Source of the DNA: a virus
Virus record (IMG/VR): IMGVR_UViG_3300020473_000021
Span: 32,001 to 96,000 of that record
DNA: 64,000 nt
Reading direction: 5' to 3' (one strand)
Every line of letters starts with the position of its first letter. Within the stretch, counting starts at the first letter, position 1. Made by a program: the position numbers and the translations under genes. Below are positions 1 to 64,000 of this stretch, in pieces. The notes under the pieces are model-generated. The model was given only the letters and a program-made list of their open reading frames with translations. It did no database searches and had not been told where the DNA came from.

Positions 1-890
1 ATCTCATTACGAGTATCGGTATAACGACGATCTTCCCTTAAGCTTTCTATTACTGTATCACATAACGCAATGGCTTGTCGATATGTAAGGGCATCGAGCT
101 CTTGAGTCTTAACGCCGCCAATACTCTCCAGTCGAATACTTGACAGAAACTTACCTGCGTCATCGTACTCTTTATCCGCCAAGATAAGGCGAGAACCTAA
201 AATAGGCTCATCGATAGGAAGACCAGCGATCATATCACTTCTCTCTTCATAGCCTAAGCGATCTATATAAACTTCAAACAATTCATCTAACTTGTCGCTA
301 TCACCTACCCAATGGACATCTCTTTCAGCACGCTCAGAAATATCTTCTAGTGCATCGATGTATCCATTCGTTGCGCCAGCTAATGTATTCGCCGAATTGT
401 TCTGTTGGAATATACCTGAAGATATATCAAGCACACCCATAGGTCGCTTACCGTCCATCAGAAGTACAGAATGTAGACCAATACTTACACGTCCCGTATT
501 CCAGTCGCTTGATTGTTCTTTGTTTCGTATAGTTTTCTTAATGTCGACGGCTTTATCGTGTAGCTTCTTTCTAGACGAGAACAGTTTATTGACAAGATCT
601 TTTGTCTTATCAATAATAGCTTCTATGGCACGCATAACGGCTGCTATGATGCGATGTACGGGTGAGCCCTTTTGAAAAATACCCGCTTCTAATGATAAGT
701 CTTGCGTAACTAATTTAAGATTTTCTATCGCACTTTCCATGGTAAGGTCACCCGATTCTACTTGAGACTCAAGTGAAGCCGTATAGTGCAATGTACTCTC
801 TAGGTGATCTAGAGAAACAAGACTCTTATCGATATCTTGATGAAGTTGCTCCATGCTTATCGCATCTTGCAGAATGTTTGCTTCTATCAT
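1..890 (-). CDS. Putative internal head (ejection) protein, phiKZ-like; 3' end outside window
   Basis: Not in ORF track (runs off edge). ATG at 890 reads MIEANILQDAISMEQLHQ...ASLESQ...DLSLEAGIFQKG...; segments translated by hand (start region, 5-60) have no stop. Acidic propeptide with several S-x-E sites, typical of substrates of the phiKZ head protease. Confidence 0.65.
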   Translation of the reverse strand, partial: MIEANILQDAISMEQLHQDIDKSLVSLDHLESTLHYTASLESQVESGDLTMESAIENLKLVTQDLSLEAGIFQKGSPVHRIIAAVMRAIEAIIDKTKDLVNKLFSSRKKLHDKAVDIKKTIRNKEQSSDWNTGRVSIGLHSVLLMDGKRPMGVLDISSGIFQQNNSANTLAGATNGYIDALEDISERAERDVHWVGDSDKLDELFEVYIDRLGYEERSDMIAGLPIDEPILGSRLILADKEYDDAGKFLSSIRLESIGGVKTQELDALTYRQAIALCDTVIESLREDRRYTDTRNE

Positions 891-895
891 TTTTA

Positions 896-1276
896 TTACC
901 TTCCACTCATTCCTCTAGATGAAAATGCTTCAATGGCATTGTTCCCATAATAAGCTACGATCAATGTCGCTGAAATGGCATAACACCATCCTACAACAAT
1001 ACCCAACGCTTTGATGACTTCAGTATCGTAAATACCAATAGCAATCCATATCACTGTCTGTATGGCAGTCCACCATAACCCAATGTAAAAACCACGACGT
1101 CTATGATTCCACCAACGTTCTGGATTAGGATGTGTATTAGATCCATTAGAACTTGAGCGCCTTGACGTACTCATGCTCATATTGCGAGATGATGATCGCC
1201 TTGATGTATTTTGTATTGTACTTGACCTTGTATTTGTTTTGGTCTCAGTACTACTTCCCCGGCTTGAACTATACAT
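896..1276 (-). CDS. Small membrane protein, holin candidate (2 TM helices, Ser/Thr/Arg-rich N-terminus)
   Basis: GAGG RBS upstream; two hydrophobic helices (FYIGLWWTAIQTVIWIAIGIY; ALGIVVGWCYAISATLIVAYYG). Confidence 0.5.
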   Translation of the reverse strand: MYSSSRGSSTETKTNTRSSTIQNTSRRSSSRNMSMSTSRRSSSNGSNTHPNPERWWNHRRRGFYIGLWWTAIQTVIWIAIGIYDTEVIKALGIVVGWCYAISATLIVAYYGNNAIEAFSSRGMSGR

Positions 1277-1321
1277 AATGTATTCCTCTATTCGCTATAC
1301 GATTCTACCAGCTCGAGATAA

Positions 1322-1347
1322 TTTCAAACCTATATTACCTATTGGAG
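1322..1347 (+). promoter_or_regulatory. phiKZ-type early promoter (TATATTAC core)
   Basis: TTTCAAACC-TATATTAC-CTATT-GGAG; exact match to the phiKZ early consensus, heading a + strand accessory block. Confidence 0.7.
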
Positions 1348-1374
1348 TATCCTCACGTGAAAAGAGACTCTATT

Positions 1375-1992
1375 ATGATAAACGAATTAAAAATGACAGC
1401 ATACACGAAGTTGCAACTTTTTCATTTGCTAGTCGATAAAGATGAAGAACTACTCCTCGCGATGGGTTGTTCTAGTATACCTAGAAATACGATAGCTGTA
1501 TTCATCAATGATCTACGATGGTGTATCAGTCGTATGAACCCTGCTAAGTTAGTTAATGTATCTGACATTCCAGCCTATGGATTCAAATACAAATTAGCAA
1601 AGCATCGCCGACAACGAATCATCGTCATCGACGTTAATGATCGCCAGTTTATTATTACCTTACGTTGGACGCAACATGGTAAGAATACTCGCGATTCATA
1701 TCTGTCGGATTTGTCAGTTGGCATCGTAGAATACCTCGGTGGACAACTATGGACACCGGTTGATGTTAAGTTTTTACACGCTAAAGTAAATCGTTTGCGG
1801 GATGATCACAGTGTCTTTTTCAGGATCATGAATAAGGCAACTGAAGATCTTGCTAACGCACCTAGTATGGGTATCAACAAAACTCATTATGGTCAAACCC
1901 TGATTGACTGGCTGTACAAATTGGGGGAAGGCCAAGCACCACACATTGACACACACAAAGAAGAGAAGGAGTTCCTACATGGGACACGTTAA
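1375..1992 (+). CDS. Hypothetical early protein
   Basis: ORF; start moved to ATG 1375 because TTG 1342 lies inside the promoter. Confidence 0.75.
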   Translation: MINELKMTAYTKLQLFHLLVDKDEELLLAMGCSSIPRNTIAVFINDLRWCISRMNPAKLVNVSDIPAYGFKYKLAKHRRQRIIVIDVNDRQFIITLRWTQHGKNTRDSYLSDLSVGIVEYLGGQLWTPVDVKFLHAKVNRLRDDHSVFFRIMNKATEDLANAPSMGINKTHYGQTLIDWLYKLGEGQAPHIDTHKEEKEFLHGTR

Positions 1993-3292
1993 CGGATCAA
2001 ACCATATCGAACCGGCTATCCGTAGTCAGATTGGTCGCCACAATATCCATGTTGACGACATTAAAATGTTGAGTCGAGTAGAACGTCAGCGTAACTCAGA
2101 TAACTATCTGCGTAACGTAATGGCTGCTCTACGGGAACATGGAGCACGGGGTAGTCTGGCTAACATGGAAACCGCACTGATTAAGAACTTCAATAAAGTC
2201 AGTAGCGATGGACACAACGTCAGTACTTATTTAGTCGGTGTTGATATCGACTTTGCATTGAATCGGGATTCTTTTAAGAACTCCTGCTTCTACAACTTTC
2301 ACTTAGACCTTGGTGATCAGTTGGGGCTACATTTCAATTCAGACGACCGGATTGAAACGACACCCATGATCACCGACTTGGCTGTTTTTCAGGACGGTAA
2401 GCGCCTTGTTGATGAGGACGTTCACCCAGGTTACATGACATCGATACCAGGACATAACCTCTATCTTGAGTTCCACGATAAAAACGGTTATGTGGATGAC
2501 AGCAATATTCACGATATCTGCTTGCGTACTCGCTTCCGTAATACACAATGGAAGAACGCGGTCATGGGTCGCCACAAAGATGGGTCTAGTCATAACCTGC
2601 GATTCAGCGCAAGGATCTTGGTGGCTATTCAAGTCGATGAAGCGTCTGACAAACTACTTGTTCACTTCAATGAAGATGAGTACAAGAAGCGTTGTGAGCG
2701 CATGGGTCTGGACATTGAGCATGAAGCTTATGAAGATCGGTTCTTACCTTTAAACTCTGTTGTATTCGCATGTCGTGCGACAAAAGTGGGATCTGGGTTA
2801 AGTAAGATGTGGCTCACTAAAGAACAACTTGAAAAGCGTGATATCTACGCCTCACGAGTTAAGTGGGTAAAACATCAAACAGCCGTCAATAAGCAACAGT
2901 CTTGGTTAGAGCGTGAGCGTGCTATGCATGGTAAACCATGTTACATGTTAAATAGCCTACAAAGTAAGCTAGCGTATGCATTGCCTCTTGAAGCACTTGA
3001 TGAGGAGGGTATGATGGCGCTTAACTTTAACCTGTGGGGTCGTCCACGTTATCTAATCGGATTGGAGCTTTATGTTCAAAACACCTACAAGGTAATCGAG
3101 ATAGACCAGAAGAGAGCACTTGAAGAACAGGCTAAACAAGAAGCGTTCGGTGAAGTCTATCAACCGAGCGTTACTGAAGCAACTGCTGGGTCTGTCGTTG
3201 AGCGTCCTAAGAAGACGAATACTTATCGTAGTCTTAGGAATAAGTTCACTATCCCCAACCTTAGTGAGGGTGCAATATGCAACCAGGTTTAA
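1979..3292 (+). CDS. Hypothetical protein
   Basis: Long ORF; AGGAG RBS before ATG 1979, overlapping the previous gene end. Confidence 0.8.
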   Translation: MGHVNGSNHIEPAIRSQIGRHNIHVDDIKMLSRVERQRNSDNYLRNVMAALREHGARGSLANMETALIKNFNKVSSDGHNVSTYLVGVDIDFALNRDSFKNSCFYNFHLDLGDQLGLHFNSDDRIETTPMITDLAVFQDGKRLVDEDVHPGYMTSIPGHNLYLEFHDKNGYVDDSNIHDICLRTRFRNTQWKNAVMGRHKDGSSHNLRFSARILVAIQVDEASDKLLVHFNEDEYKKRCERMGLDIEHEAYEDRFLPLNSVVFACRATKVGSGLSKMWLTKEQLEKRDIYASRVKWVKHQTAVNKQQSWLERERAMHGKPCYMLNSLQSKLAYALPLEALDEEGMMALNFNLWGRPRYLIGLELYVQNTYKVIEIDQKRALEEQAKQEAFGEVYQPSVTEATAGSVVERPKKTNTYRSLRNKFTIPNLSEGAICNQV

Positions 3293-3474
3293 TGTCAGCA
3301 ATAGCGGCCGGATTAAGTTCCGGCCAACTCTCCTCTACTCAAAAGCTACCATTGCATGGCATGTACGGTAGTTCTCCCCGACAAGGTGAGAAAGTGGGTA
3401 GTGGTAAAAAGCGTAAAGAAATCAAGTCTAACCTCAAAGAGGCCATTCTTAAATTACAAAAATCTAAGGATTGA
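3292..3474 (+). CDS. Small basic hypothetical protein
   Basis: TAATG stop/start overlap; Lys-rich C-terminus; fills the operon gap. Confidence 0.55.
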   Translation: MSAIAAGLSSGQLSSTQKLPLHGMYGSSPRQGEKVGSGKKRKEIKSNLKEAILKLQKSKD

Positions 3475-3477
3475 GTT

Positions 3478-3903
3478 TTGGAAATCGACACACATAAGGT
3501 TACATTTCTACTGGATGAGATACTGCCGGTATTTGAACATCATCTACGTAAAACACCAACCGATCCATCATCACTGATCGATCAGATAAATCGTGGTGAT
3601 TGTGGGTTGTTCTCACTTTGCTTAGGTTCAGGTCTTGAAGCGATGGGTGAGACGGTCACCTACATCGAGGTCAACGGCCAATTTCGAGGTCACGCATTTG
3701 TTAAGTGGGGCGATAAGTATTTCGACTCTGTCAATCCAGAAGGACTTGACTCGTTAGAGAAGTCTAAGTTCTGGAAAGAAGACATGCGTGTCTCTGAGCA
3801 AGATTATGAAACTCAAAAACGTTCTTGGGTACATGAAACCGATGATTTGGGATTAGCGATCTTAAATGATTGGAAAGAAGTCCTAAGAACTCTTAATGAG
3901 TAA
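3478..3903 (+). CDS. Putative papain/transglutaminase-fold protein (Cys-His-Asp)
   Basis: GDCGLF...GHAFVKWGDKYFDS gives a C-H-D triad in typical spacing. Confidence 0.55.
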   Translation: MEIDTHKVTFLLDEILPVFEHHLRKTPTDPSSLIDQINRGDCGLFSLCLGSGLEAMGETVTYIEVNGQFRGHAFVKWGDKYFDSVNPEGLDSLEKSKFWKEDMRVSEQDYETQKRSWVHETDDLGLAILNDWKEVLRTLNE

Positions 3904-3912
3904 GGATAAAAA

Positions 3913-4728
3913 ATGAACGACTTAGATAAGTTGGAAATAAAGTTAAGTACATCGCAAGAATCATTATTTCGCATGTTTCATTTCATCAGTACAAAATTCC
4001 CTGATGTACCAAGCGATATCATCGATCCGGTCATGAAACAACACGAACAAATTGCCATTGGTATATTTGAACACAAAATGGGCGGCGATTTGAGTCGCTT
4101 TAAAAATCGATTCAGACCTGCTGGCGTCGGAACGTATGGTACCATCCTTACTTGGTTGTTAAAGCCTATTGAATTGGGTGAAACCATCGTCGCGGTCGAT
4201 GGAATAACTATCAGACGGTCTAAAGAAAAAGAGTGGGCTGCTGACTTTCTAGAAGTTGTTATCGATCAAGTCACTTTCCGATTGACAGCCTTGATGGACA
4301 TCCCTTCCACCATCGCACTCATCTACGATCTATTCATTAGACGGCCCACCAACGCGCCTAATCTTGAGTTCAGCGATCGGTTAAGGCTACTTAACGCATC
4401 TGTTGCGACTTTAAATAAAGAATTTATGGAAGTGGCAGCTAAGCGTGATATGTTCTCTAAGTATGATTTTAAACCCAACGATGAGGGGTTTGTTAAAGGT
4501 CAACTTAGAGTCAAAGGCGCTGGCATGATAAATGTCAGGATTAAGACGGATGACTTTGGGTGGGTTCACGATAACCTAAGGATCATCGAAACGGGTTATG
4601 ACGGTTTCGATTCAAACATAATGCACCGTTTCCATGTAGCTAGCATACTTCGGGAGCTAATGGATAATGGTGAATATGAGACTGAATTTCCCAAAGAGTG
4701 TTTGGAGGATGAAGACGATGGCAGTTAA
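3913..4728 (+). CDS. Hypothetical protein
   Basis: ORF with AAGGA RBS, tight operon packing. Confidence 0.8.
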   Translation: MNDLDKLEIKLSTSQESLFRMFHFISTKFPDVPSDIIDPVMKQHEQIAIGIFEHKMGGDLSRFKNRFRPAGVGTYGTILTWLLKPIELGETIVAVDGITIRRSKEKEWAADFLEVVIDQVTFRLTALMDIPSTIALIYDLFIRRPTNAPNLEFSDRLRLLNASVATLNKEFMEVAAKRDMFSKYDFKPNDEGFVKGQLRVKGAGMINVRIKTDDFGWVHDNLRIIETGYDGFDSNIMHRFHVASILRELMDNGEYETEFPKECLEDEDDGS

Positions 4729-5065
4729 GGCAATGGTAGGTAATAAACGCGTCCCTTCTGTCGATATCACTCGGTTGTCAGTGTTACTACAGACAATCGC
4801 TAAACACGATATTGATCTAGAAGAAATGGTCTTAGCACAAGTTGTTTCTGGTGATGGGACACAGGTCTTCAATGTAGGCTGTAGTTTCGGCGTGACAGAG
4901 GGTGGCAAACCCTACTTCCACATGGATCATCCTGACTTAGGGATTTATTCCGTCAGTAAGTCAGGTGGTTCAGCCGATATCGTGCAGATACCTAAAACGG
5001 TAGAGCAAGCTCAGGCAATGAAAGCGGTAGCCGAGCGCTATATTGAAACACATACTCGTCGATAG
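4718..5065 (+). CDS. Hypothetical protein
   Basis: GGAGG RBS before ATG 4718. Confidence 0.75.
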   Translation: MAVKAMVGNKRVPSVDITRLSVLLQTIAKHDIDLEEMVLAQVVSGDGTQVFNVGCSFGVTEGGKPYFHMDHPDLGIYSVSKSGGSADIVQIPKTVEQAQAMKAVAERYIETHTRR

Positions 5066-5076
5066 GAGACATCTTA

Positions 5077-5967
5077 ATGTGTTCTGATAAAAAGAAAGAT
5101 CCGGTACCGCAACAACATTGGCCCACCACATGTTTGGTATCGCAAGCTGAACCGGGTGAGTTACGTGCCAACAGCATCATCGCAGTAGATACGAGTAATC
5201 TACGATATCAGAGTATATTGGTTCCGTTGATCGATGCGATACGTAATAGCCATCCCGACATGCAGAAACTTTACATGGAGGGTCAGTGTTACAACTTCCA
5301 TCTTATCATCAAAAGTCTATTCCCTGAAGCTGAGTGTTATTACAACCAGATAGAAGGTCATATACTAACGCGACTAGGTGGTGAATACTACGATATTCGT
5401 GGTATGATGGAAGAGCTCCCAGAAGGCTATGAGCCGTTCGATAAGACTGGTATAACCGATCATCCAAGTAATTGGGGAAAACGCGATACAAGGCGTTTGA
5501 CGCACTCTGGTGGGGAGGTTGTGGATGCTAACTGGTTATTATCAGGAGATATGGGTGGTAGAGACACTATCGACATGAGCAAAGTCCGCTATGTCCACGG
5601 TAAGATGGAATCTTTTCTTAAGAACTACGATAGTGAATATCACATTCGCCCTGGTAGTCCTGTACTTGCACTTATGTTAGGTCAAGGACTAAGGGAACTT
5701 GGCGCTGACGTTGTGTATGTACAGATCTTCGATGAGGACTCGTGTGATGTAATGGTCAATTGGAACAATGTGTTCTTTGACTATCACCACGGTGATTTTG
5801 ATGCAGTAGTACAATCACCCTTTTGGAGTGAACAAAAAGAAGTCCTCGTCTTAAATGAAGAGGTAACGACTCGTCAACACACGACTGGCTTCGACTATGA
5901 CCTTTTTCCAGGGATGATTCTATCTGAATGGAAACTTGCCTTGGAAGAATTCCCAGAAGAAATTTAA
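5077..5967 (+). CDS. Two-domain papain/transglutaminase-fold protein (intact N-domain, degenerate C-domain)
   Basis: GQCYNF...GHILTRLGGEYYDIRG triad; C-terminal half aligns with 3478..3903 but lacks Cys and His. Confidence 0.55.
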   Translation: MCSDKKKDPVPQQHWPTTCLVSQAEPGELRANSIIAVDTSNLRYQSILVPLIDAIRNSHPDMQKLYMEGQCYNFHLIIKSLFPEAECYYNQIEGHILTRLGGEYYDIRGMMEELPEGYEPFDKTGITDHPSNWGKRDTRRLTHSGGEVVDANWLLSGDMGGRDTIDMSKVRYVHGKMESFLKNYDSEYHIRPGSPVLALMLGQGLRELGADVVYVQIFDEDSCDVMVNWNNVFFDYHHGDFDAVVQSPFWSEQKEVLVLNEEVTTRQHTTGFDYDLFPGMILSEWKLALEEFPEEI

Positions 5968-5979
5968 TAAGGAGATTTA

Positions 5980-7065
5980 ATGTCTGACATTAGTACCATT
6001 TCAGGTGCACTTACGTGTTCCATGGAACCTAGTGTATTATTAGAGAAATCAGTAAGGCACCATATGCTCGCAAATGGGTTATCTTTTTTAGAGGGAGTTA
6101 ACCATTTAGGGTTGGTGGATATTGATCACGAAATATTAGAATCAGCTCATCGAAAACTAATTTCGATGGGTTGGAATTCTAGATTAACTAAAAGCGAGGG
6201 ATATGGGCAAGATAATAATTTAGAGACTGTTGTCGCTTTTCATTTCAAAGACGATAAGATAATCGGACTTATAATCGTTAGATGGGTTAGACATTCAGAT
6301 ACTCTAAGAATGGGTTACTTGATTGTTGATGATCTGAAAGAGCACAAATTAAAGACGTTAGATATATTTAAACCGTACGTCATGCCACAGCCTGTGGAAA
6401 TTAATACTCTAGTAGGATTCGACGAAAGTAAAGGTAACCCCAAGTTAGTAAGTCGCAAAATAGGCGGTAACGATAACGTCCCCCTAGATTGTTTTTATCC
6501 TTTCATTGAAGAAAGTATAGATGATCTATCGTCTAACTACATCAAGTCGAACGGTAACTTACTACTACTAATGGGTATTCCTGGAAGTGGTAAAACCACA
6601 TTGATGCGGGATATTTGTAGGAGACAAAGAGATAGAGATATCTATCAGATATCAGGACCTACTCTGATAAATCATCCGCTGTTCAACGAGTTCATATCTG
6701 AACTTAAAGACGGGTCCGTTGTAGTCATTGAAGACGCCGATGAATTACTTATGTCTAGACGCGGTGGCAATCAGACCATGTCCATGTTGTTGAATGAGTT
6801 GGATGGTATCGCCACACGAGATGTTAAGATCATAATGTCTACAAACTTACCCAATGTAAACGATATCGATGAAGCTATTTACCGCACTGGTCGGTGTTAT
6901 AAGGTAATTAACTTTAGAAAACTCAACCTCGATGAGATCAACATCATCGCCTCTGAATGCGATATTGATGTGTCACATATAAGTGATAAATCAGTTTTAG
7001 CTGATGTTTTCAACACATCTCCCATTCGCGATAAAGACGTCAAATCAAGTGTCGGGTTTCTATAA
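5980..7065 (+). CDS. AAA+ family ATPase
   Basis: Walker A GIPGSGKT, Walker B VVVIEDAD, LLNELDG, STN sensor, DEAIYRTGR arginine finger. Confidence 0.9.
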   Translation: MSDISTISGALTCSMEPSVLLEKSVRHHMLANGLSFLEGVNHLGLVDIDHEILESAHRKLISMGWNSRLTKSEGYGQDNNLETVVAFHFKDDKIIGLIIVRWVRHSDTLRMGYLIVDDLKEHKLKTLDIFKPYVMPQPVEINTLVGFDESKGNPKLVSRKIGGNDNVPLDCFYPFIEESIDDLSSNYIKSNGNLLLLMGIPGSGKTTLMRDICRRQRDRDIYQISGPTLINHPLFNEFISELKDGSVVVIEDADELLMSRRGGNQTMSMLLNELDGIATRDVKIIMSTNLPNVNDIDEAIYRTGRCYKVINFRKLNLDEINIIASECDIDVSHISDKSVLADVFNTSPIRDKDVKSSVGFL

Positions 7066-7096
7066 CCGACCAGAAAACAATTGAGAGGAAGATACT

Positions 7097-7474
7097 ATGT
7101 TATCTAAATACGAAAACGTAAGTAAGCCTTCAGAGTTCAAAAACAACACCCTAAGATTGTTTATGGGTGATGATCCCGAGCAATCTCCTGAACATAATGT
7201 AAAGACTGGGTATCTTGCAATTTTTGATGCTGATAAAAATTATCCAACGAAGGAAGAACTTAATAAATTAAAGCAGGATTGTTTTGAAGCTTATGGTTTT
7301 TCCCATGTAAGTCTGAACGATCAACCCTTTCAGACGATGGGTGCTGACACTAGTAAATACGATATAACCATAGAAATTTGGGCATTCGAAAGTGAAGAGC
7401 CCGACGATACGGGTAAGAAGGATGTTGAGTTATTTCACATCATCTATTTAAACGGCGTATCGACACTGCACTGA
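7097..7474 (+). CDS. Hypothetical acidic protein
   Basis: ORF with GAGG RBS. Confidence 0.75.
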   Translation: MLSKYENVSKPSEFKNNTLRLFMGDDPEQSPEHNVKTGYLAIFDADKNYPTKEELNKLKQDCFEAYGFSHVSLNDQPFQTMGADTSKYDITIEIWAFESEEPDDTGKKDVELFHIIYLNGVSTLH

Positions 7475-7586
7475 TGATTGATTAGCAATCGTTAGTTTTC
7501 AACTGACTGAGATCCATGTTGTTGTGGATTAGGTCATTACATCCAAGATAGCAATATCTTAATTTTACTATACGGAGTAATAAACT

Positions 7587-9404
7587 ATGTCAAATGTAGA
7601 AAATAATGAACCAACTGAAGCGTTGCGCGAATTAATGAAGGGTGCTAAACGTAAAGAGTTTCCGGGATTCAAAACTCGCTGGAAGGCTCTGAATCGTATA
7701 CTGAGCCCAACAGCTAAGTTGGAGCGTGGTAAGTCATTACTCATCGGTGGATTAGAACATAACTATAAAACCGGATTGTTGACGGACTTATTTGTAGACT
7801 GTTGCGTTCTTAATAGCCCGGATGATGTAGCTAAAGATAAGTCTTTAAATATATACATCACAACAGAAACGTTAAAGTCGATGGTGATCTCTGATATTTA
7901 TGAATCTATGACGGGGTCGCCTTGTGACAATGGCGTTGCTGTAGAGGACTTTGTTAACGATGGATTGGGTAAGTCTGGCTTTCACTATCAGATATTTCAG
8001 GCTAACCCGAATGCGTTCGACTATGATGATCTAATCAATAAATTACAATTCCACATCGACACTGGTTGGGATATACACTGTGTTTTTATTGATAACGTTT
8101 TACTCGTCAACGACAAATCAACTAGCCTAGACTCGATGTTAGCTAAATTGAAAGAGTTCATGACTAAGAACAATATTCTTTTTGTGGGAACACACTGGTT
8201 ATCGCAAAAGGCTCACCGCACTCTGATGTATGAGCAAAAGAAAGCCAACAACACTTCTAGTTTCTTAGAAAATATAGTAGATGACAACTTGTGGTTTTCT
8301 AGTAACCAAGTCCCTCGCTTATTTAACGTTGAGTTATTTGTTGATACGGTAAAGTCTTCGGGTGATGATTATTTGCATGTTGCACGTGGGATGGGTGATG
8401 GTCTAGGCGGTATTCCATTTAAAGATCGCAACTTCTATTTACCATTCTCCGAATATTGTAGTCGGGTTAAATCGGACGTGCGCAACGTAGATATATCCAT
8501 CGATAGACTACGTAGCGATCCGTTGGAGTTAAAGACCAATCGATTCAAACCTGATGAGATACTTTTTGAGTCTGGTGGGTTTGTTATTGCATCGGGTACG
8601 TGGACTGAACCGGGTGGTACTCCTATCTCTAATAAGCTGGCATGCCGTTGGCATCCAGATGAAGGAGTTGGCTATCCCAACGGTCGAGGTTATCCGCAAT
8701 GGATGAATCTTGGTCGTCTGATGAAACATGACGTAGAAGAACACAAGCTATCTAAGTTTGGTAAACGCATTAAACTTAACTTTGATCCTGACCACAGTGA
8801 GATAACTGTTGGTAATTGGGTTAAAGCAGATGGTGACTGGTTTCTAGTCAACTACGTCTATGGATCATCGGGTAGTATGGTCAGCGCTATGGGTCGGGGT
8901 AAATCTGGGCCATTCCCAATTGAGGTGGAAGATATCGATGAGGTGGAAACTGGGTTGTCTACCTTAGGTATCTGGCATGCGATGAAAGCTAAAGGTGATT
9001 ATCTTGTGTGGATAACACCACGTGGAGCATTAGCCACTACTAAGGTTGATGATACTATCAATCAAAATGGCAACATCATCCAAAAGAATATCTATCTGGA
9101 AGGCGACTTCATTTGGGATAATAAATATCAAGTGGTAAGTGAACACATTGGTTTCACTTACATGCTAGATGGACATTACCTCATTGGTAAGTTGCCGGGT
9201 GATTTATCGGAAGATGAACTTCACGATCAAGTTCGTAAGATGGGTAGGCACTTTGCCGTTGATGTTATTCGAGACATCAAAGACCTTAAAGAGGGTCACA
9301 ATGTTGAGCATCGAATGGAAGATGAGATTGGTAGTCGTCAGAAAGACGTTTTCCATGGCGATCTTTTATTGGATGCTATCTACTATGATGTTACTGAAGA
9401 GTAA
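7587..9404 (+). CDS. Degenerate DnaB-like helicase domain (phiKZ gp118-type) fused to unknown C-terminal domains
   Basis: TRWKALNRIL...RGKSLLIGGLEHNYKTG resembles the jumbo-phage DnaB Walker A (recalled as GALQHNYKTG); VFID Walker B; no DnaB N-domain. Confidence 0.6.
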   Translation: MSNVENNEPTEALRELMKGAKRKEFPGFKTRWKALNRILSPTAKLERGKSLLIGGLEHNYKTGLLTDLFVDCCVLNSPDDVAKDKSLNIYITTETLKSMVISDIYESMTGSPCDNGVAVEDFVNDGLGKSGFHYQIFQANPNAFDYDDLINKLQFHIDTGWDIHCVFIDNVLLVNDKSTSLDSMLAKLKEFMTKNNILFVGTHWLSQKAHRTLMYEQKKANNTSSFLENIVDDNLWFSSNQVPRLFNVELFVDTVKSSGDDYLHVARGMGDGLGGIPFKDRNFYLPFSEYCSRVKSDVRNVDISIDRLRSDPLELKTNRFKPDEILFESGGFVIASGTWTEPGGTPISNKLACRWHPDEGVGYPNGRGYPQWMNLGRLMKHDVEEHKLSKFGKRIKLNFDPDHSEITVGNWVKADGDWFLVNYVYGSSGSMVSAMGRGKSGPFPIEVEDIDEVETGLSTLGIWHAMKAKGDYLVWITPRGALATTKVDDTINQNGNIIQKNIYLEGDFIWDNKYQVVSEHIGFTYMLDGHYLIGKLPGDLSEDELHDQVRKMGRHFAVDVIRDIKDLKEGHNVEHRMEDEIGSRQKDVFHGDLLLDAIYYDVTEE

Positions 9405-9419
9405 TATCGATCGATAACT

Positions 9420-9449
9420 AGGGAGACTTCGGTCTCCCTTTTATTTTTT
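9420..9449 (+). terminator. Intrinsic terminator
   Basis: GGGAGAC-TTCG-GTCTCCC plus T-tract. Confidence 0.9.
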
Positions 9450-9497
9450 ATCTGTCTGGCTTATCAAATGTGAATAGTTTAAATAATGGAGTAAGGT

Positions 9498-10067
9498 TTG
9501 CAAGCGAATAAGTTCTTTACCTCTGACCCTCACTTAGATCATGAAAAGGCGATTGAGTTTAACAGTCGACCTTTTAAATCTGTGGAAGAGATGCAAGACC
9601 ACATCATCGGTCAGTACAACGCATTACCTAAAGGATCGATTCTATATATCCTAGGTGATACGTTGGTGAGATCCAATAAAGAGGCGGCAGTAGCACTTCT
9701 TAATAAACTTCCCAAACATCTTAACTATGTGTTTGTCATTGGTAATCACGACCACCCCATCCGTCGATACTTAGAGAAATATGGACGCGTTGTTGATCTA
9801 CTTCAGATACGCCATAAAAAGCGCAAGATTGTATTGTGTCATTATCCAATGCATGAGTGGAGTAGTGGGCAACATGGTAGTATCTTATTACATGGACACA
9901 CGCATGGTAGAATGCAATTCCCTGGCATAACACTAGATGTGGGCTGGGACGTACATAAGCGACCAATCGGCGCAGATGAGATACTTAACTTGACTGAGGA
10001 TATGACAATCTATCAACCTGTCCATGATAGAAATAATGGTAAGACATATTCTGAATTGAATCAGTAG
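9498..10067 (+). CDS. Calcineurin-like metallophosphoesterase
   Basis: SDPH, LGD, GNHD, CHYP, HGHTH motifs. Confidence 0.9.
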   Translation: MQANKFFTSDPHLDHEKAIEFNSRPFKSVEEMQDHIIGQYNALPKGSILYILGDTLVRSNKEAAVALLNKLPKHLNYVFVIGNHDHPIRRYLEKYGRVVDLLQIRHKKRKIVLCHYPMHEWSSGQHGSILLHGHTHGRMQFPGITLDVGWDVHKRPIGADEILNLTEDMTIYQPVHDRNNGKTYSELNQ

Positions 10068-10168
10068 ATAGTGCCCACCATCCCTATCTTTATGACAAAC
10101 ATAAATAAGAAGAAGAGACCCATACTCTTCCATGTGCGCTAGTGAATAGCACTACTTAGGAGAGACAT

Positions 10169-10486
10169 ATGAAATTTTGGCTAGTGGTATGTACATTCGC
10201 TGCTGGTGGGGTATGGTATTCTTTTTCAACCGACCACCATCAAATGGATGCATCGATAATCAAAGAGATAAATCCCAGTTGCGATATAATACGGGCTTGG
10301 GAGAGATCTCGATTGAAAGGCGATAGACCGATAGGTTTACCTGCCCCCGATGAAGGAAGGTTAATAGAATGCTTTCCGTCTTATGAAGGTAAAGACCATT
10401 TGATTGAAGATCACTTTAGATATGCTAAATATCTAGAGAATCGACTTATGAGACAATCGAAGTCTCAAGGTGGGGACCAAATATAA
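10169..10486 (+). CDS. Hypothetical protein with N-terminal hydrophobic anchor
   Basis: AGGAG RBS; MKFWLVVCTFAAGGVWY. Confidence 0.7.
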   Translation: MKFWLVVCTFAAGGVWYSFSTDHHQMDASIIKEINPSCDIIRAWERSRLKGDRPIGLPAPDEGRLIECFPSYEGKDHLIEDHFRYAKYLENRLMRQSKSQGGDQI

Positions 10487-10487
10487 C

Positions 10488-10517
10488 GTGGGAGGCTGAT
10501 GCCTCCCACTTATGCCG
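10488..10517 (+). terminator. Terminator-like hairpin followed by TATGCCG
   Basis: GTGGGAGGC-TGAT-GCCTCCCAC directly after the stop codon. Confidence 0.7.
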
Positions 10518-10525
10518 ATTTAACT

Positions 10526-10554
10526 TTTTTACAAGAATATATCGTAGTAGTGAG
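10526..10554 (+). promoter_or_regulatory. Putative early promoter
   Basis: TTTTTACAAGAA-TATATCGT-AGTAG-TGAG; same layout as 1322, 33420 and 46848. Confidence 0.6.
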
Positions 10555-10601
10555 TTTTAACAAAGAAGTAATTTATTCTAGTTATACGCAGGAGAAAGAC
10601 G

Positions 10602-10682
10602 ATGGAAAATGTGGTAGGAATACCCACTACGTTGACCGATTTCTATTTTGCGTTCAAAATTGTCTTAGGTCGAAGTTTGTAA
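10602..10682 (+). CDS. 26-aa small ORF (MENVVGIPTTLTDFYFAFKIVLGRSL)
   Basis: AGGAG RBS just upstream; first ORF after the putative promoter; below the ORF-track cutoff. Confidence 0.45.
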   Translation: MENVVGIPTTLTDFYFAFKIVLGRSL

Positions 10683-10722
10683 TCTCGACCTAATTCGATG
10701 GAACTTAAAGAGGATTGTAAGG

Positions 10723-11490
10723 ATGGAAATATCGCCTAATGTAATTAAAATGGACGATGGTAGTACATTGGATTTGAGTAAATGCAACACCTTAGAGATG
10801 GACTACGATACATTACCAGAAGAAATGACTGGTAGTGGATCTATGCACGCTAGGTTCACCAAGTACGTCCAAGAACTACCTATAGGTGTGGGTGAGATAT
10901 TGAAATTGTCGATAGTATCAAAAGTAAACGGCGGTTTTCGTAAATCTTGGTATGTCTACAGGATCGAAGCAGACACATACCGTTTCATTAATGAATATGT
11001 CAATAAGGGCGTGGCTTACTCCATTGGTGAATCGCCTGAGTTGAGTAAATGGTCTGTGATTGAACCCGTACCAGAGATCCCATTTCATGAATTGGATATT
11101 CTGGCCAAGCACATAATTGTATTCTTTGAAACCGTTGAAAAGCAAGAACGGTATCCATTTATAATAGATACCTCTGAAGCTATAAAGCGGACTTCGAGTA
11201 AAACGATTAAAAAATCACTACTCTGTAAAGATAGAACGATAGTTTATTTAGGTAAACCGCCAATTAAAATTAGGAGAAAATCTAATAAGGGTGAAGGTTC
11301 GCCAAAATCTTTTGGTTATGCTAGAAGACCCCATCGTAGGACGTTGAGACATGAGCGCTTTAAAAATCATCCGAAGTATGGTATCTATAAAGGCGTCCAT
11401 GTGTCAGAGTCTTGGTGTGGTCCGAAAGAGTATGTGAGTAAATCAAAAATATATCGTCTATGGCAGCCGTCTGGAATCGATACTATTTAA
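10723..11490 (+). CDS. Hypothetical protein with basic C-terminal RRPHRR..W.G motif
   Basis: ORF with GAGG RBS; SPKS..RRPHRRTLRH...VSESWCG basic tail suggests nucleic-acid binding. Confidence 0.75.
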   Translation: MEISPNVIKMDDGSTLDLSKCNTLEMDYDTLPEEMTGSGSMHARFTKYVQELPIGVGEILKLSIVSKVNGGFRKSWYVYRIEADTYRFINEYVNKGVAYSIGESPELSKWSVIEPVPEIPFHELDILAKHIIVFFETVEKQERYPFIIDTSEAIKRTSSKTIKKSLLCKDRTIVYLGKPPIKIRRKSNKGEGSPKSFGYARRPHRRTLRHERFKNHPKYGIYKGVHVSESWCGPKEYVSKSKIYRLWQPSGIDTI

Positions 11491-11516
11491 TAAATAACTT
11501 TTTTATTTTCATTATC

Positions 11517-11549
11517 TAGGTTAGAGGTAAATGCCTCTAACCTATTTTT
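11517..11549 (+). terminator. Intrinsic terminator
   Basis: TAGGTTAGAGGT-AAAT-GCCTCTAACCTA plus T-tract. Confidence 0.85.
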
Positions 11550-11572
11550 ATTTTTGCATTAAGGATAAGATT

Positions 11573-13357
11573 ATGAACGTAGCAAAAACAGAAAACATGG
11601 TATTAAGAGCATATAAGAAATTGAATGAATTGCTCCACGATAAAGACATCGATCATAGTCCCATAGATGTCGGATCTTCTAATGTATTATACCTAATGTT
11701 AGAAGAAATGGTGAGTGTCATAAGAAAACACCCAAGTCTCATGGGTAATATACTTAAAGGCGAGGGTATCGGTCGCGCTAAGAAAAAGCTTGGTGTATCC
11801 TCAATATATCAACCTTCAGAGCATACTTGTTTTACACAATTAATAAATTCCTTTAAAGAAAACAAAGACCGAATAGAGTTGTTGTCGCAACCGGGTAAAG
11901 GTGTCTTGCAGAAAATAACGCTAACACCTGAAAATTATCGCATCGCAGAGTACGATTGGAATCTTTTGTTTGAAGTACCCTCGAAACTTGATTCTTCCTT
12001 AATCTTTCATTTAGAAATACCCGATTGTTTTGAGGTTGGTGATGTTCAAACGTTGCAAACGCACCCGAAGCGATTTCATACGACAACCTGGTTTGTTTCC
12101 GAAGATGTTAGTCTCTACGAGATTGATACGCTAGGCCAGCATCTAGGTAGCATACTTGAAAATAACCCTAAGGATATCGTGCTACATGTTCTAGCTGATC
12201 CTGAGTTTTTCGTAGCTGAAAAGACTATGGATTCAGGAACTGCATCGGGTCGGGAAGAAACAACAGATAACGGGAGTGACGAAATGTTACAAGAAGGCGA
12301 TCAAAATACTAATAAACATAACGATCTGCATGGTGCCATAGACACCACATATGAGCGGATACTGATGACTTTAATTTCAAATATAAACCTCAAACCTAAC
12401 ATGGGTCCGCCCACACGCATCCGTCAGGATTTGTCTGATGTTTATTTCCTATTGACCAACTATCCTGGGGCAATAACTAACTTAATTAAAGAGTCTGGGG
12501 GTATGGACGTATATACCTTGCCTGTGTTTAAGTATAACTTAAATAGACTAAAACAAATTGGCGATACATTGATCAATAGTAAACACCTATCTCCCAATAT
12601 CGTCAAATCTATTGCAAGCGATAGGGATATGTTCAATTATGCTAAGCAGTTAGAGGTTATTTACTCTAGCATAGATAGAAAGCAAGCGGCTAAACCGCTA
12701 ACACCTACCGAGCAGTTTGGTTTAGTGGGAGTTAATGTGGTTGATTGGACGGGCGTTGATCGTGATCAAAATGAAGAGACTGAGCGCTATCACTTAGTCA
12801 CATCCAGTTTTGATCATGACGGTATGTTGCTGGATATGCACTACTACGTAGAAGTCACGCCAGAGGAAGCTAAATTACTTGACCGTAACTATTGGTTGAC
12901 TCGCGATGAGGCTATACGTCGTTTGAGTAAGTTCCACGAGCAGTTGAGATCACTGAATGGTGGCGACACACCCACACATCGCTTCCGGGGTCCTAACTTC
13001 ATTCACTACAGTGAAAATAAAACAGCCGATCTTGTTTTAACAGATCATGATGCTACTAAACTCACTTTAAGTGAAGCAGTTGGTTCTAAGTCTAAACTAC
13101 TCATTGATATCTACGAAGAACACTTCGGGATGGATATGATAGTGGCGACAACGAATGATGAAACGTATTATTGTAAAACCATCAATATCGTTAATAGTGA
13201 TTCTGTTAACATCATTGGGTTTGACGATATACTGTCAGTTATCCCTGACAACGTAGATTGTTCTTTCGGTAAGCGCACGCTGTATGGTTTCGAAAGCGAG
13301 CCGGTAGAACTTACACCAAAACAATTCTACCGTAAGATGATAGAACTCAATAAGTAG
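11573..13357 (+). CDS. Hypothetical protein
   Basis: Long ORF; ATG 11531 lies in a terminator hairpin, AAGGA RBS precedes ATG 11573. Confidence 0.8.
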   Translation: MNVAKTENMVLRAYKKLNELLHDKDIDHSPIDVGSSNVLYLMLEEMVSVIRKHPSLMGNILKGEGIGRAKKKLGVSSIYQPSEHTCFTQLINSFKENKDRIELLSQPGKGVLQKITLTPENYRIAEYDWNLLFEVPSKLDSSLIFHLEIPDCFEVGDVQTLQTHPKRFHTTTWFVSEDVSLYEIDTLGQHLGSILENNPKDIVLHVLADPEFFVAEKTMDSGTASGREETTDNGSDEMLQEGDQNTNKHNDLHGAIDTTYERILMTLISNINLKPNMGPPTRIRQDLSDVYFLLTNYPGAITNLIKESGGMDVYTLPVFKYNLNRLKQIGDTLINSKHLSPNIVKSIASDRDMFNYAKQLEVIYSSIDRKQAAKPLTPTEQFGLVGVNVVDWTGVDRDQNEETERYHLVTSSFDHDGMLLDMHYYVEVTPEEAKLLDRNYWLTRDEAIRRLSKFHEQLRSLNGGDTPTHRFRGPNFIHYSENKTADLVLTDHDATKLTLSEAVGSKSKLLIDIYEEHFGMDMIVATTNDETYYCKTINIVNSDSVNIIGFDDILSVIPDNVDCSFGKRTLYGFESEPVELTPKQFYRKMIELNK

Positions 13358-13401
13358 GAGTATGGTTATGAACCATATGAAATTCACAAGAGGGAATAAG
13401 A

Positions 13402-13432
13402 AGGGAGGCAATGCCTCCCTCTTTTATTTTTT
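13402..13432 (+). terminator. Intrinsic terminator between convergent genes
   Basis: AGGGAGGC-AAT-GCCTCCCT plus T-tract. Confidence 0.85.
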
Positions 13433-13435
13433 GTT

Positions 13436-14242
13436 TTAATCGCGACGGAAGCGCTCGTAAGCCTCTTCCATCTTTTCATCATAACGGTTTTCTTCATAAG
13501 CTGGACCGTTGTAAGCATATGCAAACGATGCCCAGTCTAACTCACGTAACGCATCAAGTAAACGATTGTCTGCCTCGATGAACCTAACAAAAGATTCTAG
13601 CTGCTTATGCTCACCTTCACACACTGAATCGTAGTAGTGTTGTGGGCTTTCATAACCTAATCGTTTCCAATGGAATCCCATGATTTGGAAACGACCATAA
13701 GAAGCCGATTCGATCGCCGCAGCGGGATTGAGAGACATTGCTTTGTCTAAGCGATGGTTTTCCTCAACTCCACCCGAATAACCGCCCCTGTCGGCGTTGA
13801 CGATGTCTGAGGCATATTTCTGACCAAGTTCTGCTGCTAACGTAAGATCATAATGCATGAGACGCTTAAGCATCCAGTGACGCTCAAATAACACTTTGAT
13901 TGTTCCGTCGCTATGGAAACCACCGCCAGACGATTCAACCTCACTGACTGCTCTGAGTGCCTCTACCTCGACGTCGAGGTATGCGGCTGCATCTTCGATA
14001 TCTTTTTCACGCAATGCCCAGTCTGGTTGTTTCTGATCATCCAGTTGCATTTCAATGAGAGTACGCTCACCAACAAGACCATCAACGACCAAACCTTCAG
14101 AACGTTGAAAAGCTTTTACAGCCCGTTCCGTACCAGGACCAAAGTCCCCATCAATAATGCCTTGATAGAAACCTCGTTCCTTCAACACTTCCTGTAGTTG
14201 TTCTACATCAGGTCCCGAAGAACCTAAACGCAATAAGTCCAT
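13436..14242 (-). CDS. Modular endolysin: peptidoglycan-binding domain plus N-acetylmuramidase (DUF3380-type)
   Basis: LRLGSSGPDVEQLQ..L..DGDFGPGTERAVKAFQ..GLVVDG (PG_binding_1); VES.G.GF, LFERH, SASYGRFQIMGFH, FA.AYNGP.Y..N.YD. Confidence 0.93.
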   Translation of the reverse strand: MDLLRLGSSGPDVEQLQEVLKERGFYQGIIDGDFGPGTERAVKAFQRSEGLVVDGLVGERTLIEMQLDDQKQPDWALREKDIEDAAAYLDVEVEALRAVSEVESSGGGFHSDGTIKVLFERHWMLKRLMHYDLTLAAELGQKYASDIVNADRGGYSGGVEENHRLDKAMSLNPAAAIESASYGRFQIMGFHWKRLGYESPQHYYDSVCEGEHKQLESFVRFIEADNRLLDALRELDWASFAYAYNGPAYEENRYDEKMEEAYERFRRD

Positions 14243-14252
14243 TGTAACCCCC

Positions 14253-14699
14253 TTAATGTCGTATATCCGGGTTATTAGACAACAGCGCCAGCCACAACCG
14301 GACTGGTGTGATCAAACCAGGATCGAACCGCAATGCCATGTTCCCTGCCCTCAACGCACCAGAGATGAACTCCGCTGGTGTAGCATGGTTACGATTATAG
14401 TTTTCAGTTGTAGGTAAACGAAACAGGTGTAACCACCCATAGCGTAGGTGTGTTCTATCTCTTATGTAATCGACGCAACGTCGCTGATCTGGGACATCAA
14501 CATTGATCTCTACATGTTTACCTAATAATTCATAAAAGATGTTCCGATGATGGATACGGACACCTTCATATTTACTTATTTCGCAGACAAACCCGTCCTT
14601 GAAATCTATTGCTACACGGTCCCATGGAGAAACCTGCATGATCCGACTAATGATCGATCCAGACCCCCCGCCACGAGAGAAAATGATGCTGGTAGACAT
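14253..14699 (-). CDS. Permuted NlpC/P60 (YaeF/YiiX-like) protein, probably catalytically inactive
   Basis: IIFSR..GS..SRI..SPW.RVAI..DG.V.E....GVR..Y....AEFI..AL..G...ITP..L pattern; His and Cys positions replaced. Confidence 0.55.
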   Translation of the reverse strand: MSTSIIFSRGGGSGSIISRIMQVSPWDRVAIDFKDGFVCEISKYEGVRIHHRNIFYELLGKHVEINVDVPDQRRCVDYIRDRTHLRYGWLHLFRLPTTENYNRNHATPAEFISGALRAGNMALRFDPGLITPVRLWLALLSNNPDIRH

Positions 14700-14749
14700 A
14701 CCGCATATTCCTTAGTCGCACGACGACCGTTTATTTCTTTCAAACGAAA

Positions 14750-14825
14750 GAAAAAAAGAACACATACTACCTCCTACTTAGTAGGTTCACTAAGAACCAT
14801 ACCATGAGTAAGAGATAGCATGTGT
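14750..14825 (-). terminator. Long hairpin terminator / structured RNA
   Basis: About 29-bp stem on the minus-strand RNA with four G.U pairs, followed by UCUUUUUUUC. Confidence 0.75.
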
Positions 14826-14834
14826 AGTCTTTCA

Positions 14835-15278
14835 TTAATACTCAGTCACCCTTGAGGTGGTCCACTCAGTTGTCCAAGTGGTCGTATAAGGAACAGCTAT
14901 TTCAGTCAAACGTGAGGTTTGAAATGACGTCACTGTCGTTATATAACCAGATGTAACATGTGAAGTAGTCCAACTTGTGGTAACCTGTCGACTCACTGTG
15001 GTAGAACGAGACGTACCACGACTTGTATTTCGTGATGCCGTCCATGTGGTAGTATAATTGGTAGTCCTACTCACTGACGTCGAACGAGTCTTTGTTGTCG
15101 ATTTAGTCGTACTCCGACTTACGCTCCAGCTGGTGGTCCACGATGTCGTCCAACTTGACGTATATGACGTCGAACGAGACTCAGTACTATACAAAGTAAC
15201 CCAATCTCGAGTGTTGAAGTTAGTCGTATGACTACCCGTTATGGTATTATAACTAGTAGTCCATGAAGTGGTTGGCAT
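14835..15278 (-). CDS. Thr/Ser-rich tetrapeptide-repeat protein
   Basis: AGGAG RBS; almost entirely x-T-S-[W/Y/R/K] units (TTSW TTSY ... TASR NTSR GTSR). Confidence 0.85.
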   Translation of the reverse strand: MPTTSWTTSYNTITGSHTTNFNTRDWVTLYSTESRSTSYTSSWTTSWTTSWSVSRSTTKSTTKTRSTSVSRTTNYTTTWTASRNTSRGTSRSTTVSRQVTTSWTTSHVTSGYITTVTSFQTSRLTEIAVPYTTTWTTEWTTSRVTEY

Positions 15279-15289
15279 AGTGACTCCTA

Positions 15290-18200
15290 CTATTTCTTAA
15301 CTACGACTCCGCCACCGGGTATGTTGTGAACCAACAACCCACCAGCAAAGTAAGTATCGTATTCTTCAACATCAATACTGACAGTATCGAATTCACCAGT
15401 AACATACACCATGGTTTCGATGAGTACTTCTTCGAGTTCTTCGTTAAGCATGATATCGCCAACTTCAAGATCTCGAACATCAAACCATGACCAACCATTG
15501 CCTTTATTGGCAAGTACTTCGTGTTGTTTAGTAATGGTCAACGTGTCATTAATTAAATAACCCGCACGGAACCAATCCCTTTCAACACTTCTAACAGTAA
15601 CATCGACGTATGTAGGTTTCGATAGGCTTTGTGTTGTCCAATCTCTCCAACCATCGATACTCTCATCGATCATACCTTCAATGTTAACACCACGTAGAAC
15701 GTCACCGACTTTAACATCTCCAGCTAAGATGGTTTCGCCAGATGCCAACCAAAGTTTGGTATCGAGCGATATACAACCACCACCACCACCACCGCCGGAA
15801 TAAGTATTCCTGCTGGTCGTTTTAGAGGTAGAACGAACGGTGTCGGTTGTACGATATGAATAAGTATACTGCATGTAAGAGGATACATATTGAGTATTGC
15901 GTGATCCTTGCTTACTCGTCGTTCGACTGGTCGATTTACTCGTTGACCAACTCGTGGTATAGCTTGTAGATGCGCTATAATTGGTATTAACACTAAAGAA
16001 CGTCGTTTTACTGGTCGTACGACTTGCCGTCCATGAAGTGGTAAAGCTTGTCGTCCAATTAGTATTCCAAACGCTATCTTTAAACGTTTGTCTACTGGTG
16101 GTGTAACTTGTGTTACGCTCCATATAGACTTGCGTGTTACGACTGGTATTGAATCGAGTTGTATATGAACTCATGCGCTCAGTCGTACGAGAGGTCTGTT
16201 TAGATGTTGTCCATTGAGTCACACGACGACGCATAACTTGCAGCTGATAACGATCTGACCAACTACTCCATCCTGCACCAGAACTTTGGTAGCGAACTTG
16301 AAGTTGTAATCCCACATCACTACCTGGTCGGAACCCATTGTTATATGGATTGTGTTTCGTTAGGTCTGATGTAGATTGAACATCGTAAACTACCGTACCA
16401 GATGCATCGCGGATACGCCACTGAGTCCTGATGTGGTCTTCATCGCCATCATACAGACTACCCACCATAGTAAACTCACGAGTGATGCGACCGTCAGCTT
16501 CGCGACCACTAGCCGTTACCGCCGGTTTAGCAATGCGCATGGTATCGATAATGTAAGTCTCAGACCAAGGACTGTCGGTTACGCGATAACCTGCATGTTT
16601 AACGCGAGCATATAGTCGCGTATCGCTTGGCATACCCTTAACGGCTTTACTCGTTAATTCAGTCTTAGACAATTGATCAATCAACCGGTTAGAGAAGTTA
16701 GCGTCAGTAGCTACTTGCCAAACCGAATGACGATGACTGTCGAACGAATCATACGGTCTAACACCAAACGGCGTTGTCTTTATATCGAAATCGATAGGAA
16801 CTCGAGGCATATTACCGGTAACCGCAGGCCACGTAATGGTTGGCTGTTCAACACCACTAAACACAATGTGTAACGTGACCGTTCTAGCTTTACCATCTTT
16901 ATATACCGTAAAGGGTTGATTACCTAAAGGTGAGTTCTTAACAATCTGACCTGTGAAACGTTCACCGACAACACTAATGTCACCTACAGGAGTTTCTACA
17001 GCATAAGAACTCCCCACGTGGTAGTTGGTTATCATCAAGTCGATGTCTTCAGCTTGATAATAACGATTCTCACCATCAAGGTTTATACCACCCATCTCAC
17101 CCGCAGCTTCAAAGGCAGCATCCATCTCGGCTAACGAGACATTATCAACATTACCTAATCCCAACTGTTGTTTGGTGACTTTATGTGGGTTGTTGAAGTT
17201 ACCAGTGTGTGATGATAGCGCATCACCGACAAGGTTATCGATACTCACCTTTAACGTATATGGCGTTAAGTAGTGTGAATCACTCAGACCCTGACTTGCT
17301 ATCGATTCGCTAGCTAATCCATAGTTAACTACTTGACCTAGATTAACTTGCGCTTTAGTAACCTCATGTGGATTTTCTTTATCGGCGATATGCTGATCAA
17401 CCAACACACCACCTTGCTCAGATATGGCAAAGCGCATACCCAACGGATGAATATACGTAAAGTCGTTCTCACCCGTAATAGTTAATGCATTAGATGCCAT
17501 CGGATAATTGTTTAGTTGACCTAAACCCACTTGAGCTTTAGTGACTTGGTGTGGATTGGTATAATCTTCCAAGTGTTGAGTATAATCAGGAACCCACTGC
17601 TCTCCAATCAACCAATGCATTCTGGCCGGAGTTACAAACTTATTTGTGACACCCGACTCATCTGCCATGTCGGAGTTAGTCGCTTCAGCAAAGTTATCAA
17701 CTTCACTCAAACCAACTTGTATCTTAGTGACATCGTGAGGGTCATTATTATCATTAGCGTGATTGGCTAAGTTTTCCAATACCTGATCGAAGTAATCGTT
17801 CAACAAATCCAAACGGTGTTGGAGCATGGCGAATATTTCATCGTGACTCGCTCCATCACCCACAACAAGTGCGGTATGGATCTTCTTCATCAGGTTGACG
17901 AGGAATTCCCAACCATAGATATCCACAATATCAGTCAAGTGACTTTCAGGTGGTAAGAATTCTGGACGACCTAATATACGACCCCATTGAACTTCACGCT
18001 CGTTGAGTTGTAGATCTTCCATTGCGTCGATGATGGCCGGTGCAATAGAAGAGTAATCGCCACCGACACTTTGATATGTCAAACGGATGTTGTTTGATAC
18101 AGACTCATCGGTGATAACGATCCCGGCATAAACGGCTTTATTACTCCGCTCAGTTGGCTCAGTAAAATAAAGAGCTGGCCGATATTGATCTTTATTTAAC

Positions 18201-18373
18201 GGCTGATTATTATCGATATCGTAGATGTTAACAGAGTCAAGATAGAAAGCCCCACCATGGGGCGCAAGGAATCGCTCCTTGTCCCCTAATAATGTTCTTT
18301 GCTCATCACTCACTAAATTAAGTGGTGATTGACCCGTTAGATCTAAGGGATATCTTTGAACACTTACGTCCAT
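15290..18373 (-). CDS. Tail-fibre-like virion protein (phiKZ gp145/146-type N-terminus) with FN3-like domains, Thr/Ser repeat tract and C-terminal Hint domain
   Basis: YPLDLTGQSPLNLV N-domain; 4 PHxVTKxQ(V/L)xL repeats; two WQ/WR...VRY/VKH...SxWS FN3-like units; Gly7-CIS...TKQH...GGLLVHN. Confidence 0.85.
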   Translation of the reverse strand: MDVSVQRYPLDLTGQSPLNLVSDEQRTLLGDKERFLAPHGGAFYLDSVNIYDIDNNQPLNKDQYRPALYFTEPTERSNKAVYAGIVITDESVSNNIRLTYQSVGGDYSSIAPAIIDAMEDLQLNEREVQWGRILGRPEFLPPESHLTDIVDIYGWEFLVNLMKKIHTALVVGDGASHDEIFAMLQHRLDLLNDYFDQVLENLANHANDNNDPHDVTKIQVGLSEVDNFAEATNSDMADESGVTNKFVTPARMHWLIGEQWVPDYTQHLEDYTNPHQVTKAQVGLGQLNNYPMASNALTITGENDFTYIHPLGMRFAISEQGGVLVDQHIADKENPHEVTKAQVNLGQVVNYGLASESIASQGLSDSHYLTPYTLKVSIDNLVGDALSSHTGNFNNPHKVTKQQLGLGNVDNVSLAEMDAAFEAAGEMGGINLDGENRYYQAEDIDLMITNYHVGSSYAVETPVGDISVVGERFTGQIVKNSPLGNQPFTVYKDGKARTVTLHIVFSGVEQPTITWPAVTGNMPRVPIDFDIKTTPFGVRPYDSFDSHRHSVWQVATDANFSNRLIDQLSKTELTSKAVKGMPSDTRLYARVKHAGYRVTDSPWSETYIIDTMRIAKPAVTASGREADGRITREFTMVGSLYDGDEDHIRTQWRIRDASGTVVYDVQSTSDLTKHNPYNNGFRPGSDVGLQLQVRYQSSGAGWSSWSDRYQLQVMRRRVTQWTTSKQTSRTTERMSSYTTRFNTSRNTQVYMERNTSYTTSRQTFKDSVWNTNWTTSFTTSWTASRTTSKTTFFSVNTNYSASTSYTTSWSTSKSTSRTTSKQGSRNTQYVSSYMQYTYSYRTTDTVRSTSKTTSRNTYSGGGGGGGCISLDTKLWLASGETILAGDVKVGDVLRGVNIEGMIDESIDGWRDWTTQSLSKPTYVDVTVRSVERDWFRAGYLINDTLTITKQHEVLANKGNGWSWFDVRDLEVGDIMLNEELEEVLIETMVYVTGEFDTVSIDVEEYDTYFAGGLLVHNIPGGGVVVKK
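15323..15775 (-). other. Hint (intein-like) autoprocessing domain
   Basis: Cys1 (CISLDTKL), DVKVGD, block B TxxH (TKQH), DLEVGD, block F/G SIDVE..TYFAGGLLVHN; +1 residue is Ile. Confidence 0.85.
15797..16222 (-). repeat. Tetrapeptide (12-bp period) repeat tract x-T-S-[W/Y/F/R/K]
   Basis: VTQW TTSK QTSR TTER MSSY TTRF NTSR ... TTSF TTSW TASR TTSK ... STSY TTSW STSK STSR TTSK. Confidence 0.85.
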
Positions 18374-18398
18374 ACATCGACCCTTATTTCATTAACTG

Positions 18399-19334
18399 TT
18401 ACTTAAACGGTGTCTTCAACCAGTCCTTCAATGTGTATTCACTGACCGATAGACGTTGGTTGATATGCATGCGATACGGTTCTCGCAAAGCCAACACCGC
18501 TTCCTTATAGCGCTTGATACGCTCGATGATTTCTTCGTCTTCCATGGTAGGATGTAAGAAACCTGAACACTCATGCATCATTATATTTGTGATGCGTTGG
18601 GCGTCATTATCATCGTGTTCGATAACAGAACAATGGCTATGATAAGTCAGTAACCAATCGGTATCTAACCGCGTTAAATCCACGAACTTCTTACCTTTGA
18701 GTCTGGCTAAGAAACTGAACTCAGACGATTGTAAGGTAGCGATCTCTTCAGCATTATTAAACATACCGTGACCACTGAACTTCCTATCAATCTCAATGAT
18801 ACGATCATAGCCGCAAAAGTTAGCGATATCACGAATAGAATCCCGATTTGTAACGGGGTGTGGTTTAATCACCCATTCAGGATCTTTAAGAAGCTCAATC
18901 AGCTTACTCTGGTCAATAGCTTGAAATAGGTTGCTACCTGGTAACATGATGACCTTCTTGAACTTAGGTGCTTGCTCACCAGGTGCCATCTCATATTTGT
19001 CATCAACGAATGAATGTGGAAACTCAAGCTCCGCATCCTCATCTTTTATTTTTTGTGCTAACTGCCAATTGATCTCTGCTGATGCAGTACCAATTTGAAT
19101 ACCACCTAAGACATCATAATAGTTTAATGTTTTAAAGAAAGGTGGTTCAATCGTGATGCAGTCTGTACCCAATGGGAAATCCAAATGTTGGTCGATGAGA
19201 TCTTCGATTCGATGTAACGAAGAAAGTTTCTTATTACGTTTGTTCTCAGGACCAATGCGATCTTTGTTATCGCCATCTTTGTGGAGATGAAGGCGCGTCG
19301 GTGCCTCCATGAATATACCCTTAGAGTCTGGCAT
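18399..19334 (-). CDS. Putative GT-B glycosyltransferase (KpsS/KpsC, Capsule_synth-like)
   Basis: DKY...IMLPGS...VIKPHP...IATLQSSEFSFLARLKGKKFV resembles the SKY...KxHP...xNSxxGxEAxxxGKxV pattern of capsule beta-Kdo transferases. Confidence 0.5.
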   Translation of the reverse strand: MPDSKGIFMEAPTRLHLHKDGDNKDRIGPENKRNKKLSSLHRIEDLIDQHLDFPLGTDCITIEPPFFKTLNYYDVLGGIQIGTASAEINWQLAQKIKDEDAELEFPHSFVDDKYEMAPGEQAPKFKKVIMLPGSNLFQAIDQSKLIELLKDPEWVIKPHPVTNRDSIRDIANFCGYDRIIEIDRKFSGHGMFNNAEEIATLQSSEFSFLARLKGKKFVDLTRLDTDWLLTYHSHCSVIEHDDNDAQRITNIMMHECSGFLHPTMEDEEIIERIKRYKEAVLALREPYRMHINQRLSVSEYTLKDWLKTPFK

Positions 19335-19387
19335 TTTTTATTTCCTATTACGTTATGGTTATAGACATAATAAGAGTCTTACATGTC

Positions 19388-19417
19388 AAAAAATAAAGAG
19401 GGGACTTATGCCCCCTC
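19388..19417 (-). terminator. Intrinsic terminator
   Basis: GAGGGGGC-ATAA-GTCCCCTC plus TTTATTTTTT on the minus strand. Confidence 0.85.
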
Positions 19418-19424
19418 GATATAA

Positions 19425-21623
19425 CTACACGATCTCGACTTCAAGAACGCTTGGTTCTCCATTTCGATAAACCGTCATTTTACTTGGACCTGTCGCCCAA
19501 TCCGATTTAACTACGCCTGGAACGATGTCATCGCCAATAGGGAACTGTAGCACATCCCACGTAGACAATGCTTGACTCAAACAACCGAATCCAATCTGTT
19601 GTGCTCCACGGAACACATGTAGATCAGGATCGTCATTTAAGTCGATAGTGAACGTTGCATCAGGTATGTAGTCTGATGTGTTTGTCTGTGTGGTTTCTAC
19701 AGTAATGGTATCACCCACACGCGTCGCTTTAATGCGGACACCGTTAGGTACATCATCCCAACCGTTATTAGGATCATTAGACGAAGTAGGTTTAGAACCT
19801 ACAGAACCATCCGGCCATTTCAAGATACCTTGATAGCGATGTAGTTCTTTCGAATCGACACCGATGGCAAAGTTTTTATGGATTCTGAACTGACCACTGG
19901 TATTGAAACGACGAACAGCCTCAAGCGTATGGACTTGACCACTTGCATCACGAGCATAAGCCAAGACGATACCGATATAGTCATCGTCGCCATTAGCCGA
20001 GCTAACTCTCGCTTCAAATACGTAGTTCTGGTAAGATTCAGGTGAGATAAACCCGATATAAGTTGTGGAGTTAATTGTACACTCAACTGAGTTGGTATCA
20101 GTATTGTACTGCCACGCATTCATCTCAGATTCATCGAATGTCGTCGTTAGCGTATCGCCTTTACGACTGAAACGAGTCCAAGAGTTCAGTATCTCTTGCC
20201 ATGAAGCGCCCTTACCGCCTAGGTTCATCGTTAAAAATGGTGCATCAACTGAATAGTCACTGTAACTATCGTAGTTGGTGATCTGCCATTCATAAGGTTT
20301 ACCACGCGATACCGTAAGTGGACCATCTAACGTAGTTAAGTAGTTAGATCCCGACAATGCGAATCGCTTATCGAGTTGAGCGATCGACATGTTAGGTACC
20401 TTACCTAAACCTACTTGTGCCTTAGTGACCTTATGTGGATTATCCTTACGTGCTACGTGATTCGCTATCTCATCGCCTGCGGCTTGATCTATAGCCTCTT
20501 TAGCTGTTCTGGGAGATAGATATAAGTCGTTACGAGAACCGTCCTTAGCTTGCTGTATAGAAGCCATAGCGAAGTTCTTGAGTAACCCCAATCCCACCTG
20601 ATGCTTAGTGACATTATGTGGGTTAGTGAAATCCTCCAAATGCGCTTGAAGTATTGCACCACCTTGATCGGCGATAGCTCTGCGAGCTAAGTCAGGCGTC
20701 ACATAACGATCGTCTCTCGTGCCCTCTATAGCTTCTTCAATCGTCGCCACAAGAAGGTTAAGTACTTTTCCTAATCCGACCTGAGCTTTAGTCACCTGAT
20801 GAGGATTGTTACGATCGTTTAAATGTTTATCAAGATCTCTCAAGATAAACTCATTAAGGATATCCATCACCTTACTAGGCGTTAGACGAGTATTGTTATT
20901 GAACTCATCATACGCTTCGTCTGTGGTCGATTTAGCGTAGTTAGCAACGTTGCCTAAACCCACTTGGGATTTAGTTACATTGTGGGGATTATCACGACGT
21001 GCTTTATGTTCACGAATACGCATGAGTACGCTATCGGCATATGCATCCATCGATCCATATTCACGTTCAATAAACGCTTCAATCTCAATGTGGGACGTTA
21101 CATCCTTACGCAACACAAGGTCTGTCATGTCGTTCAGTACTTGTACGACATACTCCCAACCGTATATATCACCGATATCATGCAAATGCTGTACAGGTGG
21201 AAATACAGATGGTCTACCAAAAACGTCACCCCAGAGTACCTCACGTTCATCTAAGTTGATGTTATTAATCAAGTTAGCGATGACGGGTTCTATGTTACAA
21301 TAAACACCACCCAACACTTGGTAGTCAACGATTACTCGATCGCCTATCTCAGGATCGGTAATGACGACACCACAACAAATTTCACTATCGGCCAACTTAC
21401 TGGCTTCAGGATAATGAAGTACTGGAATGTATTGCGACTTGATATTAAGTTCACGACCCGTATCGGCATCTCTTACAATGAGCGTGTCTGTGAAGAAAGC
21501 GCCGTGTCGAGTAACAACACTTCGATTGATACCGGGCTTTAGCGTGTGAGGTTCCCCCACTACACGGTTGACAGGCGATTCACCCGTCTTATCTAATCGG
21601 TACTTACGTACGATCTCTTTCAT
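19425..21623 (-). CDS. Tail-fibre-like virion protein with inserted lectin-like (TSP C-terminal-like) domain
   Basis: YRLDKTGESPVNRV N-domain paralogous to 15290; 4 NPHxVTK repeats; GDDDYIGIVLAY motif. Confidence 0.8.
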   Translation of the reverse strand: MKEIVRKYRLDKTGESPVNRVVGEPHTLKPGINRSVVTRHGAFFTDTLIVRDADTGRELNIKSQYIPVLHYPEASKLADSEICCGVVITDPEIGDRVIVDYQVLGGVYCNIEPVIANLINNINLDEREVLWGDVFGRPSVFPPVQHLHDIGDIYGWEYVVQVLNDMTDLVLRKDVTSHIEIEAFIEREYGSMDAYADSVLMRIREHKARRDNPHNVTKSQVGLGNVANYAKSTTDEAYDEFNNNTRLTPSKVMDILNEFILRDLDKHLNDRNNPHQVTKAQVGLGKVLNLLVATIEEAIEGTRDDRYVTPDLARRAIADQGGAILQAHLEDFTNPHNVTKHQVGLGLLKNFAMASIQQAKDGSRNDLYLSPRTAKEAIDQAAGDEIANHVARKDNPHKVTKAQVGLGKVPNMSIAQLDKRFALSGSNYLTTLDGPLTVSRGKPYEWQITNYDSYSDYSVDAPFLTMNLGGKGASWQEILNSWTRFSRKGDTLTTTFDESEMNAWQYNTDTNSVECTINSTTYIGFISPESYQNYVFEARVSSANGDDDYIGIVLAYARDASGQVHTLEAVRRFNTSGQFRIHKNFAIGVDSKELHRYQGILKWPDGSVGSKPTSSNDPNNGWDDVPNGVRIKATRVGDTITVETTQTNTSDYIPDATFTIDLNDDPDLHVFRGAQQIGFGCLSQALSTWDVLQFPIGDDIVPGVVKSDWATGPSKMTVYRNGEPSVLEVEIV

Positions 21624-21629
21624 GATAAT

Positions 21630-22097
21630 CTACTCCTGCATCATCGCTTCTCGATGGTTATCGAGTAGTCTTCCCTTAACACCCACTTCAACTTTACCGT
21701 CGGGAGACCCTTTCTTCGCGATCTTCTTATAATACATCCATCCCATGGCACGCACAGCATAATACATTGAGGTGGCGGCCCAACCGGGTACACCTTCTTC
21801 CAACATACCGCGTTTGAATAAATCATCTGCTTCTTTACGCGTTACACGTCTTGAAGCATATAGGTAGTCGTGCAATAGAGCCGCCCATACAGAACGCCCC
21901 TTAATAGCAGCGTAGATATATGGAACCTTTGGAACGCTGTCTAAGTCTGTAGTGAAGCCAGTCGGTACGGTGTGACCATATTTGTTCCAATCTTCAACAA
22001 CGACCCACCAACCTCGTTTTGGTAATGGTGCAAGTGTCGGGACATTAATGTTATCGATGAACGACTTAACGTCCTTTATTTGCATTTGATCTTTCAT
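21630..22097 (-). CDS. DUF1353 family protein
   Basis: VPTGFTTDLDSVP, AALLHDYLY, RKEADDLF, MYYAVRAMGW. Confidence 0.85.
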   Translation of the reverse strand: MKDQMQIKDVKSFIDNINVPTLAPLPKRGWWVVVEDWNKYGHTVPTGFTTDLDSVPKVPYIYAAIKGRSVWAALLHDYLYASRRVTRKEADDLFKRGMLEEGVPGWAATSMYYAVRAMGWMYYKKIAKKGSPDGKVEVGVKGRLLDNHREAMMQE

Positions 22098-22131
22098 GAG
22101 TCACCCAAAAATATTTAAATCAGTCATAAAG

Positions 22132-22169
22132 ATATCACCACCGCCGAGACCATCGGACAGTGGTGATAT
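22132..22169 (-). terminator. Extended hairpin after gene 22174..22737
   Basis: ATATCACCACTG/CGGTGGTGATAT stem plus CCGA/TCGG inner stem on the minus strand. Confidence 0.6.
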
Positions 22170-22173
22170 ATCA

Positions 22174-22737
22174 TCAATATTGGGGATCAGTATTCCTCAT
22201 ACCCTCTATAATGGCCTTATGATTCTCAAATGTAGAGACAACGTCAGCAGTAGCGGCCGTTCTAATCTCCGCCTTTGCTACTAATCGGGCAGCGCGTAGT
22301 TGACGCACAAACTCCTTTAGTCGACCCATCTCCACTTTGATATCATTAACGGCCCAACTAACCGTCTCACCTTTAACATCGGCCCAAACTTGTATTTCAA
22401 GTGGTACGCTACCCTCGGTGGTAGGTGATCCTGCTTCTTCCCATTCTCGAATGGCTTCTTCTACCTGACGATATTCAATATCGATAGAGCGGAAACCGAC
22501 TTCCATGTGACTGACACGAACCTCATCTGAGATCCTATCGATCTCAGATAAATAGTACTCTCGCATGGTAAGCCACACACCATCGGTTTTCTCTTTAACG
22601 AAGTCTATCTCAGTCTGATCTAGCTCCGTCATATCGTCGCCCAACACTTCCACTGAAGAGTAAGCCATGTCCCCGTATACGAGTTTTACCGAACCACGAT
22701 AATCCTCAGGGCCTGTCATTGTATATTTAACAAACAT
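22174..22737 (-). CDS. Putative tail fibre assembly chaperone
   Basis: ID..SD.VR...EY.....A..W...G...VP..I..WA...LR.ARL.AK..I pattern; lies among fibre genes. Confidence 0.55.
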   Translation of the reverse strand: MFVKYTMTGPEDYRGSVKLVYGDMAYSSVEVLGDDMTELDQTEIDFVKEKTDGVWLTMREYYLSEIDRISDEVRVSHMEVGFRSIDIEYRQVEEAIREWEEAGSPTTEGSVPLEIQVWADVKGETVSWAVNDIKVEMGRLKEFVRQLRAARLVAKAEIRTAATADVVSTFENHKAIIEGMRNTDPQY

Positions 22738-22747
22738 TGATAATCAC

Positions 22748-23218
22748 CTATGTAGTCGGTAAAGCTTCAAGGTAGTGGACTGTTGCAAATCCATCCAAAC
22801 CAGACATGTCGGTTTGACACCCGATATACACTTCCGGTCCTGTTAACGTTATTTGAATACCGTTGTCGGTCCTGAAGAAATCGCTAGATGTGGAATGTGG
22901 TAAAGGTAACACCGTCGAAGTCGTTCGCGAACGAGCAAAACAGTTGGACGTATCTAAGTAGGCCGTCGTAGGGTCCCAGACATCAGTCACAGCAGTCGGT
23001 ACCGGCACAACCTTCGTTGTTGAATTAGGCAATGCACCTAAAGGTATTCTAACGGCCATAACTCTGCGATTCCCTACATACATGTTTGTCTTATAGGGGA
23101 CAGATTGAGTACTGGGAACAATTATACGGGCTTCTTCAGCAATGCGATCGATAAGACCCGATACAAAGCCTCCAAAAGCCTGAGCAGCTTCTGCTGCTTT
23201 ATTTGAAATATCTCCCAT
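22748..23218 (-). CDS. Small tail-fibre-associated protein
   Basis: Short N-helix plus beta-rich GALPNSTTK..LPLP..VHY domain; fibre cluster context. Confidence 0.55.
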   Translation of the reverse strand: MGDISNKAAEAAQAFGGFVSGLIDRIAEEARIIVPSTQSVPYKTNMYVGNRRVMAVRIPLGALPNSTTKVVPVPTAVTDVWDPTTAYLDTSNCFARSRTTSTVLPLPHSTSSDFFRTDNGIQITLTGPEVYIGCQTDMSGLDGFATVHYLEALPTT

Positions 23219-23283
23219 TACTTTGCCCTCAAAGAGTTAGTGAGGGGCGACTAAGCGCCCCTCTAAGACAAATCACCCACCAA

Positions 23284-24171
23284 TTAGGTAGTGGTGTAAG
23301 GCGCATTCAGGTCTGCGATAGCATCAGTAAATGCTTGAGTCAGAGTACTGATTGAGCTTGCCACTTCGTTTGTGTCTGCTTTGGTGTCAATGCGACCATT
23401 CAGGGTATTCTCTGTATCGGTCAATGCACCGTCAAGACCTGCTGGTGTAACAAACAGATCAGTCGCTGTACGAGACTGAGTTTGAGCTACTGTCGCTGTC
23501 GCGAAGTTGTCGACGTTAGCCAAACCGATGTCTGCTTTAGTTAATGCAGCAATCGTGTCGTTCAGGTTTTGGATCTGAGTGTTAACCGTGGTCTGATCAG
23601 CTTTTAAGTTGATAGCCGCAGTTAGGTCAGTTTCCAATTGATCAACAGTGGTTTTCGCCGCTTTGGTCGCAACCGCGTCGTTCAATACACCTAAACTGTC
23701 TTGGTTTGCAGAAATTGCAGTAGCAACTTCGTTGATGGTATCCAACGTTTCAGGAGCGATACCTGCTTGCGATTCCCAGAACGCGTTGATAGCCTGCATT
23801 ACACGACGTGGCGTCATGTATACTTCGTTCGTTGCGATAGCCGCGTCCAACTCTTCTGCTTGAGTTAAGTCAGCGATACCGTAGTTCTGGACGTTACCCA
23901 AACCAACCTGTGCGGCGGTTACGTTATGTGGGTTGTCCGTACGAGCAATGAATGCATCCAGTTGGTTCTTGACTTCAAGAGTTGTCAAACCAGTGGTACC
24001 GGCGATCAATAGTACAACGTCATTCAACGATTGACCTTCAAGCGCCAGCGAGTTTTGTGCCAAGTCAGCAGTTTCTGCATTCTTAGCGTCTTTAGCGATC
24101 TCTTTGATCTTAGCACCGAAGGCCAGGATCTGATCACGAAGATTAGCGGTGTTGGTAGTAATAGCTGTCAT
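23284..24171 (-). CDS. Short tail-fibre-like virion protein
   Basis: NPHNVTAAQVGLGNVQN repeat and APETLDTINEVATAI fibre motif. Confidence 0.75.
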   Translation of the reverse strand: MTAITTNTANLRDQILAFGAKIKEIAKDAKNAETADLAQNSLALEGQSLNDVVLLIAGTTGLTTLEVKNQLDAFIARTDNPHNVTAAQVGLGNVQNYGIADLTQAEELDAAIATNEVYMTPRRVMQAINAFWESQAGIAPETLDTINEVATAISANQDSLGVLNDAVATKAAKTTVDQLETDLTAAINLKADQTTVNTQIQNLNDTIAALTKADIGLANVDNFATATVAQTQSRTATDLFVTPAGLDGALTDTENTLNGRIDTKADTNEVASSISTLTQAFTDAIADLNAPYTTT

Positions 24172-24250
24172 GCTGGTTACCCTTTTAAGTTAATAATGGA
24201 AAATGCATATCGATCGATGTTTGACATTATATCAACCATACGATGGGTAT

Positions 24251-24898
24251 TTACTGCTCTAGTAATACATCAAAGTCATTTAAGACTTCTGACATTAAAG
24301 AGCGGTTACTTACATATGCCTTTTCAACGACACGTTTGGTTGGTAGGTCATCTTTACCAACCTTGTTAGGGTCATTAATAATGGCAATGTTGTAAATTAA
24401 TACAGGTTGTTGAAATGTGTAGATAAAGTTATTATCGTGTCTTATCTTTTCAACATGCCGAACATTATTCAGTTCAGCAACTCTACCATCCGAGATGGTG
24501 ACTTCCTCTTTTGCAAGGCTAGCACCGTTTAACCGTCTGAGTGATTCTCTTAAATCTTTAAACGGTTTACCTTTGGCAACAACTTCTAAGAAATGGCGAC
24601 GTATTAACATCGTAACATTCTCGATAGTAGTACCGATGGTTCCGGTGTTGAACGTGAAGGTCTGCTCACCTAGATGTTTCGATTTAAACACTTCACCCGA
24701 ATCCATATCCACTGAAATGTCTGGTTGCTTACAGTCGTACCAATGTAAAATCCGATATGAAACAACCCGATGTTTAGCAGGATATGGAGCAGAGTAAATA
24801 TCTATATCGATAGGTTGACAAAACACACCCCGACATACGCCTTCATTAGTCTCCAACCGTTCGGTATAAAAAAGCCCAGTACTTTTTGTAATGGTCAT
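24251..24898 (-). CDS. Hypothetical protein
   Basis: GAGG RBS before ATG 24898 (the longer track start lies in a terminator). Confidence 0.7.
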   Translation of the reverse strand: MTITKSTGLFYTERLETNEGVCRGVFCQPIDIDIYSAPYPAKHRVVSYRILHWYDCKQPDISVDMDSGEVFKSKHLGEQTFTFNTGTIGTTIENVTMLIRRHFLEVVAKGKPFKDLRESLRRLNGASLAKEEVTISDGRVAELNNVRHVEKIRHDNNFIYTFQQPVLIYNIAIINDPNKVGKDDLPTKRVVEKAYVSNRSLMSEVLNDFDVLLEQ

Positions 24899-24908
24899 CT
24901 CTACCTCA

Positions 24909-24939
24909 TAAATAAAAGAGGGGACCAACGCCCCCTCTT
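24909..24939 (-). terminator. Intrinsic terminator
   Basis: AAGAGGGG...CCCCTCTT plus T-tract on the minus strand. Confidence 0.75.
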
Positions 24940-24940
24940 G

Positions 24941-27679
24941 TTAACGTTTAGAGAAGTATGTCTCACCTTTCGGCCCGACAAACATCCAACCTAAGTTAGA
25001 TACCACCGCTCGCTTATAACCGATTACATCGGTATCAAAGTCATACGCAAACCAAGTTTCACCTTTGTTGGTGCTGCGGAATATCTGATCGCCGTCTGAG
25101 ACAACGAGGAATAGGCTATCGATTTCATCTGAACGACCTAAAGTAGGATTGAACTCAATGTCCAAAATACTCCAAGTATCAAATGCGAAATCATAGTTAG
25201 CCGTTTCACCGTTAGCATCTTTGAAAAAGACGTTATTGATATCCATGATATCAACAAACGTCATATCGCTTGAGATGCCATTGCTACGACCAGAAATGAT
25301 CTCATCAATACCCTGGCCAGGCTGGAATATAAACGGACCATTGTTGGTTGCTAAGAAAACCATGCCTTTATCAAATCGAGAGTAATCTCGAATCTCACTG
25401 ATTTCGGCATTAGTTTCTTCAGTCCAAGTCACACCCGCATCACCACTGTGGAAAATTGAATCGTTCGTGATGATAACGAAGTTGTTACTTGAGAACTGAC
25501 CTGCGCCATTAATGGTAAGTTTACTAGACAACCCAGTAGGCGTAACATCGTTCCAGTTAGTTCCACCGTTCGATGTACGGAATACTTGTTTGTTAACCGT
25601 AACCACAACCCAAGCATCACCCGTAACGCCTAAGGCTAAGATATCGTCGGTTGTAGGACTATTTAACGAGCTCCAGCTAGAGCCATTAAATCGAGCAATG
25701 CGTCCGCCAACACCCGCAACGATAAATGTACCGTCAGGAGCCGCCTGAAGGGCGTCTATGGATAGATTATAGCTCTCACCTTGGTCTGGATCACCAATAA
25801 AGATACCGTAAGAATATTTCTGTTGGATATCGATTAGGTGTTTACCATCGAGACGCCAGTTAAGATCTTCAAATGACGTAGTCACGCTCTCAGAGAAGTT
25901 CCGCTCATCTTCTTTGATGGTTTCAATCTCAGGCATGACGATTTGATCAATCTGGACTTTTGTCAAGTAAGGTGTGCTATACATATTCTCAACGTTCTGC
26001 TTGGCCTGTTCAGCAGTTGCTACCGACCAGTTGGCAACGTTGCCCAACCCGACTTGAGACTTAGTCACTTGGTGTGGGTTATCAGTCCGCGCTACGTGTT
26101 CCTGTATAGGAGGTAATGCAATCTGATCAACCGTTGCACGTACACCAGCTGGCGTTGCGTACATCTCTTCACTTTCACCCGTCACAGTCGCTGCAACACT
26201 CGCTACGCTATAGTTAGCAACCTGACCAAGACCAACGTCTGCTTTTGTCGTACCACGAGCACGCAATAAAGCATAGTTACCATCTTGTTGTGCATATCGA
26301 GCATCGTAGTCACCCCTTGAGTAGTTTTCTACTTTACTCAAGCCAATCTGATCTTTAGTCACATTGTGTGGGTTGTTCTGATTCTCTTTATGGTTATCAA
26401 TCGCAGCAATAGCAACGTAGTTGATCGCCTCAGCAGTTGCTTCTGGTGTCATAAACTTGTTGTTGGCAACACCATCACGAGCGTCTTGAGCTGTCGCTGT
26501 ATTATAGTTATCGACATTTCCTAACCCAACTTGTCCTTTCGTTACGTTGTGAGGATTGTCCGTGTTGGAATAGTGAGACAAAGCTAATTGTTTAACTTCA
26601 GTATCGATGGCAGCGAATACGCCCGCAGGGGTAGCAAACAAGGATTGGGATGTACCCTCTCTATGTTCTGTGATAGTTGCTGCTTTATAGTTAGGTACAT
26701 TACCTAACCCAACCTGACCCTTGGTCACGTTGTGAGGGTTATTGGATGCACCCACGTGATCTACAACGTCAGCACCAATACGGTTTTCAACGGCCGCTGC
26801 TACACCTTTTGGTGTAACAAACAATGTTTCTGATGTACCGTCTAACGTTTCACCCACAGTTGCCGTTTCGAAGTTATCGACTTTTCCAAGCCCCACCTGA
26901 CCTTTAGTAACGCCATGTGGGTTATCTTTGGCAGCAATGTGATCATCCACTTTGTTTCCAACTTGCACTTTAATTGCTTCAGCAACAACAAGTGGAGTAG
27001 TAAAGCGAACATTAGATTCACCAGCCTGACCCTCTTCAACGGAAGCGGTGGGATAGTTATCCACACTACCAAGTCCGACTTGGGTTTTTGTGACTTCGTG
27101 TGGATTATCGGTTTTAAGTGCGTGAGCAGCTGCTGCACCACCATCCAATTCACCATTAGCGATCGAATCTTTAATGGCTTGTAAGACATCAACTAAATCT
27201 GATGCACCTACTAAGTCTACCAGATCCCACTCGTGATCAATGACTGGGAATTTTTCCGGTAATTGTACAACCTGCTCCCAAGTTGTAATACGTGGGTTAT
27301 TAACCACGTTTGAAAGTAGCTCTGCCGCCTTGGATTCATCAATAATCCATTTACCGCCGATCGTTTGGTATTCAAGCTCTAATGTACCCGATATATCATC
27401 GTTGTAGATAGAGATGGCACCATACACAGGTTTAGCAGTGGCTTTCGAGGCAGAGTTAAATTGATATGATAGAACATAGTCTTCCCCTTTGATAAGTTCC
27501 TTACCAGAGGGATAGTGGACAATCTTCAACCCATCTTCAAAGAACGGTCCAGAGAACGGAACAATGAAGTAGTAATCCAGATAATCTGGAGGGCTAACGA
27601 TATGTCTTTCATTTTTGACCAAGTTCTCAGATTTCCGACCCGTTGGATCAAACGGATAGGTGTAAGATACCTCTGTCAT
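24941..27679 (-). CDS. Tail-fibre-like virion protein with C-terminal BNR/Asp-box beta-propeller
   Basis: YPFDPTG..SENLV N-domain; 6 NPHxVTK repeats; TSNGGTNW, SGDAGVTW, STNKGETW Asp-boxes. Confidence 0.85.
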   Translation of the reverse strand: MTEVSYTYPFDPTGRKSENLVKNERHIVSPPDYLDYYFIVPFSGPFFEDGLKIVHYPSGKELIKGEDYVLSYQFNSASKATAKPVYGAISIYNDDISGTLELEYQTIGGKWIIDESKAAELLSNVVNNPRITTWEQVVQLPEKFPVIDHEWDLVDLVGASDLVDVLQAIKDSIANGELDGGAAAAHALKTDNPHEVTKTQVGLGSVDNYPTASVEEGQAGESNVRFTTPLVVAEAIKVQVGNKVDDHIAAKDNPHGVTKGQVGLGKVDNFETATVGETLDGTSETLFVTPKGVAAAVENRIGADVVDHVGASNNPHNVTKGQVGLGNVPNYKAATITEHREGTSQSLFATPAGVFAAIDTEVKQLALSHYSNTDNPHNVTKGQVGLGNVDNYNTATAQDARDGVANNKFMTPEATAEAINYVAIAAIDNHKENQNNPHNVTKDQIGLSKVENYSRGDYDARYAQQDGNYALLRARGTTKADVGLGQVANYSVASVAATVTGESEEMYATPAGVRATVDQIALPPIQEHVARTDNPHQVTKSQVGLGNVANWSVATAEQAKQNVENMYSTPYLTKVQIDQIVMPEIETIKEDERNFSESVTTSFEDLNWRLDGKHLIDIQQKYSYGIFIGDPDQGESYNLSIDALQAAPDGTFIVAGVGGRIARFNGSSWSSLNSPTTDDILALGVTGDAWVVVTVNKQVFRTSNGGTNWNDVTPTGLSSKLTINGAGQFSSNNFVIITNDSIFHSGDAGVTWTEETNAEISEIRDYSRFDKGMVFLATNNGPFIFQPGQGIDEIISGRSNGISSDMTFVDIMDINNVFFKDANGETANYDFAFDTWSILDIEFNPTLGRSDEIDSLFLVVSDGDQIFRSTNKGETWFAYDFDTDVIGYKRAVVSNLGWMFVGPKGETYFSKR

Positions 27680-27787
27680 GACATGATCCTTAATCGAAAA
27701 GACAATGAAATCTTATGAAAACATCATAAAGAACGCCATATCATAAGCTGTTAAAAAATACAGCAGTTGATCATACGGAGAAAAATC

Positions 27788-29038
27788 ATGCAATATAGCA
27801 TCGTTAGAACGTTAGGTAAGAACAAAGGATATGGTGGTCGATATACTGAGATTGATCTTACCGGATTGACCTTTAGAGACCTTTACCAAAATTACCTCGA
27901 CGTCCATTTCGAAGTTAGTCACCCAACCTACACACAACCTAAGTATGTGAAGTTGGAAGATTTTCAAACCCGCATTAGTAATGCAGACATCACACCGAAT
28001 GATTGGTTAGCATCAATCGACAATGAATCGCTCCCGACTGTAGAAGGTGAGCTTAAAATAGTTACTGACTTCGTTGGTCATCGCGATGCCTTTATGGCAG
28101 GTTACGATGTTGAACGAACCGTTATGGGTTATCATCCTGAAACTGAATTCCCCATGAAAGAACGTAAAGATCTATTGATGAAAAAAGACGGTGTGGATTA
28201 TTCTAAGTTGCAGGATAACTGCATCGTTACCGTTAACGGGTTTGTTCAACAAACTTCGGCATCTGAACATGGACTCTATATTGTCGATGGAGCATATGGG
28301 CAGGATAATGCTAATGAAACTACGATCGGTATTACATCGTTTGAAACGCTAGGTGGTATTGAAATTATCAATGTGGATGAGAATAATATCTACCAGCCTA
28401 ATGAAGATAACAAGCTTTACCAGTACACCTACGTCAATCTCGGCGTACCTACAGAGAACCGTGCTGTATTGATGGTAATGGGTGGCTATCTACATGTTCT
28501 CGATAACAGCTATAAATCGATCGGGGATGGGTTAGTTAGAATTGACTTTAACAACTACCCTCTTATCCAGCGCTATTATGAATCGATGGGCTATATCGAT
28601 TTAAGTAGTCTCGAATATACCCCGTTTGATAATAACGAATCGCAACGCTCTGTTAAAGAGTTGTTAGAAAGTAATTCGTTTATTAAGCAGATGCTGAACT
28701 TAAAGCAAACCTTCTTCATCGTTGTTAATAACCCTAACGTTTTTGTTGAGCGGTATCAGCTTGAGAAAAGCGGATTGGTTGGTACATTCTACTCTGAAGA
28801 AAGACCGATGTTGCCGTTAGTTACTCAACGTGGTAAGCTAAAAGAATATTGGTCGTATGAAGACGATGGTAAGTGGGTTGTTAATTGCAATAGTAACCTT
28901 GTCCCTAACTACATCTTTGAACAAACACAATATCGTAAGTTAGACAACGTAACGAATCAGCTGACTCCTTATACACCATACACTCACGACCGTGGGTTCT
29001 TATTGGGCATCGGTTCAGATTCCATAAAGGAAAAATAA
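27788..29038 (+). CDS. phiKZ-like conserved protein (possibly virion)
   Basis: GGAG RBS before ATG 27788; divergent from the fibre cluster; VTVNGF, VMGGYLH motifs. Confidence 0.7.
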   Translation: MQYSIVRTLGKNKGYGGRYTEIDLTGLTFRDLYQNYLDVHFEVSHPTYTQPKYVKLEDFQTRISNADITPNDWLASIDNESLPTVEGELKIVTDFVGHRDAFMAGYDVERTVMGYHPETEFPMKERKDLLMKKDGVDYSKLQDNCIVTVNGFVQQTSASEHGLYIVDGAYGQDNANETTIGITSFETLGGIEIINVDENNIYQPNEDNKLYQYTYVNLGVPTENRAVLMVMGGYLHVLDNSYKSIGDGLVRIDFNNYPLIQRYYESMGYIDLSSLEYTPFDNNESQRSVKELLESNSFIKQMLNLKQTFFIVVNNPNVFVERYQLEKSGLVGTFYSEERPMLPLVTQRGKLKEYWSYEDDGKWVVNCNSNLVPNYIFEQTQYRKLDNVTNQLTPYTPYTHDRGFLLGIGSDSIKEK

Positions 29039-29069
29039 GAGGGAGGGCTGATGCCCTCCCCTTATGACG
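29030..29069. terminator. Bidirectional terminator hairpin
   Basis: GGGAGGGC-TGAT-GCCCTCCC between convergent genes; A-rich tract left, TATGACG right. Confidence 0.8.
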
Positions 29070-29073
29070 TTTT

Positions 29074-29598
29074 CTATTTGATCGCTTCTTGGAACTCTGA
29101 AGATCCAGCTGGAAATTCTTCAACGATAGTCCAGATGATTTTCTTAACGACACCTTCAAGATTCTCAATGAAGTGTAGATACATAGGCATCTTTTCTTCG
29201 TCCGTGAGTGACGCATTAATAGCATCTTCAAAATCACCCACTAATGACATGGCGTTGTTTGTGGAAGCCGACACGGATGTACCACCATGTTCTGGATCAC
29301 CCGGATCGACAGCTACCGTGTTCCAAAACTCAGCAAAAGCTAAAGCAAGATCAGAAACATCAATAGCACTCGTTTTATCTAAAGCGCCAGCTAGGATACT
29401 TTCATCCCCACCTGAGTTCTTACCACCCAATACTTCACCATCTTTAGCGTAGTTATTGTACGCTTTAGCAAAACCCGTCGGGAAATCTCCCTTAGGCTTA
29501 ATGTCAGCCGGTTTAGGAGATCCGTCGGGGTTTATTGCTGCCACATCACAAATCAGTGCTGTGAGCTCCTGAGAGCATTTCATGGGATTCAATGCCAT
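29074..29598 (-). CDS. Hypothetical acidic protein, probably spike-associated
   Basis: ORF directly downstream of the spike-like gene; AGGTGG RBS. Confidence 0.7.
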   Translation of the reverse strand: MALNPMKCSQELTALICDVAAINPDGSPKPADIKPKGDFPTGFAKAYNNYAKDGEVLGGKNSGGDESILAGALDKTSAIDVSDLALAFAEFWNTVAVDPGDPEHGGTSVSASTNNAMSLVGDFEDAINASLTDEEKMPMYLHFIENLEGVVKKIIWTIVEEFPAGSSEFQEAIK

Positions 29599-29606
29599 GG
29601 TACCAC

Positions 29607-30575
29607 CTACTGGTTTGTATTGACTTTACTGTAAGATGCACCGCCTTTCTTAATCGATGGAATATCGATCTTCTTAACGGCTTGAATGGCAGATGTCTTA
29701 ATGCCTAAGTTACCGATGACTTGTGACTCATTGATCGCTTTCTCAAGATCCTTGTGTCCGTCACCGTGTGTGTCACCCAATACAGAAGGTTCAACAGCAT
29801 CATCCTCACCAAACTGCATCGTGGGGGCTTTTGCTGTATAGGGACCATCGCAGTGGATGTAGGCTTCTTTCTTGACATAACCATCTAGCTTACCATCACA
29901 ATGGAACTGGATAAGGTCTTTGGAATACGCGTAGATTGTTTTCTTATCTAAGGTAACCTCTGTCTTATCTCGGTTCTTTGCTGTGATGATACGTTCAGCT
30001 GAATCGAGGTGAATTGAATTATTGTCATTGTCAGCGACAAGGAACTTACCATTCTTAGTATCCAACTGAATTGTATATTCAAACGGCTCACCATCCGCTT
30101 GCGTTGTATGTAGAGTAATGTGTTTACCGTGAGTAGATACCTCAAGAGAATACATGTTGTCGCCGGGTTTAAGATCGGCGTATTCTTCTTTGGTAGCAGA
30201 CCACGCATAAATCACCGTCTCTAGACGCCTCAGATCGTCGTCTAAGCCTGTAGGAGACCAATAATACTTATCAGTATCACCATACTGCCAGATAAGTAAC
30301 CTTTCGCCTCTACGGACGTTAGGGGACGTTGTGCGGTTACTACCATGAACTGGTATCCATGTTGCTTTTAATGCACTACGTTGTTTTATCTTGACCGTGT
30401 ATTCTTTTTCAGAGGCATCCTCAGCAGACACATCGGTCTCGGTGATGGAGTCAACAATATCTCCATCTCCCATCGGTAGTACTTCGATTGGCACTACACG
30501 TAATTCATGTGAATCTAATTTCTTGTTTTCGGCTGCAATACCAATGGAAAACAATTTCATCTTTGACATAAACAT
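29607..30575 (-). CDS. Virion protein, phiKZ gp164-like (baseplate spike-like)
   Basis: SIGIAAENK..A.W.P..SNR.TSPNVRRGE...D.DKYYW...RRLETV; beta-repeat C-half; divergent from the SbcC gene as in phiKZ. Confidence 0.7.
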   Translation of the reverse strand: MFMSKMKLFSIGIAAENKKLDSHELRVVPIEVLPMGDGDIVDSITETDVSAEDASEKEYTVKIKQRSALKATWIPVHGSNRTTSPNVRRGERLLIWQYGDTDKYYWSPTGLDDDLRRLETVIYAWSATKEEYADLKPGDNMYSLEVSTHGKHITLHTTQADGEPFEYTIQLDTKNGKFLVADNDNNSIHLDSAERIITAKNRDKTEVTLDKKTIYAYSKDLIQFHCDGKLDGYVKKEAYIHCDGPYTAKAPTMQFGEDDAVEPSVLGDTHGDGHKDLEKAINESQVIGNLGIKTSAIQAVKKIDIPSIKKGGASYSKVNTNQ

Positions 30576-30647
30576 AGTAAATTACACCCGTGGTTAATAC
30601 ATACAGTGGGGCGTCACTGTATAGAAACATAATAAAGTGAGTCCGAT

Positions 30648-33146
30648 ATGCGAATACAGGAATTAGAATTAAAAGGATACAAGCGCTTAGGGTTAAGCGA
30701 TATCCGTCATATCCGCATTGATTTAAATAGTGACTATCAAGTCATACTTGGTTCTAATGGTAGCGGTAAGAGTTCGTTGCTTAATGAACTATCGCCATTA
30801 CCTGCTCAACCAAAACAATACAGTAAAGGTGGTTTTAAACGGATCGTCATCCACCACCACGGTAAAGAGTATGTTCTCATATCAAACTTCGATGGGAAGA
30901 ACCATCACTCATTTAAAGTCGATAAAAACGAACTTAATGAGGGTGGGACCATAACCGTACAACGCGACTTAGTTAAAGAACACTTTAACATCACAGACGA
31001 GCTCTTTCAGTTAATCTGCGGTAAGCTAAAGTTCACGCAGATGACAGCGTCTAAACGTCGTGAGTTCTTCACGCGTATGTCTAATAATGACTTGACTTAT
31101 GCTTTCGATATCTTCAAACGATTAGCATCAAAAACTCGCGATGAGCAAGGTGCTGTGAAACATTTAAAGAATCGCATTGCATCTGAGACCGACTTACTTC
31201 TATCGATGGAAGATGACGAGTTAGAAAAGAAAGTTGATAAGCTTCAAAAAGAACTAACGTTGTTAATGGAGCATCGTCGTGTGGATTTACCCAAAGCCGT
31301 TGAGGCTGAAAGAGTATTGAATGAGTCGTTAGATTCTATTAACTCAATATCTACTGAAATATTGGAAGCGCCATTTAGGCAACCTAGTGAAGAACACTTC
31401 GAGAACCTCGAGTCTTTAAGTGTGGCTTGTCAGAAATTATCAAGTGAGTTGTCGGCACAACAACAAATACTCAGTCACTACTCAGAAGAACATGAACGAA
31501 TGACTCGTCTTGTCGGTGAGATGAGTGAGGTCGGTACGACATCTGTCGATGAGTTGAAGGAAAGACTTTCTAGTATCGAAAAAGAAATCGAACAACGTAA
31601 GTCTAAGATCAAAGAATTTGAGTTTAAAGGTGATGTGAGTAACCTCATCGCTAAAGCTCAGGAGATCAAATCTCAGCTTGTCGATACGTTAGGTGCCCTA
31701 CCGGACAACTCAAACCTTAAATACTCTCGTGAGCGCGGACAGAACGCTCTAGACGCCATCGACAACCTTACTCGTGAACAAAGTCATGTTCTGTCTAAGA
31801 TACGCCGTAATGAAGAGCACATCCAACACATCAAAGATGCTAAAAACATCGAATGTCCAGATTGTGGATATCGTTGGAAGCCAGGTGTGTCGGAGCATGA
31901 GCTAAGACAACTTGAAGAAGAAGTTGTTTCGCTTGCTAATCGTGAAGGTGAAATTAAGCAGAAGTTGAGTGAGCTTCGAGAATATCGAGAGTCTTACGAT
32001 TCTTACGTCACCATGTTTAATAGACTTCGGGGTATTGCACACAGCTATCCTGAGGCTAGTAACTTATTCGATTGGTTACTCGATAAGGATCGTATCATAC
32101 ATCAGCCGTCACAACACATACCTAAGATCGACGTATGGATGGATGACTTGTATATACACAACGATCTATGGTCATTGCAGAACAACTCAAAGCTTTTACA
32201 TAGTGCATTGCAAAAAGCGGAGATGTTGGGTGATGGTGAGGCTGGCCATATTGAGGGTAGCTTACGGTCTATTGAAAAGAATGTCGAGGAGACAAACGCT
32301 AATATAGCTAAAATCCGTGAGAAGAAAGATCGTTATGATCGTGCTTTGGTTCAAGCAAAACATCGGATGAAGTTATACGAGCGACTCAACAGTCTACACT
32401 CACACTTCATGGATCAGTTAGATATCGTTTACAACGCACAACGTAATGATGTCATATCGAACTTAATCGATGAACACCAAGGACTACTTGCTGTTAATAG
32501 ACGGAAGTTGAATGAACGTCAATCGGTTTCTAACATCATTGATGATTTAACTAAGTCATTACAGACAGTGGAGCAAAGCTATCTTGATCACAAGCTTTTG
32601 TGTCGTGCGCTGTCGCCCACTGATGGCATCATCGCTAAGCAGTTGACTACGTTTATCAATGCAGTCGTCATGCAGATGAATGATATCTTGTCCCAGATCT
32701 ATACCTACCGGATCGAGATACAACCTTGTGGTATCGAATCCAACGACTTGGACTTTAAGTTTCCGTTGATTGCCGAGTCAACAGGTGGTACAGATGCCAA
32801 GGATGTAAGTGAGGGTTCTGAAGGTCAACAAGAAGTAATCAACTTTGCGTTTCAATTGATTGCTATGTTGTATATGGACTTTGAAGACTATCCCTTATTC
32901 TTAGATGAGGTGGGTCGTGCTCAAGATGAGCAGCATATGACAAACATCATGAACTATGTTAAATTGTTGATTGATTCTAATCGACATAGTCAACTATTTA
33001 TGATTAGTCACTTCGCGGCAGGTCATGGTGCATTTACTAACGCTAACTTCTTAGTGTTGAATCCAGCGAACATCTCAGTTCCGATCAACCATAATGAAAA
33101 TGCGGAGATCAACGAACAATGTCAAGACACAAAAGAGGTAGCGTAA
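30648..33146 (+). CDS. sbcC: SbcC/Rad50-like SMC ATPase (phiKZ gp165-like)
   Basis: Walker A GSNGSGKS, long coiled coil with CPDC hook, GSEGQ signature, LFLDE Walker B, ISH. Confidence 0.9.
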   Translation: MRIQELELKGYKRLGLSDIRHIRIDLNSDYQVILGSNGSGKSSLLNELSPLPAQPKQYSKGGFKRIVIHHHGKEYVLISNFDGKNHHSFKVDKNELNEGGTITVQRDLVKEHFNITDELFQLICGKLKFTQMTASKRREFFTRMSNNDLTYAFDIFKRLASKTRDEQGAVKHLKNRIASETDLLLSMEDDELEKKVDKLQKELTLLMEHRRVDLPKAVEAERVLNESLDSINSISTEILEAPFRQPSEEHFENLESLSVACQKLSSELSAQQQILSHYSEEHERMTRLVGEMSEVGTTSVDELKERLSSIEKEIEQRKSKIKEFEFKGDVSNLIAKAQEIKSQLVDTLGALPDNSNLKYSRERGQNALDAIDNLTREQSHVLSKIRRNEEHIQHIKDAKNIECPDCGYRWKPGVSEHELRQLEEEVVSLANREGEIKQKLSELREYRESYDSYVTMFNRLRGIAHSYPEASNLFDWLLDKDRIIHQPSQHIPKIDVWMDDLYIHNDLWSLQNNSKLLHSALQKAEMLGDGEAGHIEGSLRSIEKNVEETNANIAKIREKKDRYDRALVQAKHRMKLYERLNSLHSHFMDQLDIVYNAQRNDVISNLIDEHQGLLAVNRRKLNERQSVSNIIDDLTKSLQTVEQSYLDHKLLCRALSPTDGIIAKQLTTFINAVVMQMNDILSQIYTYRIEIQPCGIESNDLDFKFPLIAESTGGTDAKDVSEGSEGQQEVINFAFQLIAMLYMDFEDYPLFLDEVGRAQDEQHMTNIMNYVKLLIDSNRHSQLFMISHFAAGHGAFTNANFLVLNPANISVPINHNENAEINEQCQDTKEVA

Positions 33147-33415
33147 AAACCTACCGCCTGATGGCAGTAAAAGAGGATAGGGTCATCACGACCCTAAACC
33201 TCGATCTAAACGAAACGACTATCGATGGTTTAAATAAAGATCACTTCAGGCGCATCAACGTTAGAATGTTAGGTTGGGAGATATATCTACATCTAGGCGT
33301 GAGTGCGAGAGTGAAAGCATTCGATGGTGTAGTTGTGTGGGAAGGTAGAGAGAAGATTGTGGGTAAGTTTACGTGGGATGAGTACGTAGAATCCGGTAAC
33401 CAAAAGTCGATTTAA
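33119..33415 (+). CDS. Hypothetical protein
   Basis: ORF overlapping the sbcC end; start uncertain. Confidence 0.55.
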   Translation: MSRHKRGSVKTYRLMAVKEDRVITTLNLDLNETTIDGLNKDHFRRINVRMLGWEIYLHLGVSARVKAFDGVVVWEGREKIVGKFTWDEYVESGNQKSI

Positions 33416-33419
33416 AAAA

Positions 33420-33446
33420 TTCATAGACCTATATTGTAGATGTGAG
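33420..33446 (+). promoter_or_regulatory. Putative early promoter
   Basis: TTCATAGACC-TATATTGT-AGATG-TGAG. Confidence 0.6.
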
Positions 33447-33478
33447 TTTGCATATAGAAACATCAAAGGGGATGTAAT

Positions 33479-33892
33479 ATGAATAATGTAATCGAATTGG
33501 TAGAAAACAGTAGCCCACTAAAAGCTGCATATAACTGGTTCATGTATGGTTGGAAAAGAAAAACCTACTACACAGCAATCAGTTTAGTTCAAGGTGAAAC
33601 GGAAGAACTTGTTGAATTTTCTATCAAGTTGACGTTTAATCGTGAAATCAAGACTCCTTCCACTGCAAGTAATGCAGCTAAGGTTGTTGTCGATAAGTTA
33701 AAACTTAAAGGTAAGCTTGAGGGCTTTGAAGAAGATATGTTTGCTGTTCGCTTCTTTGACGCTGATCCATCTAATGGGAAATTAGTAAATGGGTTTGCCG
33801 TTAAATGTGGTGGCGTCATGTCTCAGATCTCTGAATTTACCACGCGTGTGAGTGAAGAGAAAATCAAAAGCTTAAAGCCACTGTCTTTATAA
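33479..33892 (+). CDS. Hypothetical early protein
   Basis: ORF with GGGG RBS after the promoter. Confidence 0.75.
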   Translation: MNNVIELVENSSPLKAAYNWFMYGWKRKTYYTAISLVQGETEELVEFSIKLTFNREIKTPSTASNAAKVVVDKLKLKGKLEGFEEDMFAVRFFDADPSNGKLVNGFAVKCGGVMSQISEFTTRVSEEKIKSLKPLSL

Positions 33893-33946
33893 TCGAATAA
33901 TTTAAATTAAAAACTTCTAATTAAAAATACAAAAAGGAAAAACACT

Positions 33947-34165
33947 ATGTCTAACGTAACTACTTTCTTCTCAAACAATCCAGATGCTCCAGCACAGATC
34001 GTCATTGCCGAGCCAATACCGAAAGATGAGCCCATCATTAATATCGATTTAAATGGCGTGGGTGTCATGTGTAAAGGTGGACAATGGTTCCAGTATGTTA
34101 CTGGTGGTAAAATCGCTATCGATGGTCCTGGTGACCTGCGTGAAGATCCAGTTCTTCACGCATAA
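33947..34165 (+). CDS. Small hypothetical protein
   Basis: AAGGA RBS; followed by a terminator. Confidence 0.75.
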   Translation: MSNVTTFFSNNPDAPAQIVIAEPIPKDEPIINIDLNGVGVMCKGGQWFQYVTGGKIAIDGPGDLREDPVLHA

Positions 34166-34173
34166 GCAAATAG

Positions 34174-34202
34174 TGGGGTGTTCTGCACCCCATAATTTTT
34201 TT
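34174..34202 (+). terminator. Intrinsic terminator
   Basis: TGGGGTG-TTCTG-CACCCCA plus T-tract. Confidence 0.8.
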
Positions 34203-34263
34203 GACTGTTTAGCACTTTAGTATGGACAAACACACACTTACTTGTAAGTGCTAAGGATTTTAA

Positions 34264-34959
34264 ATGTTAAGACCATCTATGTTTAATGAATCGAATGAAA
34301 CAAAAGACGATTTCGGTTCACAGGTCGAGAACATATTCGATCATTACTTCAGAGCAAACCAAGCCGCTATGTCAACTGAATCATCGCAAGAGGATGAGAT
34401 TGAGAAGGTTTGGTTTATCAAGATCGATGACTTCTCGCAATTTGAAAAGTCGATTCTTACAGAGCATCACGTTCAATGGGAATATCGACTGAAAGATCCT
34501 GACGGTAAACCATTAGGTACAGAACGTTCTCGTGAAATCAATCATGGTGAGCGTTATGAGCTAACGATTAAGTCATATCGTAAGGATGGTGCAGGTTCGG
34601 TAGAGACGACGCTTGACTCCACCGCAGAAATGCACGAAGTTATCTCTAACCTCGCCGATAGAGCTTTACACAAGACGCGCTATCTTGTACCATCGGGTGT
34701 TATGGTTGAGGTAATGGATGAGAAGGGAGAACCAACAGAGAAAGAACTTATCTGGGAAGTGGACGCGTTCTTAATGGAAGACGGTTCATTCTATCCTTGG
34801 GTTAAGATCGATCTTGAAGTACCACATGAAAAGGTGGATTCTCCCGCACTACCTTTTAAGTATGTCGATGCTATCAATGTATCTTACGACGTAACTGTCA
34901 CTGAAGAGCAACGCGCTATCGTAGATTCTATCTTCGATGCTGTTAAGCGTAGCAAATAA
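34264..34959 (+). CDS. CYTH-like (triphosphate tunnel) protein
   Basis: EIEK, R.R, LTIK, E, KTRY, WEVD.F, KIDLEV motif series. Confidence 0.75.
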   Translation: MLRPSMFNESNETKDDFGSQVENIFDHYFRANQAAMSTESSQEDEIEKVWFIKIDDFSQFEKSILTEHHVQWEYRLKDPDGKPLGTERSREINHGERYELTIKSYRKDGAGSVETTLDSTAEMHEVISNLADRALHKTRYLVPSGVMVEVMDEKGEPTEKELIWEVDAFLMEDGSFYPWVKIDLEVPHEKVDSPALPFKYVDAINVSYDVTVTEEQRAIVDSIFDAVKRSK

Positions 34960-34982
34960 AAAATTAAAAACGAGGAGCTATC

Positions 34983-35570
34983 ATGCAACAGACTCGCCTT
35001 ACAACGGAAAACGTATCACCAAAGCTTTTGGATAAGCTGGCTGTAGAAGAAGCTGGTCTATTAGGGCCCTATACTCGTGCTGAGTATGAAAAGCTATTGA
35101 CGGTTGATGGTGGTAGTTGGGAGTTTGTATTCGTACCCAGTAAACTGGATGAGAATTTTGGTCAGTTGAAGATCCGACCTAAGTCCACTCAATCAACGCG
35201 ATTGTTAGATAAGGGTCGTGCATTGAAGTTGAAAGATCTCAATTTGGATAAAGACTATCCACTGGGAACCTTGATCAATTTCATTGGTGCTACTAAACGT
35301 GACCCCGTTGGTCGTATTAAGAAAGTTCAAGAGTTCTTACTCAATAACTGGGAAGCGTTTGAAGATGCATTTCCTGAGAAACCATCTGACGATGAGTTTC
35401 ATCAGTGGATGATGCAATTTAAAGCTTATCGTTTTAAACCGTTTCAAGTGGATGGTGTTCGTAAGCTGATGCCCGCGACTGTTAAAGCTATGCGTAAGCC
35501 TAGCGCACAGAAAGCAACTACACCACGCCAACAACGTAACAAGCGACAGTTCAACAAGAAACAAGCGTAG
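34983..35570 (+). CDS. Hypothetical protein with basic tail
   Basis: GAGGAG RBS. Confidence 0.8.
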   Translation: MQQTRLTTENVSPKLLDKLAVEEAGLLGPYTRAEYEKLLTVDGGSWEFVFVPSKLDENFGQLKIRPKSTQSTRLLDKGRALKLKDLNLDKDYPLGTLINFIGATKRDPVGRIKKVQEFLLNNWEAFEDAFPEKPSDDEFHQWMMQFKAYRFKPFQVDGVRKLMPATVKAMRKPSAQKATTPRQQRNKRQFNKKQA

Positions 35571-35588
35571 TCCGTAAAGCGAAAATAA

Positions 35589-35634
35589 ATACATGGGAGG
35601 CAAGCGCCTCCCATGTATGCTGTCTTTATTTTTT
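35589..35634. terminator. Bidirectional terminator
   Basis: 13-bp stem ATACATGGGAGGC/GCCTCCCATGTAT between convergent genes. Confidence 0.85.
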
Positions 35635-35635
35635 G

Positions 35636-36262
35636 TTAGATCAAGTTGTTATCGATCAATATCTTCTCTAACGTCTTAATCCTTTCATAAAGCTCTTGGT
35701 TCTTCTGACGTTCTTTGAGGTACTTAGCGTGATCGGTATCTTGATACGTTATGTTGTCAAGACGAGATGCTTCCAGCGCCTCATGTTCAGACTCTGTAAT
35801 GTTTCCAGAATACGGTGCAAGATGTAGGTTAACATCCGGTACCTTACCCAACACTTCAGAACCTACCGTACCCAACCGCACTTTAACATCATCCAAGTCG
35901 ATGCTCTCTGGCAGTAGAGCAAAATCAACCGACAATACCACACGATTGTAGCGAACACCCCCCAATGAAGGAAACGATAGGATATACGTATCTGGTATAT
36001 AAATGACTTCTCTGTTTTGAGAAGGATCATCGATAACTAGAGTTACGATATTCGCCTTCGCTTCCTTATCTTGAGTAAACGTTTCGCGTGAGATGCCTTT
36101 AGGTTCGTAGTACTGACTATAGACATCTATGTTCTTCTGATAAAGATCGTCAAATGAACGGACAGCTTCACAAACATAGACCTTACCATCGGTAACGCTA
36201 AACGGTGTCTTAACTTGGTAAGTACCGCGTGCACCGACAGTGGGTGTCATTTTAACTGCCAT
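35636..36262 (-). CDS. phiKZ-like conserved hypothetical protein
   Basis: ORF downstream of the gp157-like gene; YIPDTYILSFP motif. Confidence 0.75.
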   Translation of the reverse strand: MAVKMTPTVGARGTYQVKTPFSVTDGKVYVCEAVRSFDDLYQKNIDVYSQYYEPKGISRETFTQDKEAKANIVTLVIDDPSQNREVIYIPDTYILSFPSLGGVRYNRVVLSVDFALLPESIDLDDVKVRLGTVGSEVLGKVPDVNLHLAPYSGNITESEHEALEASRLDNITYQDTDHAKYLKERQKNQELYERIKTLEKILIDNNLI

Positions 36263-36277
36263 ATCAACTATCCTTCA

Positions 36278-37603
36278 TTATGTCTCAATCGGAACGTCAA
36301 AGATCTCATTGTACGATTTCTGAGAAACCACAAGATATTGCACCTGATCGTGCATCATAGCCACATACATCACGTTATCCCGAATGACTCGAGTATAACC
36401 CAACGGCACGTCACTGAATGTATCCATAGTCTCAGCGATCTTAAGCATTTCTGAGAACTTCATCACCCACTCTTGCGTAATGGGGCTCATTCGACCAAAC
36501 TCATTTGAAGAGGTTGGGATGACGATGTAGTCTGGGAACTGTGCTTTGAATGTGTAGATACCATCGCGGTTCTCAGTACCACCCACCACGATAAACCCGA
36601 GTGACTTATAGTTGGCTACCGATACCTGTGTGTATTGATCTACATGCACGTCTGGATATTGCGTTGCTGTAGCGCGCGCTTTCTCCAAGATAATGTTGTA
36701 GTCAATGATAGGACTGTTTAATCCAGCTGTAAGCGTTTCATTAGGAATACTGTATTCATCCCAAAGTGGAGTAATCAAAAACTCCGTAACCTTGAATAGG
36801 TCGGGAATGAATTTCTCCCACTCATCTTCAGGGTAGGCGCTATTTTCAAGAACCCACTCTACAGTAGCACGACGGATACGGTCAAGCGTATTACCAGCAG
36901 CACCATAAATGATAACAGTCCACGGTGTAGATAGCTCATACTCCATCTGCAATGGATTATGCCATGTATACATATCGACACGTGTATGGGTATCGGGATT
37001 CTGTTCACGGGTTTGCTCGATACGAAGCATCCGCTTAGAATCATCCATCTCATCTAAAAGCGCCTTAACTTCTTGAGGCGTCTTAAATAAGTCATCCACA
37101 TTCTCAACAGGTGGAACAACCAATATCTCATACTCGTCGTATTGACGACGGAATGAATCGTCAGAGAACCAAATCTTGATGTAGTTATCGTCTTGATTTC
37201 TGACTTTAAATTGGATATACTCAGGTAAGAAATTACCTTGAGAATTTTCTAACATACGACCTGTAGTTAGATCAGATATCTGTTCAGAGAATTCATTGAG
37301 TACTTTCGTTACGAAGTCATCAGGTTCACCGATCAAGATACCATTGACTGAATTCTCATACATCCATTGACCAAGATGTAAAAGAACGTCAGAATGTGTA
37401 GAGGGTACGACAACATCAAGACCGTTCGTGTCGACGCTGTGGAAGCTAACAAAGTCGACATCGGGGTACTGTGAGTTATTGTAATATCCCAATTCACGCG
37501 AGTAGGTTTTAGCGTGGGTAGACAATTCACCGAGCGTTGCAATTTGCCCTGGGGCGTTATCTGCGAGCGCTTGGATTGTCATGAACCCTTTAAGCATGTA
37601 CAT
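36278..37603 (-). CDS. Virion structural protein (phiKZ gp157-like)
   Basis: MYMLKGF...GELST..TY, KIWFSD..F..QYDEYEI, YG.AGN, PDLFK.TEF; synteny with RNase H. Confidence 0.7.
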   Translation of the reverse strand: MYMLKGFMTIQALADNAPGQIATLGELSTHAKTYSRELGYYNNSQYPDVDFVSFHSVDTNGLDVVVPSTHSDVLLHLGQWMYENSVNGILIGEPDDFVTKVLNEFSEQISDLTTGRMLENSQGNFLPEYIQFKVRNQDDNYIKIWFSDDSFRRQYDEYEILVVPPVENVDDLFKTPQEVKALLDEMDDSKRMLRIEQTREQNPDTHTRVDMYTWHNPLQMEYELSTPWTVIIYGAAGNTLDRIRRATVEWVLENSAYPEDEWEKFIPDLFKVTEFLITPLWDEYSIPNETLTAGLNSPIIDYNIILEKARATATQYPDVHVDQYTQVSVANYKSLGFIVVGGTENRDGIYTFKAQFPDYIVIPTSSNEFGRMSPITQEWVMKFSEMLKIAETMDTFSDVPLGYTRVIRDNVMYVAMMHDQVQYLVVSQKSYNEIFDVPIET

Positions 37604-37703
37604 GTGTTAACTCCTACAGTGTAATTCTATGATATTTCCTAACTTACAAAATCATTACAGAGACATAGTAAGTGGGTAAGAAACTTTTTACGCTCGTCAT
37701 AAC

Positions 37704-38237
37704 ATGATTAACGTCGTGGGGCGATTAGATAAGATAGAAGGTATGTTTTTCGTAAAATTTGTTAAGCTATTTAACACACTACGGCCATTCTTCGCGGAGA
37801 TATTCTTACCGGGTGAAACCGATAAGGATAAGATCGCCAAAAATAGAACACTGACTATCATCACATTGATTGTTGCGCTCAACTTGTTTTTATTCACTAA
37901 TAAGATTGTTGTCTTCAACCCCCCTTGGGGGAGAGATGAAGAATCTACAAGTGATAAAAATGAAGTGGTCGCTGATAGTCCAAATAAAGTGTGGTTGGAT
38001 TTCTTGGAAGATCAAATGAAAGATCACGTCAATGAAATCGCAGAGTTAGAGCAGCAACTTGAAAGTAGTGAAGCTGAACTCGACGCTGAGAGTGAGTTAA
38101 ACAATCAACTCAGAAGAGAGATACAATCTCTCAAAGATAAAATCAGTCTACTCAAAAGTCAAATAGAAAAGGGAGCAAGCTCTCGAGACATCTACGAGAG
38201 ACTGAAGGAGTTAGAGGAGAATAGAAATGTTGATTAG
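37704..38237 (+). CDS. Inner-membrane spanin candidate
   Basis: Single TM helix followed by a long coiled coil; overlaps a downstream lipoprotein; start may be 37743. Confidence 0.55.
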   Translation: MINVVGRLDKIEGMFFVKFVKLFNTLRPFFAEIFLPGETDKDKIAKNRTLTIITLIVALNLFLFTNKIVVFNPPWGRDEESTSDKNEVVADSPNKVWLDFLEDQMKDHVNEIAELEQQLESSEAELDAESELNNQLRREIQSLKDKISLLKSQIEKGASSRDIYERLKELEENRNVD

Positions 38238-38646
38238 ACGATGTATCCTATCGATCGCATTTGTACTCTCCTTGAACTCCTGTACCATTATCATGGATAG
38301 TAGCATAAATACGCCGACAGAACCCACTGCAAAAAAACCACTACCTGCATCTAAAGATCTCAACCGACAAATAACCACGTTGATAGAGAGGATTAGAGAA
38401 CTTGAAGAGCAAAGACAGGATGTGGTGGAAGATACTACATCTACCCCGGTCTGTGGGAAATTTGAGTTACCTAGGATACCACCCTCACCACCTATGCCAG
38501 AAATAGCCAATAGTGCTAGCGATGATGAATTCAGCCAAGCGTTAGTGGAGTATGTGGTTAAACTCGGTGAGCATTCTGATAGGGTAATAGCTCGAATAAG
38601 AACAGCATACGATCGCTATTCTGAAGCATGTAATGTCAATAATTAA
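38227..38646 (+). CDS. Lipoprotein, outer-membrane spanin candidate
   Basis: Signal peptide with LSLNS-C lipobox; Pro-rich linker; additional Cys residues. Confidence 0.6.
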   Translation: MLIRRCILSIAFVLSLNSCTIIMDSSINTPTEPTAKKPLPASKDLNRQITTLIERIRELEEQRQDVVEDTTSTPVCGKFELPRIPPSPPMPEIANSASDDEFSQALVEYVVKLGEHSDRVIARIRTAYDRYSEACNVNN

Positions 38647-38715
38647 ATTTGGACAGGTTGGACTCATCTATTGGGTCTAGCCTGCCCATTTATTATTTTG
38701 TTTGGAGGAAACTAA

Positions 38716-40182
38716 ATGAGCAAAAAAGAAAAGGAAGTAGAAGAGGTGAAACCGCCTGAGAAACTCAGTCTGGTCATGTATACCGATGGTGGTTGTAAAC
38801 CATCACGTGGACATGGCGGATATGGTTTCCATGGCTACCTTTATACTGATGAAAAGCCAAAACAGGGTGCTGGCGCTAAAGCCGTGCCAACTAAAGAAGG
38901 TTACGTTGTTGGTGCAAAAGACAATGCTGTCACCGTCCACAACTACATTGATTGTGCTTGCCCGTTTGAAGAGATAACGACCAATAACATCACTGAGATG
39001 GAAGGCGTTAAACAAGCGATGGAAACGGCCATGCAGCAGGACGTGGAAAAGCTACTAGTCTTAACCGATAGTAACTATGTTTTAAAGGGTCTTACTGAGT
39101 GGGTACCCGGTTGGATTAAACGCGATTGGCGTAAGCCTGATGGCGAAGAAGTTCAAAACAAGAACGAGTGGTTAAGTTTGTTATCTGTTAGAGACCGACT
39201 GGAAGCTAGTGGCATCAAACTTAAGATCGATAAGGTTCGTGGACATAGTGGTGATTTAGGTAACACCATGGCTGATATGTTAGCGAGTGCCGCCGTTATC
39301 ATGGCTCGTAAAGGGTTAAGTGATAAGATCTTTAAGGTCTCTGAAGCTAAGGGCTACTGGAATAACAAGGTTGACTACAATCGCTTACTATCAAAAGCTA
39401 ACTGGTACTTCCTTGCGGGTAATGCGGACAAGATGGAGACTCGCGATGGACGTTTCGTCTATCATTTAGGTTCACATGGTCCTAAAGATGACTTGCTCGG
39501 CAAACCAATGTCTGACGCAAGCTATTCTGTCGTATACTTGAAAACTCCAGACCCAGTACTTGCAAAAGTGCGTGAAGTGATTGATGCTAATGCTGTTATC
39601 GACAATCAAGTCGTAATCGGTCGTTTATCAAACATTACAACGCCTGAGAATTATTCTTCTATCGACCAATATGGTTCAGCACTTATCGAGTGTGAGAATG
39701 GTAAGTTAGATTCTAAGAACCATGCTGGGGCTACCATCACTACAGAACAACGACCAGCTCGATTGGCATTCCGCATGTTAGAAGCGATGAATACCATGGA
39801 AGCATTGTTAGATGACTACCTAACTGGTCGCACTGTGACAGTGACGGATATCACCGATGAAATCTTCGATAAAGAAGAGAAGAAGGGTAAGGTCAAGTGT
39901 AAGATCAAGAAAGACCTATCGGTTTCAACGCGTTATCTCGATGTAAAGGCCGACTATAACGTCGCAGGTAAGACGGATAGTATTGATGTGAGGTTACTTT
40001 TAGGTATGGATCTGCCAGACAGGAACACCTTGGCAGCTCTCGCCCCTGACCTCCCATCGGTTAAGGTGATTACTTGGAAGGAATCAGATAAGGCATTTAG
40101 ATTTGCTACAGTCGTTGAATGTAACGAAGATGTAGGAATCTTCTCGTCTTTCTATTCGAACCTTAGGTTATTAATCGATTAA
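38716..40182 (+). CDS. rnhA: Ribonuclease HI with C-terminal extension (phiKZ gp155-like)
   Basis: YTDGGC, TNNITEM, TDSNYV, W..RDW, VQN, KVRGHSG..GN.MAD. Confidence 0.9.
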   Translation: MSKKEKEVEEVKPPEKLSLVMYTDGGCKPSRGHGGYGFHGYLYTDEKPKQGAGAKAVPTKEGYVVGAKDNAVTVHNYIDCACPFEEITTNNITEMEGVKQAMETAMQQDVEKLLVLTDSNYVLKGLTEWVPGWIKRDWRKPDGEEVQNKNEWLSLLSVRDRLEASGIKLKIDKVRGHSGDLGNTMADMLASAAVIMARKGLSDKIFKVSEAKGYWNNKVDYNRLLSKANWYFLAGNADKMETRDGRFVYHLGSHGPKDDLLGKPMSDASYSVVYLKTPDPVLAKVREVIDANAVIDNQVVIGRLSNITTPENYSSIDQYGSALIECENGKLDSKNHAGATITTEQRPARLAFRMLEAMNTMEALLDDYLTGRTVTVTDITDEIFDKEEKKGKVKCKIKKDLSVSTRYLDVKADYNVAGKTDSIDVRLLLGMDLPDRNTLAALAPDLPSVKVITWKESDKAFRFATVVECNEDVGIFSSFYSNLRLLID

Positions 40183-40206
40183 TAATATCTCTTTTGAGGT
40201 AATTCA

Positions 40207-40671
40207 ATGAAACCCCTAAAAAATGCTTTGAGGAAGACGGTGTGTCCGATACTTCATTTCATCGGGCAAATACCCATCGTTATCTTATCATTCATCGTAC
40301 CTGCTAAAGGGCGGCGGTTGATGGTGAGTGCTTCTCTTTTTGCGCATTTTGATAGGCTTGATCCAGACACGTTGAATTCAGAAGGGATGAAGGAGTACGT
40401 TCATCATGTCAATCGACTATTGCAGTTAATTGAGCGTGAAGAGCGTGCTCTGATATTCCCAATGTATATTCATAACCGTATCTGGGGTAAGTTGGATATC
40501 GAAGATTTGAAGCGGTTAAGTAGAGAACCGTCTGGTAAGATGGTCGAAGCAGTACTAAAACAGCTTCCGTGGTATCTGAGGTATCATCCTAAGATCATGC
40601 GTGACGACATCAACACCATCATTGAGCGCCGTTTGCTTAAAGATGTGCTGGTTTATCGCAGTGCAACTTAG
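40207..40671 (+). CDS. Hypothetical protein
   Basis: GAGG RBS. Confidence 0.7.
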   Translation: MKPLKNALRKTVCPILHFIGQIPIVILSFIVPAKGRRLMVSASLFAHFDRLDPDTLNSEGMKEYVHHVNRLLQLIEREERALIFPMYIHNRIWGKLDIEDLKRLSREPSGKMVEAVLKQLPWYLRYHPKIMRDDINTIIERRLLKDVLVYRSAT

Positions 40672-40699
40672 GAGACTATAATGAGAAATGTGTTCTAAC

Positions 40700-40740
40700 C
40701 GTCATAAGTGGGAGGCATCAGCCTCCCACTTATTTATTTT
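40700..40740. terminator. Bidirectional terminator
   Basis: TAAGTGGGAGGC-ATCA-GCCTCCCACTTA plus T-tract. Confidence 0.85.
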
Positions 40741-40743
40741 GTC

Positions 40744-41565
40744 TTAGCTAACTACCTTAGCCGCTTCTTCAACAGAAGTCTTCAATTCTTTGTACATGAA
40801 CGTATGTACCGACATGAATTCAACTTCAGTGGCAATCAAGTAGGTTAACTTGGTTAATGAGGAGATTGTAACGCCGGACATGTTATACGTCTCAGGGTCT
40901 TCTTCTAAACGCTCGATAATGACATCCAGATATTCGCTGATGGTGGTTACCATATCAACGGTATTGATAGGATCATTATTCTCGATGCGTTTCTCAAGAG
41001 CATCCATGCGCTTGTATAATTCATCCCAATCACCCTGACGCTTAACGACATCGCCGTATGGACGTTGTTGTGCTTGATCTTTAGAGAAGTCATCATGCAT
41101 TTCAGATTTAGCATCTTCAATGTCGCGACGGGCAATCTCAGATATCAACGTTGACTCAATTTGAGACTTCATGTTATCTGGCTTATCGAGTAGTCCACCT
41201 AAGAACTTCTCGGTGGGTATCAATACCTCTGCCATCAGCGTATCGGCAAATTCTTGATTGCGTTCAAGCGTATCGAGATGTTTCAAGTAAGTTGTATTGA
41301 GACCAGCTGGAACAGGAACCTTCTTATTTCGAAGTTTCATGTAATCGTTAGCATCTTTTGCTTTGTAGAATAAACCACGGTCAACTGCACTCTCACGTTG
41401 GCGCAATGCATTTAGTTTATCTTCTACAAAGTTGGTCACATCTTTAAAGAAGTTAGGTAACTTCTGGCGGACGTTATCAATATCGGCGGTGAAGCTCATG
41501 GCTTCCTGCGAAAGTGTTAATGCTTCGTTGCCGATGTCTTCTAGTGATAGTTTTGCAGGCTGCAT
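40744..41565 (-). CDS. Virion (head) protein, phiKZ gp153-like
   Basis: N-terminal LSLE/LSQE candidate protease sites; VP.GL motif; divergent from uvsX. Confidence 0.6.
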   Translation of the reverse strand: MQPAKLSLEDIGNEALTLSQEAMSFTADIDNVRQKLPNFFKDVTNFVEDKLNALRQRESAVDRGLFYKAKDANDYMKLRNKKVPVPAGLNTTYLKHLDTLERNQEFADTLMAEVLIPTEKFLGGLLDKPDNMKSQIESTLISEIARRDIEDAKSEMHDDFSKDQAQQRPYGDVVKRQGDWDELYKRMDALEKRIENNDPINTVDMVTTISEYLDVIIERLEEDPETYNMSGVTISSLTKLTYLIATEVEFMSVHTFMYKELKTSVEEAAKVVS

Positions 41566-41712
41566 ATGTAAGTAACTCCGATTTAAAAACGGTATAACGT
41601 ATGTTTGTTCATAGAATTAAAGGGACTTAGCATAATCGCGTTAAAAAAGACTGCTCAGCGCTATCATCTGACAGTAACCATTTGTACAAAATAATTATTA
41701 GGAGAACCTCTA

Positions 41713-43164
41713 ATGTCAGGTTTTAATTTAGCTCCGCAATTACGTCCACGTCCTTGCATTGGGTCTCTTTTAGACATTCCAGCTGGGCGCTATCATAAGG
41801 GCGCACATGGCGATATGATCCTGAATGGTGGATTCAGTAACTTCATTGGCGTTGGTGGTCGTGGTAACACTTTTAAGACGGCACTATCGTTGTCTCAATC
41901 AATCATCGTGCTTGATCGATACAGTCGCTCTAAGTTGACCGTTTACGATACTGAGATTACCTTCTCTTGGGATCGCATTGAAGATATCTCATCGCGTTGG
42001 GATTTAGATTACAATGAAGCTGTAGATAGTGGTCGCATCTCATTAACGTCTGCGGCAGAACACAGTGGTAACGAGTGGTGGTCTATCATTCGTGACATTT
42101 CTAAAGAGCGTGCTAAGAATGCTAAGAAAGAAAAGATCGACACGCCTTTTGTAAATAAAGATAATCAACCGATTAAAGCATTCCCACCTGATATTCATCT
42201 ATTGGACTCGATGAGCCAATTAGAAACCGATGCTATCTCAGGTATTTACGATAAAAACCAAATCGATGATAGTGCAGCGAATACCGACGCGTTGCGTGGT
42301 GGCGCTATTAAAACACGCATGGTAATGCAGGTACCGCAGGTAACGTCGCAAGGTGGTTTGACACTCATCGCTACTGCACACGTTGGTGATGAATTCCAAC
42401 TTGACCCATACGCACCTAAGGTCAAGAAGCTTCAGTTCATGAAAAATGGCGTTAAATTCAAGAACGTGCCTGAGAAATTTACTTTCTTAAGTTCTGTGTG
42501 CTGGTATGTCAGTAGTGCGACTCCGTTGATTAACCAATCGACTAAAGCCGCTGAGTATCCATTGTCTGGCTATAATGAACATAAAGGCGATACTGACTTA
42601 CAAGAGTTGGTGTTAACTAACGTTCGTAACAAACACGGTCAGACAGGACAGACACTGAACCTCATCATCAGTCAGACTGAAGGTCTATTACCTAGCTTAA
42701 GTGAGTATCACTATCTTAAGTCTCGTAAAGATAAGTTTGGTTTAGTTGGACCTGAGGGCGTACATAAAAGCTGGCGCTTAGCCATCTATCCGGATGAGTT
42801 ACTTAAACGTACTCAGTTACGTGATATGATCGATACCGATCCTAAGTTGCGTCGTGCGCTAGAAATCACGTCTGAGATGGCTCAGATGCAGGATTATTGG
42901 CCAGACATGCCTGAACACCAGCGTGTCGATCCTCAAGACTTATATGAGCGTCTTAAGGATATGGGCTATGATTGGGATCTACTGTTAGATACCCGTGGTT
43001 ACTGGACGTTTGATCATTACACACATCCAGTAAATCCATTATCTACAATGGATCTCATTAACATGTATAATGGGGAATACATTCCCTTCTGGTATGATAA
43101 AAGTAAAATAGATACCAGTAAAGCAGTTTCTGGAGGCAGTAAAAATGAATCTTCCGAATCGTGA
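41713..43164 (+). CDS. uvsX: UvsX/RecA-like recombinase (phiKZ gp152-like)
   Basis: GGRGNTFKT Walker A, YDTE, LLDS Walker B, TAHVG, RNKHG. Confidence 0.85.
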   Translation: MSGFNLAPQLRPRPCIGSLLDIPAGRYHKGAHGDMILNGGFSNFIGVGGRGNTFKTALSLSQSIIVLDRYSRSKLTVYDTEITFSWDRIEDISSRWDLDYNEAVDSGRISLTSAAEHSGNEWWSIIRDISKERAKNAKKEKIDTPFVNKDNQPIKAFPPDIHLLDSMSQLETDAISGIYDKNQIDDSAANTDALRGGAIKTRMVMQVPQVTSQGGLTLIATAHVGDEFQLDPYAPKVKKLQFMKNGVKFKNVPEKFTFLSSVCWYVSSATPLINQSTKAAEYPLSGYNEHKGDTDLQELVLTNVRNKHGQTGQTLNLIISQTEGLLPSLSEYHYLKSRKDKFGLVGPEGVHKSWRLAIYPDELLKRTQLRDMIDTDPKLRRALEITSEMAQMQDYWPDMPEHQRVDPQDLYERLKDMGYDWDLLLDTRGYWTFDHYTHPVNPLSTMDLINMYNGEYIPFWYDKSKIDTSKAVSGGSKNESSES

Positions 43165-43480
43165 CCTCGCGGCGGAACTCTATGAGCGCATCAAGGTGCG
43201 CTCTGTTGACCGAGCTGAGTTATGGAAACATATGTTCGTAGAAGCCCACCCCAATTGGGCATCAGGTCAATTACCTAGTGTGGAGCAACAGATCGTTGAA
43301 ATGTCTAACTTCTGGCGTATCCAACTCGGTATGTTAAATGACGATACCATCAATCTTCGAAGTAAGATAGTCGATACCGTGTCTGCGGATATTTGGCTAC
43401 AGAACTTCGAAAACTACTTGATGGATACCGTAGTCAGTCAACCGATTCCTAATGGGTCATGGCAGACGGCCATCGCATAA
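43145..43480 (+). CDS. Hypothetical protein
   Basis: GGAGG RBS; overlaps the uvsX end. Confidence 0.75.
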   Translation: MNLPNRDLAAELYERIKVRSVDRAELWKHMFVEAHPNWASGQLPSVEQQIVEMSNFWRIQLGMLNDDTINLRSKIVDTVSADIWLQNFENYLMDTVVSQPIPNGSWQTAIA

Positions 43481-43872
43481 TCGTTGCTGGTAGTCGAACG
43501 TTTACCGATTATAAATACTTTAGAGAAGTCATCATTGATGTACTTAAAAAGATCAACTACAACATCGATGTATTTATAACAGGTAGGGCATTAGATGGTC
43601 CTGACGATATGATTTATCATTTCTGTCGTTGGGACCATAAGTTTGACTATGTGGAAAAGAAAGCCAACTGGAAGAAGTATGGTAATGCGGCAGGTATGCT
43701 TCGCAATATAGAAATGGCGGAGATAGCTACTGGGTTAGTCGCTTTCTGGGATGGTAAAAGCAAAGGCACCAAACAAATGATCGATGAGGCTAACAAACGA
43801 GGTCTTGAGGTTTTAGTTGTTATGTTTGATGCTGACGAACAGCCAACGTTTGAATTATTTGAAGGGACATAG
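43459..43872 (+). CDS. SLOG/YspA-like protein (DUF2493)
   Basis: IIVAGSR.F.DY, G.A.G.D, ANW.KYG.AAG..RN.EMA, VAFWDG.SKGTK.MI. Confidence 0.85.
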   Translation: MADGHRIIVAGSRTFTDYKYFREVIIDVLKKINYNIDVFITGRALDGPDDMIYHFCRWDHKFDYVEKKANWKKYGNAAGMLRNIEMAEIATGLVAFWDGKSKGTKQMIDEANKRGLEVLVVMFDADEQPTFELFEGT

Positions 43873-43951
43873 TTCCCTTTTATTTTTTGTGTGGCGACAA
43901 ATAGACTGAGAGATTTGCACATTTTCAATCTGTACGCCGTGGAGTAATCCA

Positions 43952-44620
43952 ATGAACAAAGCAAGAGAAGAAGCGACGAAGTTAGCCGTTAAGCTTCTTA
44001 GTAAGTTTGCAGGTAAGACTGCAAGCGTAAAAGAAACCGAAAAGATGTTGGGTAACCTAACCGATAAGCAGTTTGATGAATTCATGGTTGCTTTGCGGGA
44101 TGGTGATGATTCACTACCATATATCCTACCTAACCTAACAAAGGAACGTTTGAGTGTCGATCGTAACTTAGAAATAGCCGATGAGTTAGGCCACGACTTC
44201 TTCGAACAGATATGGATCACCGACCCGAGTACTGGTGTAACGCACCTCACGCCTGATAAGTACCTCGTGGTGGACTTACCACTACGTCGTCTACAGCAGC
44301 ATCTTGAGAAGAAGATACGAATACCTAAACACAATAAAGCTATCGATGAGATGACTGGACAACCCACCAGCGACTCGAAAGGTAGTAAGGTATCGTTTCC
44401 TGAACTTCAAGTGCTATATTCTCAAGGGTTGGAGTCGACCATTAAAGAACTCTTTAAGTTTCGTGGTGGTGATGAGCAAGCGTATAAGGCACTTAATGCT
44501 GATGCTCTCAGTACTGGCATTCCAAGTATGGATGCAGTAGATTCTCCAGAGTTTAGAACTAAAGCGGCGGAGACATTAAGTATCTTACTTAAAGCTGCCC
44601 ATTTAAATAATAACTTATAA
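43952..44620 (+). CDS. Virion RNA polymerase beta subunit C-terminal part (phiKZ gp149-like)
   Basis: LPLRRLQQHL.KK...TGQPT.DSKGSKVSFPE..EL.KFRGGD, corresponding to the RpoB C-terminal TQQP...GEME region. Confidence 0.8.
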   Translation: MNKAREEATKLAVKLLSKFAGKTASVKETEKMLGNLTDKQFDEFMVALRDGDDSLPYILPNLTKERLSVDRNLEIADELGHDFFEQIWITDPSTGVTHLTPDKYLVVDLPLRRLQQHLEKKIRIPKHNKAIDEMTGQPTSDSKGSKVSFPELQVLYSQGLESTIKELFKFRGGDEQAYKALNADALSTGIPSMDAVDSPEFRTKAAETLSILLKAAHLNNNL

Positions 44621-44638
44621 AAACGCAGGAAGGGGATT

Positions 44639-45190
44639 ATGTTTAATTCAAACAGAGAAGGTGTAGACCTCATCATTTCTGAAGCTAAGGAAATATTCTT
44701 AGCTGAGAATATGGTAAAGCCTACTGAGAAAGACTTACCCAGGGTTCTCAATGATCGCATCGTAACAGCTGTCATGAACGTCATTGCTGATGCAGGCATT
44801 ATCTACCTCTCAACGAAAGAAGACGTTATCGACCTTTGGGATAGCATTCGAGCTGAAGACGAAAGTGGTCTTGGGGGATGGTTGATGCAATCAGCCATTA
44901 CTTGGCGCATTCGATCAATACCTAATGGTAACTCTTGGAATACGTGGTGTACATTCTTAGCCGAAGCATATAGTCAACAGCGGTCTGGCGTCGACAAGTC
45001 TATGGCTGCCGTTTGTGTCGATGATGATACTGTTGATAGATTGGCTAGACTGGATGAATTTAAAGACATCCTCATCAACAACCCTTGGTTCACATACCTA
45101 GTAACATTACAGTTAAGCTGGCATGAAATCTATGCTGACTTAGTAGAGACTGGCGTGTTAAACGGTCAAGTGGGGGAAGGTGAGTCATGA
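44639..45190 (+). CDS. Hypothetical protein
   Basis: ORF in operon. Confidence 0.75.
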   Translation: MFNSNREGVDLIISEAKEIFLAENMVKPTEKDLPRVLNDRIVTAVMNVIADAGIIYLSTKEDVIDLWDSIRAEDESGLGGWLMQSAITWRIRSIPNGNSWNTWCTFLAEAYSQQRSGVDKSMAAVCVDDDTVDRLARLDEFKDILINNPWFTYLVTLQLSWHEIYADLVETGVLNGQVGEGES

Positions 45191-45579
45191 TGGATAGAAT
45201 TGATACAATCGCTAGAATACAGTTAGCTTGTTTTCCTACTGACGATTTGAATGTTCACAAAAACGTGGAAGCTTTACGTCGAGTTAGAATGGGTCACCCA
45301 TCGGGAATACAAGAGAAACTAAATTCATTGATGAATGAGTGTTGTCCTAAGACGATAAGTTGTTTGAATAATGCTGGGGTTTCTTTATTTAACATGTTAA
45401 AGGAATCGGACGAGCTTGACCAACAACAAACCTACTTCTGGTTACAACAACGCGTTCACTTACTGCCATACTTTGATTTAACTGGTGGTAACCACATCAA
45501 TAACTCTAAGCAGGTTGTGTCAGCTGCCATTGAGACACCTTGGTTCTTTTATCTACTGTATAGCGATCCTCTGATATGA
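45187..45579 (+). CDS. Hypothetical protein
   Basis: ATGA overlap; ends in PWF(F/T)YL like the preceding gene. Confidence 0.7.
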   Translation: MMDRIDTIARIQLACFPTDDLNVHKNVEALRRVRMGHPSGIQEKLNSLMNECCPKTISCLNNAGVSLFNMLKESDELDQQQTYFWLQQRVHLLPYFDLTGGNHINNSKQVVSAAIETPWFFYLLYSDPLI

Positions 45580-46280
45580 AGCAATCACTCTACGTATCTT
45601 TGGATTCATTGTTGGATACTCGATTTGGTACCCTCATCAAAATGGATGAAGAAAAAGCTGCCGGACTCATAGCCAAAGGCTATCGGCAGCGACAAATCGA
45701 TGACTTTTCTCAACTCGATGAAACTATCGATAACGAAGAGTTTAAACGCCTCTATGAATCAAGAGATCAAACCACTTTAGAATTATCTAAATGTAGTAAC
45801 ATCGTTCCGACTGTGTGTCACATGGTCATGGAATTGAGAGATGCGGCTAAAGAAGTCCCATTTATCGATCAAGTGACTGTTGATGTGAATATGTATCCTT
45901 ATGATTTCTCAGAAGAGGTACAAAGAGAGATCGTCAACACGATTCGATATATGACTGGTGACATAGCTAAGATAAGTGCTGTTAATATACCACTTATCGG
46001 ACTCATGCCCGATTATATTTCTAACCACTACGATGCGGTCATCATGTATGACTTTAATGCGTGGCTAGAAAAGCATGGTAATGCACTTAAACACAACCCA
46101 ATGCCCCGCGTATCGTTTATCGTACCCGCTTTATTCCAAGGTAGGGTACCGACTGAAGACGAGTTGGATTTTGGTGAGTTAAATACCAACGATCCGTTCT
46201 CTGCTACTGAAATGGCTTTAGCAGAATACTTAATCGTTCGGTTTGTAGACGTAAGTAAATTTAGCGTCGTTGAGTTATGA
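45576..46280 (+). CDS. phiKZ-like conserved hypothetical protein
   Basis: YVSLDSLLDTR.GTL, VN.YPY, IMYDF..W motifs; ATGA overlap. Confidence 0.75.
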   Translation: MKQSLYVSLDSLLDTRFGTLIKMDEEKAAGLIAKGYRQRQIDDFSQLDETIDNEEFKRLYESRDQTTLELSKCSNIVPTVCHMVMELRDAAKEVPFIDQVTVDVNMYPYDFSEEVQREIVNTIRYMTGDIAKISAVNIPLIGLMPDYISNHYDAVIMYDFNAWLEKHGNALKHNPMPRVSFIVPALFQGRVPTEDELDFGELNTNDPFSATEMALAEYLIVRFVDVSKFSVVEL

Positions 46281-46283
46281 GTC

Positions 46284-46321
46284 AAAAATAAATAGGTGGG
46301 GCATTTGCCCCACCTATGACG
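46284..46321. terminator. Bidirectional terminator
   Basis: ATAGGTGGGGC-ATTT-GCCCCACCTAT; A-tract left, TATGACG right. Confidence 0.85.
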
Positions 46322-46362
46322 TCTGTAAAATTTTACAAGTTTAACAGCATGGTATAGTTAAA

Positions 46363-46827
46363 CTATTCGTTGTCTTCACTAGGACCTTCCATTTCTTCAA
46401 GGAAGTCCTTAGAACGAGAATTACTGAGTCCCTGTTCTTTCTCTTCTTCACTGAAAGTGAGACTGGGGATTTCACTTGGGTCAGGTTCAGGAATACGATC
46501 GACTTCTTGACCTGGTTCTACACGTAAGCCATATGGATTGACCATCGATAGTTTCTTCACGATTTCTTGTGCGGCACGATCGTTCTCAATACCGTCACGA
46601 TCCACATCGACTTTCTGAGATTGTATCGACGTGTGGTCCATATCTCGTAGAACACCCATTAATAGCTTAAGGTCATCTTCACTTGTTGGGATACCATTTC
46701 TGGTCATTTCAGCAGTGACTTGACGGCGGATGTTTTGACTGTGGTTGAGGAGTTTCTCAGGACTTAGCTCTTCTTCGCTATATCCACGGAGAACAACTCC
46801 TTCCTGTACTTCTTTGTCGTCAGACAT
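46363..46827 (-). CDS. Acidic hypothetical protein
   Basis: GGAG RBS. Confidence 0.75.
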   Translation of the reverse strand: MSDDKEVQEGVVLRGYSEEELSPEKLLNHSQNIRRQVTAEMTRNGIPTSEDDLKLLMGVLRDMDHTSIQSQKVDVDRDGIENDRAAQEIVKKLSMVNPYGLRVEPGQEVDRIPEPDPSEIPSLTFSEEEKEQGLSNSRSKDFLEEMEGPSEDNE

Positions 46828-46847
46828 ATTTCTGTTCTCCAGAATAA

Positions 46848-46872
46848 TTTAAAAATATATCATGAGAGTGAA
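46848..46872 (+). promoter_or_regulatory. Putative early promoter
   Basis: TTTAAAAA-TATATCAT-GAGAG-TGAA. Confidence 0.55.
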
Positions 46873-46912
46873 CTATTGTCCTCTCAGCTAAACTAAGTGC
46901 GCAGGTTAGTTA

Positions 46913-47458
46913 ATGCTAAAACGATTAATATGGAGATGGCTCTATAAATCCATTGTGAATAACAATACGGAGCCCAGTGTAAGTATCTTACCGATGCTTA
47001 AACGTTATCGCAGGCTAATGCGTACAATGTCATTTAATAAGGCAGGGTATCGCGACAGAATAGGCTATAGCGTCAATGTTAAAACAAACAATTTGGGGGA
47101 GTTTTTATCGACAATAACAAGAGTAAGAGAACTTATAGAGATCCAAGTCCATGAACTTGATTTCAACATAAAACTCAATGCAAGAAGAAAACTGAGACTG
47201 GATTCCTGGCTAGTCGATGAAGAAGATTTCTTGTATGATGAAATAGAAGCCTCACGATTATTACTCAATGAACTCGAGGCTTTGGTGGTAGCGTTAGAAC
47301 ATGTAAAATCTAAGAAGCCGCCACTGTATGTGTATTATGAGGATGCCACTCGATATATCATTCAAGATCTTATCGATGCAATGGACGCCCTCATCGCACT
47401 TAACTTAGGAGTCAATGATGTCAAAAGACATGCACCAAATATTATCCTTAGACGATAA
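46913..47458 (+). CDS. Hypothetical protein
   Basis: ORF after the promoter. Confidence 0.7.
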   Translation: MLKRLIWRWLYKSIVNNNTEPSVSILPMLKRYRRLMRTMSFNKAGYRDRIGYSVNVKTNNLGEFLSTITRVRELIEIQVHELDFNIKLNARRKLRLDSWLVDEEDFLYDEIEASRLLLNELEALVVALEHVKSKKPPLYVYYEDATRYIIQDLIDAMDALIALNLGVNDVKRHAPNIILRR

Positions 47459-48113
47459 AGGTGTTAGTCAAGCTGTCAGTACGGCAGCGAAACTATTCCG
47501 CATGATTCTTTTGGATTTGAATATTAGTCCGATGCAATGGGACCGTATGTTACGGGAGTACTTGAAGAAGCCTATCAGCGGTGTCGCGAATGACCGCAGT
47601 AAGCTTTCAAGTCAACGAAGTAACTTTAATCGAAACCTATCGCGTCCAAGAATCACCTGGCGGAAGTTCAGGGAAGGTATTGATATCCTCAATCCGGTTA
47701 AGGTCAACTATGAGTTAGACTTAGAGTGGGACCCTAAACTTACCTTACCTAATGAACCACCCAAGCAGATCTCGATGGATCGCCAAAACCAAAGTGATGA
47801 GTTGTGCCAAATGTTCCGTTATCTTTTGATAGGAGTTGGTGCTGATCGTTATCGCATTTGGGATAAGCTTTTACGCCGTCAGATCGATAAGGATTTTAAG
47901 GGCAAAGAAGATAACCCGCCCGACAAAAGCACCGAACGTGGTAATCTGCACAAGTCGCTGATTAATGATAAGAACTCTTATACGTGGGAAACTTTCTGCC
48001 GTGGACTGAGTGTCCTAGGCGTAATGAAAGCAACCTATCACATTAACTTAACTTGGCGCAATGGTAAATCCACACGACACAGCTACAAGTTTATTACGGG
48101 AACAGAACGATGA
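47415..48113 (+). CDS. Hypothetical protein with internal domain duplication
   Basis: Two copies of LFR..L..I....WD.LLR...S..R.N....L.....TW..F..G..IL. Confidence 0.75.
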   Translation: MMSKDMHQILSLDDKGVSQAVSTAAKLFRMILLDLNISPMQWDRMLREYLKKPISGVANDRSKLSSQRSNFNRNLSRPRITWRKFREGIDILNPVKVNYELDLEWDPKLTLPNEPPKQISMDRQNQSDELCQMFRYLLIGVGADRYRIWDKLLRRQIDKDFKGKEDNPPDKSTERGNLHKSLINDKNSYTWETFCRGLSVLGVMKATYHINLTWRNGKSTRHSYKFITGTER

Positions 48114-48589
48114 CTGAATTCAACGTTAATAATGTTGAACGACCAAATCCCGAAGAGGATGGCGTTACACACATTCGTCTAGCTCCTGGCGCAAAAACTG
48201 AATTAGGACGGTTACTCCACATGGGCGCTCACCGCCCATTTACCGATCCTGAATACGGACAGTTTGCAAGTATTACAGCATTTTGGTGTTGGTATACTTG
48301 TAACCGTAGTGATGCGTTACGAGAGATTCACCACTCTAACATGATTCGTGCTAGTACCTATAGCAACAATTATGTTCAGGGTGCTGAAGAGAAAACACGG
48401 GAAGTTCTTCGTAGAAGTATTGAGAACGATCCTAAATTGAAAGCTGCGTTAGAGAATAACACGTTACCATTTATCAGTTATGATGTGGTTAACTTTCCTA
48501 AGCGCGGTCAAGATAGTAATATCGTTTATGTTAGTACTAACATCGCTTGGTATGATACAACATTGAACGAGTTATCGAATATCGACTAA
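48110..48589 (+). CDS. Hypothetical protein, possibly NADAR-like
   Basis: HI....KTELGRLL...AH.PF.....GQFASI.AFW. Confidence 0.55.
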   Translation: MTEFNVNNVERPNPEEDGVTHIRLAPGAKTELGRLLHMGAHRPFTDPEYGQFASITAFWCWYTCNRSDALREIHHSNMIRASTYSNNYVQGAEEKTREVLRRSIENDPKLKAALENNTLPFISYDVVNFPKRGQDSNIVYVSTNIAWYDTTLNELSNID

Positions 48590-48595
48590 TATTGA

Positions 48596-48624
48596 GGGAG
48601 ACTTCGGTCTCCCCTTTATTTTTT
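48596..48624 (+). terminator. Intrinsic terminator
   Basis: GGGAGACTTCGGTCTCCC (identical to 9421-9438) plus T-tract. Confidence 0.9.
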
Positions 48625-48664
48625 GTCTTCATCCTATGGTTAAAGTAAATTATGGGTTGGTGTT

Positions 48665-49915
48665 ATGATTAAGATCAATGAAAAAGGATCAAAAGCGATA
48701 GATACAGGAGAGAATATCTCCGAGGTATTATCGACGTTTATTGAGACTGGACCCAAAGACGAATTAAGTGCAATCGATGGTTATCGTGCACCATCTCCAG
48801 ATGCTTTAGAAAAACTTAAAGGTACAGACTGTGAGTGCGACACTCCAGCTAGTGAAGTTGCAAGCTCCAGTGGTTTATTCGGTGGATCTGGTGGTAGTGG
48901 TTCTGGTGGTAGTGGTGCCTCAGACACTAATGGTGAAGGCGGTATACCCGGCACGAATGGTCTTTGGACAGCATTGTTGTGTGGTGGCCGAAGTGGCGTT
49001 GGTAGGAACACTATACCTACAGGACGACAAGCAGCCGCTGTATCGCTTTGGATGCGTTTATTGGGTTGTAGCGCTAGTGATATACTCAAGCTCGTAGATA
49101 CCCGTTCAGGTGAACCTCAGATTAATGTGGGTGTACTACAGAGTCGATTAAGTAATGCGCTTGGTCAATCGATCAATGAGTTAAGTAGTGAAGATAAAGA
49201 ACGACTTGTCTCTAACCTCAAAAATGAAGAAGAGTCTCAAAGTGGGGATTCTGAAGTTGAAGAGGATGATTCAACATTAAGTATCGGTGGCGTTAAACGT
49301 GCTTTCAGTGCAGTATCTCTAGACGATGCGAAAAGCTTCGCTAAACTATTGCAATCTTCAGGTGATGATGAAGTATCTGTAGAAGTAGAAGATAATTCCT
49401 CTAAGTCTCAAATACAGCTGGCTACGTTTGATAAAGCAATAAAGATGAATGATCCTGAATCGTTCGGTCGAATTGCTAGCAACATAGAACGTACGCCGAA
49501 GAATCGTCGTCTATTTCTAGGTAAGACTAATGATGTTGCTAAAAGTGGTAATCTAGAGATGATGAATCATCTGTTAGATATTGTCGGTGTAGACATGGTT
49601 TTATCGCGCTATCCCGATATACTTCGCGATATCATACGCTATTATGTCATACCTAAGGGACTGAGGCCCTCTCAAGCGCTTCCTGAGCTCTTAACTACAC
49701 TTAATCGAATAGACAGTGGTTGGAATAGTTCAGGAGCATATGGTGCTTCTCAGAGCGATATAGAACCATACACTTGGTGTAGTCCTGATGCGGAATCTGT
49801 ATTTATGTCATCAGACGATCATCGAACTCAAGTGATGATCGCATCGTCTTATCGTTCTACTGATAAAAGAACGTTGATAAATCAATATCACGATTACTTT
49901 GCGATGACAGCATAA
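48665..49915 (+). CDS. Putative virion structural protein with Gly/Ser linker
   Basis: Long ORF convergent with the gp182-like gene; ETGPKD.L.AID N-terminus. Confidence 0.6.
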   Translation: MIKINEKGSKAIDTGENISEVLSTFIETGPKDELSAIDGYRAPSPDALEKLKGTDCECDTPASEVASSSGLFGGSGGSGSGGSGASDTNGEGGIPGTNGLWTALLCGGRSGVGRNTIPTGRQAAAVSLWMRLLGCSASDILKLVDTRSGEPQINVGVLQSRLSNALGQSINELSSEDKERLVSNLKNEEESQSGDSEVEEDDSTLSIGGVKRAFSAVSLDDAKSFAKLLQSSGDDEVSVEVEDNSSKSQIQLATFDKAIKMNDPESFGRIASNIERTPKNRRLFLGKTNDVAKSGNLEMMNHLLDIVGVDMVLSRYPDILRDIIRYYVIPKGLRPSQALPELLTTLNRIDSGWNSSGAYGASQSDIEPYTWCSPDAESVFMSSDDHRTQVMIASSYRSTDKRTLINQYHDYFAMTA

Positions 49916-49947
49916 GTAGGAGGGCATTAGCCCTCCTACTTATTTTT
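49908..49947. terminator. Bidirectional terminator
   Basis: TAAGTAGGAGGGC-ATTA-GCCCTCCTACTTA plus T-tract. Confidence 0.85.
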
Positions 49948-49950
49948 GCT

Positions 49951-51933
49951 TTACTGACCACGCTCAGCTTCACGTGCCAAGGCGGATATTAACTGTCCCG
50001 GCATGGTTTGTGATACCCACTGTGCGTAATGACCTGGACTACTCCAACGTCTCCACGATGCTCTTTCTCTAGCAAGATTAAGTCGCAGACGACTTCCCGC
50101 CCACACTTGATCTGCTAAAGATAGACTACCCAACACCGCTAAGTAATCGGTATATGCATTGTCTTCATCGAAGATACCCGGTGAAGAGTTGATTGGCATA
50201 TGCATGATACTACTTAGATCCACAACAGAGAACGACACATCAATACCTAAAGGCCGTTCATCTCTCGTCCATCCTAAGTTACCTACACCACGAGTAATGC
50301 TGATTGAATCGATAATACCCAATCGAGTCTGAGCTTTACCTTTGTCGTATATCTCAACGAGGAATGGCGCGTCGTAAGAATGTTTACCCGTTGACTTAGG
50401 TAATGCACCTGCCAGCAACATAGATAATGGAACCATCAGGTTCTGATAGATCGACATCTTGTTGCCATAAGGCGTTCTAAGTTCGATGGTGTAATCGTTC
50501 TTAGGTAGATCCACACTTGAATCTTGCCATACCTCAGGAATGTCCACAAACGCATTACCAGCAAAGGCCATTAGACCACCCATGCCAATAGAATCTAGTC
50601 CACCACCAATTAGATCAGTCACACTAGACATTGCGCTTTTTAACATATCCCCGATAAAACCACCACCTAGGTTACCTTCTGCTAAGTTGAATCGCTTATT
50701 CCTTACATCGGCAGACGTACCGTTAACCATACTAGATATACCCGACTCACCAGTACTATTGTTTACCGATTCGCCTGTAGTCCCGGTGTGGTTAACACGA
50801 AATGATACAAACTGACCACCATCTCTTATCTCTGCTGCTGCGAATTCAGCAAACGTATCCCAAATGCTGGGGTCATCTACAGGTGCTGATTCTGTGGTAT
50901 CTATAGCGTCGTCTTCACCCGTAGGTTTGGGATCAGACATCGACTTTTGATTATTCCACGCTGCTAAATAAGCATTGATGCCAGTCTCTGAACTTGTGTT
51001 GAATTCACCTTTAGGAATATCCATATCAGATAGGTTTTCTTGATACTCCTTCATTCTAGCCCGGAGCTCTTCAAGTGTATTCACCGACGAGTAGGCTTTC
51101 TCTTGACGCTTTCTAGCGGCGTCCGCAACACGCTGTTGTCTAGATGCAATCGCATACACATCAACACCACCACCCTCGTGGTAAACGTGTGGAAGCAACT
51201 CGTGATATGCTCGAATGTCTTCAGCTGTATACTCGGGACCATCCATTTTATCGCGAGTATTATAAACAAAATCATTATCGTCATCATTCTTATCGGAAGT
51301 GGTTATCTCCGATGTAGCAGCATTGCTAGCATCCGATAGAACAAGTGGGATGATTCCCATGTTAACACCAATACCGTTTGCGATGGTATTTACTGCGTTC
51401 CAATACAACGGCATAGCTGGTTTTGAAAAGTAGTACTTACTCGATGGTTCATTCGCCATAAAGCTATAAATCTTACCTGCGAGTAAGAGTGGTTGCAATG
51501 GTAGCGTTACCACGAATCCAGCTACCTTACCAAGCTTATAAAAGAAACCCGGCGCTCGACCAGTTCTGGATAACACACCAGCCTCGTATGAATATGCCCC
51601 ACCAAAGAATCTTGTTAATGGGTTATACTGAGGTACTCCAAAACGCATGTGAATGAGTTGACTATGATCATCAATCATCTCACTATATTTACGACCCATT
51701 CCGTAGCTATATGCTCTACCTTGCGATCCACGACCTGCAAATGCTCCAGCGACTTTCAGGTCAGCATAGCGAGTCCATTGTGGTGGTGGATTAATTGCAA
51801 AGTTACCACCGAGTGTTGTGTCTGTGTATTTGTTAAAAGCAGTTGTGTCACTGCGATCCGAAACCATCGTCGTCGCAGACTTAGGCAACATAAAACTTGT
51901 CTTGACCCACTGCGAATCTGTAATTCTTGGCAT
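49951..51933 (-). CDS. Baseplate/tail structural protein (phiKZ gp182-like)
   Basis: DTTLGGNFAINPPPQ.TRYAD, HMRFGVP, KPAMPLYW..V, DIPEVW.DS, L.TPYGN, I.RG.GN.GW; GGAG RBS before 51933. Confidence 0.75.
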   Translation of the reverse strand: MPRITDSQWVKTSFMLPKSATTMVSDRSDTTAFNKYTDTTLGGNFAINPPPQWTRYADLKVAGAFAGRGSQGRAYSYGMGRKYSEMIDDHSQLIHMRFGVPQYNPLTRFFGGAYSYEAGVLSRTGRAPGFFYKLGKVAGFVVTLPLQPLLLAGKIYSFMANEPSSKYYFSKPAMPLYWNAVNTIANGIGVNMGIIPLVLSDASNAATSEITTSDKNDDDNDFVYNTRDKMDGPEYTAEDIRAYHELLPHVYHEGGGVDVYAIASRQQRVADAARKRQEKAYSSVNTLEELRARMKEYQENLSDMDIPKGEFNTSSETGINAYLAAWNNQKSMSDPKPTGEDDAIDTTESAPVDDPSIWDTFAEFAAAEIRDGGQFVSFRVNHTGTTGESVNNSTGESGISSMVNGTSADVRNKRFNLAEGNLGGGFIGDMLKSAMSSVTDLIGGGLDSIGMGGLMAFAGNAFVDIPEVWQDSSVDLPKNDYTIELRTPYGNKMSIYQNLMVPLSMLLAGALPKSTGKHSYDAPFLVEIYDKGKAQTRLGIIDSISITRGVGNLGWTRDERPLGIDVSFSVVDLSSIMHMPINSSPGIFDEDNAYTDYLAVLGSLSLADQVWAGSRLRLNLARERASWRRWSSPGHYAQWVSQTMPGQLISALAREAERGQ

Positions 51934-51949
51934 GACGATCTCCATTAGA

Positions 51950-51980
51950 GAAAATAACGGGAGGGCACTCAGGCCCTCCC
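51950..51980 (-). terminator. Intrinsic terminator
   Basis: GGGAGGGC/GCCCTCCC stem plus GTTATTTT on the minus strand. Confidence 0.7.
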
Positions 51981-51988
51981 TAATAGCG

Positions 51989-54900
51989 TCAACGATTCAT
52001 ATTTACGGCAGGTTTAACATCACCGTTACCGGTTGTGTTTTGCCGCTGTTTAGGTTTGTTGTCTTTTTTGTCTTTCGACTGAGACTCATCCTTCTTAGCA
52101 GCACCTGTACTATCTCTTAAGTAACTACTTATCTGAGACAGTTGATCCACCATAGTTTTCTGAACGCCAACGCTTTGATTCAGGATTGATACCATACGAT
52201 TGGTGTTCTCTGTTAACTTGGTGTTATGTACTTGGTTCTGAGCAGCAGCAGCTGCTACTGAACGTTCTTGACGTCTAGCGTCTCGATCAAGTACCTGTCT
52301 CGCTACAGCAGCTCGCTCATCCCGCTCATCGTCTACCGCAGTCGGTTTAGCATATTGACTACCATATACGCCGCGCTCTAACTCATTAGCTTTACGCAAC
52401 ATCATCTGTTTAGCACGCGGATTAGTTTGTCTCTCAGCAGCCGCACGTAATCTATCGGCAGCGCCGCGAGGGTCTAATCCACCATCAGATTCTTGGTCTC
52501 CCTCAACCCTTTGGGTGTCCCCTTGAGTATCGTTAGGTTCGTTTGGTTTAGAACCAGGAGATTCGAAATCTGCAAACAATGCTGCATCGGTTTGATAACC
52601 GTCAGCCTTCTGACCACCCAAGCGACCGAGCTCTTCTGTTTCATCCTTACCGAAGTCTGGACGACTCTTCTGAACATCAGCCTGACTTGATTGATCTTTA
52701 CGCGTTAAGAGTTCATTTAAAAACTCCCTTACTTGCGCTGAGTTATCACTTAGCTTGTAGTCTGGCCATGGTGGCGCAAAGACTGTCCATACAGACATCT
52801 GCGAACCATTAACCGCACTACGCATATTTGAAGCAACTTCATAAGGTCCTTGACCTTTAAGTGACATAGGACTATAAAACGAGCCTTTCATAGCACTCAT
52901 CTTACTCATGTATGTTGCTAACACGGGTATGAATCGTTTAGTGAACCATTCGGTCCATATCGTCCGATCTTTGTCAGACTCAGGATCACGACCAAACATG
53001 GAAGCGTATTCGTTGAATAGCTTCACACGAGACCCCTTAAACGTAGCCTTACCATTTGATATTTGCATCATTGGTTTGACGACACGTTCAAGTTCTAGTA
53101 AGTGTTGAACCTTTTCAGTTTCATCTGTCGATTGTAGGCCGTATGTAACTATACGAGTTTTACCAACAGCATCATTCACTAGACTCGCGTCTGGTAATTC
53201 AGCTACTTGACCCTCTTGGAGTTGTAACTCAATTGGACCCTCACCGTTTGCGGCAATTGCCATACCGGCTAAAGTTGTACCTTTAGAACCTTGACGTTTC
53301 TCCAACCGATTTGCAGCGTCTAACATCTTACGCTTTATTCGCGGATTATCCTGACGACTAGCGGATGCTCGCAACCGTTCGGCTGGCGTCATTGCCATGA
53401 GTTCTTCTTTGGTATGCTCAGTCTTCTCAGTCTGAGCTTCGGCTGTAGACGTATCCGTTGACTCACCCTCGCCTTCATCTTCAAGTTGTGACTCTAATAA
53501 CTCCATCACTTCATTGTAGACTCTATCGACTTGTGAGAAGCCAACGACACCACTATCTTCCTTGTATGGTGAGGTCATTTTACGATAGGGTGAATCTGGT
53601 CCATCTTCGAACTTCGACCGTTTCATCACCTCGATCTTTTCTTTAACCTCTAGCTGATCCTCCATATCCTCAACATCGAAATCTTCCATGTAAGGTTGGC
53701 CTGCTGCAATCCACGATAGATAGACTGGCTTAAAGCGATCATTCAACCACTGGTAGAACCGCTCTATCTGCTCTTCATCCTCTTCAGGATCAAGGTCGAT
53801 TTCATCCAACAGATCTTCAGGATCAACACCTTCAAGTTTAGGTGGTTGGTCTTTTGGCATGACGACGTAGTCTTGGAAAAAGTTTTCCAGCTTGTACATC
53901 ATACCAACATGCTCATCGTTCTCTAGGTCTGCACCGTATTGAGTATAACGAGCACGGTTGACATCGTCTAGATCGGCCTGATCTGCCCACTTATACAAGA
54001 AGTAAGCTCCAGCACCGATCGCAACAGCTGCACCGACTGCAAGTGCTACAGGAGCACCTAAGATGGATACTGCTGCTGTACCCAATGCCCATAGACCACG
54101 TATGGCCCAAGAGGTACCTGAGCGAATGACATTATTCCAAAGGAAACTACCAGCGGTTTTCAAACCCCCACCGATAGCATTTAGACCCAATGCCCCACCG
54201 ACTCTACTACCGACGTTCTTGACACCTTGCCAAAGTTTACCAAGTTTAGTCTTAGGCTTATTGTTCTTGTTATTGCGGTTCTTATCGCGATCCTTATCAT
54301 TATCGCCATCACCACCGACATCGACGTAGCTATAATCGTTACCATCATCGCCACCGTCTCCGCCGCCAAGACCAAATAACCCACCAAGCTTACTTAGGAT
54401 GCTATTTCCTTTATCGGCAAACTCACCTTTATCCTTACCATCTTTACCCTCGGCATCATCTTTCGATTTATCACCGTAAAGTTTAGAACGCCAACCGCCA
54501 TCGCGTAGTCCGTCATCATCTTGATCGAAGAACTTATCAGGCGGATTAACGCGCTCGTTAATCAGGTCACGGATTTCAGTAAGTAATTGAGTTTGCTGTT
54601 CTGAATCAGACAGTAGTTTCTCAGCGTTTTCACCTTTCAGTTTACCGCCGAACATTCCACCGAATAATCCACCTACAGCACCACCGATACCTTTAACAAC
54701 GCTCTTACTAGCCTTGAAGACACCTTTGGTTAACCCAACTGTCATATCTAGACCCTTACGGGTTAGGTTCATCGCATGTTGAACAAGACCATTACTTTTG
54801 CCAGTTGATAGATCCAACGGTTTCCCTCTGGAGTCAACTAAACCTTTCTTAATGTCTTCATGCGACAACACGACATTGCCATCGAGATCTAACACCTCAC

Positions 54901-57900
54901 CATCGATATCTTGGATGGTTCTAATGGGCTCCTCAGTTTCAGCCGATAGATAACCACCGGTTTTCATGATCACTGCACGGAGTCTAGGTTCTGTCTCACC
55001 TTTAACGTAAACGTCTTTAGCGGACTTCTCTTTTTCCTTACCAAATAACAAGCCTGGTAAGAAACCACCGACTTTCTTCACCGCAGTAAAAATACCGCTT
55101 TGAATAGAACGTGCAGCATTCCAATATCCACCGAATAAACCTTTAGCGCCTTTACCAAGTAATGATGCACCACCCTTTAAGAAATCAGCAATGGGTCGTG
55201 TTTCTTTTCCTGAAAGGACATACAACTTACCCTGCTCTACATCTTCGGATGTAATTACAACATCCCCATCGGAATTTATAACGGCACCATCGATATCATC
55301 GAATGAATGTATCGGATCACCAGATTCGAGGTCACTATATAACCCGCGCTTAAGGTCTCTAGCTAGGATGATGGGTTCTTCGACACCTTCAAGGTAGATA
55401 TCCGCAACCGTACTACTTCCCGATTGCTTCTCTCTTTTATTGAATAACCCACCAAGTAGATTACCCGCACCTTGTCCAGCGCCTTTGAATAGACTACCAA
55501 TACCGCTAAACGTTTTACCATAATAACCCATGAGGTTACTACCTACGCTAGCTGCACCAGAACGCAATGTATCGAAGGTCTTACCCAATACACCTCGGTT
55601 ATCTTGAGCTGCTATGGCGCGTATCAACATTTCAGTCTTAACATCCAAATGTTGTTTCAGCTCATCCAACCATGGTCTAAATGGTTCATCAGTTGCACTA
55701 TAGCGACCGCCTGACGATGGTTCACTATCACTAGGGTGTGGGAGTTCACCTGTTGGAGGCTCGTCGCCACCACCACCAAAGAAACGCGACTTCGCATTAT
55801 TCAGCAATCGATTAAACGATGCTCTAAACCGAGCAGTACCCGCAAGCTCATCTACCTTATCTGGCGATATGTCCGAATCGTCTAACTGACCAACGACCTC
55901 ATCCACCTCACCATTTGAGTTACCGAAATGCTCCGTTAGGTAAGAACGTAATTGCTCTACCTTACTACCGGCATTCTCTTTAAGGTCTGAAAATGAGTCT
56001 TGCATGGAAGCTCTAGCATCATCAAAACGACCTTTAGCTTCGTCCAGTTTAGGTTTGAACTTAGTGAACGTTTCCGATTGCTCTACGCGCTTACGTAGAT
56101 CACCATAACGAGTCGATAAGTCGTCAACCTTCGGACTGAACTTAGTGTATATATCCGAACTTTCCACACGACCTTTAATGTCATCGAAACGATCAGATAT
56201 ACCACTCACGAGATCATCTTTAACGAAACCAGCTCGACGAGCGAGTTCACGACGACCCTCTTCAGTTTGCATGTGATCGTAGATGCTTTCGCTTAAATTA
56301 ACCGCGTTTTCTTTAGCAGTATTTAGACTATCGAGAGCCTTATCCTTAGCATCTTGATATATCTCACCACGAGCATCTTTGTCAGACAAGATCTCCAATG
56401 CTTCGGAAGAGAAATCACTCAAAGCACCTAACCGTTTTTCTAACTCCTCGACGTACGGTTGGCCTTTAGCTTGTGCATCCTGATAAAGTCCTTGTATGTA
56501 AGCTTCACCATCTTCGGCTAACTTAACAACGTCGATACCGTTGTCCAATAAAAACTCATTGACATCACTCGAAACTTCATCAAACTTAGAACGCGCCTTA
56601 CCAACGTAGCCTTGCAGTTTAGATCCCTCATAACGCTCTGAGAGGTCGGCTCTTGCTTGATCCCACTTTCCCTTGGCTGAGTCGGTTAATCGACTTGCAT
56701 CGCCTTTGAGTTCGTCTAACACTGATTCAGAACTACGATAGCGACGGTAAGTACTCTCTACTTCACCGAGAGCTCTGTTTCCATACTCAGACGCCTTAGA
56801 ACGTAGACCTTCGGTCTTATCTTTAGCTTTACTGAATAGGTTTCCAGCCATAGTACCTAATTTCTCACCCATGGAACCTTCGCTATTGGGATTATAGGTA
56901 CTTTCACTAAAACCAACGTTAGGTTGTGGTTGACCAACGTCTCTATCCCAAGGCGACGTCACCATCGATTTAAATGAACCTACCGCTCTGTCCCAAGGAG
57001 AACTACCGCTAGGACCAGTCCAAGTTGGTCGATCCCAAGGGGAGCCGCCCGGTGGTGGTGTTCCGCCGCCTGATCCATCAGGTGGATCGCCATCAAAACG
57101 TTCTATAAGGAAATCGTAAATCCCTTCAATGAACGCTTTAGACTCATCCATCGTTTCCCACAGTACTTGTAGGTAAGGTTCTACCCACTGTTTAGCACTA
57201 TCCATCAGTTTGTCCCAACGTGAGACATCGACTTCAGGTTGTGGGGCGTATACAGGTTCACTGGACCCTACATCAGCGTTAGATATGTCATCTAGAACAT
57301 TGCGCTGACTACCTTGGACTTCAGTACGTACAACATTGCGATTGTCGTCTAGGTCTTTAAAGATGTCTCTTACAGTTTCAGAACGAGTTTCATGTAACCC
57401 ATCCTTACCTGTATATTCAGACAACCCAGCACGCTCAAGGACTCCAGAGCCATAGGTACTCGCACTTCTAGCAATAACCTCTTTATAGTTAGGTACACCC
57501 CGCTTAGCATCACCATACACCTTAGATGCATCCTTACGGATTTCACTAGCCTTTCTGTCTTTCTTAAACTTACCATCTTCCATGTATTGGTTGTTGATAA
57601 GTTGTGTAACTTTATCGGCTTCATCGCTTGATAACATATCGAGGTTATCAGCGTCGGCGTAATTTTCGATAGTAAACGCTTTGTTTTGGAAAACGTCTTT
57701 CTCAATCTGGTCTGCTAATTTAGCACGAGTCTCATTATCGAGTTTACCTTCACCATCTAAAAGGTCGACTACTTTGTTAACCTTTTCAGTTAGACCTCGA
57801 ACATCACCCGAATCGACAATCTTCTGACGAATGTCATCCTGTAATTGAGACTCTCTTACTACCTGTCCCTTATCGAAATCATAGACTTGTCGCTCTGCAT

Positions 57901-59350
57901 CGCTTGATCCTGTGCGGATCATTTCAGCTTCACGTAAGATTTCAGAAAGTAAGTTAGGGATAGTTTCGGTAATCGTCTTATCGGTAAGTTCCGTATACGT
58001 CGATACTTCTTCAGCTAACGTATCTGATGACATCCCGAATCGGCCTTCCTCCGTATAACGAGGAATCATGTCAGCGATACGCTCTAATAACGCCAGTTCG
58101 CCTCTCTCTCGAAAACTGACCTTCTCACCCTCTAACTCTTTACGATCGATCTCCTTACGGAGCGACTCTACTCGAGCATCGACATTACCTGCAACTGATT
58201 GGGCTGCCCTATCTGTACCGCCTTGAGCAAGATATTCAAGGTCAGAACCTACTCTAGCTAAGGTATCGTTATCCTTAGTAAAGCGACCGATAAGTTTACC
58301 GATTTTACCAGCAGCCCAATTACCACCCTCACTACCTACAAGGTTACCTGCTAGGTCTAACGGGTCAACACCATCCCCTGCCATATCCATCGTTTCGGCA
58401 GTTTCAGTAATGTTATCCGCTATCGATTGGGTAAAGTCGCTGACCTTACCTTTTATATTCTCAAATAGGTTACCAGTGAAATCTTGACTAAAGCCATATA
58501 GGCTATCGCCGATCTTACCTAGGGTTTTATCCCTAAGCATTTCACGTACCCGCTCAGAACCACGCATCTTAAGAAATTCAGGCAGGGCTGTATTCTTACG
58601 AATATCAACCAATGACTGACCTGACTCTTCAGCATATTCCTTTAATAGCGAGTATTGGTCTTTAGCGACGAAGTATTGACGGAATTGAAGTTCTAAAGAT
58701 TTCTTTTGGAACTTCGATGCAATATCTTCTTGATAACCCACGACACGACCAATAGCTTCTTGGATGTGTTCAAGCTGGCTCTTATTGTCCAGATGACGCG
58801 CATCTTCTAAAGCACGGTCGGTCTGCTTCTCCGTTTGTTCCTCTACGTCATCCTGAGCTTTCTGCTCTTGTTGCGTTTGGAATATTTCACCTAACGTCGT
58901 TTGGATTTCATTTTCTTGAGGATCATAAGCTTCACCACGACTATCGTCTGGATCTTCTTTAGTCCAACTATCAAGTTTATCATCCAACCACTTAGGGATA
59001 TAAGGAGAAGCCTTTTCTCTTACTTTTCTCCCGATCTTTTTAGCATCTTTAGCCGCAGGTCTGAGTCGATCTTTTGCGGTATCGTATAGATCCTCGGCAG
59101 CATCGGCAGCATCAGTTACGCCTTGATACGCACTACCATAACCTTTCGGTAATGCATTATCTAACAGTTTCTTTTGTGTGCTGCGACTTATTGCCGACTG
59201 CTTGATGCCGTCAGCAAACCCACGACTTGCTCGATCGACGGGCGATCGGTCGGAGGGGTCTGATTCGGGATCATCAAAATCGAGATCGGGGAGATCCAGA
59301 TCATCATCTAAATCATCATCTAGATCGAGGTCATGGTCTTCGTTAGCCAT
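51989..59350 (-). CDS. Giant tail (tape-measure-like) protein, phiKZ gp181-like
   Basis: FQKKSLELQFRQY, KNTALPEF.K, DVY..GE.EP.L.A repeats, D.DGLRDGGW, hydrophobic stretch, W...RF.PV; between the gp180-like and gp182-like genes; AGGAG RBS before 59350. Confidence 0.85.
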   Translation of the reverse strand: MANEDHDLDLDDDLDDDLDLPDLDFDDPESDPSDRSPVDRASRGFADGIKQSAISRSTQKKLLDNALPKGYGSAYQGVTDAADAAEDLYDTAKDRLRPAAKDAKKIGRKVREKASPYIPKWLDDKLDSWTKEDPDDSRGEAYDPQENEIQTTLGEIFQTQQEQKAQDDVEEQTEKQTDRALEDARHLDNKSQLEHIQEAIGRVVGYQEDIASKFQKKSLELQFRQYFVAKDQYSLLKEYAEESGQSLVDIRKNTALPEFLKMRGSERVREMLRDKTLGKIGDSLYGFSQDFTGNLFENIKGKVSDFTQSIADNITETAETMDMAGDGVDPLDLAGNLVGSEGGNWAAGKIGKLIGRFTKDNDTLARVGSDLEYLAQGGTDRAAQSVAGNVDARVESLRKEIDRKELEGEKVSFRERGELALLERIADMIPRYTEEGRFGMSSDTLAEEVSTYTELTDKTITETIPNLLSEILREAEMIRTGSSDAERQVYDFDKGQVVRESQLQDDIRQKIVDSGDVRGLTEKVNKVVDLLDGEGKLDNETRAKLADQIEKDVFQNKAFTIENYADADNLDMLSSDEADKVTQLINNQYMEDGKFKKDRKASEIRKDASKVYGDAKRGVPNYKEVIARSASTYGSGVLERAGLSEYTGKDGLHETRSETVRDIFKDLDDNRNVVRTEVQGSQRNVLDDISNADVGSSEPVYAPQPEVDVSRWDKLMDSAKQWVEPYLQVLWETMDESKAFIEGIYDFLIERFDGDPPDGSGGGTPPPGGSPWDRPTWTGPSGSSPWDRAVGSFKSMVTSPWDRDVGQPQPNVGFSESTYNPNSEGSMGEKLGTMAGNLFSKAKDKTEGLRSKASEYGNRALGEVESTYRRYRSSESVLDELKGDASRLTDSAKGKWDQARADLSERYEGSKLQGYVGKARSKFDEVSSDVNEFLLDNGIDVVKLAEDGEAYIQGLYQDAQAKGQPYVEELEKRLGALSDFSSEALEILSDKDARGEIYQDAKDKALDSLNTAKENAVNLSESIYDHMQTEEGRRELARRAGFVKDDLVSGISDRFDDIKGRVESSDIYTKFSPKVDDLSTRYGDLRKRVEQSETFTKFKPKLDEAKGRFDDARASMQDSFSDLKENAGSKVEQLRSYLTEHFGNSNGEVDEVVGQLDDSDISPDKVDELAGTARFRASFNRLLNNAKSRFFGGGGDEPPTGELPHPSDSEPSSGGRYSATDEPFRPWLDELKQHLDVKTEMLIRAIAAQDNRGVLGKTFDTLRSGAASVGSNLMGYYGKTFSGIGSLFKGAGQGAGNLLGGLFNKREKQSGSSTVADIYLEGVEEPIILARDLKRGLYSDLESGDPIHSFDDIDGAVINSDGDVVITSEDVEQGKLYVLSGKETRPIADFLKGGASLLGKGAKGLFGGYWNAARSIQSGIFTAVKKVGGFLPGLLFGKEKEKSAKDVYVKGETEPRLRAVIMKTGGYLSAETEEPIRTIQDIDGEVLDLDGNVVLSHEDIKKGLVDSRGKPLDLSTGKSNGLVQHAMNLTRKGLDMTVGLTKGVFKASKSVVKGIGGAVGGLFGGMFGGKLKGENAEKLLSDSEQQTQLLTEIRDLINERVNPPDKFFDQDDDGLRDGGWRSKLYGDKSKDDAEGKDGKDKGEFADKGNSILSKLGGLFGLGGGDGGDDGNDYSYVDVGGDGDNDKDRDKNRNNKNNKPKTKLGKLWQGVKNVGSRVGGALGLNAIGGGLKTAGSFLWNNVIRSGTSWAIRGLWALGTAAVSILGAPVALAVGAAVAIGAGAYFLYKWADQADLDDVNRARYTQYGADLENDEHVGMMYKLENFFQDYVVMPKDQPPKLEGVDPEDLLDEIDLDPEEDEEQIERFYQWLNDRFKPVYLSWIAAGQPYMEDFDVEDMEDQLEVKEKIEVMKRSKFEDGPDSPYRKMTSPYKEDSGVVGFSQVDRVYNEVMELLESQLEDEGEGESTDTSTAEAQTEKTEHTKEELMAMTPAERLRASASRQDNPRIKRKMLDAANRLEKRQGSKGTTLAGMAIAANGEGPIELQLQEGQVAELPDASLVNDAVGKTRIVTYGLQSTDETEKVQHLLELERVVKPMMQISNGKATFKGSRVKLFNEYASMFGRDPESDKDRTIWTEWFTKRFIPVLATYMSKMSAMKGSFYSPMSLKGQGPYEVASNMRSAVNGSQMSVWTVFAPPWPDYKLSDNSAQVREFLNELLTRKDQSSQADVQKSRPDFGKDETEELGRLGGQKADGYQTDAALFADFESPGSKPNEPNDTQGDTQRVEGDQESDGGLDPRGAADRLRAAAERQTNPRAKQMMLRKANELERGVYGSQYAKPTAVDDERDERAAVARQVLDRDARRQERSVAAAAAQNQVHNTKLTENTNRMVSILNQSVGVQKTMVDQLSQISSYLRDSTGAAKKDESQSKDKKDNKPKQRQNTTGNGDVKPAVNMNR

Positions 59351-59406
59351 AGACGATCTCCTTTGTGAAAAATACAATTTGTCATAGCATTTAAAGTGAG
59401 GACGCT

Positions 59407-61044
59407 ATGAGTATAGAGCGCTTACCCTTTAACATTAGTTTGTTAAAGTTAACTCCAGGACAGATACGTTTATTAAAACCGATCACGAGTTTAGATACCG
59501 TAGATGCCCCCGGTTCAAGTGACTTTCATTCTGAAGGTCTTTTTTCAACTGAAATATTTGGGCGTGTAGGTGAAGACGCACGTGATGAGACCTTCGCTTA
59601 TATACCACTTAAGACTAAGATACTTCATCCAATTGTTTATCAACGGCTTGAGCGTTTGAAGCGTCTATATGCTGGGATATTATCAGGCAAAACCTATGCG
59701 GTTTGGGATGATAAAGAAAAAGACTTTGTGCAAAGTACTGAGGTGGAAGGAAAAACTGGTTTCCACTTCTTCATGTCTAAGTGGAAAGATATTGTCTTTA
59801 AGAAAGGCGATAGTGAGATACGTAACCAACGAATCGACTTGATCAATAAGTATCGAGAGGAAGCGGTCATCAGCGACGTACTTGTTATGCCTGCTGGGTT
59901 ACGGGATGCTGAGATAGATGCTATCGGTCGAACTCAAGAAGATGAGATCAACACACACTACCGTCGATTGATTGGTATTGTAAACACCATTGGTGATGGT
60001 AATAAGAATGATGGACCCATCCTTGATAATGCTCGGTACTCACTACAGATGACGTTTAATGAAATCTACTTTACCATTGAGAAAATGTTAAGTGGTAAGA
60101 AAGGTTTCATTCAGAACAAATATGGTTCACGTCGAATCATGAATGGTACTCGTAACGTTATATCGGCGATGGAGTTGTCACCACCTGACTTAGATGAGTC
60201 TAACTTCCCTGAAGCAGACGATACAGTAGTGGGTCTATTCCAGTGTTCAAGAGGCGCACTCCCAATCACCATCAATCGTTTGATGAACAATATTCTGCAA
60301 CCGGCTTTTGGTGATGAGGAAGGTCAGGTAAAACTTATCGATCGAAAAACACTTCGTTCTGAGTTCGTTAATGTGTCTGCACAAACGTTTGACCGTTGGA
60401 CTACTACTGAGGGTTTAGAAGCAGTTATCTCATCTCAAGAAATGACTGAGGCCCGTGCTAAACCTGTGGTTGTGGAAGATCGCTATTTAGCTTTGGTGTA
60501 TAAACCTAAAGATCGTAAAGTGTTTAAGGTATTCTACGACATCGATGAGCTACCTGATGACTTTGATAAAGATGACGTATATCCAATCACATTACATGAA
60601 ATGATTTATTTGTGTAACTATAGTGGTTGGAATGATTTACGCATCCAATCAACTCGTTATCCGGTGACCGGTGAAGAGAGTTCTTATCTATCGCGTGTCT
60701 TTGTACGAACCACAGTTAAGAGTGAAGAACGTGTCGAGTTGAACTCTAACTGGGAAGATCAAGAACCCAGTAAAGAGAATACAGCTTACGTTTATCCCGT
60801 ATTCGAACCTGAGTCTTATATCGATTCTCAAATGGTTCATAGCTATCGCTTGGGTGGACTCGGTGGTGACTTCGACGGTGATACGGTATCGGGTAACATC
60901 ATTTATACAAAAGAAGCAAAAGAAGAAGTTGATAAGTATCTCAACTCAAGAGAAGCCCACGTAGATCCATCAGGGGGACTGCGTGCGTCTGCCTCGATTG
61001 ATACGATTCAGCTTGTTATGCACAATATGACTGGAGACGCGTGA
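59407..61044 (+). CDS. Virion RNA polymerase beta' subunit, catalytic part (phiKZ gp180-like)
   Basis: EGLFSTEIFG, V.PAGLRD, GKKGF, R.V, RYP, GGDFDGDT Mg-binding motif. Confidence 0.93.
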   Translation: MSIERLPFNISLLKLTPGQIRLLKPITSLDTVDAPGSSDFHSEGLFSTEIFGRVGEDARDETFAYIPLKTKILHPIVYQRLERLKRLYAGILSGKTYAVWDDKEKDFVQSTEVEGKTGFHFFMSKWKDIVFKKGDSEIRNQRIDLINKYREEAVISDVLVMPAGLRDAEIDAIGRTQEDEINTHYRRLIGIVNTIGDGNKNDGPILDNARYSLQMTFNEIYFTIEKMLSGKKGFIQNKYGSRRIMNGTRNVISAMELSPPDLDESNFPEADDTVVGLFQCSRGALPITINRLMNNILQPAFGDEEGQVKLIDRKTLRSEFVNVSAQTFDRWTTTEGLEAVISSQEMTEARAKPVVVEDRYLALVYKPKDRKVFKVFYDIDELPDDFDKDDVYPITLHEMIYLCNYSGWNDLRIQSTRYPVTGEESSYLSRVFVRTTVKSEERVELNSNWEDQEPSKENTAYVYPVFEPESYIDSQMVHSYRLGGLGGDFDGDTVSGNIIYTKEAKEEVDKYLNSREAHVDPSGGLRASASIDTIQLVMHNMTGDA

Positions 61045-64000
61045 TGGTTGTTTATCCAACTTTCTATCGCAAACACGGTATTTGGAAATCTCAGGATGTC
61101 GCTAGCCCAAGCGTTAGCGACTACTCTGAATTGGTTATGCCAAAAGAAAGTATCCTTCATTATCTTACTTTTGAAGATTCTTCTATTGGTCCAGATCCAA
61201 ATGATCCGTTCTTTGTGAATTCAGATAACCGAGTATTGGTAGAGCATGTGACTCAACATATCAAACCGATCGGTAATCCAAAACCCAATAAAGGCGTAAC
61301 AGAAGAACGCCTTAAACGCGACTACCATCGTCGTTATCGTAAGATGCGTCCACTTAACGATTTCTCTCGTTCATTGAGAGATGAGAAAACACTTATCGTT
61401 GAGAACTACGCTGGGTTAAGTGACTTGTATATTTACATGCGTTCTGTTTATGGTCTTTACTATCGCAACTACAACATTTTAAACACATTGTTTAAAGTAG
61501 TCAATGATCGTTGTAAAGATAATGAACGTCAACACTTTATTCCAGTAACGTTACCGCGTCGTTTACCTTCACTACAAATGTTGAAGAAAGCATCGGGTGA
61601 ATATTCAAAGATACCACGCGACCTACTGACTGTATTCTCACAACCACAATACTTGATGGTTCTTGAGATTTTCAAATGGTTAGGTGAAGATAGACAATAT
61701 TCTACTTTGTCAAACATCGATCCTCAGAATTATGATAAGGTTAACTTCATTTGGATGGAGTCTGGTAAGTTTGTCGTATTCAATTTGGGTAAAGTCTTAG
61801 AGGTTACCCAAAACGAAGTTGGGGAAGATGACGAAGATGTAGGATCTAGTAAACTACAGCGTCTATTCCTACGTATGCTCATTTCTTTATTTGAACTTAG
61901 AAACGCTGGTGTCAAAACAAGTGTTAATGAGGGTGAGGAAGAAAAGCCGGAGGATTCTGATGAGGTTGAGGGTGTCTCGGTTAAAGGTAAATCGGAAGCG
62001 CAGGTTGATGAGGAGAAGATTGAGAAGGATATCGAGAAGTTAAGTGAGATATCTGATCGAGAAGTTCCCGAAGAAGAATTAACCTTTGATGATATTCCAG
62101 GCGACGTTAAAGATCCGACTGACTCATTAACCCAACGCATTCAACAGTTGGCAGAAGAAGGTGGTTTATCTCCCGCTCAAGTTCGTCGTTATGAAAAGAT
62201 CATTGAGAAGACACGCAATATACCTAACCCCTATGGCGATGGTAAATTGTTAGACTTCTCTAAGATTACAGACGAAGATTTACAACTGTCAGAGGAAGAG
62301 ATAAAACTTCCCGATGTGGCTGGTGTAACCGATGAGTCAATGACCGAATCGACACTTAAAGCGTTTGATAGTAAATACCTAAATGAAGTATTGAAGAAAG
62401 ACATCGTTAATTGCGCGATGGATATTCAGCGTGCAGGTGTAACGGTTTTAGCTTACGATGTGGAAGAAGTTAAAGACGCTGCTAACGATTATCAAGTCGT
62501 CACTATGCAGTTGTCACCTGTTGATGGTGAGACGTCTACCATCCGGTTTAAGGTTCCTAATGTTAAAGAAAATGGCGAGTTCGTTTCTAACAACGTTAAG
62601 TATCGTCTACGTAAGCAGAGGGCCGATAAACCCATCCGTAAAGTTTCGCCGTCGACCGTGTCGTTAACGTCTTACTACGCTAAAGTGTTTGTTGATCGTT
62701 CTGAAAAGTCAGTGGTGAACTATCCACGCTGGATCATTAAACAGACGCTTGGTTTGTCTGAACAAGAGAATCCAGTCGTAACCGGAACTCGATTGGTTAA
62801 TTGTTTCGACAATACTGTACGACTTCCTCGCATATACACCATTATGTCTGAACGCTTCCGAGAGTTCACTGTTAATGGTCAATATCGTTTGTTTTTCGAC
62901 TACAATAAACGTACCGAAGAGTTTGGTGAAGATTTCATCAAACAACACGAGCAGGAAGGATTCGTCGTTGCGGGCGTTAGTCTAGAACGTGGTAAGGCAC
63001 CTATCTTGGTTGATGAGAATAATGTATTCTACATCAAGAAAGGCGACCAATTGGATATCCTAGGTCCTATCGAAACGATCTTGGGTCTCGATCCAAGTAA
63101 AGCACCGGTTGAGATTGCAGAGTTCCGTCTATTCTCTAAAACTATACCTGTGGCTATGGTGTTAGGTTTCCGTTTTGGTCTAAGTCGCCTCATGTCTTTG
63201 TTAGGCGTACAACCACGTCGAGTACCTGTTGGTTCTCAAGTGAACATGTCTGACAATGAGTTCGGCATTCGCTTTGCTGATGAAACTTTGGTATTGACTA
63301 AAGACGACCCTAAAGCACAACTCATCTTAGCGGGATTTAATCGTTACCATAAAACCATTGCTCGATATAACGTTGACAGTTTTGATGATCCTGAGATCTA
63401 TGAAAATGTCTTAGAGGACAATGGTCTTCGCGTTGGCTTCATTCGAGAGCTTGAGCTTGCAATGGATATGTTTGTCGATCCTATCACTCGTGACTTACTT
63501 GAGCAGATGGGTGAACCTACCGCATTGGACCGTCTTCTCATTCGTGCTTGTGAATTGTTAACGATTGATTGGCATCCAGATGAGACAGATATGGAAGCAA
63601 TGCGTATTCGTGGATACGAACGTATGGCTGGTGCTGTGTTCTCAGAAATCACGCGAGGCGTCCGGCGCTATCGTTCTCGTGGTGTAGGTAGTAAAGCTAA
63701 GATCGAGATTAACCCTGAAGCCGTATGGCAGGTCATCAACCAAGATCCTAGTATTTCTCAAGTCGAAGAATCTAACCCGATTCAAAACTTGAAAGAAAAG
63801 GAATTGGTGACTTACATGGGTACGGGTGGCCGTAGTACACGAAGTATGGTTAAACATACTCGTCGCTATCACCCATCTGACATGGGTGTAATCAGTGAGG
63901 CTACACCAGACTCAGGTGCGGTGGGTGTTAATACTTACCTGACAGCAAATCCACAGTTTGCTAACTTGCGTGGTTTAACCAACAAATATGAGTCGGGTAA
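61044..64000 (+). CDS. Virion RNA polymerase beta subunit (phiKZ gp178-like), 3' end outside window
   Basis: Not in ORF track. TGATG overlap with the beta' gene; MVVYPTFYRKHG...; QR.DKPIRKV, LTSYY.K, RIRGYERMAG, SNPIQNLKE, G.GGRS, DMGVISEATPDSG.VG. Confidence 0.9.
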   Translation, partial: MVVYPTFYRKHGIWKSQDVASPSVSDYSELVMPKESILHYLTFEDSSIGPDPNDPFFVNSDNRVLVEHVTQHIKPIGNPKPNKGVTEERLKRDYHRRYRKMRPLNDFSRSLRDEKTLIVENYAGLSDLYIYMRSVYGLYYRNYNILNTLFKVVNDRCKDNERQHFIPVTLPRRLPSLQMLKKASGEYSKIPRDLLTVFSQPQYLMVLEIFKWLGEDRQYSTLSNIDPQNYDKVNFIWMESGKFVVFNLGKVLEVTQNEVGEDDEDVGSSKLQRLFLRMLISLFELRNAGVKTSVNEGEEEKPEDSDEVEGVSVKGKSEAQVDEEKIEKDIEKLSEISDREVPEEELTFDDIPGDVKDPTDSLTQRIQQLAEEGGLSPAQVRRYEKIIEKTRNIPNPYGDGKLLDFSKITDEDLQLSEEEIKLPDVAGVTDESMTESTLKAFDSKYLNEVLKKDIVNCAMDIQRAGVTVLAYDVEEVKDAANDYQVVTMQLSPVDGETSTIRFKVPNVKENGEFVSNNVKYRLRKQRADKPIRKVSPSTVSLTSYYAKVFVDRSEKSVVNYPRWIIKQTLGLSEQENPVVTGTRLVNCFDNTVRLPRIYTIMSERFREFTVNGQYRLFFDYNKRTEEFGEDFIKQHEQEGFVVAGVSLERGKAPILVDENNVFYIKKGDQLDILGPIETILGLDPSKAPVEIAEFRLFSKTIPVAMVLGFRFGLSRLMSLLGVQPRRVPVGSQVNMSDNEFGIRFADETLVLTKDDPKAQLILAGFNRYHKTIARYNVDSFDDPEIYENVLEDNGLRVGFIRELELAMDMFVDPITRDLLEQMGEPTALDRLLIRACELLTIDWHPDETDMEAMRIRGYERMAGAVFSEITRGVRRYRSRGVGSKAKIEINPEAVWQVINQDPSISQVEESNPIQNLKEKELVTYMGTGGRSTRSMVKHTRRYHPSDMGVISEATPDSGAVGVNTYLTANPQFANLRGLTNKYESG

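What the first reader, a model, noticed from the sequence alone, without database searches (positions are those of the whole stretch)
14835..19334. Candidate fibre-modification cassette: glycosyltransferase, Thr/Ser tetrapeptide-repeat fibre with self-cleaving Hint domain, and a stand-alone repeat protein
Seen in sequence: three consecutive minus-strand genes bounded by a terminator at 19388-19417 and a long hairpin at 14760-14825. (1) A 311-aa protein with DKY/KPHP/SS..GK motifs. (2) A fibre whose tip is about 140 aa of x-T-S-[W/Y/F/R/K] repeats, Gly7 and a Hint domain. (3) A 147-aa protein built almost only of the same repeat. Established: KpsS/KpsC-type GT-B enzymes carry a KxHP motif, and Ser/Thr tracts are O-glycosylation acceptors. 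Inference: the phage may glycosylate a mucin-like fibre tip, extended or co-assembled with the free repeat protein, for host-glycan mimicry, adhesion or shielding, with the Hint domain maturing the tip. I know of no description of this three-part module in phiKZ-like phages.
Basis: partly seen in the sequence, partly recalled or inferred. Interest (0 to 1): 0.9.

Follow-up and report, generated by a model that had tools for sequence, protein, structure and literature searches.

The report
Phage sugar-transferase paired with Thr/Ser-repeat fibres
A large phage carries an uncharacterised sugar-adding enzyme that, here and in many unrelated phages, always sits beside tail-fibre proteins made of threonine/serine repeats, which suggests that these phages sugar-coat their fibre tips.

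Summary
Three minus-strand genes lie between a terminator and a very stable hairpin: a 311-aa protein, a 1027-aa fibre, and a 147-aa repeat protein. The fibre runs Thr/Ser period-4 tract, Gly7, Cys, Hint domain, HN, 10-aa tail.

The 311-aa protein models confidently (pLDDT 93.8) as a GT-B enzyme. It is nearest to the CMP-Kdo transferases KpsC, WbbB and KrkA and to polysialyltransferase. Its K-x-H-P motif is invariant in 108 relatives. It lacks their QXXXD nucleophile motif and matches no Pfam family, so I read it as a new, almost phage-only family.

The key result is gene order. In 28 of 30 evaluable loci, a Thr/Ser-rich ORF lies just upstream of the enzyme gene. These loci include Caulobacter podophages, T4-like Cr30 and Vibrio phage D479. 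The background rate is 10 of 345 ORFs.

The Hint domain is an independent module. It resembles BIL and mini-intein domains, lacks a +1 nucleophile, and also ends fibre-like proteins in phages that have neither the enzyme nor the repeats.

Best reading (0.55): the enzyme O-glycosylates the repeats with a host CMP-sugar, and the Hint domain removes itself. Glycosylation itself is untested.

The parts
19398..19417 (-). Intrinsic-terminator-like hairpin with T-run between the upstream fibre gene (19425-21623) and the glycosyltransferase gene. It marks the upstream edge of the cassette.
   Evidence: 8-bp stem, 6 GC pairs, loop of 4, tail TTTATTTTTT
18399..19334 (-). 311-aa GT-B glycosyltransferase of an uncharacterised KxHP (CMP-sugar type) family, PHROG 26179
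18855..18866 (-). Codons for K157-P-H159-P160. K, H and P are invariant in the 108-sequence alignment. In KpsC, WbbB and sialyltransferases this is the CMP-binding (K/R)XHP motif.
   Evidence: motif definition from PMC12887879 passages
18930..18941 (-). Codons for P132-G133-S134-N135, the loop after the first strand of the C-terminal Rossmann domain. G133 and N135 are conserved in at least 90% of the 108 sequences. Retaining Kdo transferases carry QXXXD in the same domain; equivalence to this loop is my inference.
15290..18373 (-). 1027-aa tail fibre: phrog_2163-type N-terminus, NPHxVTKxQVGLG fibre repeats, middle domains, Thr/Ser tract, Gly7, Hint domain, 10-aa tail
15797..16225 (-). Thr/Ser period-4 tract of the fibre (residues 717-859; x-T-S-[W/Y/F/R/K])
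15776..15796 (-). Gly7 linker (G860-G866) directly before the Hint Cys
15323..15775 (-). Hint (BIL / mini-intein-like) autoprocessing domain, C867 to N1017. It has Cys1, T948-x-x-H951 (block B) and H1016-N1017.
15293..15322 (-). 10-aa tail IPGGGVVVKK after the Hint Asn. The +1 residue is Ile, so there is no splicing nucleophile. K1026 is invariant in five aligned homologues.
14835..15278 (-). 147-aa stand-alone Thr/Ser repeat protein. Its ATG lies 11 nt after the fibre stop, preceded by TAGGAG.
14752..14825 (-). Long hairpin with U-run. It is the operon-end terminator.
   Evidence: -42.5 kcal/mol, z -8.97

Best explanation
This is a late structural operon of a jumbo-type phage. Its first gene encodes a glycosyltransferase dedicated to the Thr/Ser-repeat tracts of the phage's own fibre proteins.

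Shown here:
- The 311-aa protein has a GT-B fold. It carries the CMP-nucleotide-binding KxHP and Ser-Ser elements of Kdo and sialic-acid transferases.
- Its family is almost confined to phages.
- In nearly every locus examined, its gene lies directly downstream of a gene for a protein rich in Thr/Ser with regularly spaced aromatic or basic residues, next to tail-fibre genes.

Inferred:
- In the infected cell the enzyme transfers an acidic sugar from a host-made CMP-sugar onto Ser/Thr hydroxyls of these tracts.
- CMP-Kdo is the most likely donor, because every Gram-negative host makes it. CMP-nonulosonic acids are the alternative.
- The substrates would be the fibre tip, the 147-aa free repeat protein, and three further repeat proteins elsewhere in the genome. 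The result would be a glycosylated distal fibre surface.
- The tract is probably beta-structured rather than a random coil.

The Hint domain is a separate module. Cys867 makes a thioester at Gly866, and Asn1017 can cyclise. The domain thus removes itself and leaves a Gly-ended mature fibre. This would be analogous to the self-cleaving C-terminal chaperone domains of other fibres.
For: Fold:
- AF2 model pLDDT 93.8, pTM 0.90.
- Foldseek top 11 rows are all WbbB or KrkA Kdo transferases, E 3.5e-5 to 5.6e-4.
- VIA-align gives KpsC Z 9.5 (rmsd 4.3, 220 aligned).
- In the Foldseek-independent search of 48,161 chains, KpsC is the only hit with Z of 8 or more (9.4; 229 aligned). It is followed by polysialyltransferase 7.9, WbbB 7.8, KpsC 7.7 and KrkA 6.9.

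Motifs:
- K157, H159 and P160 are invariant in 108 sequences.
- A family profile against PDB sequences puts four KpsC chains on top (E 0.028-0.061), aligned at KpHP...SSE...GK.

Family size: 212 representative proteins at E <= 1e-3.

Gene order, by one criterion (an ORF of at least 80 aa, on the same strand, ending within 1 kb upstream, with a 50-aa window of T+S >= 0.42):
- 26 of 28 evaluable loci from phage records, IMG/VR and metagenomes pass.
- 2 of 2 evaluable loci from genome contigs pass.
- The enzymes in these loci fall into 16 clusters at 60% identity.
- Background: 10 of 345 ORFs in 16 loci without the enzyme.

Phyletic contrast:
- Hint-terminated homologues P0009 (from NCTB, a record with no match to the enzyme), P0163 and P0164 (genomes not held) have no T/S run.
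- This genome's 1304-aa homologue has a 196-aa T/S run inserted before its Hint domain.

Hosts and bins seen are all Gram-negative: Caulobacter, Vibrio, Planktosalinus, Microbulbifer, Dongiaceae.

No CMP-sugar synthetase (PF02348) is present in the 133.6-kb record. The 44-kb Caulobacter podophages also carry the gene pair. That fits a host-supplied donor, though I did not scan their genomes for donor-synthesis genes.

Hint domain:
- PDB 4o1s mini-intein aligns end to end, E 3.8e-4.
- Model pLDDT 77.5.
- Foldseek top hit is the BIL2 domain, E 3.5e-9; inteins, a bacterial BIL domain and hedgehog follow.
- Cys1, TxxH and HN are invariant in five homologues.
Against: - No glycan has been observed. 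Everything rests on fold, motifs and gene order.
- The family lacks the QXXXD Asp-nucleophile motif shared by all three retaining Kdo-transferase families. Donor and chemistry therefore cannot be read off from KpsC.
- All solved relatives act on glycan or lipid acceptors, not on proteins.
- Z values of 9-9.5 are only modestly above the tool's stated background of 7-8.
- The threshold of 0.42 was chosen after I had seen the first loci. With the earlier stricter screen (T+S >= 0.44 and aromatic/basic >= 0.14, anywhere in the locus), 20 of 32 enzyme-bearing loci pass against 3 of 16 loci without it.
- 7 of 16 enzyme-free loci hold some T/S-rich ORF somewhere, on either strand.
- Two lineages (Cr30 and L007) fall below threshold. 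Their upstream proteins are Thr/Tyr/Arg/Trp-rich, with T+S 0.32-0.40.
- The genome record is only about 48% complete, so donor-synthesis genes could lie in the missing half.
- The other three repeat proteins of this genome lie more than 70 kb from the single enzyme gene.
Confidence: 0.55

Rival explanations
1. The enzyme acts on a non-protein acceptor, such as host LPS, capsule or another glycan. It would remodel the receptor landscape, for example to block superinfection or free progeny. The Thr/Ser-repeat proteins would be unmodified adhesive or structural fibre segments. The two would be linked only because both belong to the host-recognition module.
For: All nearest solved structures (KpsC, WbbB, KrkA, polysialyltransferase) use glycan or glycolipid acceptors. 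Host-recognition genes are commonly clustered. The tract's positional conservation and even spacing fit a structural beta element that needs no sugar.
Against: This does not explain why the immediately upstream, same-strand gene is a Thr/Ser-rich protein in 28 of 30 loci across very different phage types. It also does not explain why relatives without the enzyme lack the tract in homologous proteins.
Confidence: 0.17
2. The 311-aa protein is a catalytically inactive GT-B relic. It would serve as a folding or assembly chaperone for the aggregation-prone repeat proteins, like tail-fibre assembly proteins encoded next to their fibres.
For: Its position next to fibre genes resembles that of fibre chaperones. 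The QXXXD nucleophile motif is absent.
Against: The nucleotide-binding K-x-H-P is invariant in 108 diverged sequences (19-41% identity to the query, one at 87%). DKY, G133, N135 and E205 are conserved in at least 90%. That pattern is typical of an active site, not of a relic.
Confidence: 0.08
3. The Hint domain is not just removed. Its Gly866 thioester would be passed to a lysine amine, as the Tetrahymena BIL2 domain does. The lysine would be in the short C-terminal tail or in the free repeat protein encoded 11 nt downstream. The result would be a covalently branched or extended fibre tip.
For: - The best structural match of the Hint model is BIL2 (E 3.5e-9). BIL2 forms a Lys-to-C-terminus isopeptide (PMC8616854, section 2.4 passages).
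- As with ubiquitin, the residues before the Cys are glycines.
- Every short tail I saw after a C-terminal Hint holds a Lys: 8 and 6 more.
- K1026 is invariant in 5 aligned sequences.
- In this genome, both Hint-terminated proteins are followed after an 11-nt spacer by a free repeat protein.
Against: - In five other phages with C-terminal polyGly-Cys-Hint proteins, the downstream ORFs are not Thr/Ser-rich.
- In NCTB and Yoloswag, other small fibre genes follow.
- A Lys in a 4-12-aa tail is not rare by chance, and many of the tails are homologous.
- Plain hydrolysis is the simpler outcome.
Confidence: 0.15

Closest known systems
Retaining beta-Kdo transferases KpsC (GT107), WbbB (GT99), KrkA (GT140)
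   Same: Two-domain GT-B-like fold. These are the top structural matches over both domains. [quoted passage not shown] The size matches one KpsC module.
   Different: No QXXXD motif, and no conserved Gln or Asp in that stretch. The loop holds L-P-G-x-N instead. No Pfam Capsule_synth hit. Sequence identity in structural alignments is 9-15%. The presumed acceptor is a protein, not a glycolipid or O-antigen. The family is encoded almost only by phages.
Bacterial sialyltransferases / polysialyltransferase (GT38; PDB 5wcn, 5wc6)
   Same: HP motif and C-terminal nucleotide-binding domain: Z 7.9-8.3 over about 122-125 residues. 4 of 108 family members give weak Pfam hits to A-2_8-polyST.
   Different: Only the C-terminal domain aligns. 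Donor specificity is unknown. The hits are below Pfam thresholds for the window protein.
Mycobacteriophage virion O-glycosylation (Freeman et al. 2023)
   Same: Phage-encoded glycosyltransferases modify virion proteins. I saw this work only as described and cited in PMC12619734: glycans at the C-termini of capsid and tail-tube subunits. I did not read the paper itself.
   Different: The hosts there are actinobacteria, and the acceptors are capsid and tail tube. Here the hosts are Gram-negative and the acceptors are fibre tips and free repeat proteins. The enzyme is of the CMP-sugar KxHP type. I did not compare the enzyme families.
Dedicated glycosyltransferase plus Ser/Thr-repeat adhesin pairs in bacteria (AIDA-I/Aah and TibA/TibC heptosylation; serine-rich repeat proteins with GtfA/GtfB). 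Recalled from memory, not from a call.
   Same: An enzyme gene lies next to its repeat-rich adhesin substrate. Many Ser/Thr sites are modified in the cytoplasm. The donor is borrowed from LPS precursor pools (ADP-heptose there, CMP-Kdo proposed here). The accessory secretion protein Asp1 of serine-rich-repeat-protein export systems (PDB 5vae, 5vaf) appears low in the fold list (Z 5.4-5.5).
   Different: Different enzyme families and donors. Here the pair is viral and the substrate is a tail fibre. Modification has not been shown.
A-type bacterial intein-like (BIL) domains and Tetrahymena BIL2
   Same: Hint fold. Cys1, TxxH and C-terminal His-Asn are present, with no nucleophile at +1. These domains sit in variable, non-conserved proteins and cleave at their own ends (definition from PMC7765530 passages).
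   Different: Here the domain is the last element of a phage fibre, with only a 10-aa tail, and is preceded by Gly7. Activity is untested. It matches Pfam PT-HINT only below threshold (13.5 against 27.7 bits).
Self-cleaving C-terminal intramolecular chaperone domains of phage fibres and tailspikes (peptidase S74 type). Recalled from memory.
   Same: A C-terminal domain of a fibre that is expected to remove itself after assembly.
   Different: The fold and chemistry are unrelated: a Hint thioester and Asn cyclisation here, a Ser-Lys dyad there.

Membership tests
GT-B fold glycosyltransferases | Two Rossmann-like alpha/beta domains with the active site in the cleft between them | tested here: met
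   AF2 pLDDT 93.8. KpsC Z 9.5 and 9.4 over 220-229 residues spanning model residues 1-272.
CMP-sugar transferases with the (K/R)XHP motif (sialyltransferases; Kdo transferases GT99/GT107) | (K/R)XHP motif in the C-terminal domain that binds cytosine and phosphate of CMP | tested here: met
   K157, H159 and P160 are invariant in 108 sequences. The motif aligns on the KpsC motif. Definition from PMC12887879 passages.
CMP-sugar transferases with the (K/R)XHP motif | Ser-Ser phosphate-binding element downstream of HP | tested here: met
   S203-S204-E205. S204 is invariant in the 17- and 8-sequence alignments, and E205 is at least 90% conserved in 108. The HMM pairs it with SSQ of KpsC.
Retaining beta-Kdo transferases (GT99, GT107, GT140) | QXXXD motif: Asp nucleophile and Gln that binds the Kdo carboxylate | tested here: not met
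   No conserved Q or D between residues 115 and 156 in 108 sequences. The loop after the first C-domain strand is L-P-G-x-N. No residue-level superposition was possible, so the positional equivalence is inferred.
Pfam Capsule_synth (PF05159) | Score above the gathering threshold | tested here: not met
   No hit for the window protein at E <= 0.1. 4 of 108 members hit at E <= 1, best E 0.001. No match in the genome record.
CMP-Kdo as donor | Transfer of Kdo from CMP-Kdo | not testable with these tools
   Inferred only from the nearest folds, the Gram-negative hosts and the lack of a cytidylyltransferase in the record.
Hint superfamily | Hint fold with N-terminal Cys/Ser, block B TxxH and a C-terminal motif | tested here: met
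   Foldseek: BIL2 at 3.5e-9, inteins, hedgehog 1at0. C867, T948..H951 and H1016-N1017 are invariant in 5 sequences. 4o1s E 3.8e-4.
Canonical (class 1) intein | Cys/Ser/Thr at +1 and insertion inside a conserved host protein whose halves are ligated | tested here: not met
   The +1 residue is Ile, and only 10 residues follow. In homologues +1 is I, I, M, N, A, A or T.
A-type BIL domain | Conserved C-terminal His-Asn, no +1 nucleophile, located in variable non-conserved proteins | tested here: met
   (2lwy bacterial BIL, E 6.5e-7). Definition from PMC7765530 passages. Self-cleavage itself cannot be tested here.
Pfam PT-HINT (PF07591) | Score above the gathering threshold, with a toxin domain downstream | tested here: not met
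   13.5 bits against a cut-off of 27.7. Nothing but a 10-aa tail follows.
Glycosylated Ser/Thr-repeat adhesin with a dedicated transferase | Enzyme gene adjacent to the repeat substrate gene | tested here: met
   28 of 30 evaluable loci.
Glycosylated Ser/Thr-repeat adhesin with a dedicated transferase | Sugars actually attached to Ser/Thr of the repeats | not testable with these tools
   Needs mass spectrometry or glycan staining.

The most novel reading that the evidence does not exclude
The cassette builds a covalently assembled glyco-fibre in three steps. (1) A phage-only CMP-sugar transferase family decorates Thr/Ser-repeat tracts with an acidic host sugar such as Kdo. (2) The Hint domain uses its Gly-Gly...Cys thioester as an ATP-free, ubiquitin-like conjugation device. 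(3) That device ligates the fibre's C-terminal glycine to a lysine, either of its own tail or of the free repeat protein translated 11 nt downstream. The product would be a branched, sugar-coated fibre tip.
Probability: 0.08. Interest if true: 0.92.

Novelty: new variant of a known kind. Interest (0 to 1): 0.72.

Why it matters
If the enzyme glycosylates the repeats, the following would hold.
- This would be the first dedicated tail-fibre O-glycosylation system in phages of Gram-negative bacteria that I could find. My literature searches turned up none.
- The enzyme family has no Pfam model and is labelled unknown or uncharacterised in PHROGs and BFVD. It has at least 212 representative sequences.
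- The system occurs in podophages, T4-like phages and jumbo phages alike.
- It would add a post-translational layer to host recognition, to virion surface charge and to immune or defence evasion. Sequence-based receptor-binding-protein prediction ignores such a layer.
- It is directly testable in a tractable system, because Caulobacter crescentus phages Cr30 and Lullwater/Quill carry the pair.
- The repeat ORF is easily missed. In Vibrio phage D479 it is not annotated at all.

Separately, polyGly-Cys-Hint-HN-short-tail is a recurring C-terminal module of large phage proteins. I found no account of its function in print.

Tried and rejected
- Complex prediction of the enzyme (alignment A1) with the 147-aa protein gave 'no answer' (score 0.00; controls not run). 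This is not evidence either way.
- The search for homologous proteins with the 147-aa protein found nothing at E <= 1e-3 among 686 candidates. tblastn against phage records found nothing either. The low-complexity sequence defeats these searches, so I used composition and position instead.
- The ESM Atlas model of the 147-aa protein has pLDDT 0.24 and pTM 0.10. The nearest clusters are unnamed viral proteins at 0.89, which is a lead only. No fold can be assigned.
- megablast of the whole cassette against phage records found no match.
- The search for related loci failed with alignments A1 and A2, which had no conserved stretch. The single protein found no relative. The smaller alignment A3 gave 2 viral and 2 metagenome loci. 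A degenerate DNA pattern for IKPHPxT[N/D] then gave most of the loci.
- DGR-type template/variable repeat idea: rejected. The two repeat tracts share only 61-81% short DNA matches.
- 'Three-gene module conserved as a unit': rejected.
- NCBIfam gave only a trivial 'serine-rich protein' hit at 13.6 bits against a cut-off of 650.
- A CMP-sugar synthetase in the genome record was not found, but the record is about 48% complete.
- Supplementary files of papers were not opened. Virion proteomics tables of Caulobacter or Erwinia phage papers could bear on whether the repeat proteins and the Hint domains are present in particles.

Full report
**What is there**

The window comes from a virus record of 133,567 bp. 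CheckV estimates it as about 48% complete, and the window is bases 32001-96000 of it. The record carries a phage RNA polymerase beta subunit, SbcC, UvsX-like and DnaB-like genes, and at least four fibre paralogues. It is therefore a jumbo-type myovirus.

On the minus strand, three genes follow a terminator-like hairpin at 19417-19398:
- a 311-aa protein (18399-19334);
- a 1027-aa fibre (15290-18373);
- a 147-aa protein (14835-15278). Its ATG lies 11 nt after the fibre stop and is preceded by TAGGAG.

The operon ends in a hairpin of -42.5 kcal/mol (z = -8.97) followed by a U-run. Upstream lie another fibre (19425-21623) and a DUF1353 protein. Downstream lie a 148-aa protein of unknown function and the endolysin.

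**The fibre**

- Residues 1-268 match phrog_2163. Four NPHxVTKxQVGLG-type fibre repeats follow.
- Residues about 717-859 form a Thr/Ser tract (71 S/T of 143) with a W/Y/F/R/K residue every fourth position.
- G860-G866 follow, then C867 starts a Hint domain that ends at H1016-N1017.
- The last ten residues are IPGGGVVVKK.

The 147-aa protein is 54% Thr+Ser with the same period (lag-4 identity 0.336).

The repeats are kept at the protein level and are not recent DNA slippage:
- DNA copies are only 61-81% alike.
- Tandem Repeats Finder sees only the Gly codon run.
- All four Thr codons and five to six Ser codons are used.
- Against the orthologue P0161 (1026 aa), the tract is 107/143 identical with no gap. 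That equals the level of the folded domains. 63 of 71 S/T positions stay S/T.

The tract therefore has a defined, selected register. ESMFold gives no confident fold for the free protein (pLDDT 0.24).

**The 311-aa protein**

- Pfam and NCBIfam give nothing. PHROGs gives phrog_26179, function unknown.
- An exhaustive profile-free search finds 212 representative proteins at E <= 1e-3, nearly all about 280-330 aa.
- In an alignment of 108 of them, K157, H159 and P160 are invariant. E44, D58, F67, Y72, K113, Y114, G133, N135, E205 and G258 are at least 90% conserved.
- With this alignment, AlphaFold2 gives pLDDT 93.8 and pTM 0.90.
- The first eleven Foldseek rows are WbbB and KrkA Kdo transferases (E 3.5e-5 to 5.6e-4).
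- VIA-align ranks KpsC first (Z 9.5, rmsd 4.3, 220 residues).
- In the Foldseek-independent search of 48,161 chains, KpsC is the only hit at Z >= 8 (9.4). Polysialyltransferase (7.9), WbbB (7.8), KpsC (7.7) and KrkA (6.9) follow.
- The family profile against PDB sequences puts four KpsC chains on top (E 0.028-0.061), aligned at KpHP...SSE...GK.
- 4 of 108 members give weak Pfam hits to Capsule_synth, and 4 of 108 to the polysialyltransferase family.

According to the KrkA paper (PMC12887879, passages read):
- The (K/R)XHP motif binds CMP. It is shared by sialyltransferases and retaining Kdo transferases.
- The three retaining Kdo-transferase families also share a QXXXD motif that holds the Asp nucleophile.

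The phage family has the first motif but not the second. The loop after the first strand of the C-terminal domain reads L-P-G-x-N. No Gln or Asp is conserved in that stretch.

I therefore place the protein in the CMP-sugar, KxHP class of GT-B enzymes, as a family of its own. I do not place it in GT99, GT107 or GT140.

BFVD holds only uncharacterised phage look-alikes. Beyond them come proteins of Tetraselmis virus 1, two of which are named capsule polysaccharide biosynthesis proteins.

**Gene order across phages**

This is the main new result. tblastn against phage records finds the enzyme in nine records of six Caulobacter phages (five podophages and T4-like Cr30, some held under two accessions) and in Vibrio phage D479. 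In each case it lies just after tail-fibre genes.

The gene immediately upstream encodes:
- a 185-aa Thr/Ser/Tyr-rich protein in Quill_5.2;
- a 117-aa Tyr/Thr-rich protein in Cr30;
- in D479, an unannotated 170-aa ORF full of TSRG and TSWT repeats.

Four IMG/VR and metagenome loci found with a protein alignment show the same arrangement.

A degenerate DNA pattern for IKPHPxT[N/D] then brought in two further sets:
- 39 IMG/VR loci, of which 25 encode the enzyme and 14 do not;
- 115 loci from one genome per prokaryote species, of which only 3 encode it.

I applied one criterion throughout. It asks for an ORF of at least 80 aa on the same strand, ending within 1 kb upstream, with a 50-aa window of T+S >= 0.42.
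- 26 of 28 loci with at least 1 kb of upstream sequence pass.
- 2 of 2 evaluable genome loci pass.
- Four loci had less than 1 kb upstream. L013, L015 and L047 could not be judged; L011 (975 nt) passes but is not counted. L081 (409 nt upstream) could not be judged either.
- The two failures (Cr30 and L007) have upstream proteins of the same flavour but lower T+S (0.32-0.40).
- The enzymes fall into 16 clusters at 60% identity.
- In the 16 loci without the enzyme, 10 of 345 ORFs pass.

Caveats:
- The threshold was fixed after I had seen the first loci.
- The earlier, stricter screen gives 20 of 32 against 3 of 16.
- 7 of 16 enzyme-free loci contain some T/S-rich ORF somewhere.

Aromatic/basic residues in these neighbouring proteins are spaced by 4, 8, or 4+6 residues. 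Acidic residues are rare in most of them: 1-8% in all but one of the proteins scored, 11% in that one. Even spacing puts the aromatic/basic residues on one face of a beta strand. That is why I favour a beta-structured tract over a random coil.

**More substrates in the same genome**

Outside the window, the record holds three more such proteins:
- G000 124319-128233, a 1304-aa protein. A 196-aa T/S tract runs straight into a second Hint domain, which ends HNIPGGGSQVKR.
- G000 128245-128808, a 187-aa free repeat protein, again 11 nt after the stop of the Hint-terminated protein.
- G000 128897-131608, a 903-aa fibre with a T/S-rich C-terminal part and no Hint domain.

There is one enzyme gene and there are two Hint copies in the record.

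Homologues of the 1304-aa protein have the Hint domain but no T/S run. These are P0009 from NCTB, a record in which tblastn found no copy of the enzyme, and P0163 and P0164, whose genomes I did not see. So the tract goes with the enzyme, not with the Hint domain.

**The Hint domain**

- It aligns end to end with the Thermoplasma VMA mini-intein (4o1s, E 3.8e-4).
- The model has pLDDT 77.5.
- Foldseek ranks the Tetrahymena BIL2 domain first (E 3.5e-9). Inteins, a Clostridium BIL domain and the hedgehog autoprocessing domain follow.
- Cys1, T948-x-x-H951 and H1016-N1017 are invariant in five homologues.
- The +1 residue is Ile. In relatives it is I, M, N, A or T. Canonical splicing is therefore excluded, and the A-type BIL description fits (PMC7765530 passages).

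The same ending (Gly run, Cys, Hint, HN, 4-12-aa tail) closes other proteins:
- tail-fibre-like proteins of Phage NCTB and of Erwinia, Dickeya and Yersinia jumbo phages, 43 records in all;
- 10 of the 80 IMG/VR relatives kept out of 112 found. The other 70 are ordinary internal inteins.

None of those 80 loci holds the enzyme. In the five I looked at, the next genes are not T/S-rich. The Hint domain is thus an independent module.

Every short tail I saw contains a Lys, and K1026 is invariant in the five-sequence alignment. BIL2 is reported to form a Lys-to-C-terminus isopeptide (PMC8616854, section 2.4 passages). This keeps a ligation reading open, but plain self-removal is simpler.

**How it most likely works**

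*Shown:* the fold, the motifs, the size of the family, the gene order, and the Hint catalytic residues.

*Inferred:*
- The enzyme uses a host CMP-sugar. Kdo is the most likely. The hosts and bins seen are Caulobacter, Vibrio, Planktosalinus, Microbulbifer and Dongiaceae. No cytidylyltransferase is in the record, and even 44-kb podophages carry the gene pair. I did not scan the podophage genomes for donor-synthesis genes.
- It places the sugar on Ser/Thr of the repeat tracts of several fibre proteins.
- The basic residues of the tract could offset the sugar's carboxylates.
- The Hint domain removes itself after folding or assembly.

I give the glycosylation reading 0.55. The rivals are a non-protein acceptor (0.17), an inactive chaperone (0.08), and, for the Hint part, ligation rather than hydrolysis (0.15).

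**Novelty and literature**

Ten full-text searches were run, and passages of nine papers were read. None of these describes this enzyme family, Thr/Ser-repeat fibres paired with a transferase, or Hint-terminated fibres.

GenBank records do label some of the Hint-terminated proteins as 'tail protein, contains intein domain'.

Phage virion O-glycosylation is known from mycobacteriophages. I saw this only as cited in PMC12619734. Dedicated transferase-adhesin pairs are known in bacteria (recalled from memory). I therefore rate the finding a new variant of a known kind.

Noticed in passing
G000 124319-131608 (outside the window; the window is G000 32001-96000): A second cluster of repeat proteins: a 1304-aa protein with a 196-aa T/S tract fused to a second Hint domain, a 187-aa free repeat protein 11 nt downstream, and a 903-aa fibre with a T/S-rich C-terminal part. 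No second copy of the enzyme is nearby.
   Followed up: partly
L001 7074-7586 (Vibrio phage D479, OZ195776.1): An unannotated 170-aa ORF of TSRG/TSWT repeats lies directly upstream of the enzyme homologue. The record instead annotates two small opposite-strand genes and an overlapping same-strand gene there.
   Followed up: partly
window 15293-15322 and homologues: Every short tail after a C-terminal Hint domain (14 tails of 4-12 residues) contains at least one Lys. The Lys is invariant in the five-sequence alignment. No explanation is established.
   Followed up: partly
window 14835-14900; G000 128245-128808 and 128897-131608; L001 7074-7586: Repeat proteins that do not end in a Hint domain share a near-C-terminal motif of the form T-[T/S]-F-[Q/A]-T-S-[R/K], for example TSFQTSR, TTFQTSK, TTFQTSR and TTFATSR.
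   Followed up: no
L164-L243 (IMG/VR): 70 of the 80 relatives of this Hint domain are internal inteins in roughly 320-730-aa proteins. Most are about 420-455 aa with the junction ...YDGN..ALC|LT, and about 100 residues follow the HN. The host protein was not identified.
   Followed up: no
L015 2-403; L032 2373-2864: In L032, a conserved 163-aa ORF of unknown function sits between the T/S-rich gene and the enzyme gene. The truncated L015 holds a similar ORF just upstream of its enzyme gene.
   Followed up: no
window 14253-14699: A 148-aa protein between the cassette's terminator and the endolysin (13436-14242) has no Pfam, PHROG or NCBIfam match.
   Followed up: no
window 19425-21623, 24941-27679 and about 26000-27700 (G000 57937-59658): Several paralogous fibres share the phrog_2163 N-terminus and NPHxVTKxQVGLG repeats but have different C-terminal domains. 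A DUF1353 protein lies at 21630-22097. This looks like a multi-fibre host-range locus.
   Followed up: partly
L007 5844-10214: The fibre is split here. A 280-aa N-terminal anchor homologue is followed by two 422-aa distal proteins with TSW/TSR motifs that flank the enzyme gene. This suggests that free repeat proteins can be distal fibre segments.
   Followed up: partly

What the first reader, a model, noticed from the sequence alone, without database searches (positions are those of the whole stretch)
15290..15796. Hint domain at a tail-fibre C-terminus that looks able to cleave but not to splice canonically
Seen: a Gly7 linker, Cys1, block-B TKQH and terminal His-Asn are present, but the +1 residue is Ile and only 10 aa follow (IPGGGVVVKK). 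Established: canonical splicing needs Cys/Ser/Thr at +1, while Hedgehog and bacterial intein-like Hints use the Cys1 thioester for cleavage or ligation to an external nucleophile. Inference: the domain is either a self-removing folding chaperone (a role peptidase S74 plays in other fibres) or it ligates the fibre C-terminal Gly to a small molecule or partner protein such as the downstream repeat protein.
Basis: partly seen in the sequence, partly recalled or inferred. Interest (0 to 1): 0.75.

Follow-up and report, generated by a model that had tools for sequence, protein, structure and literature searches.

The report
Self-removing Hint domain on phage fibre
A jumbo-phage tail-fibre gene ends in an intein-like domain that probably cuts itself off, and the short tail after it always keeps one lysine, which hints that it re-attaches the fibre end to that lysine.

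Summary

It is not a one-off. phmmer finds 925 clusters (E<=1e-3). 140 of 158 sampled proteins carry the Hint within 30 aa of the C-terminus. 163 IMG/VR contigs and 45 phage records, mostly jumbo, encode relatives. Cys1, TxxH and His-Asn are near-invariant, and +1 is Cys/Ser/Thr in only 13 of 140.

The new point is the tail. It shares no sequence across the family, yet holds a Lys in 137 of 140 cases (about 34 expected). Arg never replaces it, and 129 of 140 tails have exactly one Lys. BIL2 is reported to splice a Gly C-terminus onto a C-extein Lys as an isopeptide.

My best reading is an A-type BIL that excises itself and passes the fibre's Gly866 acyl group to the tail Lys (0.45). The main rival is plain hydrolytic cleavage (0.30). 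Ligation to the downstream repeat protein is not supported: 0 of 13 related loci with a downstream ORF have such a gene. Nothing here is experimentally shown.

The parts
15290..18373 (-). Tail-fibre precursor ORF, 1027 aa (P0001), including the TAG stop at 15290-15292
   Evidence: phrog_2163 E 9.8e-101 and tail-protein/tail-fibre PHROGs; tblastn to jumbo-phage fibre and virion proteins
17570..18367 (-). N-terminal attachment module (residues 3-268), shared with three paralogous fibre genes in the window
   Evidence: phrog_2163 match on residues 3-268; the same PHROG on ORFs 19425..21623, 23284..24171 and 24941..27679
15800..16222 (-). Thr/Ser-rich region with a 4-residue period (about residues 718-858; x-T-S-[W/R/K/Y]), immediately before the Gly linker
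   Evidence: composition T 24%, S 20%; autocorrelation peaks at lags 4, 8, 12, 16; no DNA-level tandem repeat
15776..15796 (-). Gly7 linker (residues 860-866), the -1 to -7 flank of the Hint; six of its codons form a perfect GGT run
   Evidence: TRF finds (ACC)x6 at 15776-15793 on the + strand; Gly at -1 in 87 of 125 aligned relatives
15323..15775 (-). Hint / A-type BIL-like domain, 151 aa (Cys867 to Asn1017)
15773..15775 (-). Cys1 (Cys867), the predicted thioester nucleophile
   Evidence: TGT codon read; Cys in 124 of 125 aligned copies
15521..15532 (-). Block B Thr-Lys-Gln-His (residues 948-951)
   Evidence: read; Thr in 116 of 125 and His in 122 of 125 copies
15323..15328 (-). Terminal His1016-Asn1017 (block G)
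   Evidence: CAC AAC read; His in 125 of 125 and Asn in 124 of 125 copies
15293..15322 (-). 10-aa tail IPGGGVVVKK; Lys1026-Lys1027 (15293-15298) is the proposed acyl acceptor
   Evidence: Lys in 137 of 140 short tails; exactly one Lys in 129 of 140; 16 of 16 in an independently retrieved IMG/VR set; AF2 leaves residues 172-176 of the model below pLDDT 50
14835..15278 (-). Downstream 147-aa Thr/Ser/Trp repeat ORF (P0003), 11 nt after the fibre stop, with GGAG before its ATG. It is context only and probably goes with the fibre's T/S region rather than the Hint.
   Evidence: T 35%, S 20%, period 4; a similar 187-aa ORF follows the second Hint fibre; no such ORF in 13 related loci

Best explanation
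The fibre is made as a precursor whose last 161 residues are a self-excising A-type bacterial intein-like (BIL, PT-HINT-like) Hint plus a 10-aa acceptor tail.

Steps, all inferred from conserved residues and from homologues; none is shown here:
1. The Hint folds on the flexible Gly7 linker.
2. Cys867, helped by Thr948/His951, converts the Gly866-Cys867 peptide bond into a thioester.
3. The epsilon-amine of the tail lysine (Lys1026 or Lys1027), on its flexible PGGG-containing tether, attacks the thioester. The fibre's C-terminal Gly becomes isopeptide-linked to the tail.
4. Asn1017, helped by His1016, cyclises and frees the Hint.

The mature fibre then lacks the Hint and ends in Gly7 joined to a short branched peptide. 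Nested odds: it is an active A-type BIL-like Hint, about 0.9; the Hint is absent from the mature fibre, about 0.8; the acyl group ends on the tail Lys, 0.45. What excision is for (transient folding or solubility cap, quality control, C-terminus blocking) is unknown.

For: Both junctions are under selection: Cys1 124/125, Thr 116/125, His 122/125, His-Asn 125/125 and 124/125. A hydrolysis-only Hint would need neither His-Asn nor a tail.

Tail lysine:
- 140 of 158 proteins have the Hint within 30 aa of the end (median tail 7 aa). 137 of 140 tails hold a Lys, against 33.8 expected from composition. No K-less tail has Arg.
- 129 of 140 tails have exactly one Lys. Nothing else in the tail is conserved, and the Lys lies anywhere from +1 to +15.
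- Control: 14 of 43 window ORFs have a Lys in their last 7 residues.
- An independent set retrieved through a block-F pattern only: 16 of 16 terminal tails have Lys; 38 of 41 internal copies have Lys at +1; 0 of 57 have Cys/Ser/Thr at +1.
- Four of four annotated phage examples also have Lys after His-Asn.
- AF2 does not fix the tail (pLDDT <50). That fits a tethered nucleophile better than a docked structural motif.

Linkers between tandem Hints read HN-K-GGGG-C, HN-IPPK-C and HN-KP-C, that is acceptor Lys followed by donor Gly.
Against: There is no experimental datum on this protein or any phage homologue.

Bacterial A-type BILs are reported to give predominantly N- and C-cleaved products (PMC7664689 passages). 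Hydrolysis is therefore the documented default.

The Lys position relative to Asn varies from +1 to +15. It is better fixed relative to the C-terminus: last or penultimate residue in 79 of 137. That could instead mean a role tied to the free C-terminus.

The second Hint fibre of the same phage has Val, not Gly, at -1, so the Gly run is not obligatory.

A branched decapeptide on a fibre tip has no obvious use.

The 38 internal K(+1) copies come mostly from one subfamily and are not independent. The 150 listed relatives are those nearest the query, so the rule is not shown for the whole 925-cluster family.

Several mini-inteins score within about 2 Z units of BIL2.
Confidence: 0.45

Rival explanations
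1. Cleavage only. The Hint removes itself by hydrolysis of the Gly866-Cys867 thioester, with Asn cyclisation merely shedding the tail, as reported for bacterial A-type BILs. It acts as a transient C-terminal folding or solubility module, analogous to the S74 intramolecular chaperone. The tail Lys then has a structural or catalytic-support role.
For: Catalytic residues are conserved. BIL domains 'produce predominantly cleaved products' (PMC7664689 passages; also PMC7765530 passages). The position at the extreme C-terminus of fibre-like proteins parallels S74 domains (S74 described in PMC7824862). Other fibres of the cluster lack a Hint, and a separate tail assembly chaperone is encoded nearby.
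Against: It does not explain why His-Asn (125/125, 124/125) and a tail with a single Lys, never Arg (137/140), are kept when N-cleavage alone would discard both. No evidence of a chaperone role was obtained. One family member carries a Peptidase_S74 domain as well (1 of 76), so the two modules are not simply interchangeable.
Confidence: 0.3
2. Linear BIL-type splicing without a side-chain nucleophile. Asn1017 cyclises first, and the freed alpha-amine of Ile1018 attacks the thioester. The product is a fibre ending ...GGGGGGG-IPGGGVVVKK.
For: Cys1, TxxH, His-Asn and a C-flank are all present. [quoted passage not shown] 2013, which I saw only as reference 16 of PMC7664689. Dassa et al. 2004 I saw only as a title, in the reference list of PMC7765530.
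Against: It is a minor route in the reports cited. It gives no reason for the invariant Lys or for the variable +1 residue (A 30, K 22, I 11, L 10, V 10, N 10...).
Confidence: 0.07
3. Ligation in trans. The Gly866 thioester is passed to an external nucleophile: a Lys or N-terminus of another virion protein (for example the downstream T/S-repeat protein), a small molecule, or a host surface amine.
For: [quoted passage not shown] A T/S-repeat ORF follows both Hint fibres of this phage. P0003 has two Lys.
Against: 0 of 13 related loci with a downstream ORF have a T/S-rich gene there. A built-in Lys is conserved in cis. There is no adduct-recognition region after the Hint, only 10 aa.
Confidence: 0.08
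4. The Hint is not removed. It stays on the virion as the distal knob of the fibre.
For: PHROG and RefSeq call homologues 'virion structural protein', but that label applies to the whole protein.
Against: Near-invariance of every catalytic residue at both junctions is not expected for a purely structural domain.
Confidence: 0.08

Closest known systems
BIL2 of the Tetrahymena thermophila BUBL1 polyubiquitin-like locus (PDB 6Y75, 6TMM)
   Different: It is eukaryotic and sits between two folded ubiquitin-like domains. Here the N-extein is an 866-aa phage fibre and the C-extein is a 10-aa peptide. About 20-24% identity. Zn-dependent activation through H48/H125 was not examined here.
A-type bacterial intein-like domains / Pfam PT-HINT (e.g. 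Clostridium thermocellum BIL, PDB 2LWY)
   Different: PT-HINT usually precedes a toxin domain that it releases; here only 4-12 residues follow in most members. The window's own domain is below the Pfam cut-off (17.2 against 27.7 bits). The equation of PT-HINT with A-type BIL is my recollection, not a call.
Peptidase S74 intramolecular chaperone of endosialidases and phage fibres
   Same: Same position (extreme C-terminus of fibres and spikes) and the same presumed outcome (self-release from the mature fibre). S74 is described in PMC7824862.
   Different: Unrelated fold and chemistry (Ser-Lys dyad against Cys thioester plus Asn cyclisation). There is no S74 hit in this protein. It is a functional analogy only.
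Hedgehog C-terminal autoprocessing (Hog) domain
   Different: Hog lacks terminal His-Asn and needs a sterol-recognition region after the Hint (PMC7765530 passages). Here His-Asn is invariant and only 10 aa follow.
Canonical class 1 mini-inteins (e.g. TvoVMA 4O1S, Ssp DnaB)
   Same: Fold; blocks A, B, F and G; size of about 150 aa.
   Different: No Cys/Ser/Thr at +1. Not inserted in a conserved site of a housekeeping protein. The C-extein is a 10-aa tail.

Membership tests
HINT superfamily | Horseshoe all-beta Hint fold | tested here: met
HINT superfamily | N-terminal Cys/Ser nucleophile and block B TxxH | tested here: met
   Cys867 and T948-K-Q-H951; conserved in 124/125, 116/125 and 122/125 copies
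A-type BIL / PT-HINT | C-terminal His-Asn with no nucleophile at +1 | tested here: met
   H1016-N1017-Ile1018; +1 is C/S/T in 13 of 140 and 0 of 57. The definition is taken from passages of PMC7765530 and PMC7664689.
A-type BIL / PT-HINT | Sits in variable, non-housekeeping proteins; no homing endonuclease insert | tested here: met
   The 151-aa domain is at the end of a fibre whose C-terminal half differs between paralogues. Relatives carry collagen, Ig, BACON and fibre domains.
A-type BIL / PT-HINT | Score above Pfam PF07591 gathering cut-off | tested here: not met
   17.2 bits against 27.7 for the window's domain; 41 of 76 relatives match at E<=1e-3. I therefore file it as a divergent subfamily, not a formal Pfam member.
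A-type BIL / PT-HINT | Autocleavage at both junctions | not testable with these tools
   Needs expression and mass spectrometry
BUBL-type isopeptide-forming BIL | Small Gly-Gly type N-flank and an acceptor Lys in the C-extein | tested here: met
   Gly7; Gly at -1 in 87 of 125; Lys in 137 of 140 tails. This is presence in sequence only.
BUBL-type isopeptide-forming BIL | Product is a Gly-(epsilon)Lys isopeptide | not testable with these tools
   Known for BIL2 only from the depositors' text. The primary paper is not held.
Canonical class 1 intein | Cys/Ser/Thr at +1 and a functional C-extein restored by splicing | tested here: not met
   +1 is Ile and the C-extein is 10 aa
Hedgehog Hog domain | Sterol/adduct recognition region after the Hint | tested here: not met
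   Only 10 residues follow Asn1017
Peptidase S74 intramolecular chaperone | S74 domain with Ser-Lys dyad | tested here: not met
   No PF13884 hit in P0001 or P0002 at E<=1

The most novel reading that the evidence does not exclude
The whole phage family (at least 925 clusters at 50% identity) would be an ATP-independent Gly-to-Lys isopeptide ligation device, a viral counterpart and possible source of the ciliate BUBL 'ubiquitination by splicing'. It could also act in trans. The fibre's Gly thioester would then be passed to a Lys of a neighbouring chain, another virion protein (here perhaps the T/S-repeat protein) or a host surface protein, covalently stapling the fibre tip. Tandem Hint arrays with K-GGGG linkers would build branched chains.
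Probability: 0.12. Interest if true: 0.9.

Novelty: new variant of a known kind. Interest (0 to 1): 0.7.

Why it matters
Phage fibres are known to shed C-terminal S74 chaperones. A second, chemically different self-removing module would be an unstudied step in virion maturation. It is common in environmental phages: 163 IMG/VR contigs from one search pattern, and 45 phage records.

The single, never-substituted Lys in otherwise unconserved tails makes a precise claim directly testable: protein splicing that ends in an isopeptide. So far I have seen that described only for a ciliate BIL.

If true, it links phage virion proteins to ubiquitin-like Gly-Lys conjugation chemistry. It would also offer a compact natural module (about 160 aa) for thioester generation and Lys-directed ligation.

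If false, the family is still a new context for A-type BIL domains, and the Lys rule still needs an explanation.

In the library searched I found no paper describing a Hint at a phage fibre C-terminus. Subscription journals are mostly not covered. GenBank annotators of Phage NCTB did label 'intein domain' proteins.

Tried and rejected
Tools that gave nothing:
- Megablast of the fibre gene against phages: no match.
- The repeat finder: a strand error of mine, replaced by TRF.
- The search for related loci with A1: no conserved stretch. With the single protein: no relatives. The smaller alignment A2 worked.
- The search for related loci in genome contigs gave no answer twice. How far the family reaches into cellular genomes was therefore not examined. 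Only two source names hint at it: an 'alpha-2-macroglobulin' and a 'TIGR02543 repeat protein'.
- Complex prediction with three copies of the Hint: no verdict (score 0.00, controls not run). It is neither for nor against trimerisation.
- ESM Atlas on the downstream repeat protein: its own model has pLDDT 0.24, and the feature hits at 0.89 are leads only.
- Composition profile: no GC island at the Hint.
- The primary BIL2 paper (doi 10.1016/j.bbagen.2021.129844) is not held.
- One search term was malformed and was not re-sent.

Literature searches with no relevant hit:
- bacterial intein-like + tail fiber + phage: 0 papers.
- Hint domain + jumbo phage: 1 paper, which reports that its phage has no Hint domain and mentions only terminase inteins in relatives.
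- intein + tail fiber + C-terminal + autoproteolytic: 1 paper, about S74.
- vB_EamM_Y3 + intein: terminase inteins only.
- Hint domain + tail fiber: true inteins only.
- PT-HINT + phage (listing only).
- intein-like with fibre terms (listing only).
- isopeptide + intein-like: only the CASP14 paper is relevant.

Readings considered and rejected:
- Canonical intein: +1 is Ile and the C-extein is 10 aa.
- Hedgehog-type sterol transfer: no region after the Hint.
- Pretoxin release: the tail is too short to be a toxin.
- S74-type chaperone membership: no S74 domain.
- The repeat ORF as a conserved partner of the Hint: 0 of 13 loci.

Not seen: supplements are closed, and I did not open the virion-proteomics papers of the Erwinia and Dickeya jumbo phages. 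Their peptide maps could show whether Hint peptides occur in virions.
Full report
**1. What is there.**
The minus-strand ORF 15290..18373 encodes a 1027-aa protein. Its last 176 residues read ...TTSRNTYS-GGGGGGG-C-ISLDTKLWLASGE...LTITKQHEVLA...DVEEYDTYFAGGLLVHN-IPGGGVVVKK. Checked against the DNA:
- Gly7: 15776-15796
- Cys1 (Cys867): 15773-15775
- TKQH: 15521-15532
- His1016-Asn1017: 15323-15328
- tail: 15293-15322
- stop: 15290-15292

**2. It is a real Hint domain on a real fibre.**
- Single-sequence Pfam gives only sub-threshold PT-HINT (17.2 bits, cut-off 27.7) and Intein_splicing.
- phmmer against PDB sequences aligns it end to end with the TvoVMA mini-intein (E 4.4e-4).
- With a 76-row alignment (A1), AlphaFold2 gives pLDDT 90.8 and pTM 0.86. 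Only the linker and the last five residues are uncertain.
- Foldseek's best hits are BIL2 of the Tetrahymena BUBL1 locus (E 2.2e-9), TvoVMA and the Clostridium thermocellum BIL.
- The A1 profile also ranks BIL2 and Cth BIL first among all PDB sequences (E 2.7e-14 and 2.8e-14).
- The N-terminal 268 residues match phrog_2163 (E 9.8e-101), followed by tail-protein and tail-fibre PHROGs. The first ~420 aa resemble fibre or virion proteins of 338 phage records, with jumbo phages heading the list.

**3. Genomic context.**
The window lies in a 133,567-base virus record estimated 48% complete. It carries a phage multisubunit RNA polymerase beta subunit, a 2462-aa fibre-like protein and other jumbo-phage genes. 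The Hint fibre is one of four paralogous fibre genes sharing the phrog_2163 N-terminus (19425..21623, 23284..24171, 24941..27679). A tail assembly chaperone sits at 21630..22097 and an endolysin at 13436..14242.

Outside the window the same genome has a second Hint-ended protein with a 1305-aa open frame (G000:C1:127712-128227). Its Hint is 61% identical, its tail is IPGGGSQVKR, and it has Val rather than Gly at -1. There is no GC island at the Hint.

**4. It belongs to a large, mostly phage-borne family with one architecture.**
- tblastn finds it in 45 phage records: 39 Erwinia, 2 Dickeya, and Phage NCTB, Yersinia, Alcaligenes and Salmonella phages with 1 each. Most of those records are jumbo-sized.
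- In NCTB three genes carry it and are annotated 'intein domain'.
- The C-termini read there and in Erwinia phage pEa_SNUABM_1 are ...GGGGGG-C...VHN-APVDQKH...GGGG-C...IHN-AVMVAKK...VHN-KVD and ...SG-C...VHN-TDIVAKAEKK.
- phmmer against 1.84 billion representatives gives 925 clusters at E<=1e-3, 203 at <=1e-10 and 4 at <=1e-30.
- A scan of IMG/VR with one block-F pattern gives 163 confirmed relatives out of 247 pattern matches.
- Among A1 members, 61 of 76 match phrog_38766 ('virion structural protein'). 41 of 76 match PT-HINT and 29 of 76 match Intein_splicing. A few carry collagen, Ig, BACON or fibre modules, and one also carries Peptidase_S74.

**5. Conservation.**
I took the 150 listed representatives plus the hits. 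I dropped P0004-P0007 (translations of annotated phage records) and P0008 (the window's own cluster). That left 158 proteins with 172 Hint copies.

For 124 copies covering the whole domain, aligned with the window's copy (125 rows):

| Feature | Conserved |
|---|---|
| Cys1 | 124/125 |
| block B Thr | 116/125 |
| block B His | 122/125 |
| terminal His | 125/125 |
| terminal Asn | 124/125 |
| block F Glu (D-V-E-x-x-D-x-Y-F) | 122/125 |
| block F Asp | 121/125 |
| Gly at -1 | 87/125 |

168 of 172 copies have His-Asn. Tail lengths are 0 (1 copy), 1-3 (18), 4-12 (106), 13-30 (15) and >30 (28). So 140 of 158 proteins end within 30 aa of the Hint, with a median tail of 7 aa. The +1 residue is Ala 30, Lys 22, Ile 11, Leu 10, Val 10, Asn 10 and so on. 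It is Cys/Ser/Thr in only 13 of 140.

Selection therefore keeps both the thioester machinery and the Asn-cyclisation machinery, but not a +1 nucleophile.

**6. The lysine rule (new here).**
- The short tails share no sequence, yet 137 of 140 contain a Lys. Composition of the same proteins (Lys 3.8%) predicts 33.8.
- The three exceptions are 'AS', 'Y' and an empty tail. None has Arg, although Lys-to-Arg is a common conservative change.
- 129 of 140 tails have exactly one Lys.
- The first Lys lies at +1 (22 tails), +2 to +3 (19), +4 to +6 (72) or further out.
- The last Lys is the final or penultimate residue in 79 of 137.
- As a crude baseline, 14 of 43 ORFs of this window have a Lys in their last 7 residues, and 7 of 43 in their last 2.
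- The phmmer query did include the tail. But most alignments ended at query position 154-157, so the tail added almost nothing to the ranking.

The IMG/VR set was retrieved through block F alone. Of 57 unique copies:
- 16 of 16 terminal tails have Lys.
- 38 of 41 internal copies have Lys at +1. These come largely from one subfamily of 420-440-aa proteins reading HN-KGGNS..., so they are not independent.
- 0 of 57 have Cys/Ser/Thr at +1.

Of the 28 long-tailed copies in the first set, 23 have Lys within 12 residues. Linkers between tandem Hints read HN-K-GGGG-C, HN-IPPK-C, HN-KYNG-C and HN-KP-C. AlphaFold2 does not place the tail (pLDDT below 50 for the last five residues).

**7. What the literature I could read says.**
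- A review describes A-type BILs as having conserved His-Asn and cleaving at their ends (passages of PMC7765530).
[quoted passage not shown] They say it conjugates ubl4 to ubl5 and Ras, and they speak of 'the nucleophilic lysine of ubl5' being placed at the N-terminal junction (PMC8616854 section 2.4, passages).
- The primary paper is not held.
- No paper in the searched library describes a Hint at a phage fibre C-terminus. Coverage of subscription journals is poor.

**8. Mechanism.**
Shown here: the architecture, the fold prediction, and conservation of catalytic residues and of the tail Lys.

Inferred:
1. N-to-S acyl shift at Gly866-Cys867.
2. Resolution of the thioester.
3. Asn1017 cyclisation.
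4. Loss of the Hint from the mature fibre.

I favour resolution by the tail Lys (0.45). It is the only model that uses every conserved feature: Cys1, TxxH, His-Asn, a tail, and one Lys that is never Arg and sits at variable spacing on an unstructured tether. The closest solved homologue is also reported to do exactly this.

The documented default for bacterial BILs, hydrolytic N- and C-cleavage, is the main rival (0.30). Alpha-amine splicing (0.07), transfer in trans (0.08) and retention (0.08) follow.

The biological purpose of excision is open.

**9. The downstream repeat protein.**
ORF 14835..15278 starts 11 nt after the fibre stop, behind a GGAG. It is 35% Thr and 20% Ser with a clear 4-residue period. 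The ~140 residues of the fibre just before Gly7 show the same period. This periodicity is not a DNA tandem repeat.

The second Hint fibre has a longer repeat of the same kind and is followed by a similar 187-aa ORF. The two small ORFs align only weakly.

In 13 related IMG/VR loci with a downstream ORF, none is T/S-rich. The small ORF therefore goes with the T/S region, perhaps as a tip partner, and not with the Hint. Its structure is unpredicted.

**10. Verdict.**
This is a divergent, phage-borne branch of the A-type BIL / PT-HINT kind in a new setting. It has a sharply conserved acceptor-like Lys that turns a vague 'cleave or ligate' idea into a specific, cheap experiment. It is a new variant of a known kind, interest 0.7.

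Virion peptide maps of related Erwinia and Dickeya phages, which I did not see, may already bear on whether the Hint is removed.

Noticed in passing
window 15800-16222 (-) and 14835-15278 (-); L004 about 1000-1480 and 2034-2597: Long Thr/Ser-rich stretches with a strict 4-residue period (x-T-S-[W/R/K/Y]). They occur in the distal part of both Hint fibres and as whole small ORFs right after them. They are not DNA tandem repeats, have no family and no predicted structure.
   Followed up: partly
window 15776-15793: Six of the seven Gly codons of the linker form a perfect (GGT)6 run, which TRF reports as (ACC)x6 on the + strand. Close relatives have G6 or GGGGVIGGG (P0009, P0010). The linker length may therefore drift by slippage without breaking the frame.
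   Followed up: no
G000:C1:127712-128227 (outside the window; L004): A second Hint-ended protein (1305-aa open frame) in the same phage. Its Hint is 61% identical and its tail is IPGGGSQVKR, but it has Val at -1 and no Gly run.
   Followed up: partly
window 19425-27679 (-): A cluster of paralogous fibre genes shares the phrog_2163 N-terminal module but has different C-terminal tips. Only one of the four in the window ends in a Hint. A tail assembly chaperone (phrog_1158) lies at 21630-22097.
   Followed up: partly
proteins P0017, P0055, P0059, P0073, P0074, P0104, P0106, P0139, P0140, P0164: Metagenomic proteins carry two or three Hint domains in tandem, joined by very short linkers that mostly contain one Lys (HN-K-GGGG-C, HN-IPPK-C, HN-KP-C). 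It is unclear what tandem self-cleaving domains would achieve.
   Followed up: no
L020, L023-L032 and about 30 further IMG/VR loci: A subfamily of 420-440-aa phage proteins has the Hint in the middle (-1 Leu). It is followed by Lys-Gly-Gly and a ~100-aa C-terminal domain, so here a real C-extein follows a +1 Lys.
   Followed up: no
alignment A1 (one of 76 members): One relative carries both a Peptidase_S74 chaperone domain (E 1e-8) and the C-terminal Hint. I did not identify which member.
   Followed up: no
window 51989-59377 (-), 59407-61044 (+): A 2462-aa fibre-like protein (phrog_3201) sits next to a phage multisubunit RNA polymerase beta subunit (phrog_2986). This fits a phiKZ-like jumbo phage; that label is my recollection.
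   Followed up: no
window 13436-14242 (-) and 14253-14699 (-): An endolysin (phrog_1224, E 2e-101) and a 148-aa ORF with no PHROG match lie directly downstream of the fibre and repeat-ORF pair on the same strand.
   Followed up: no
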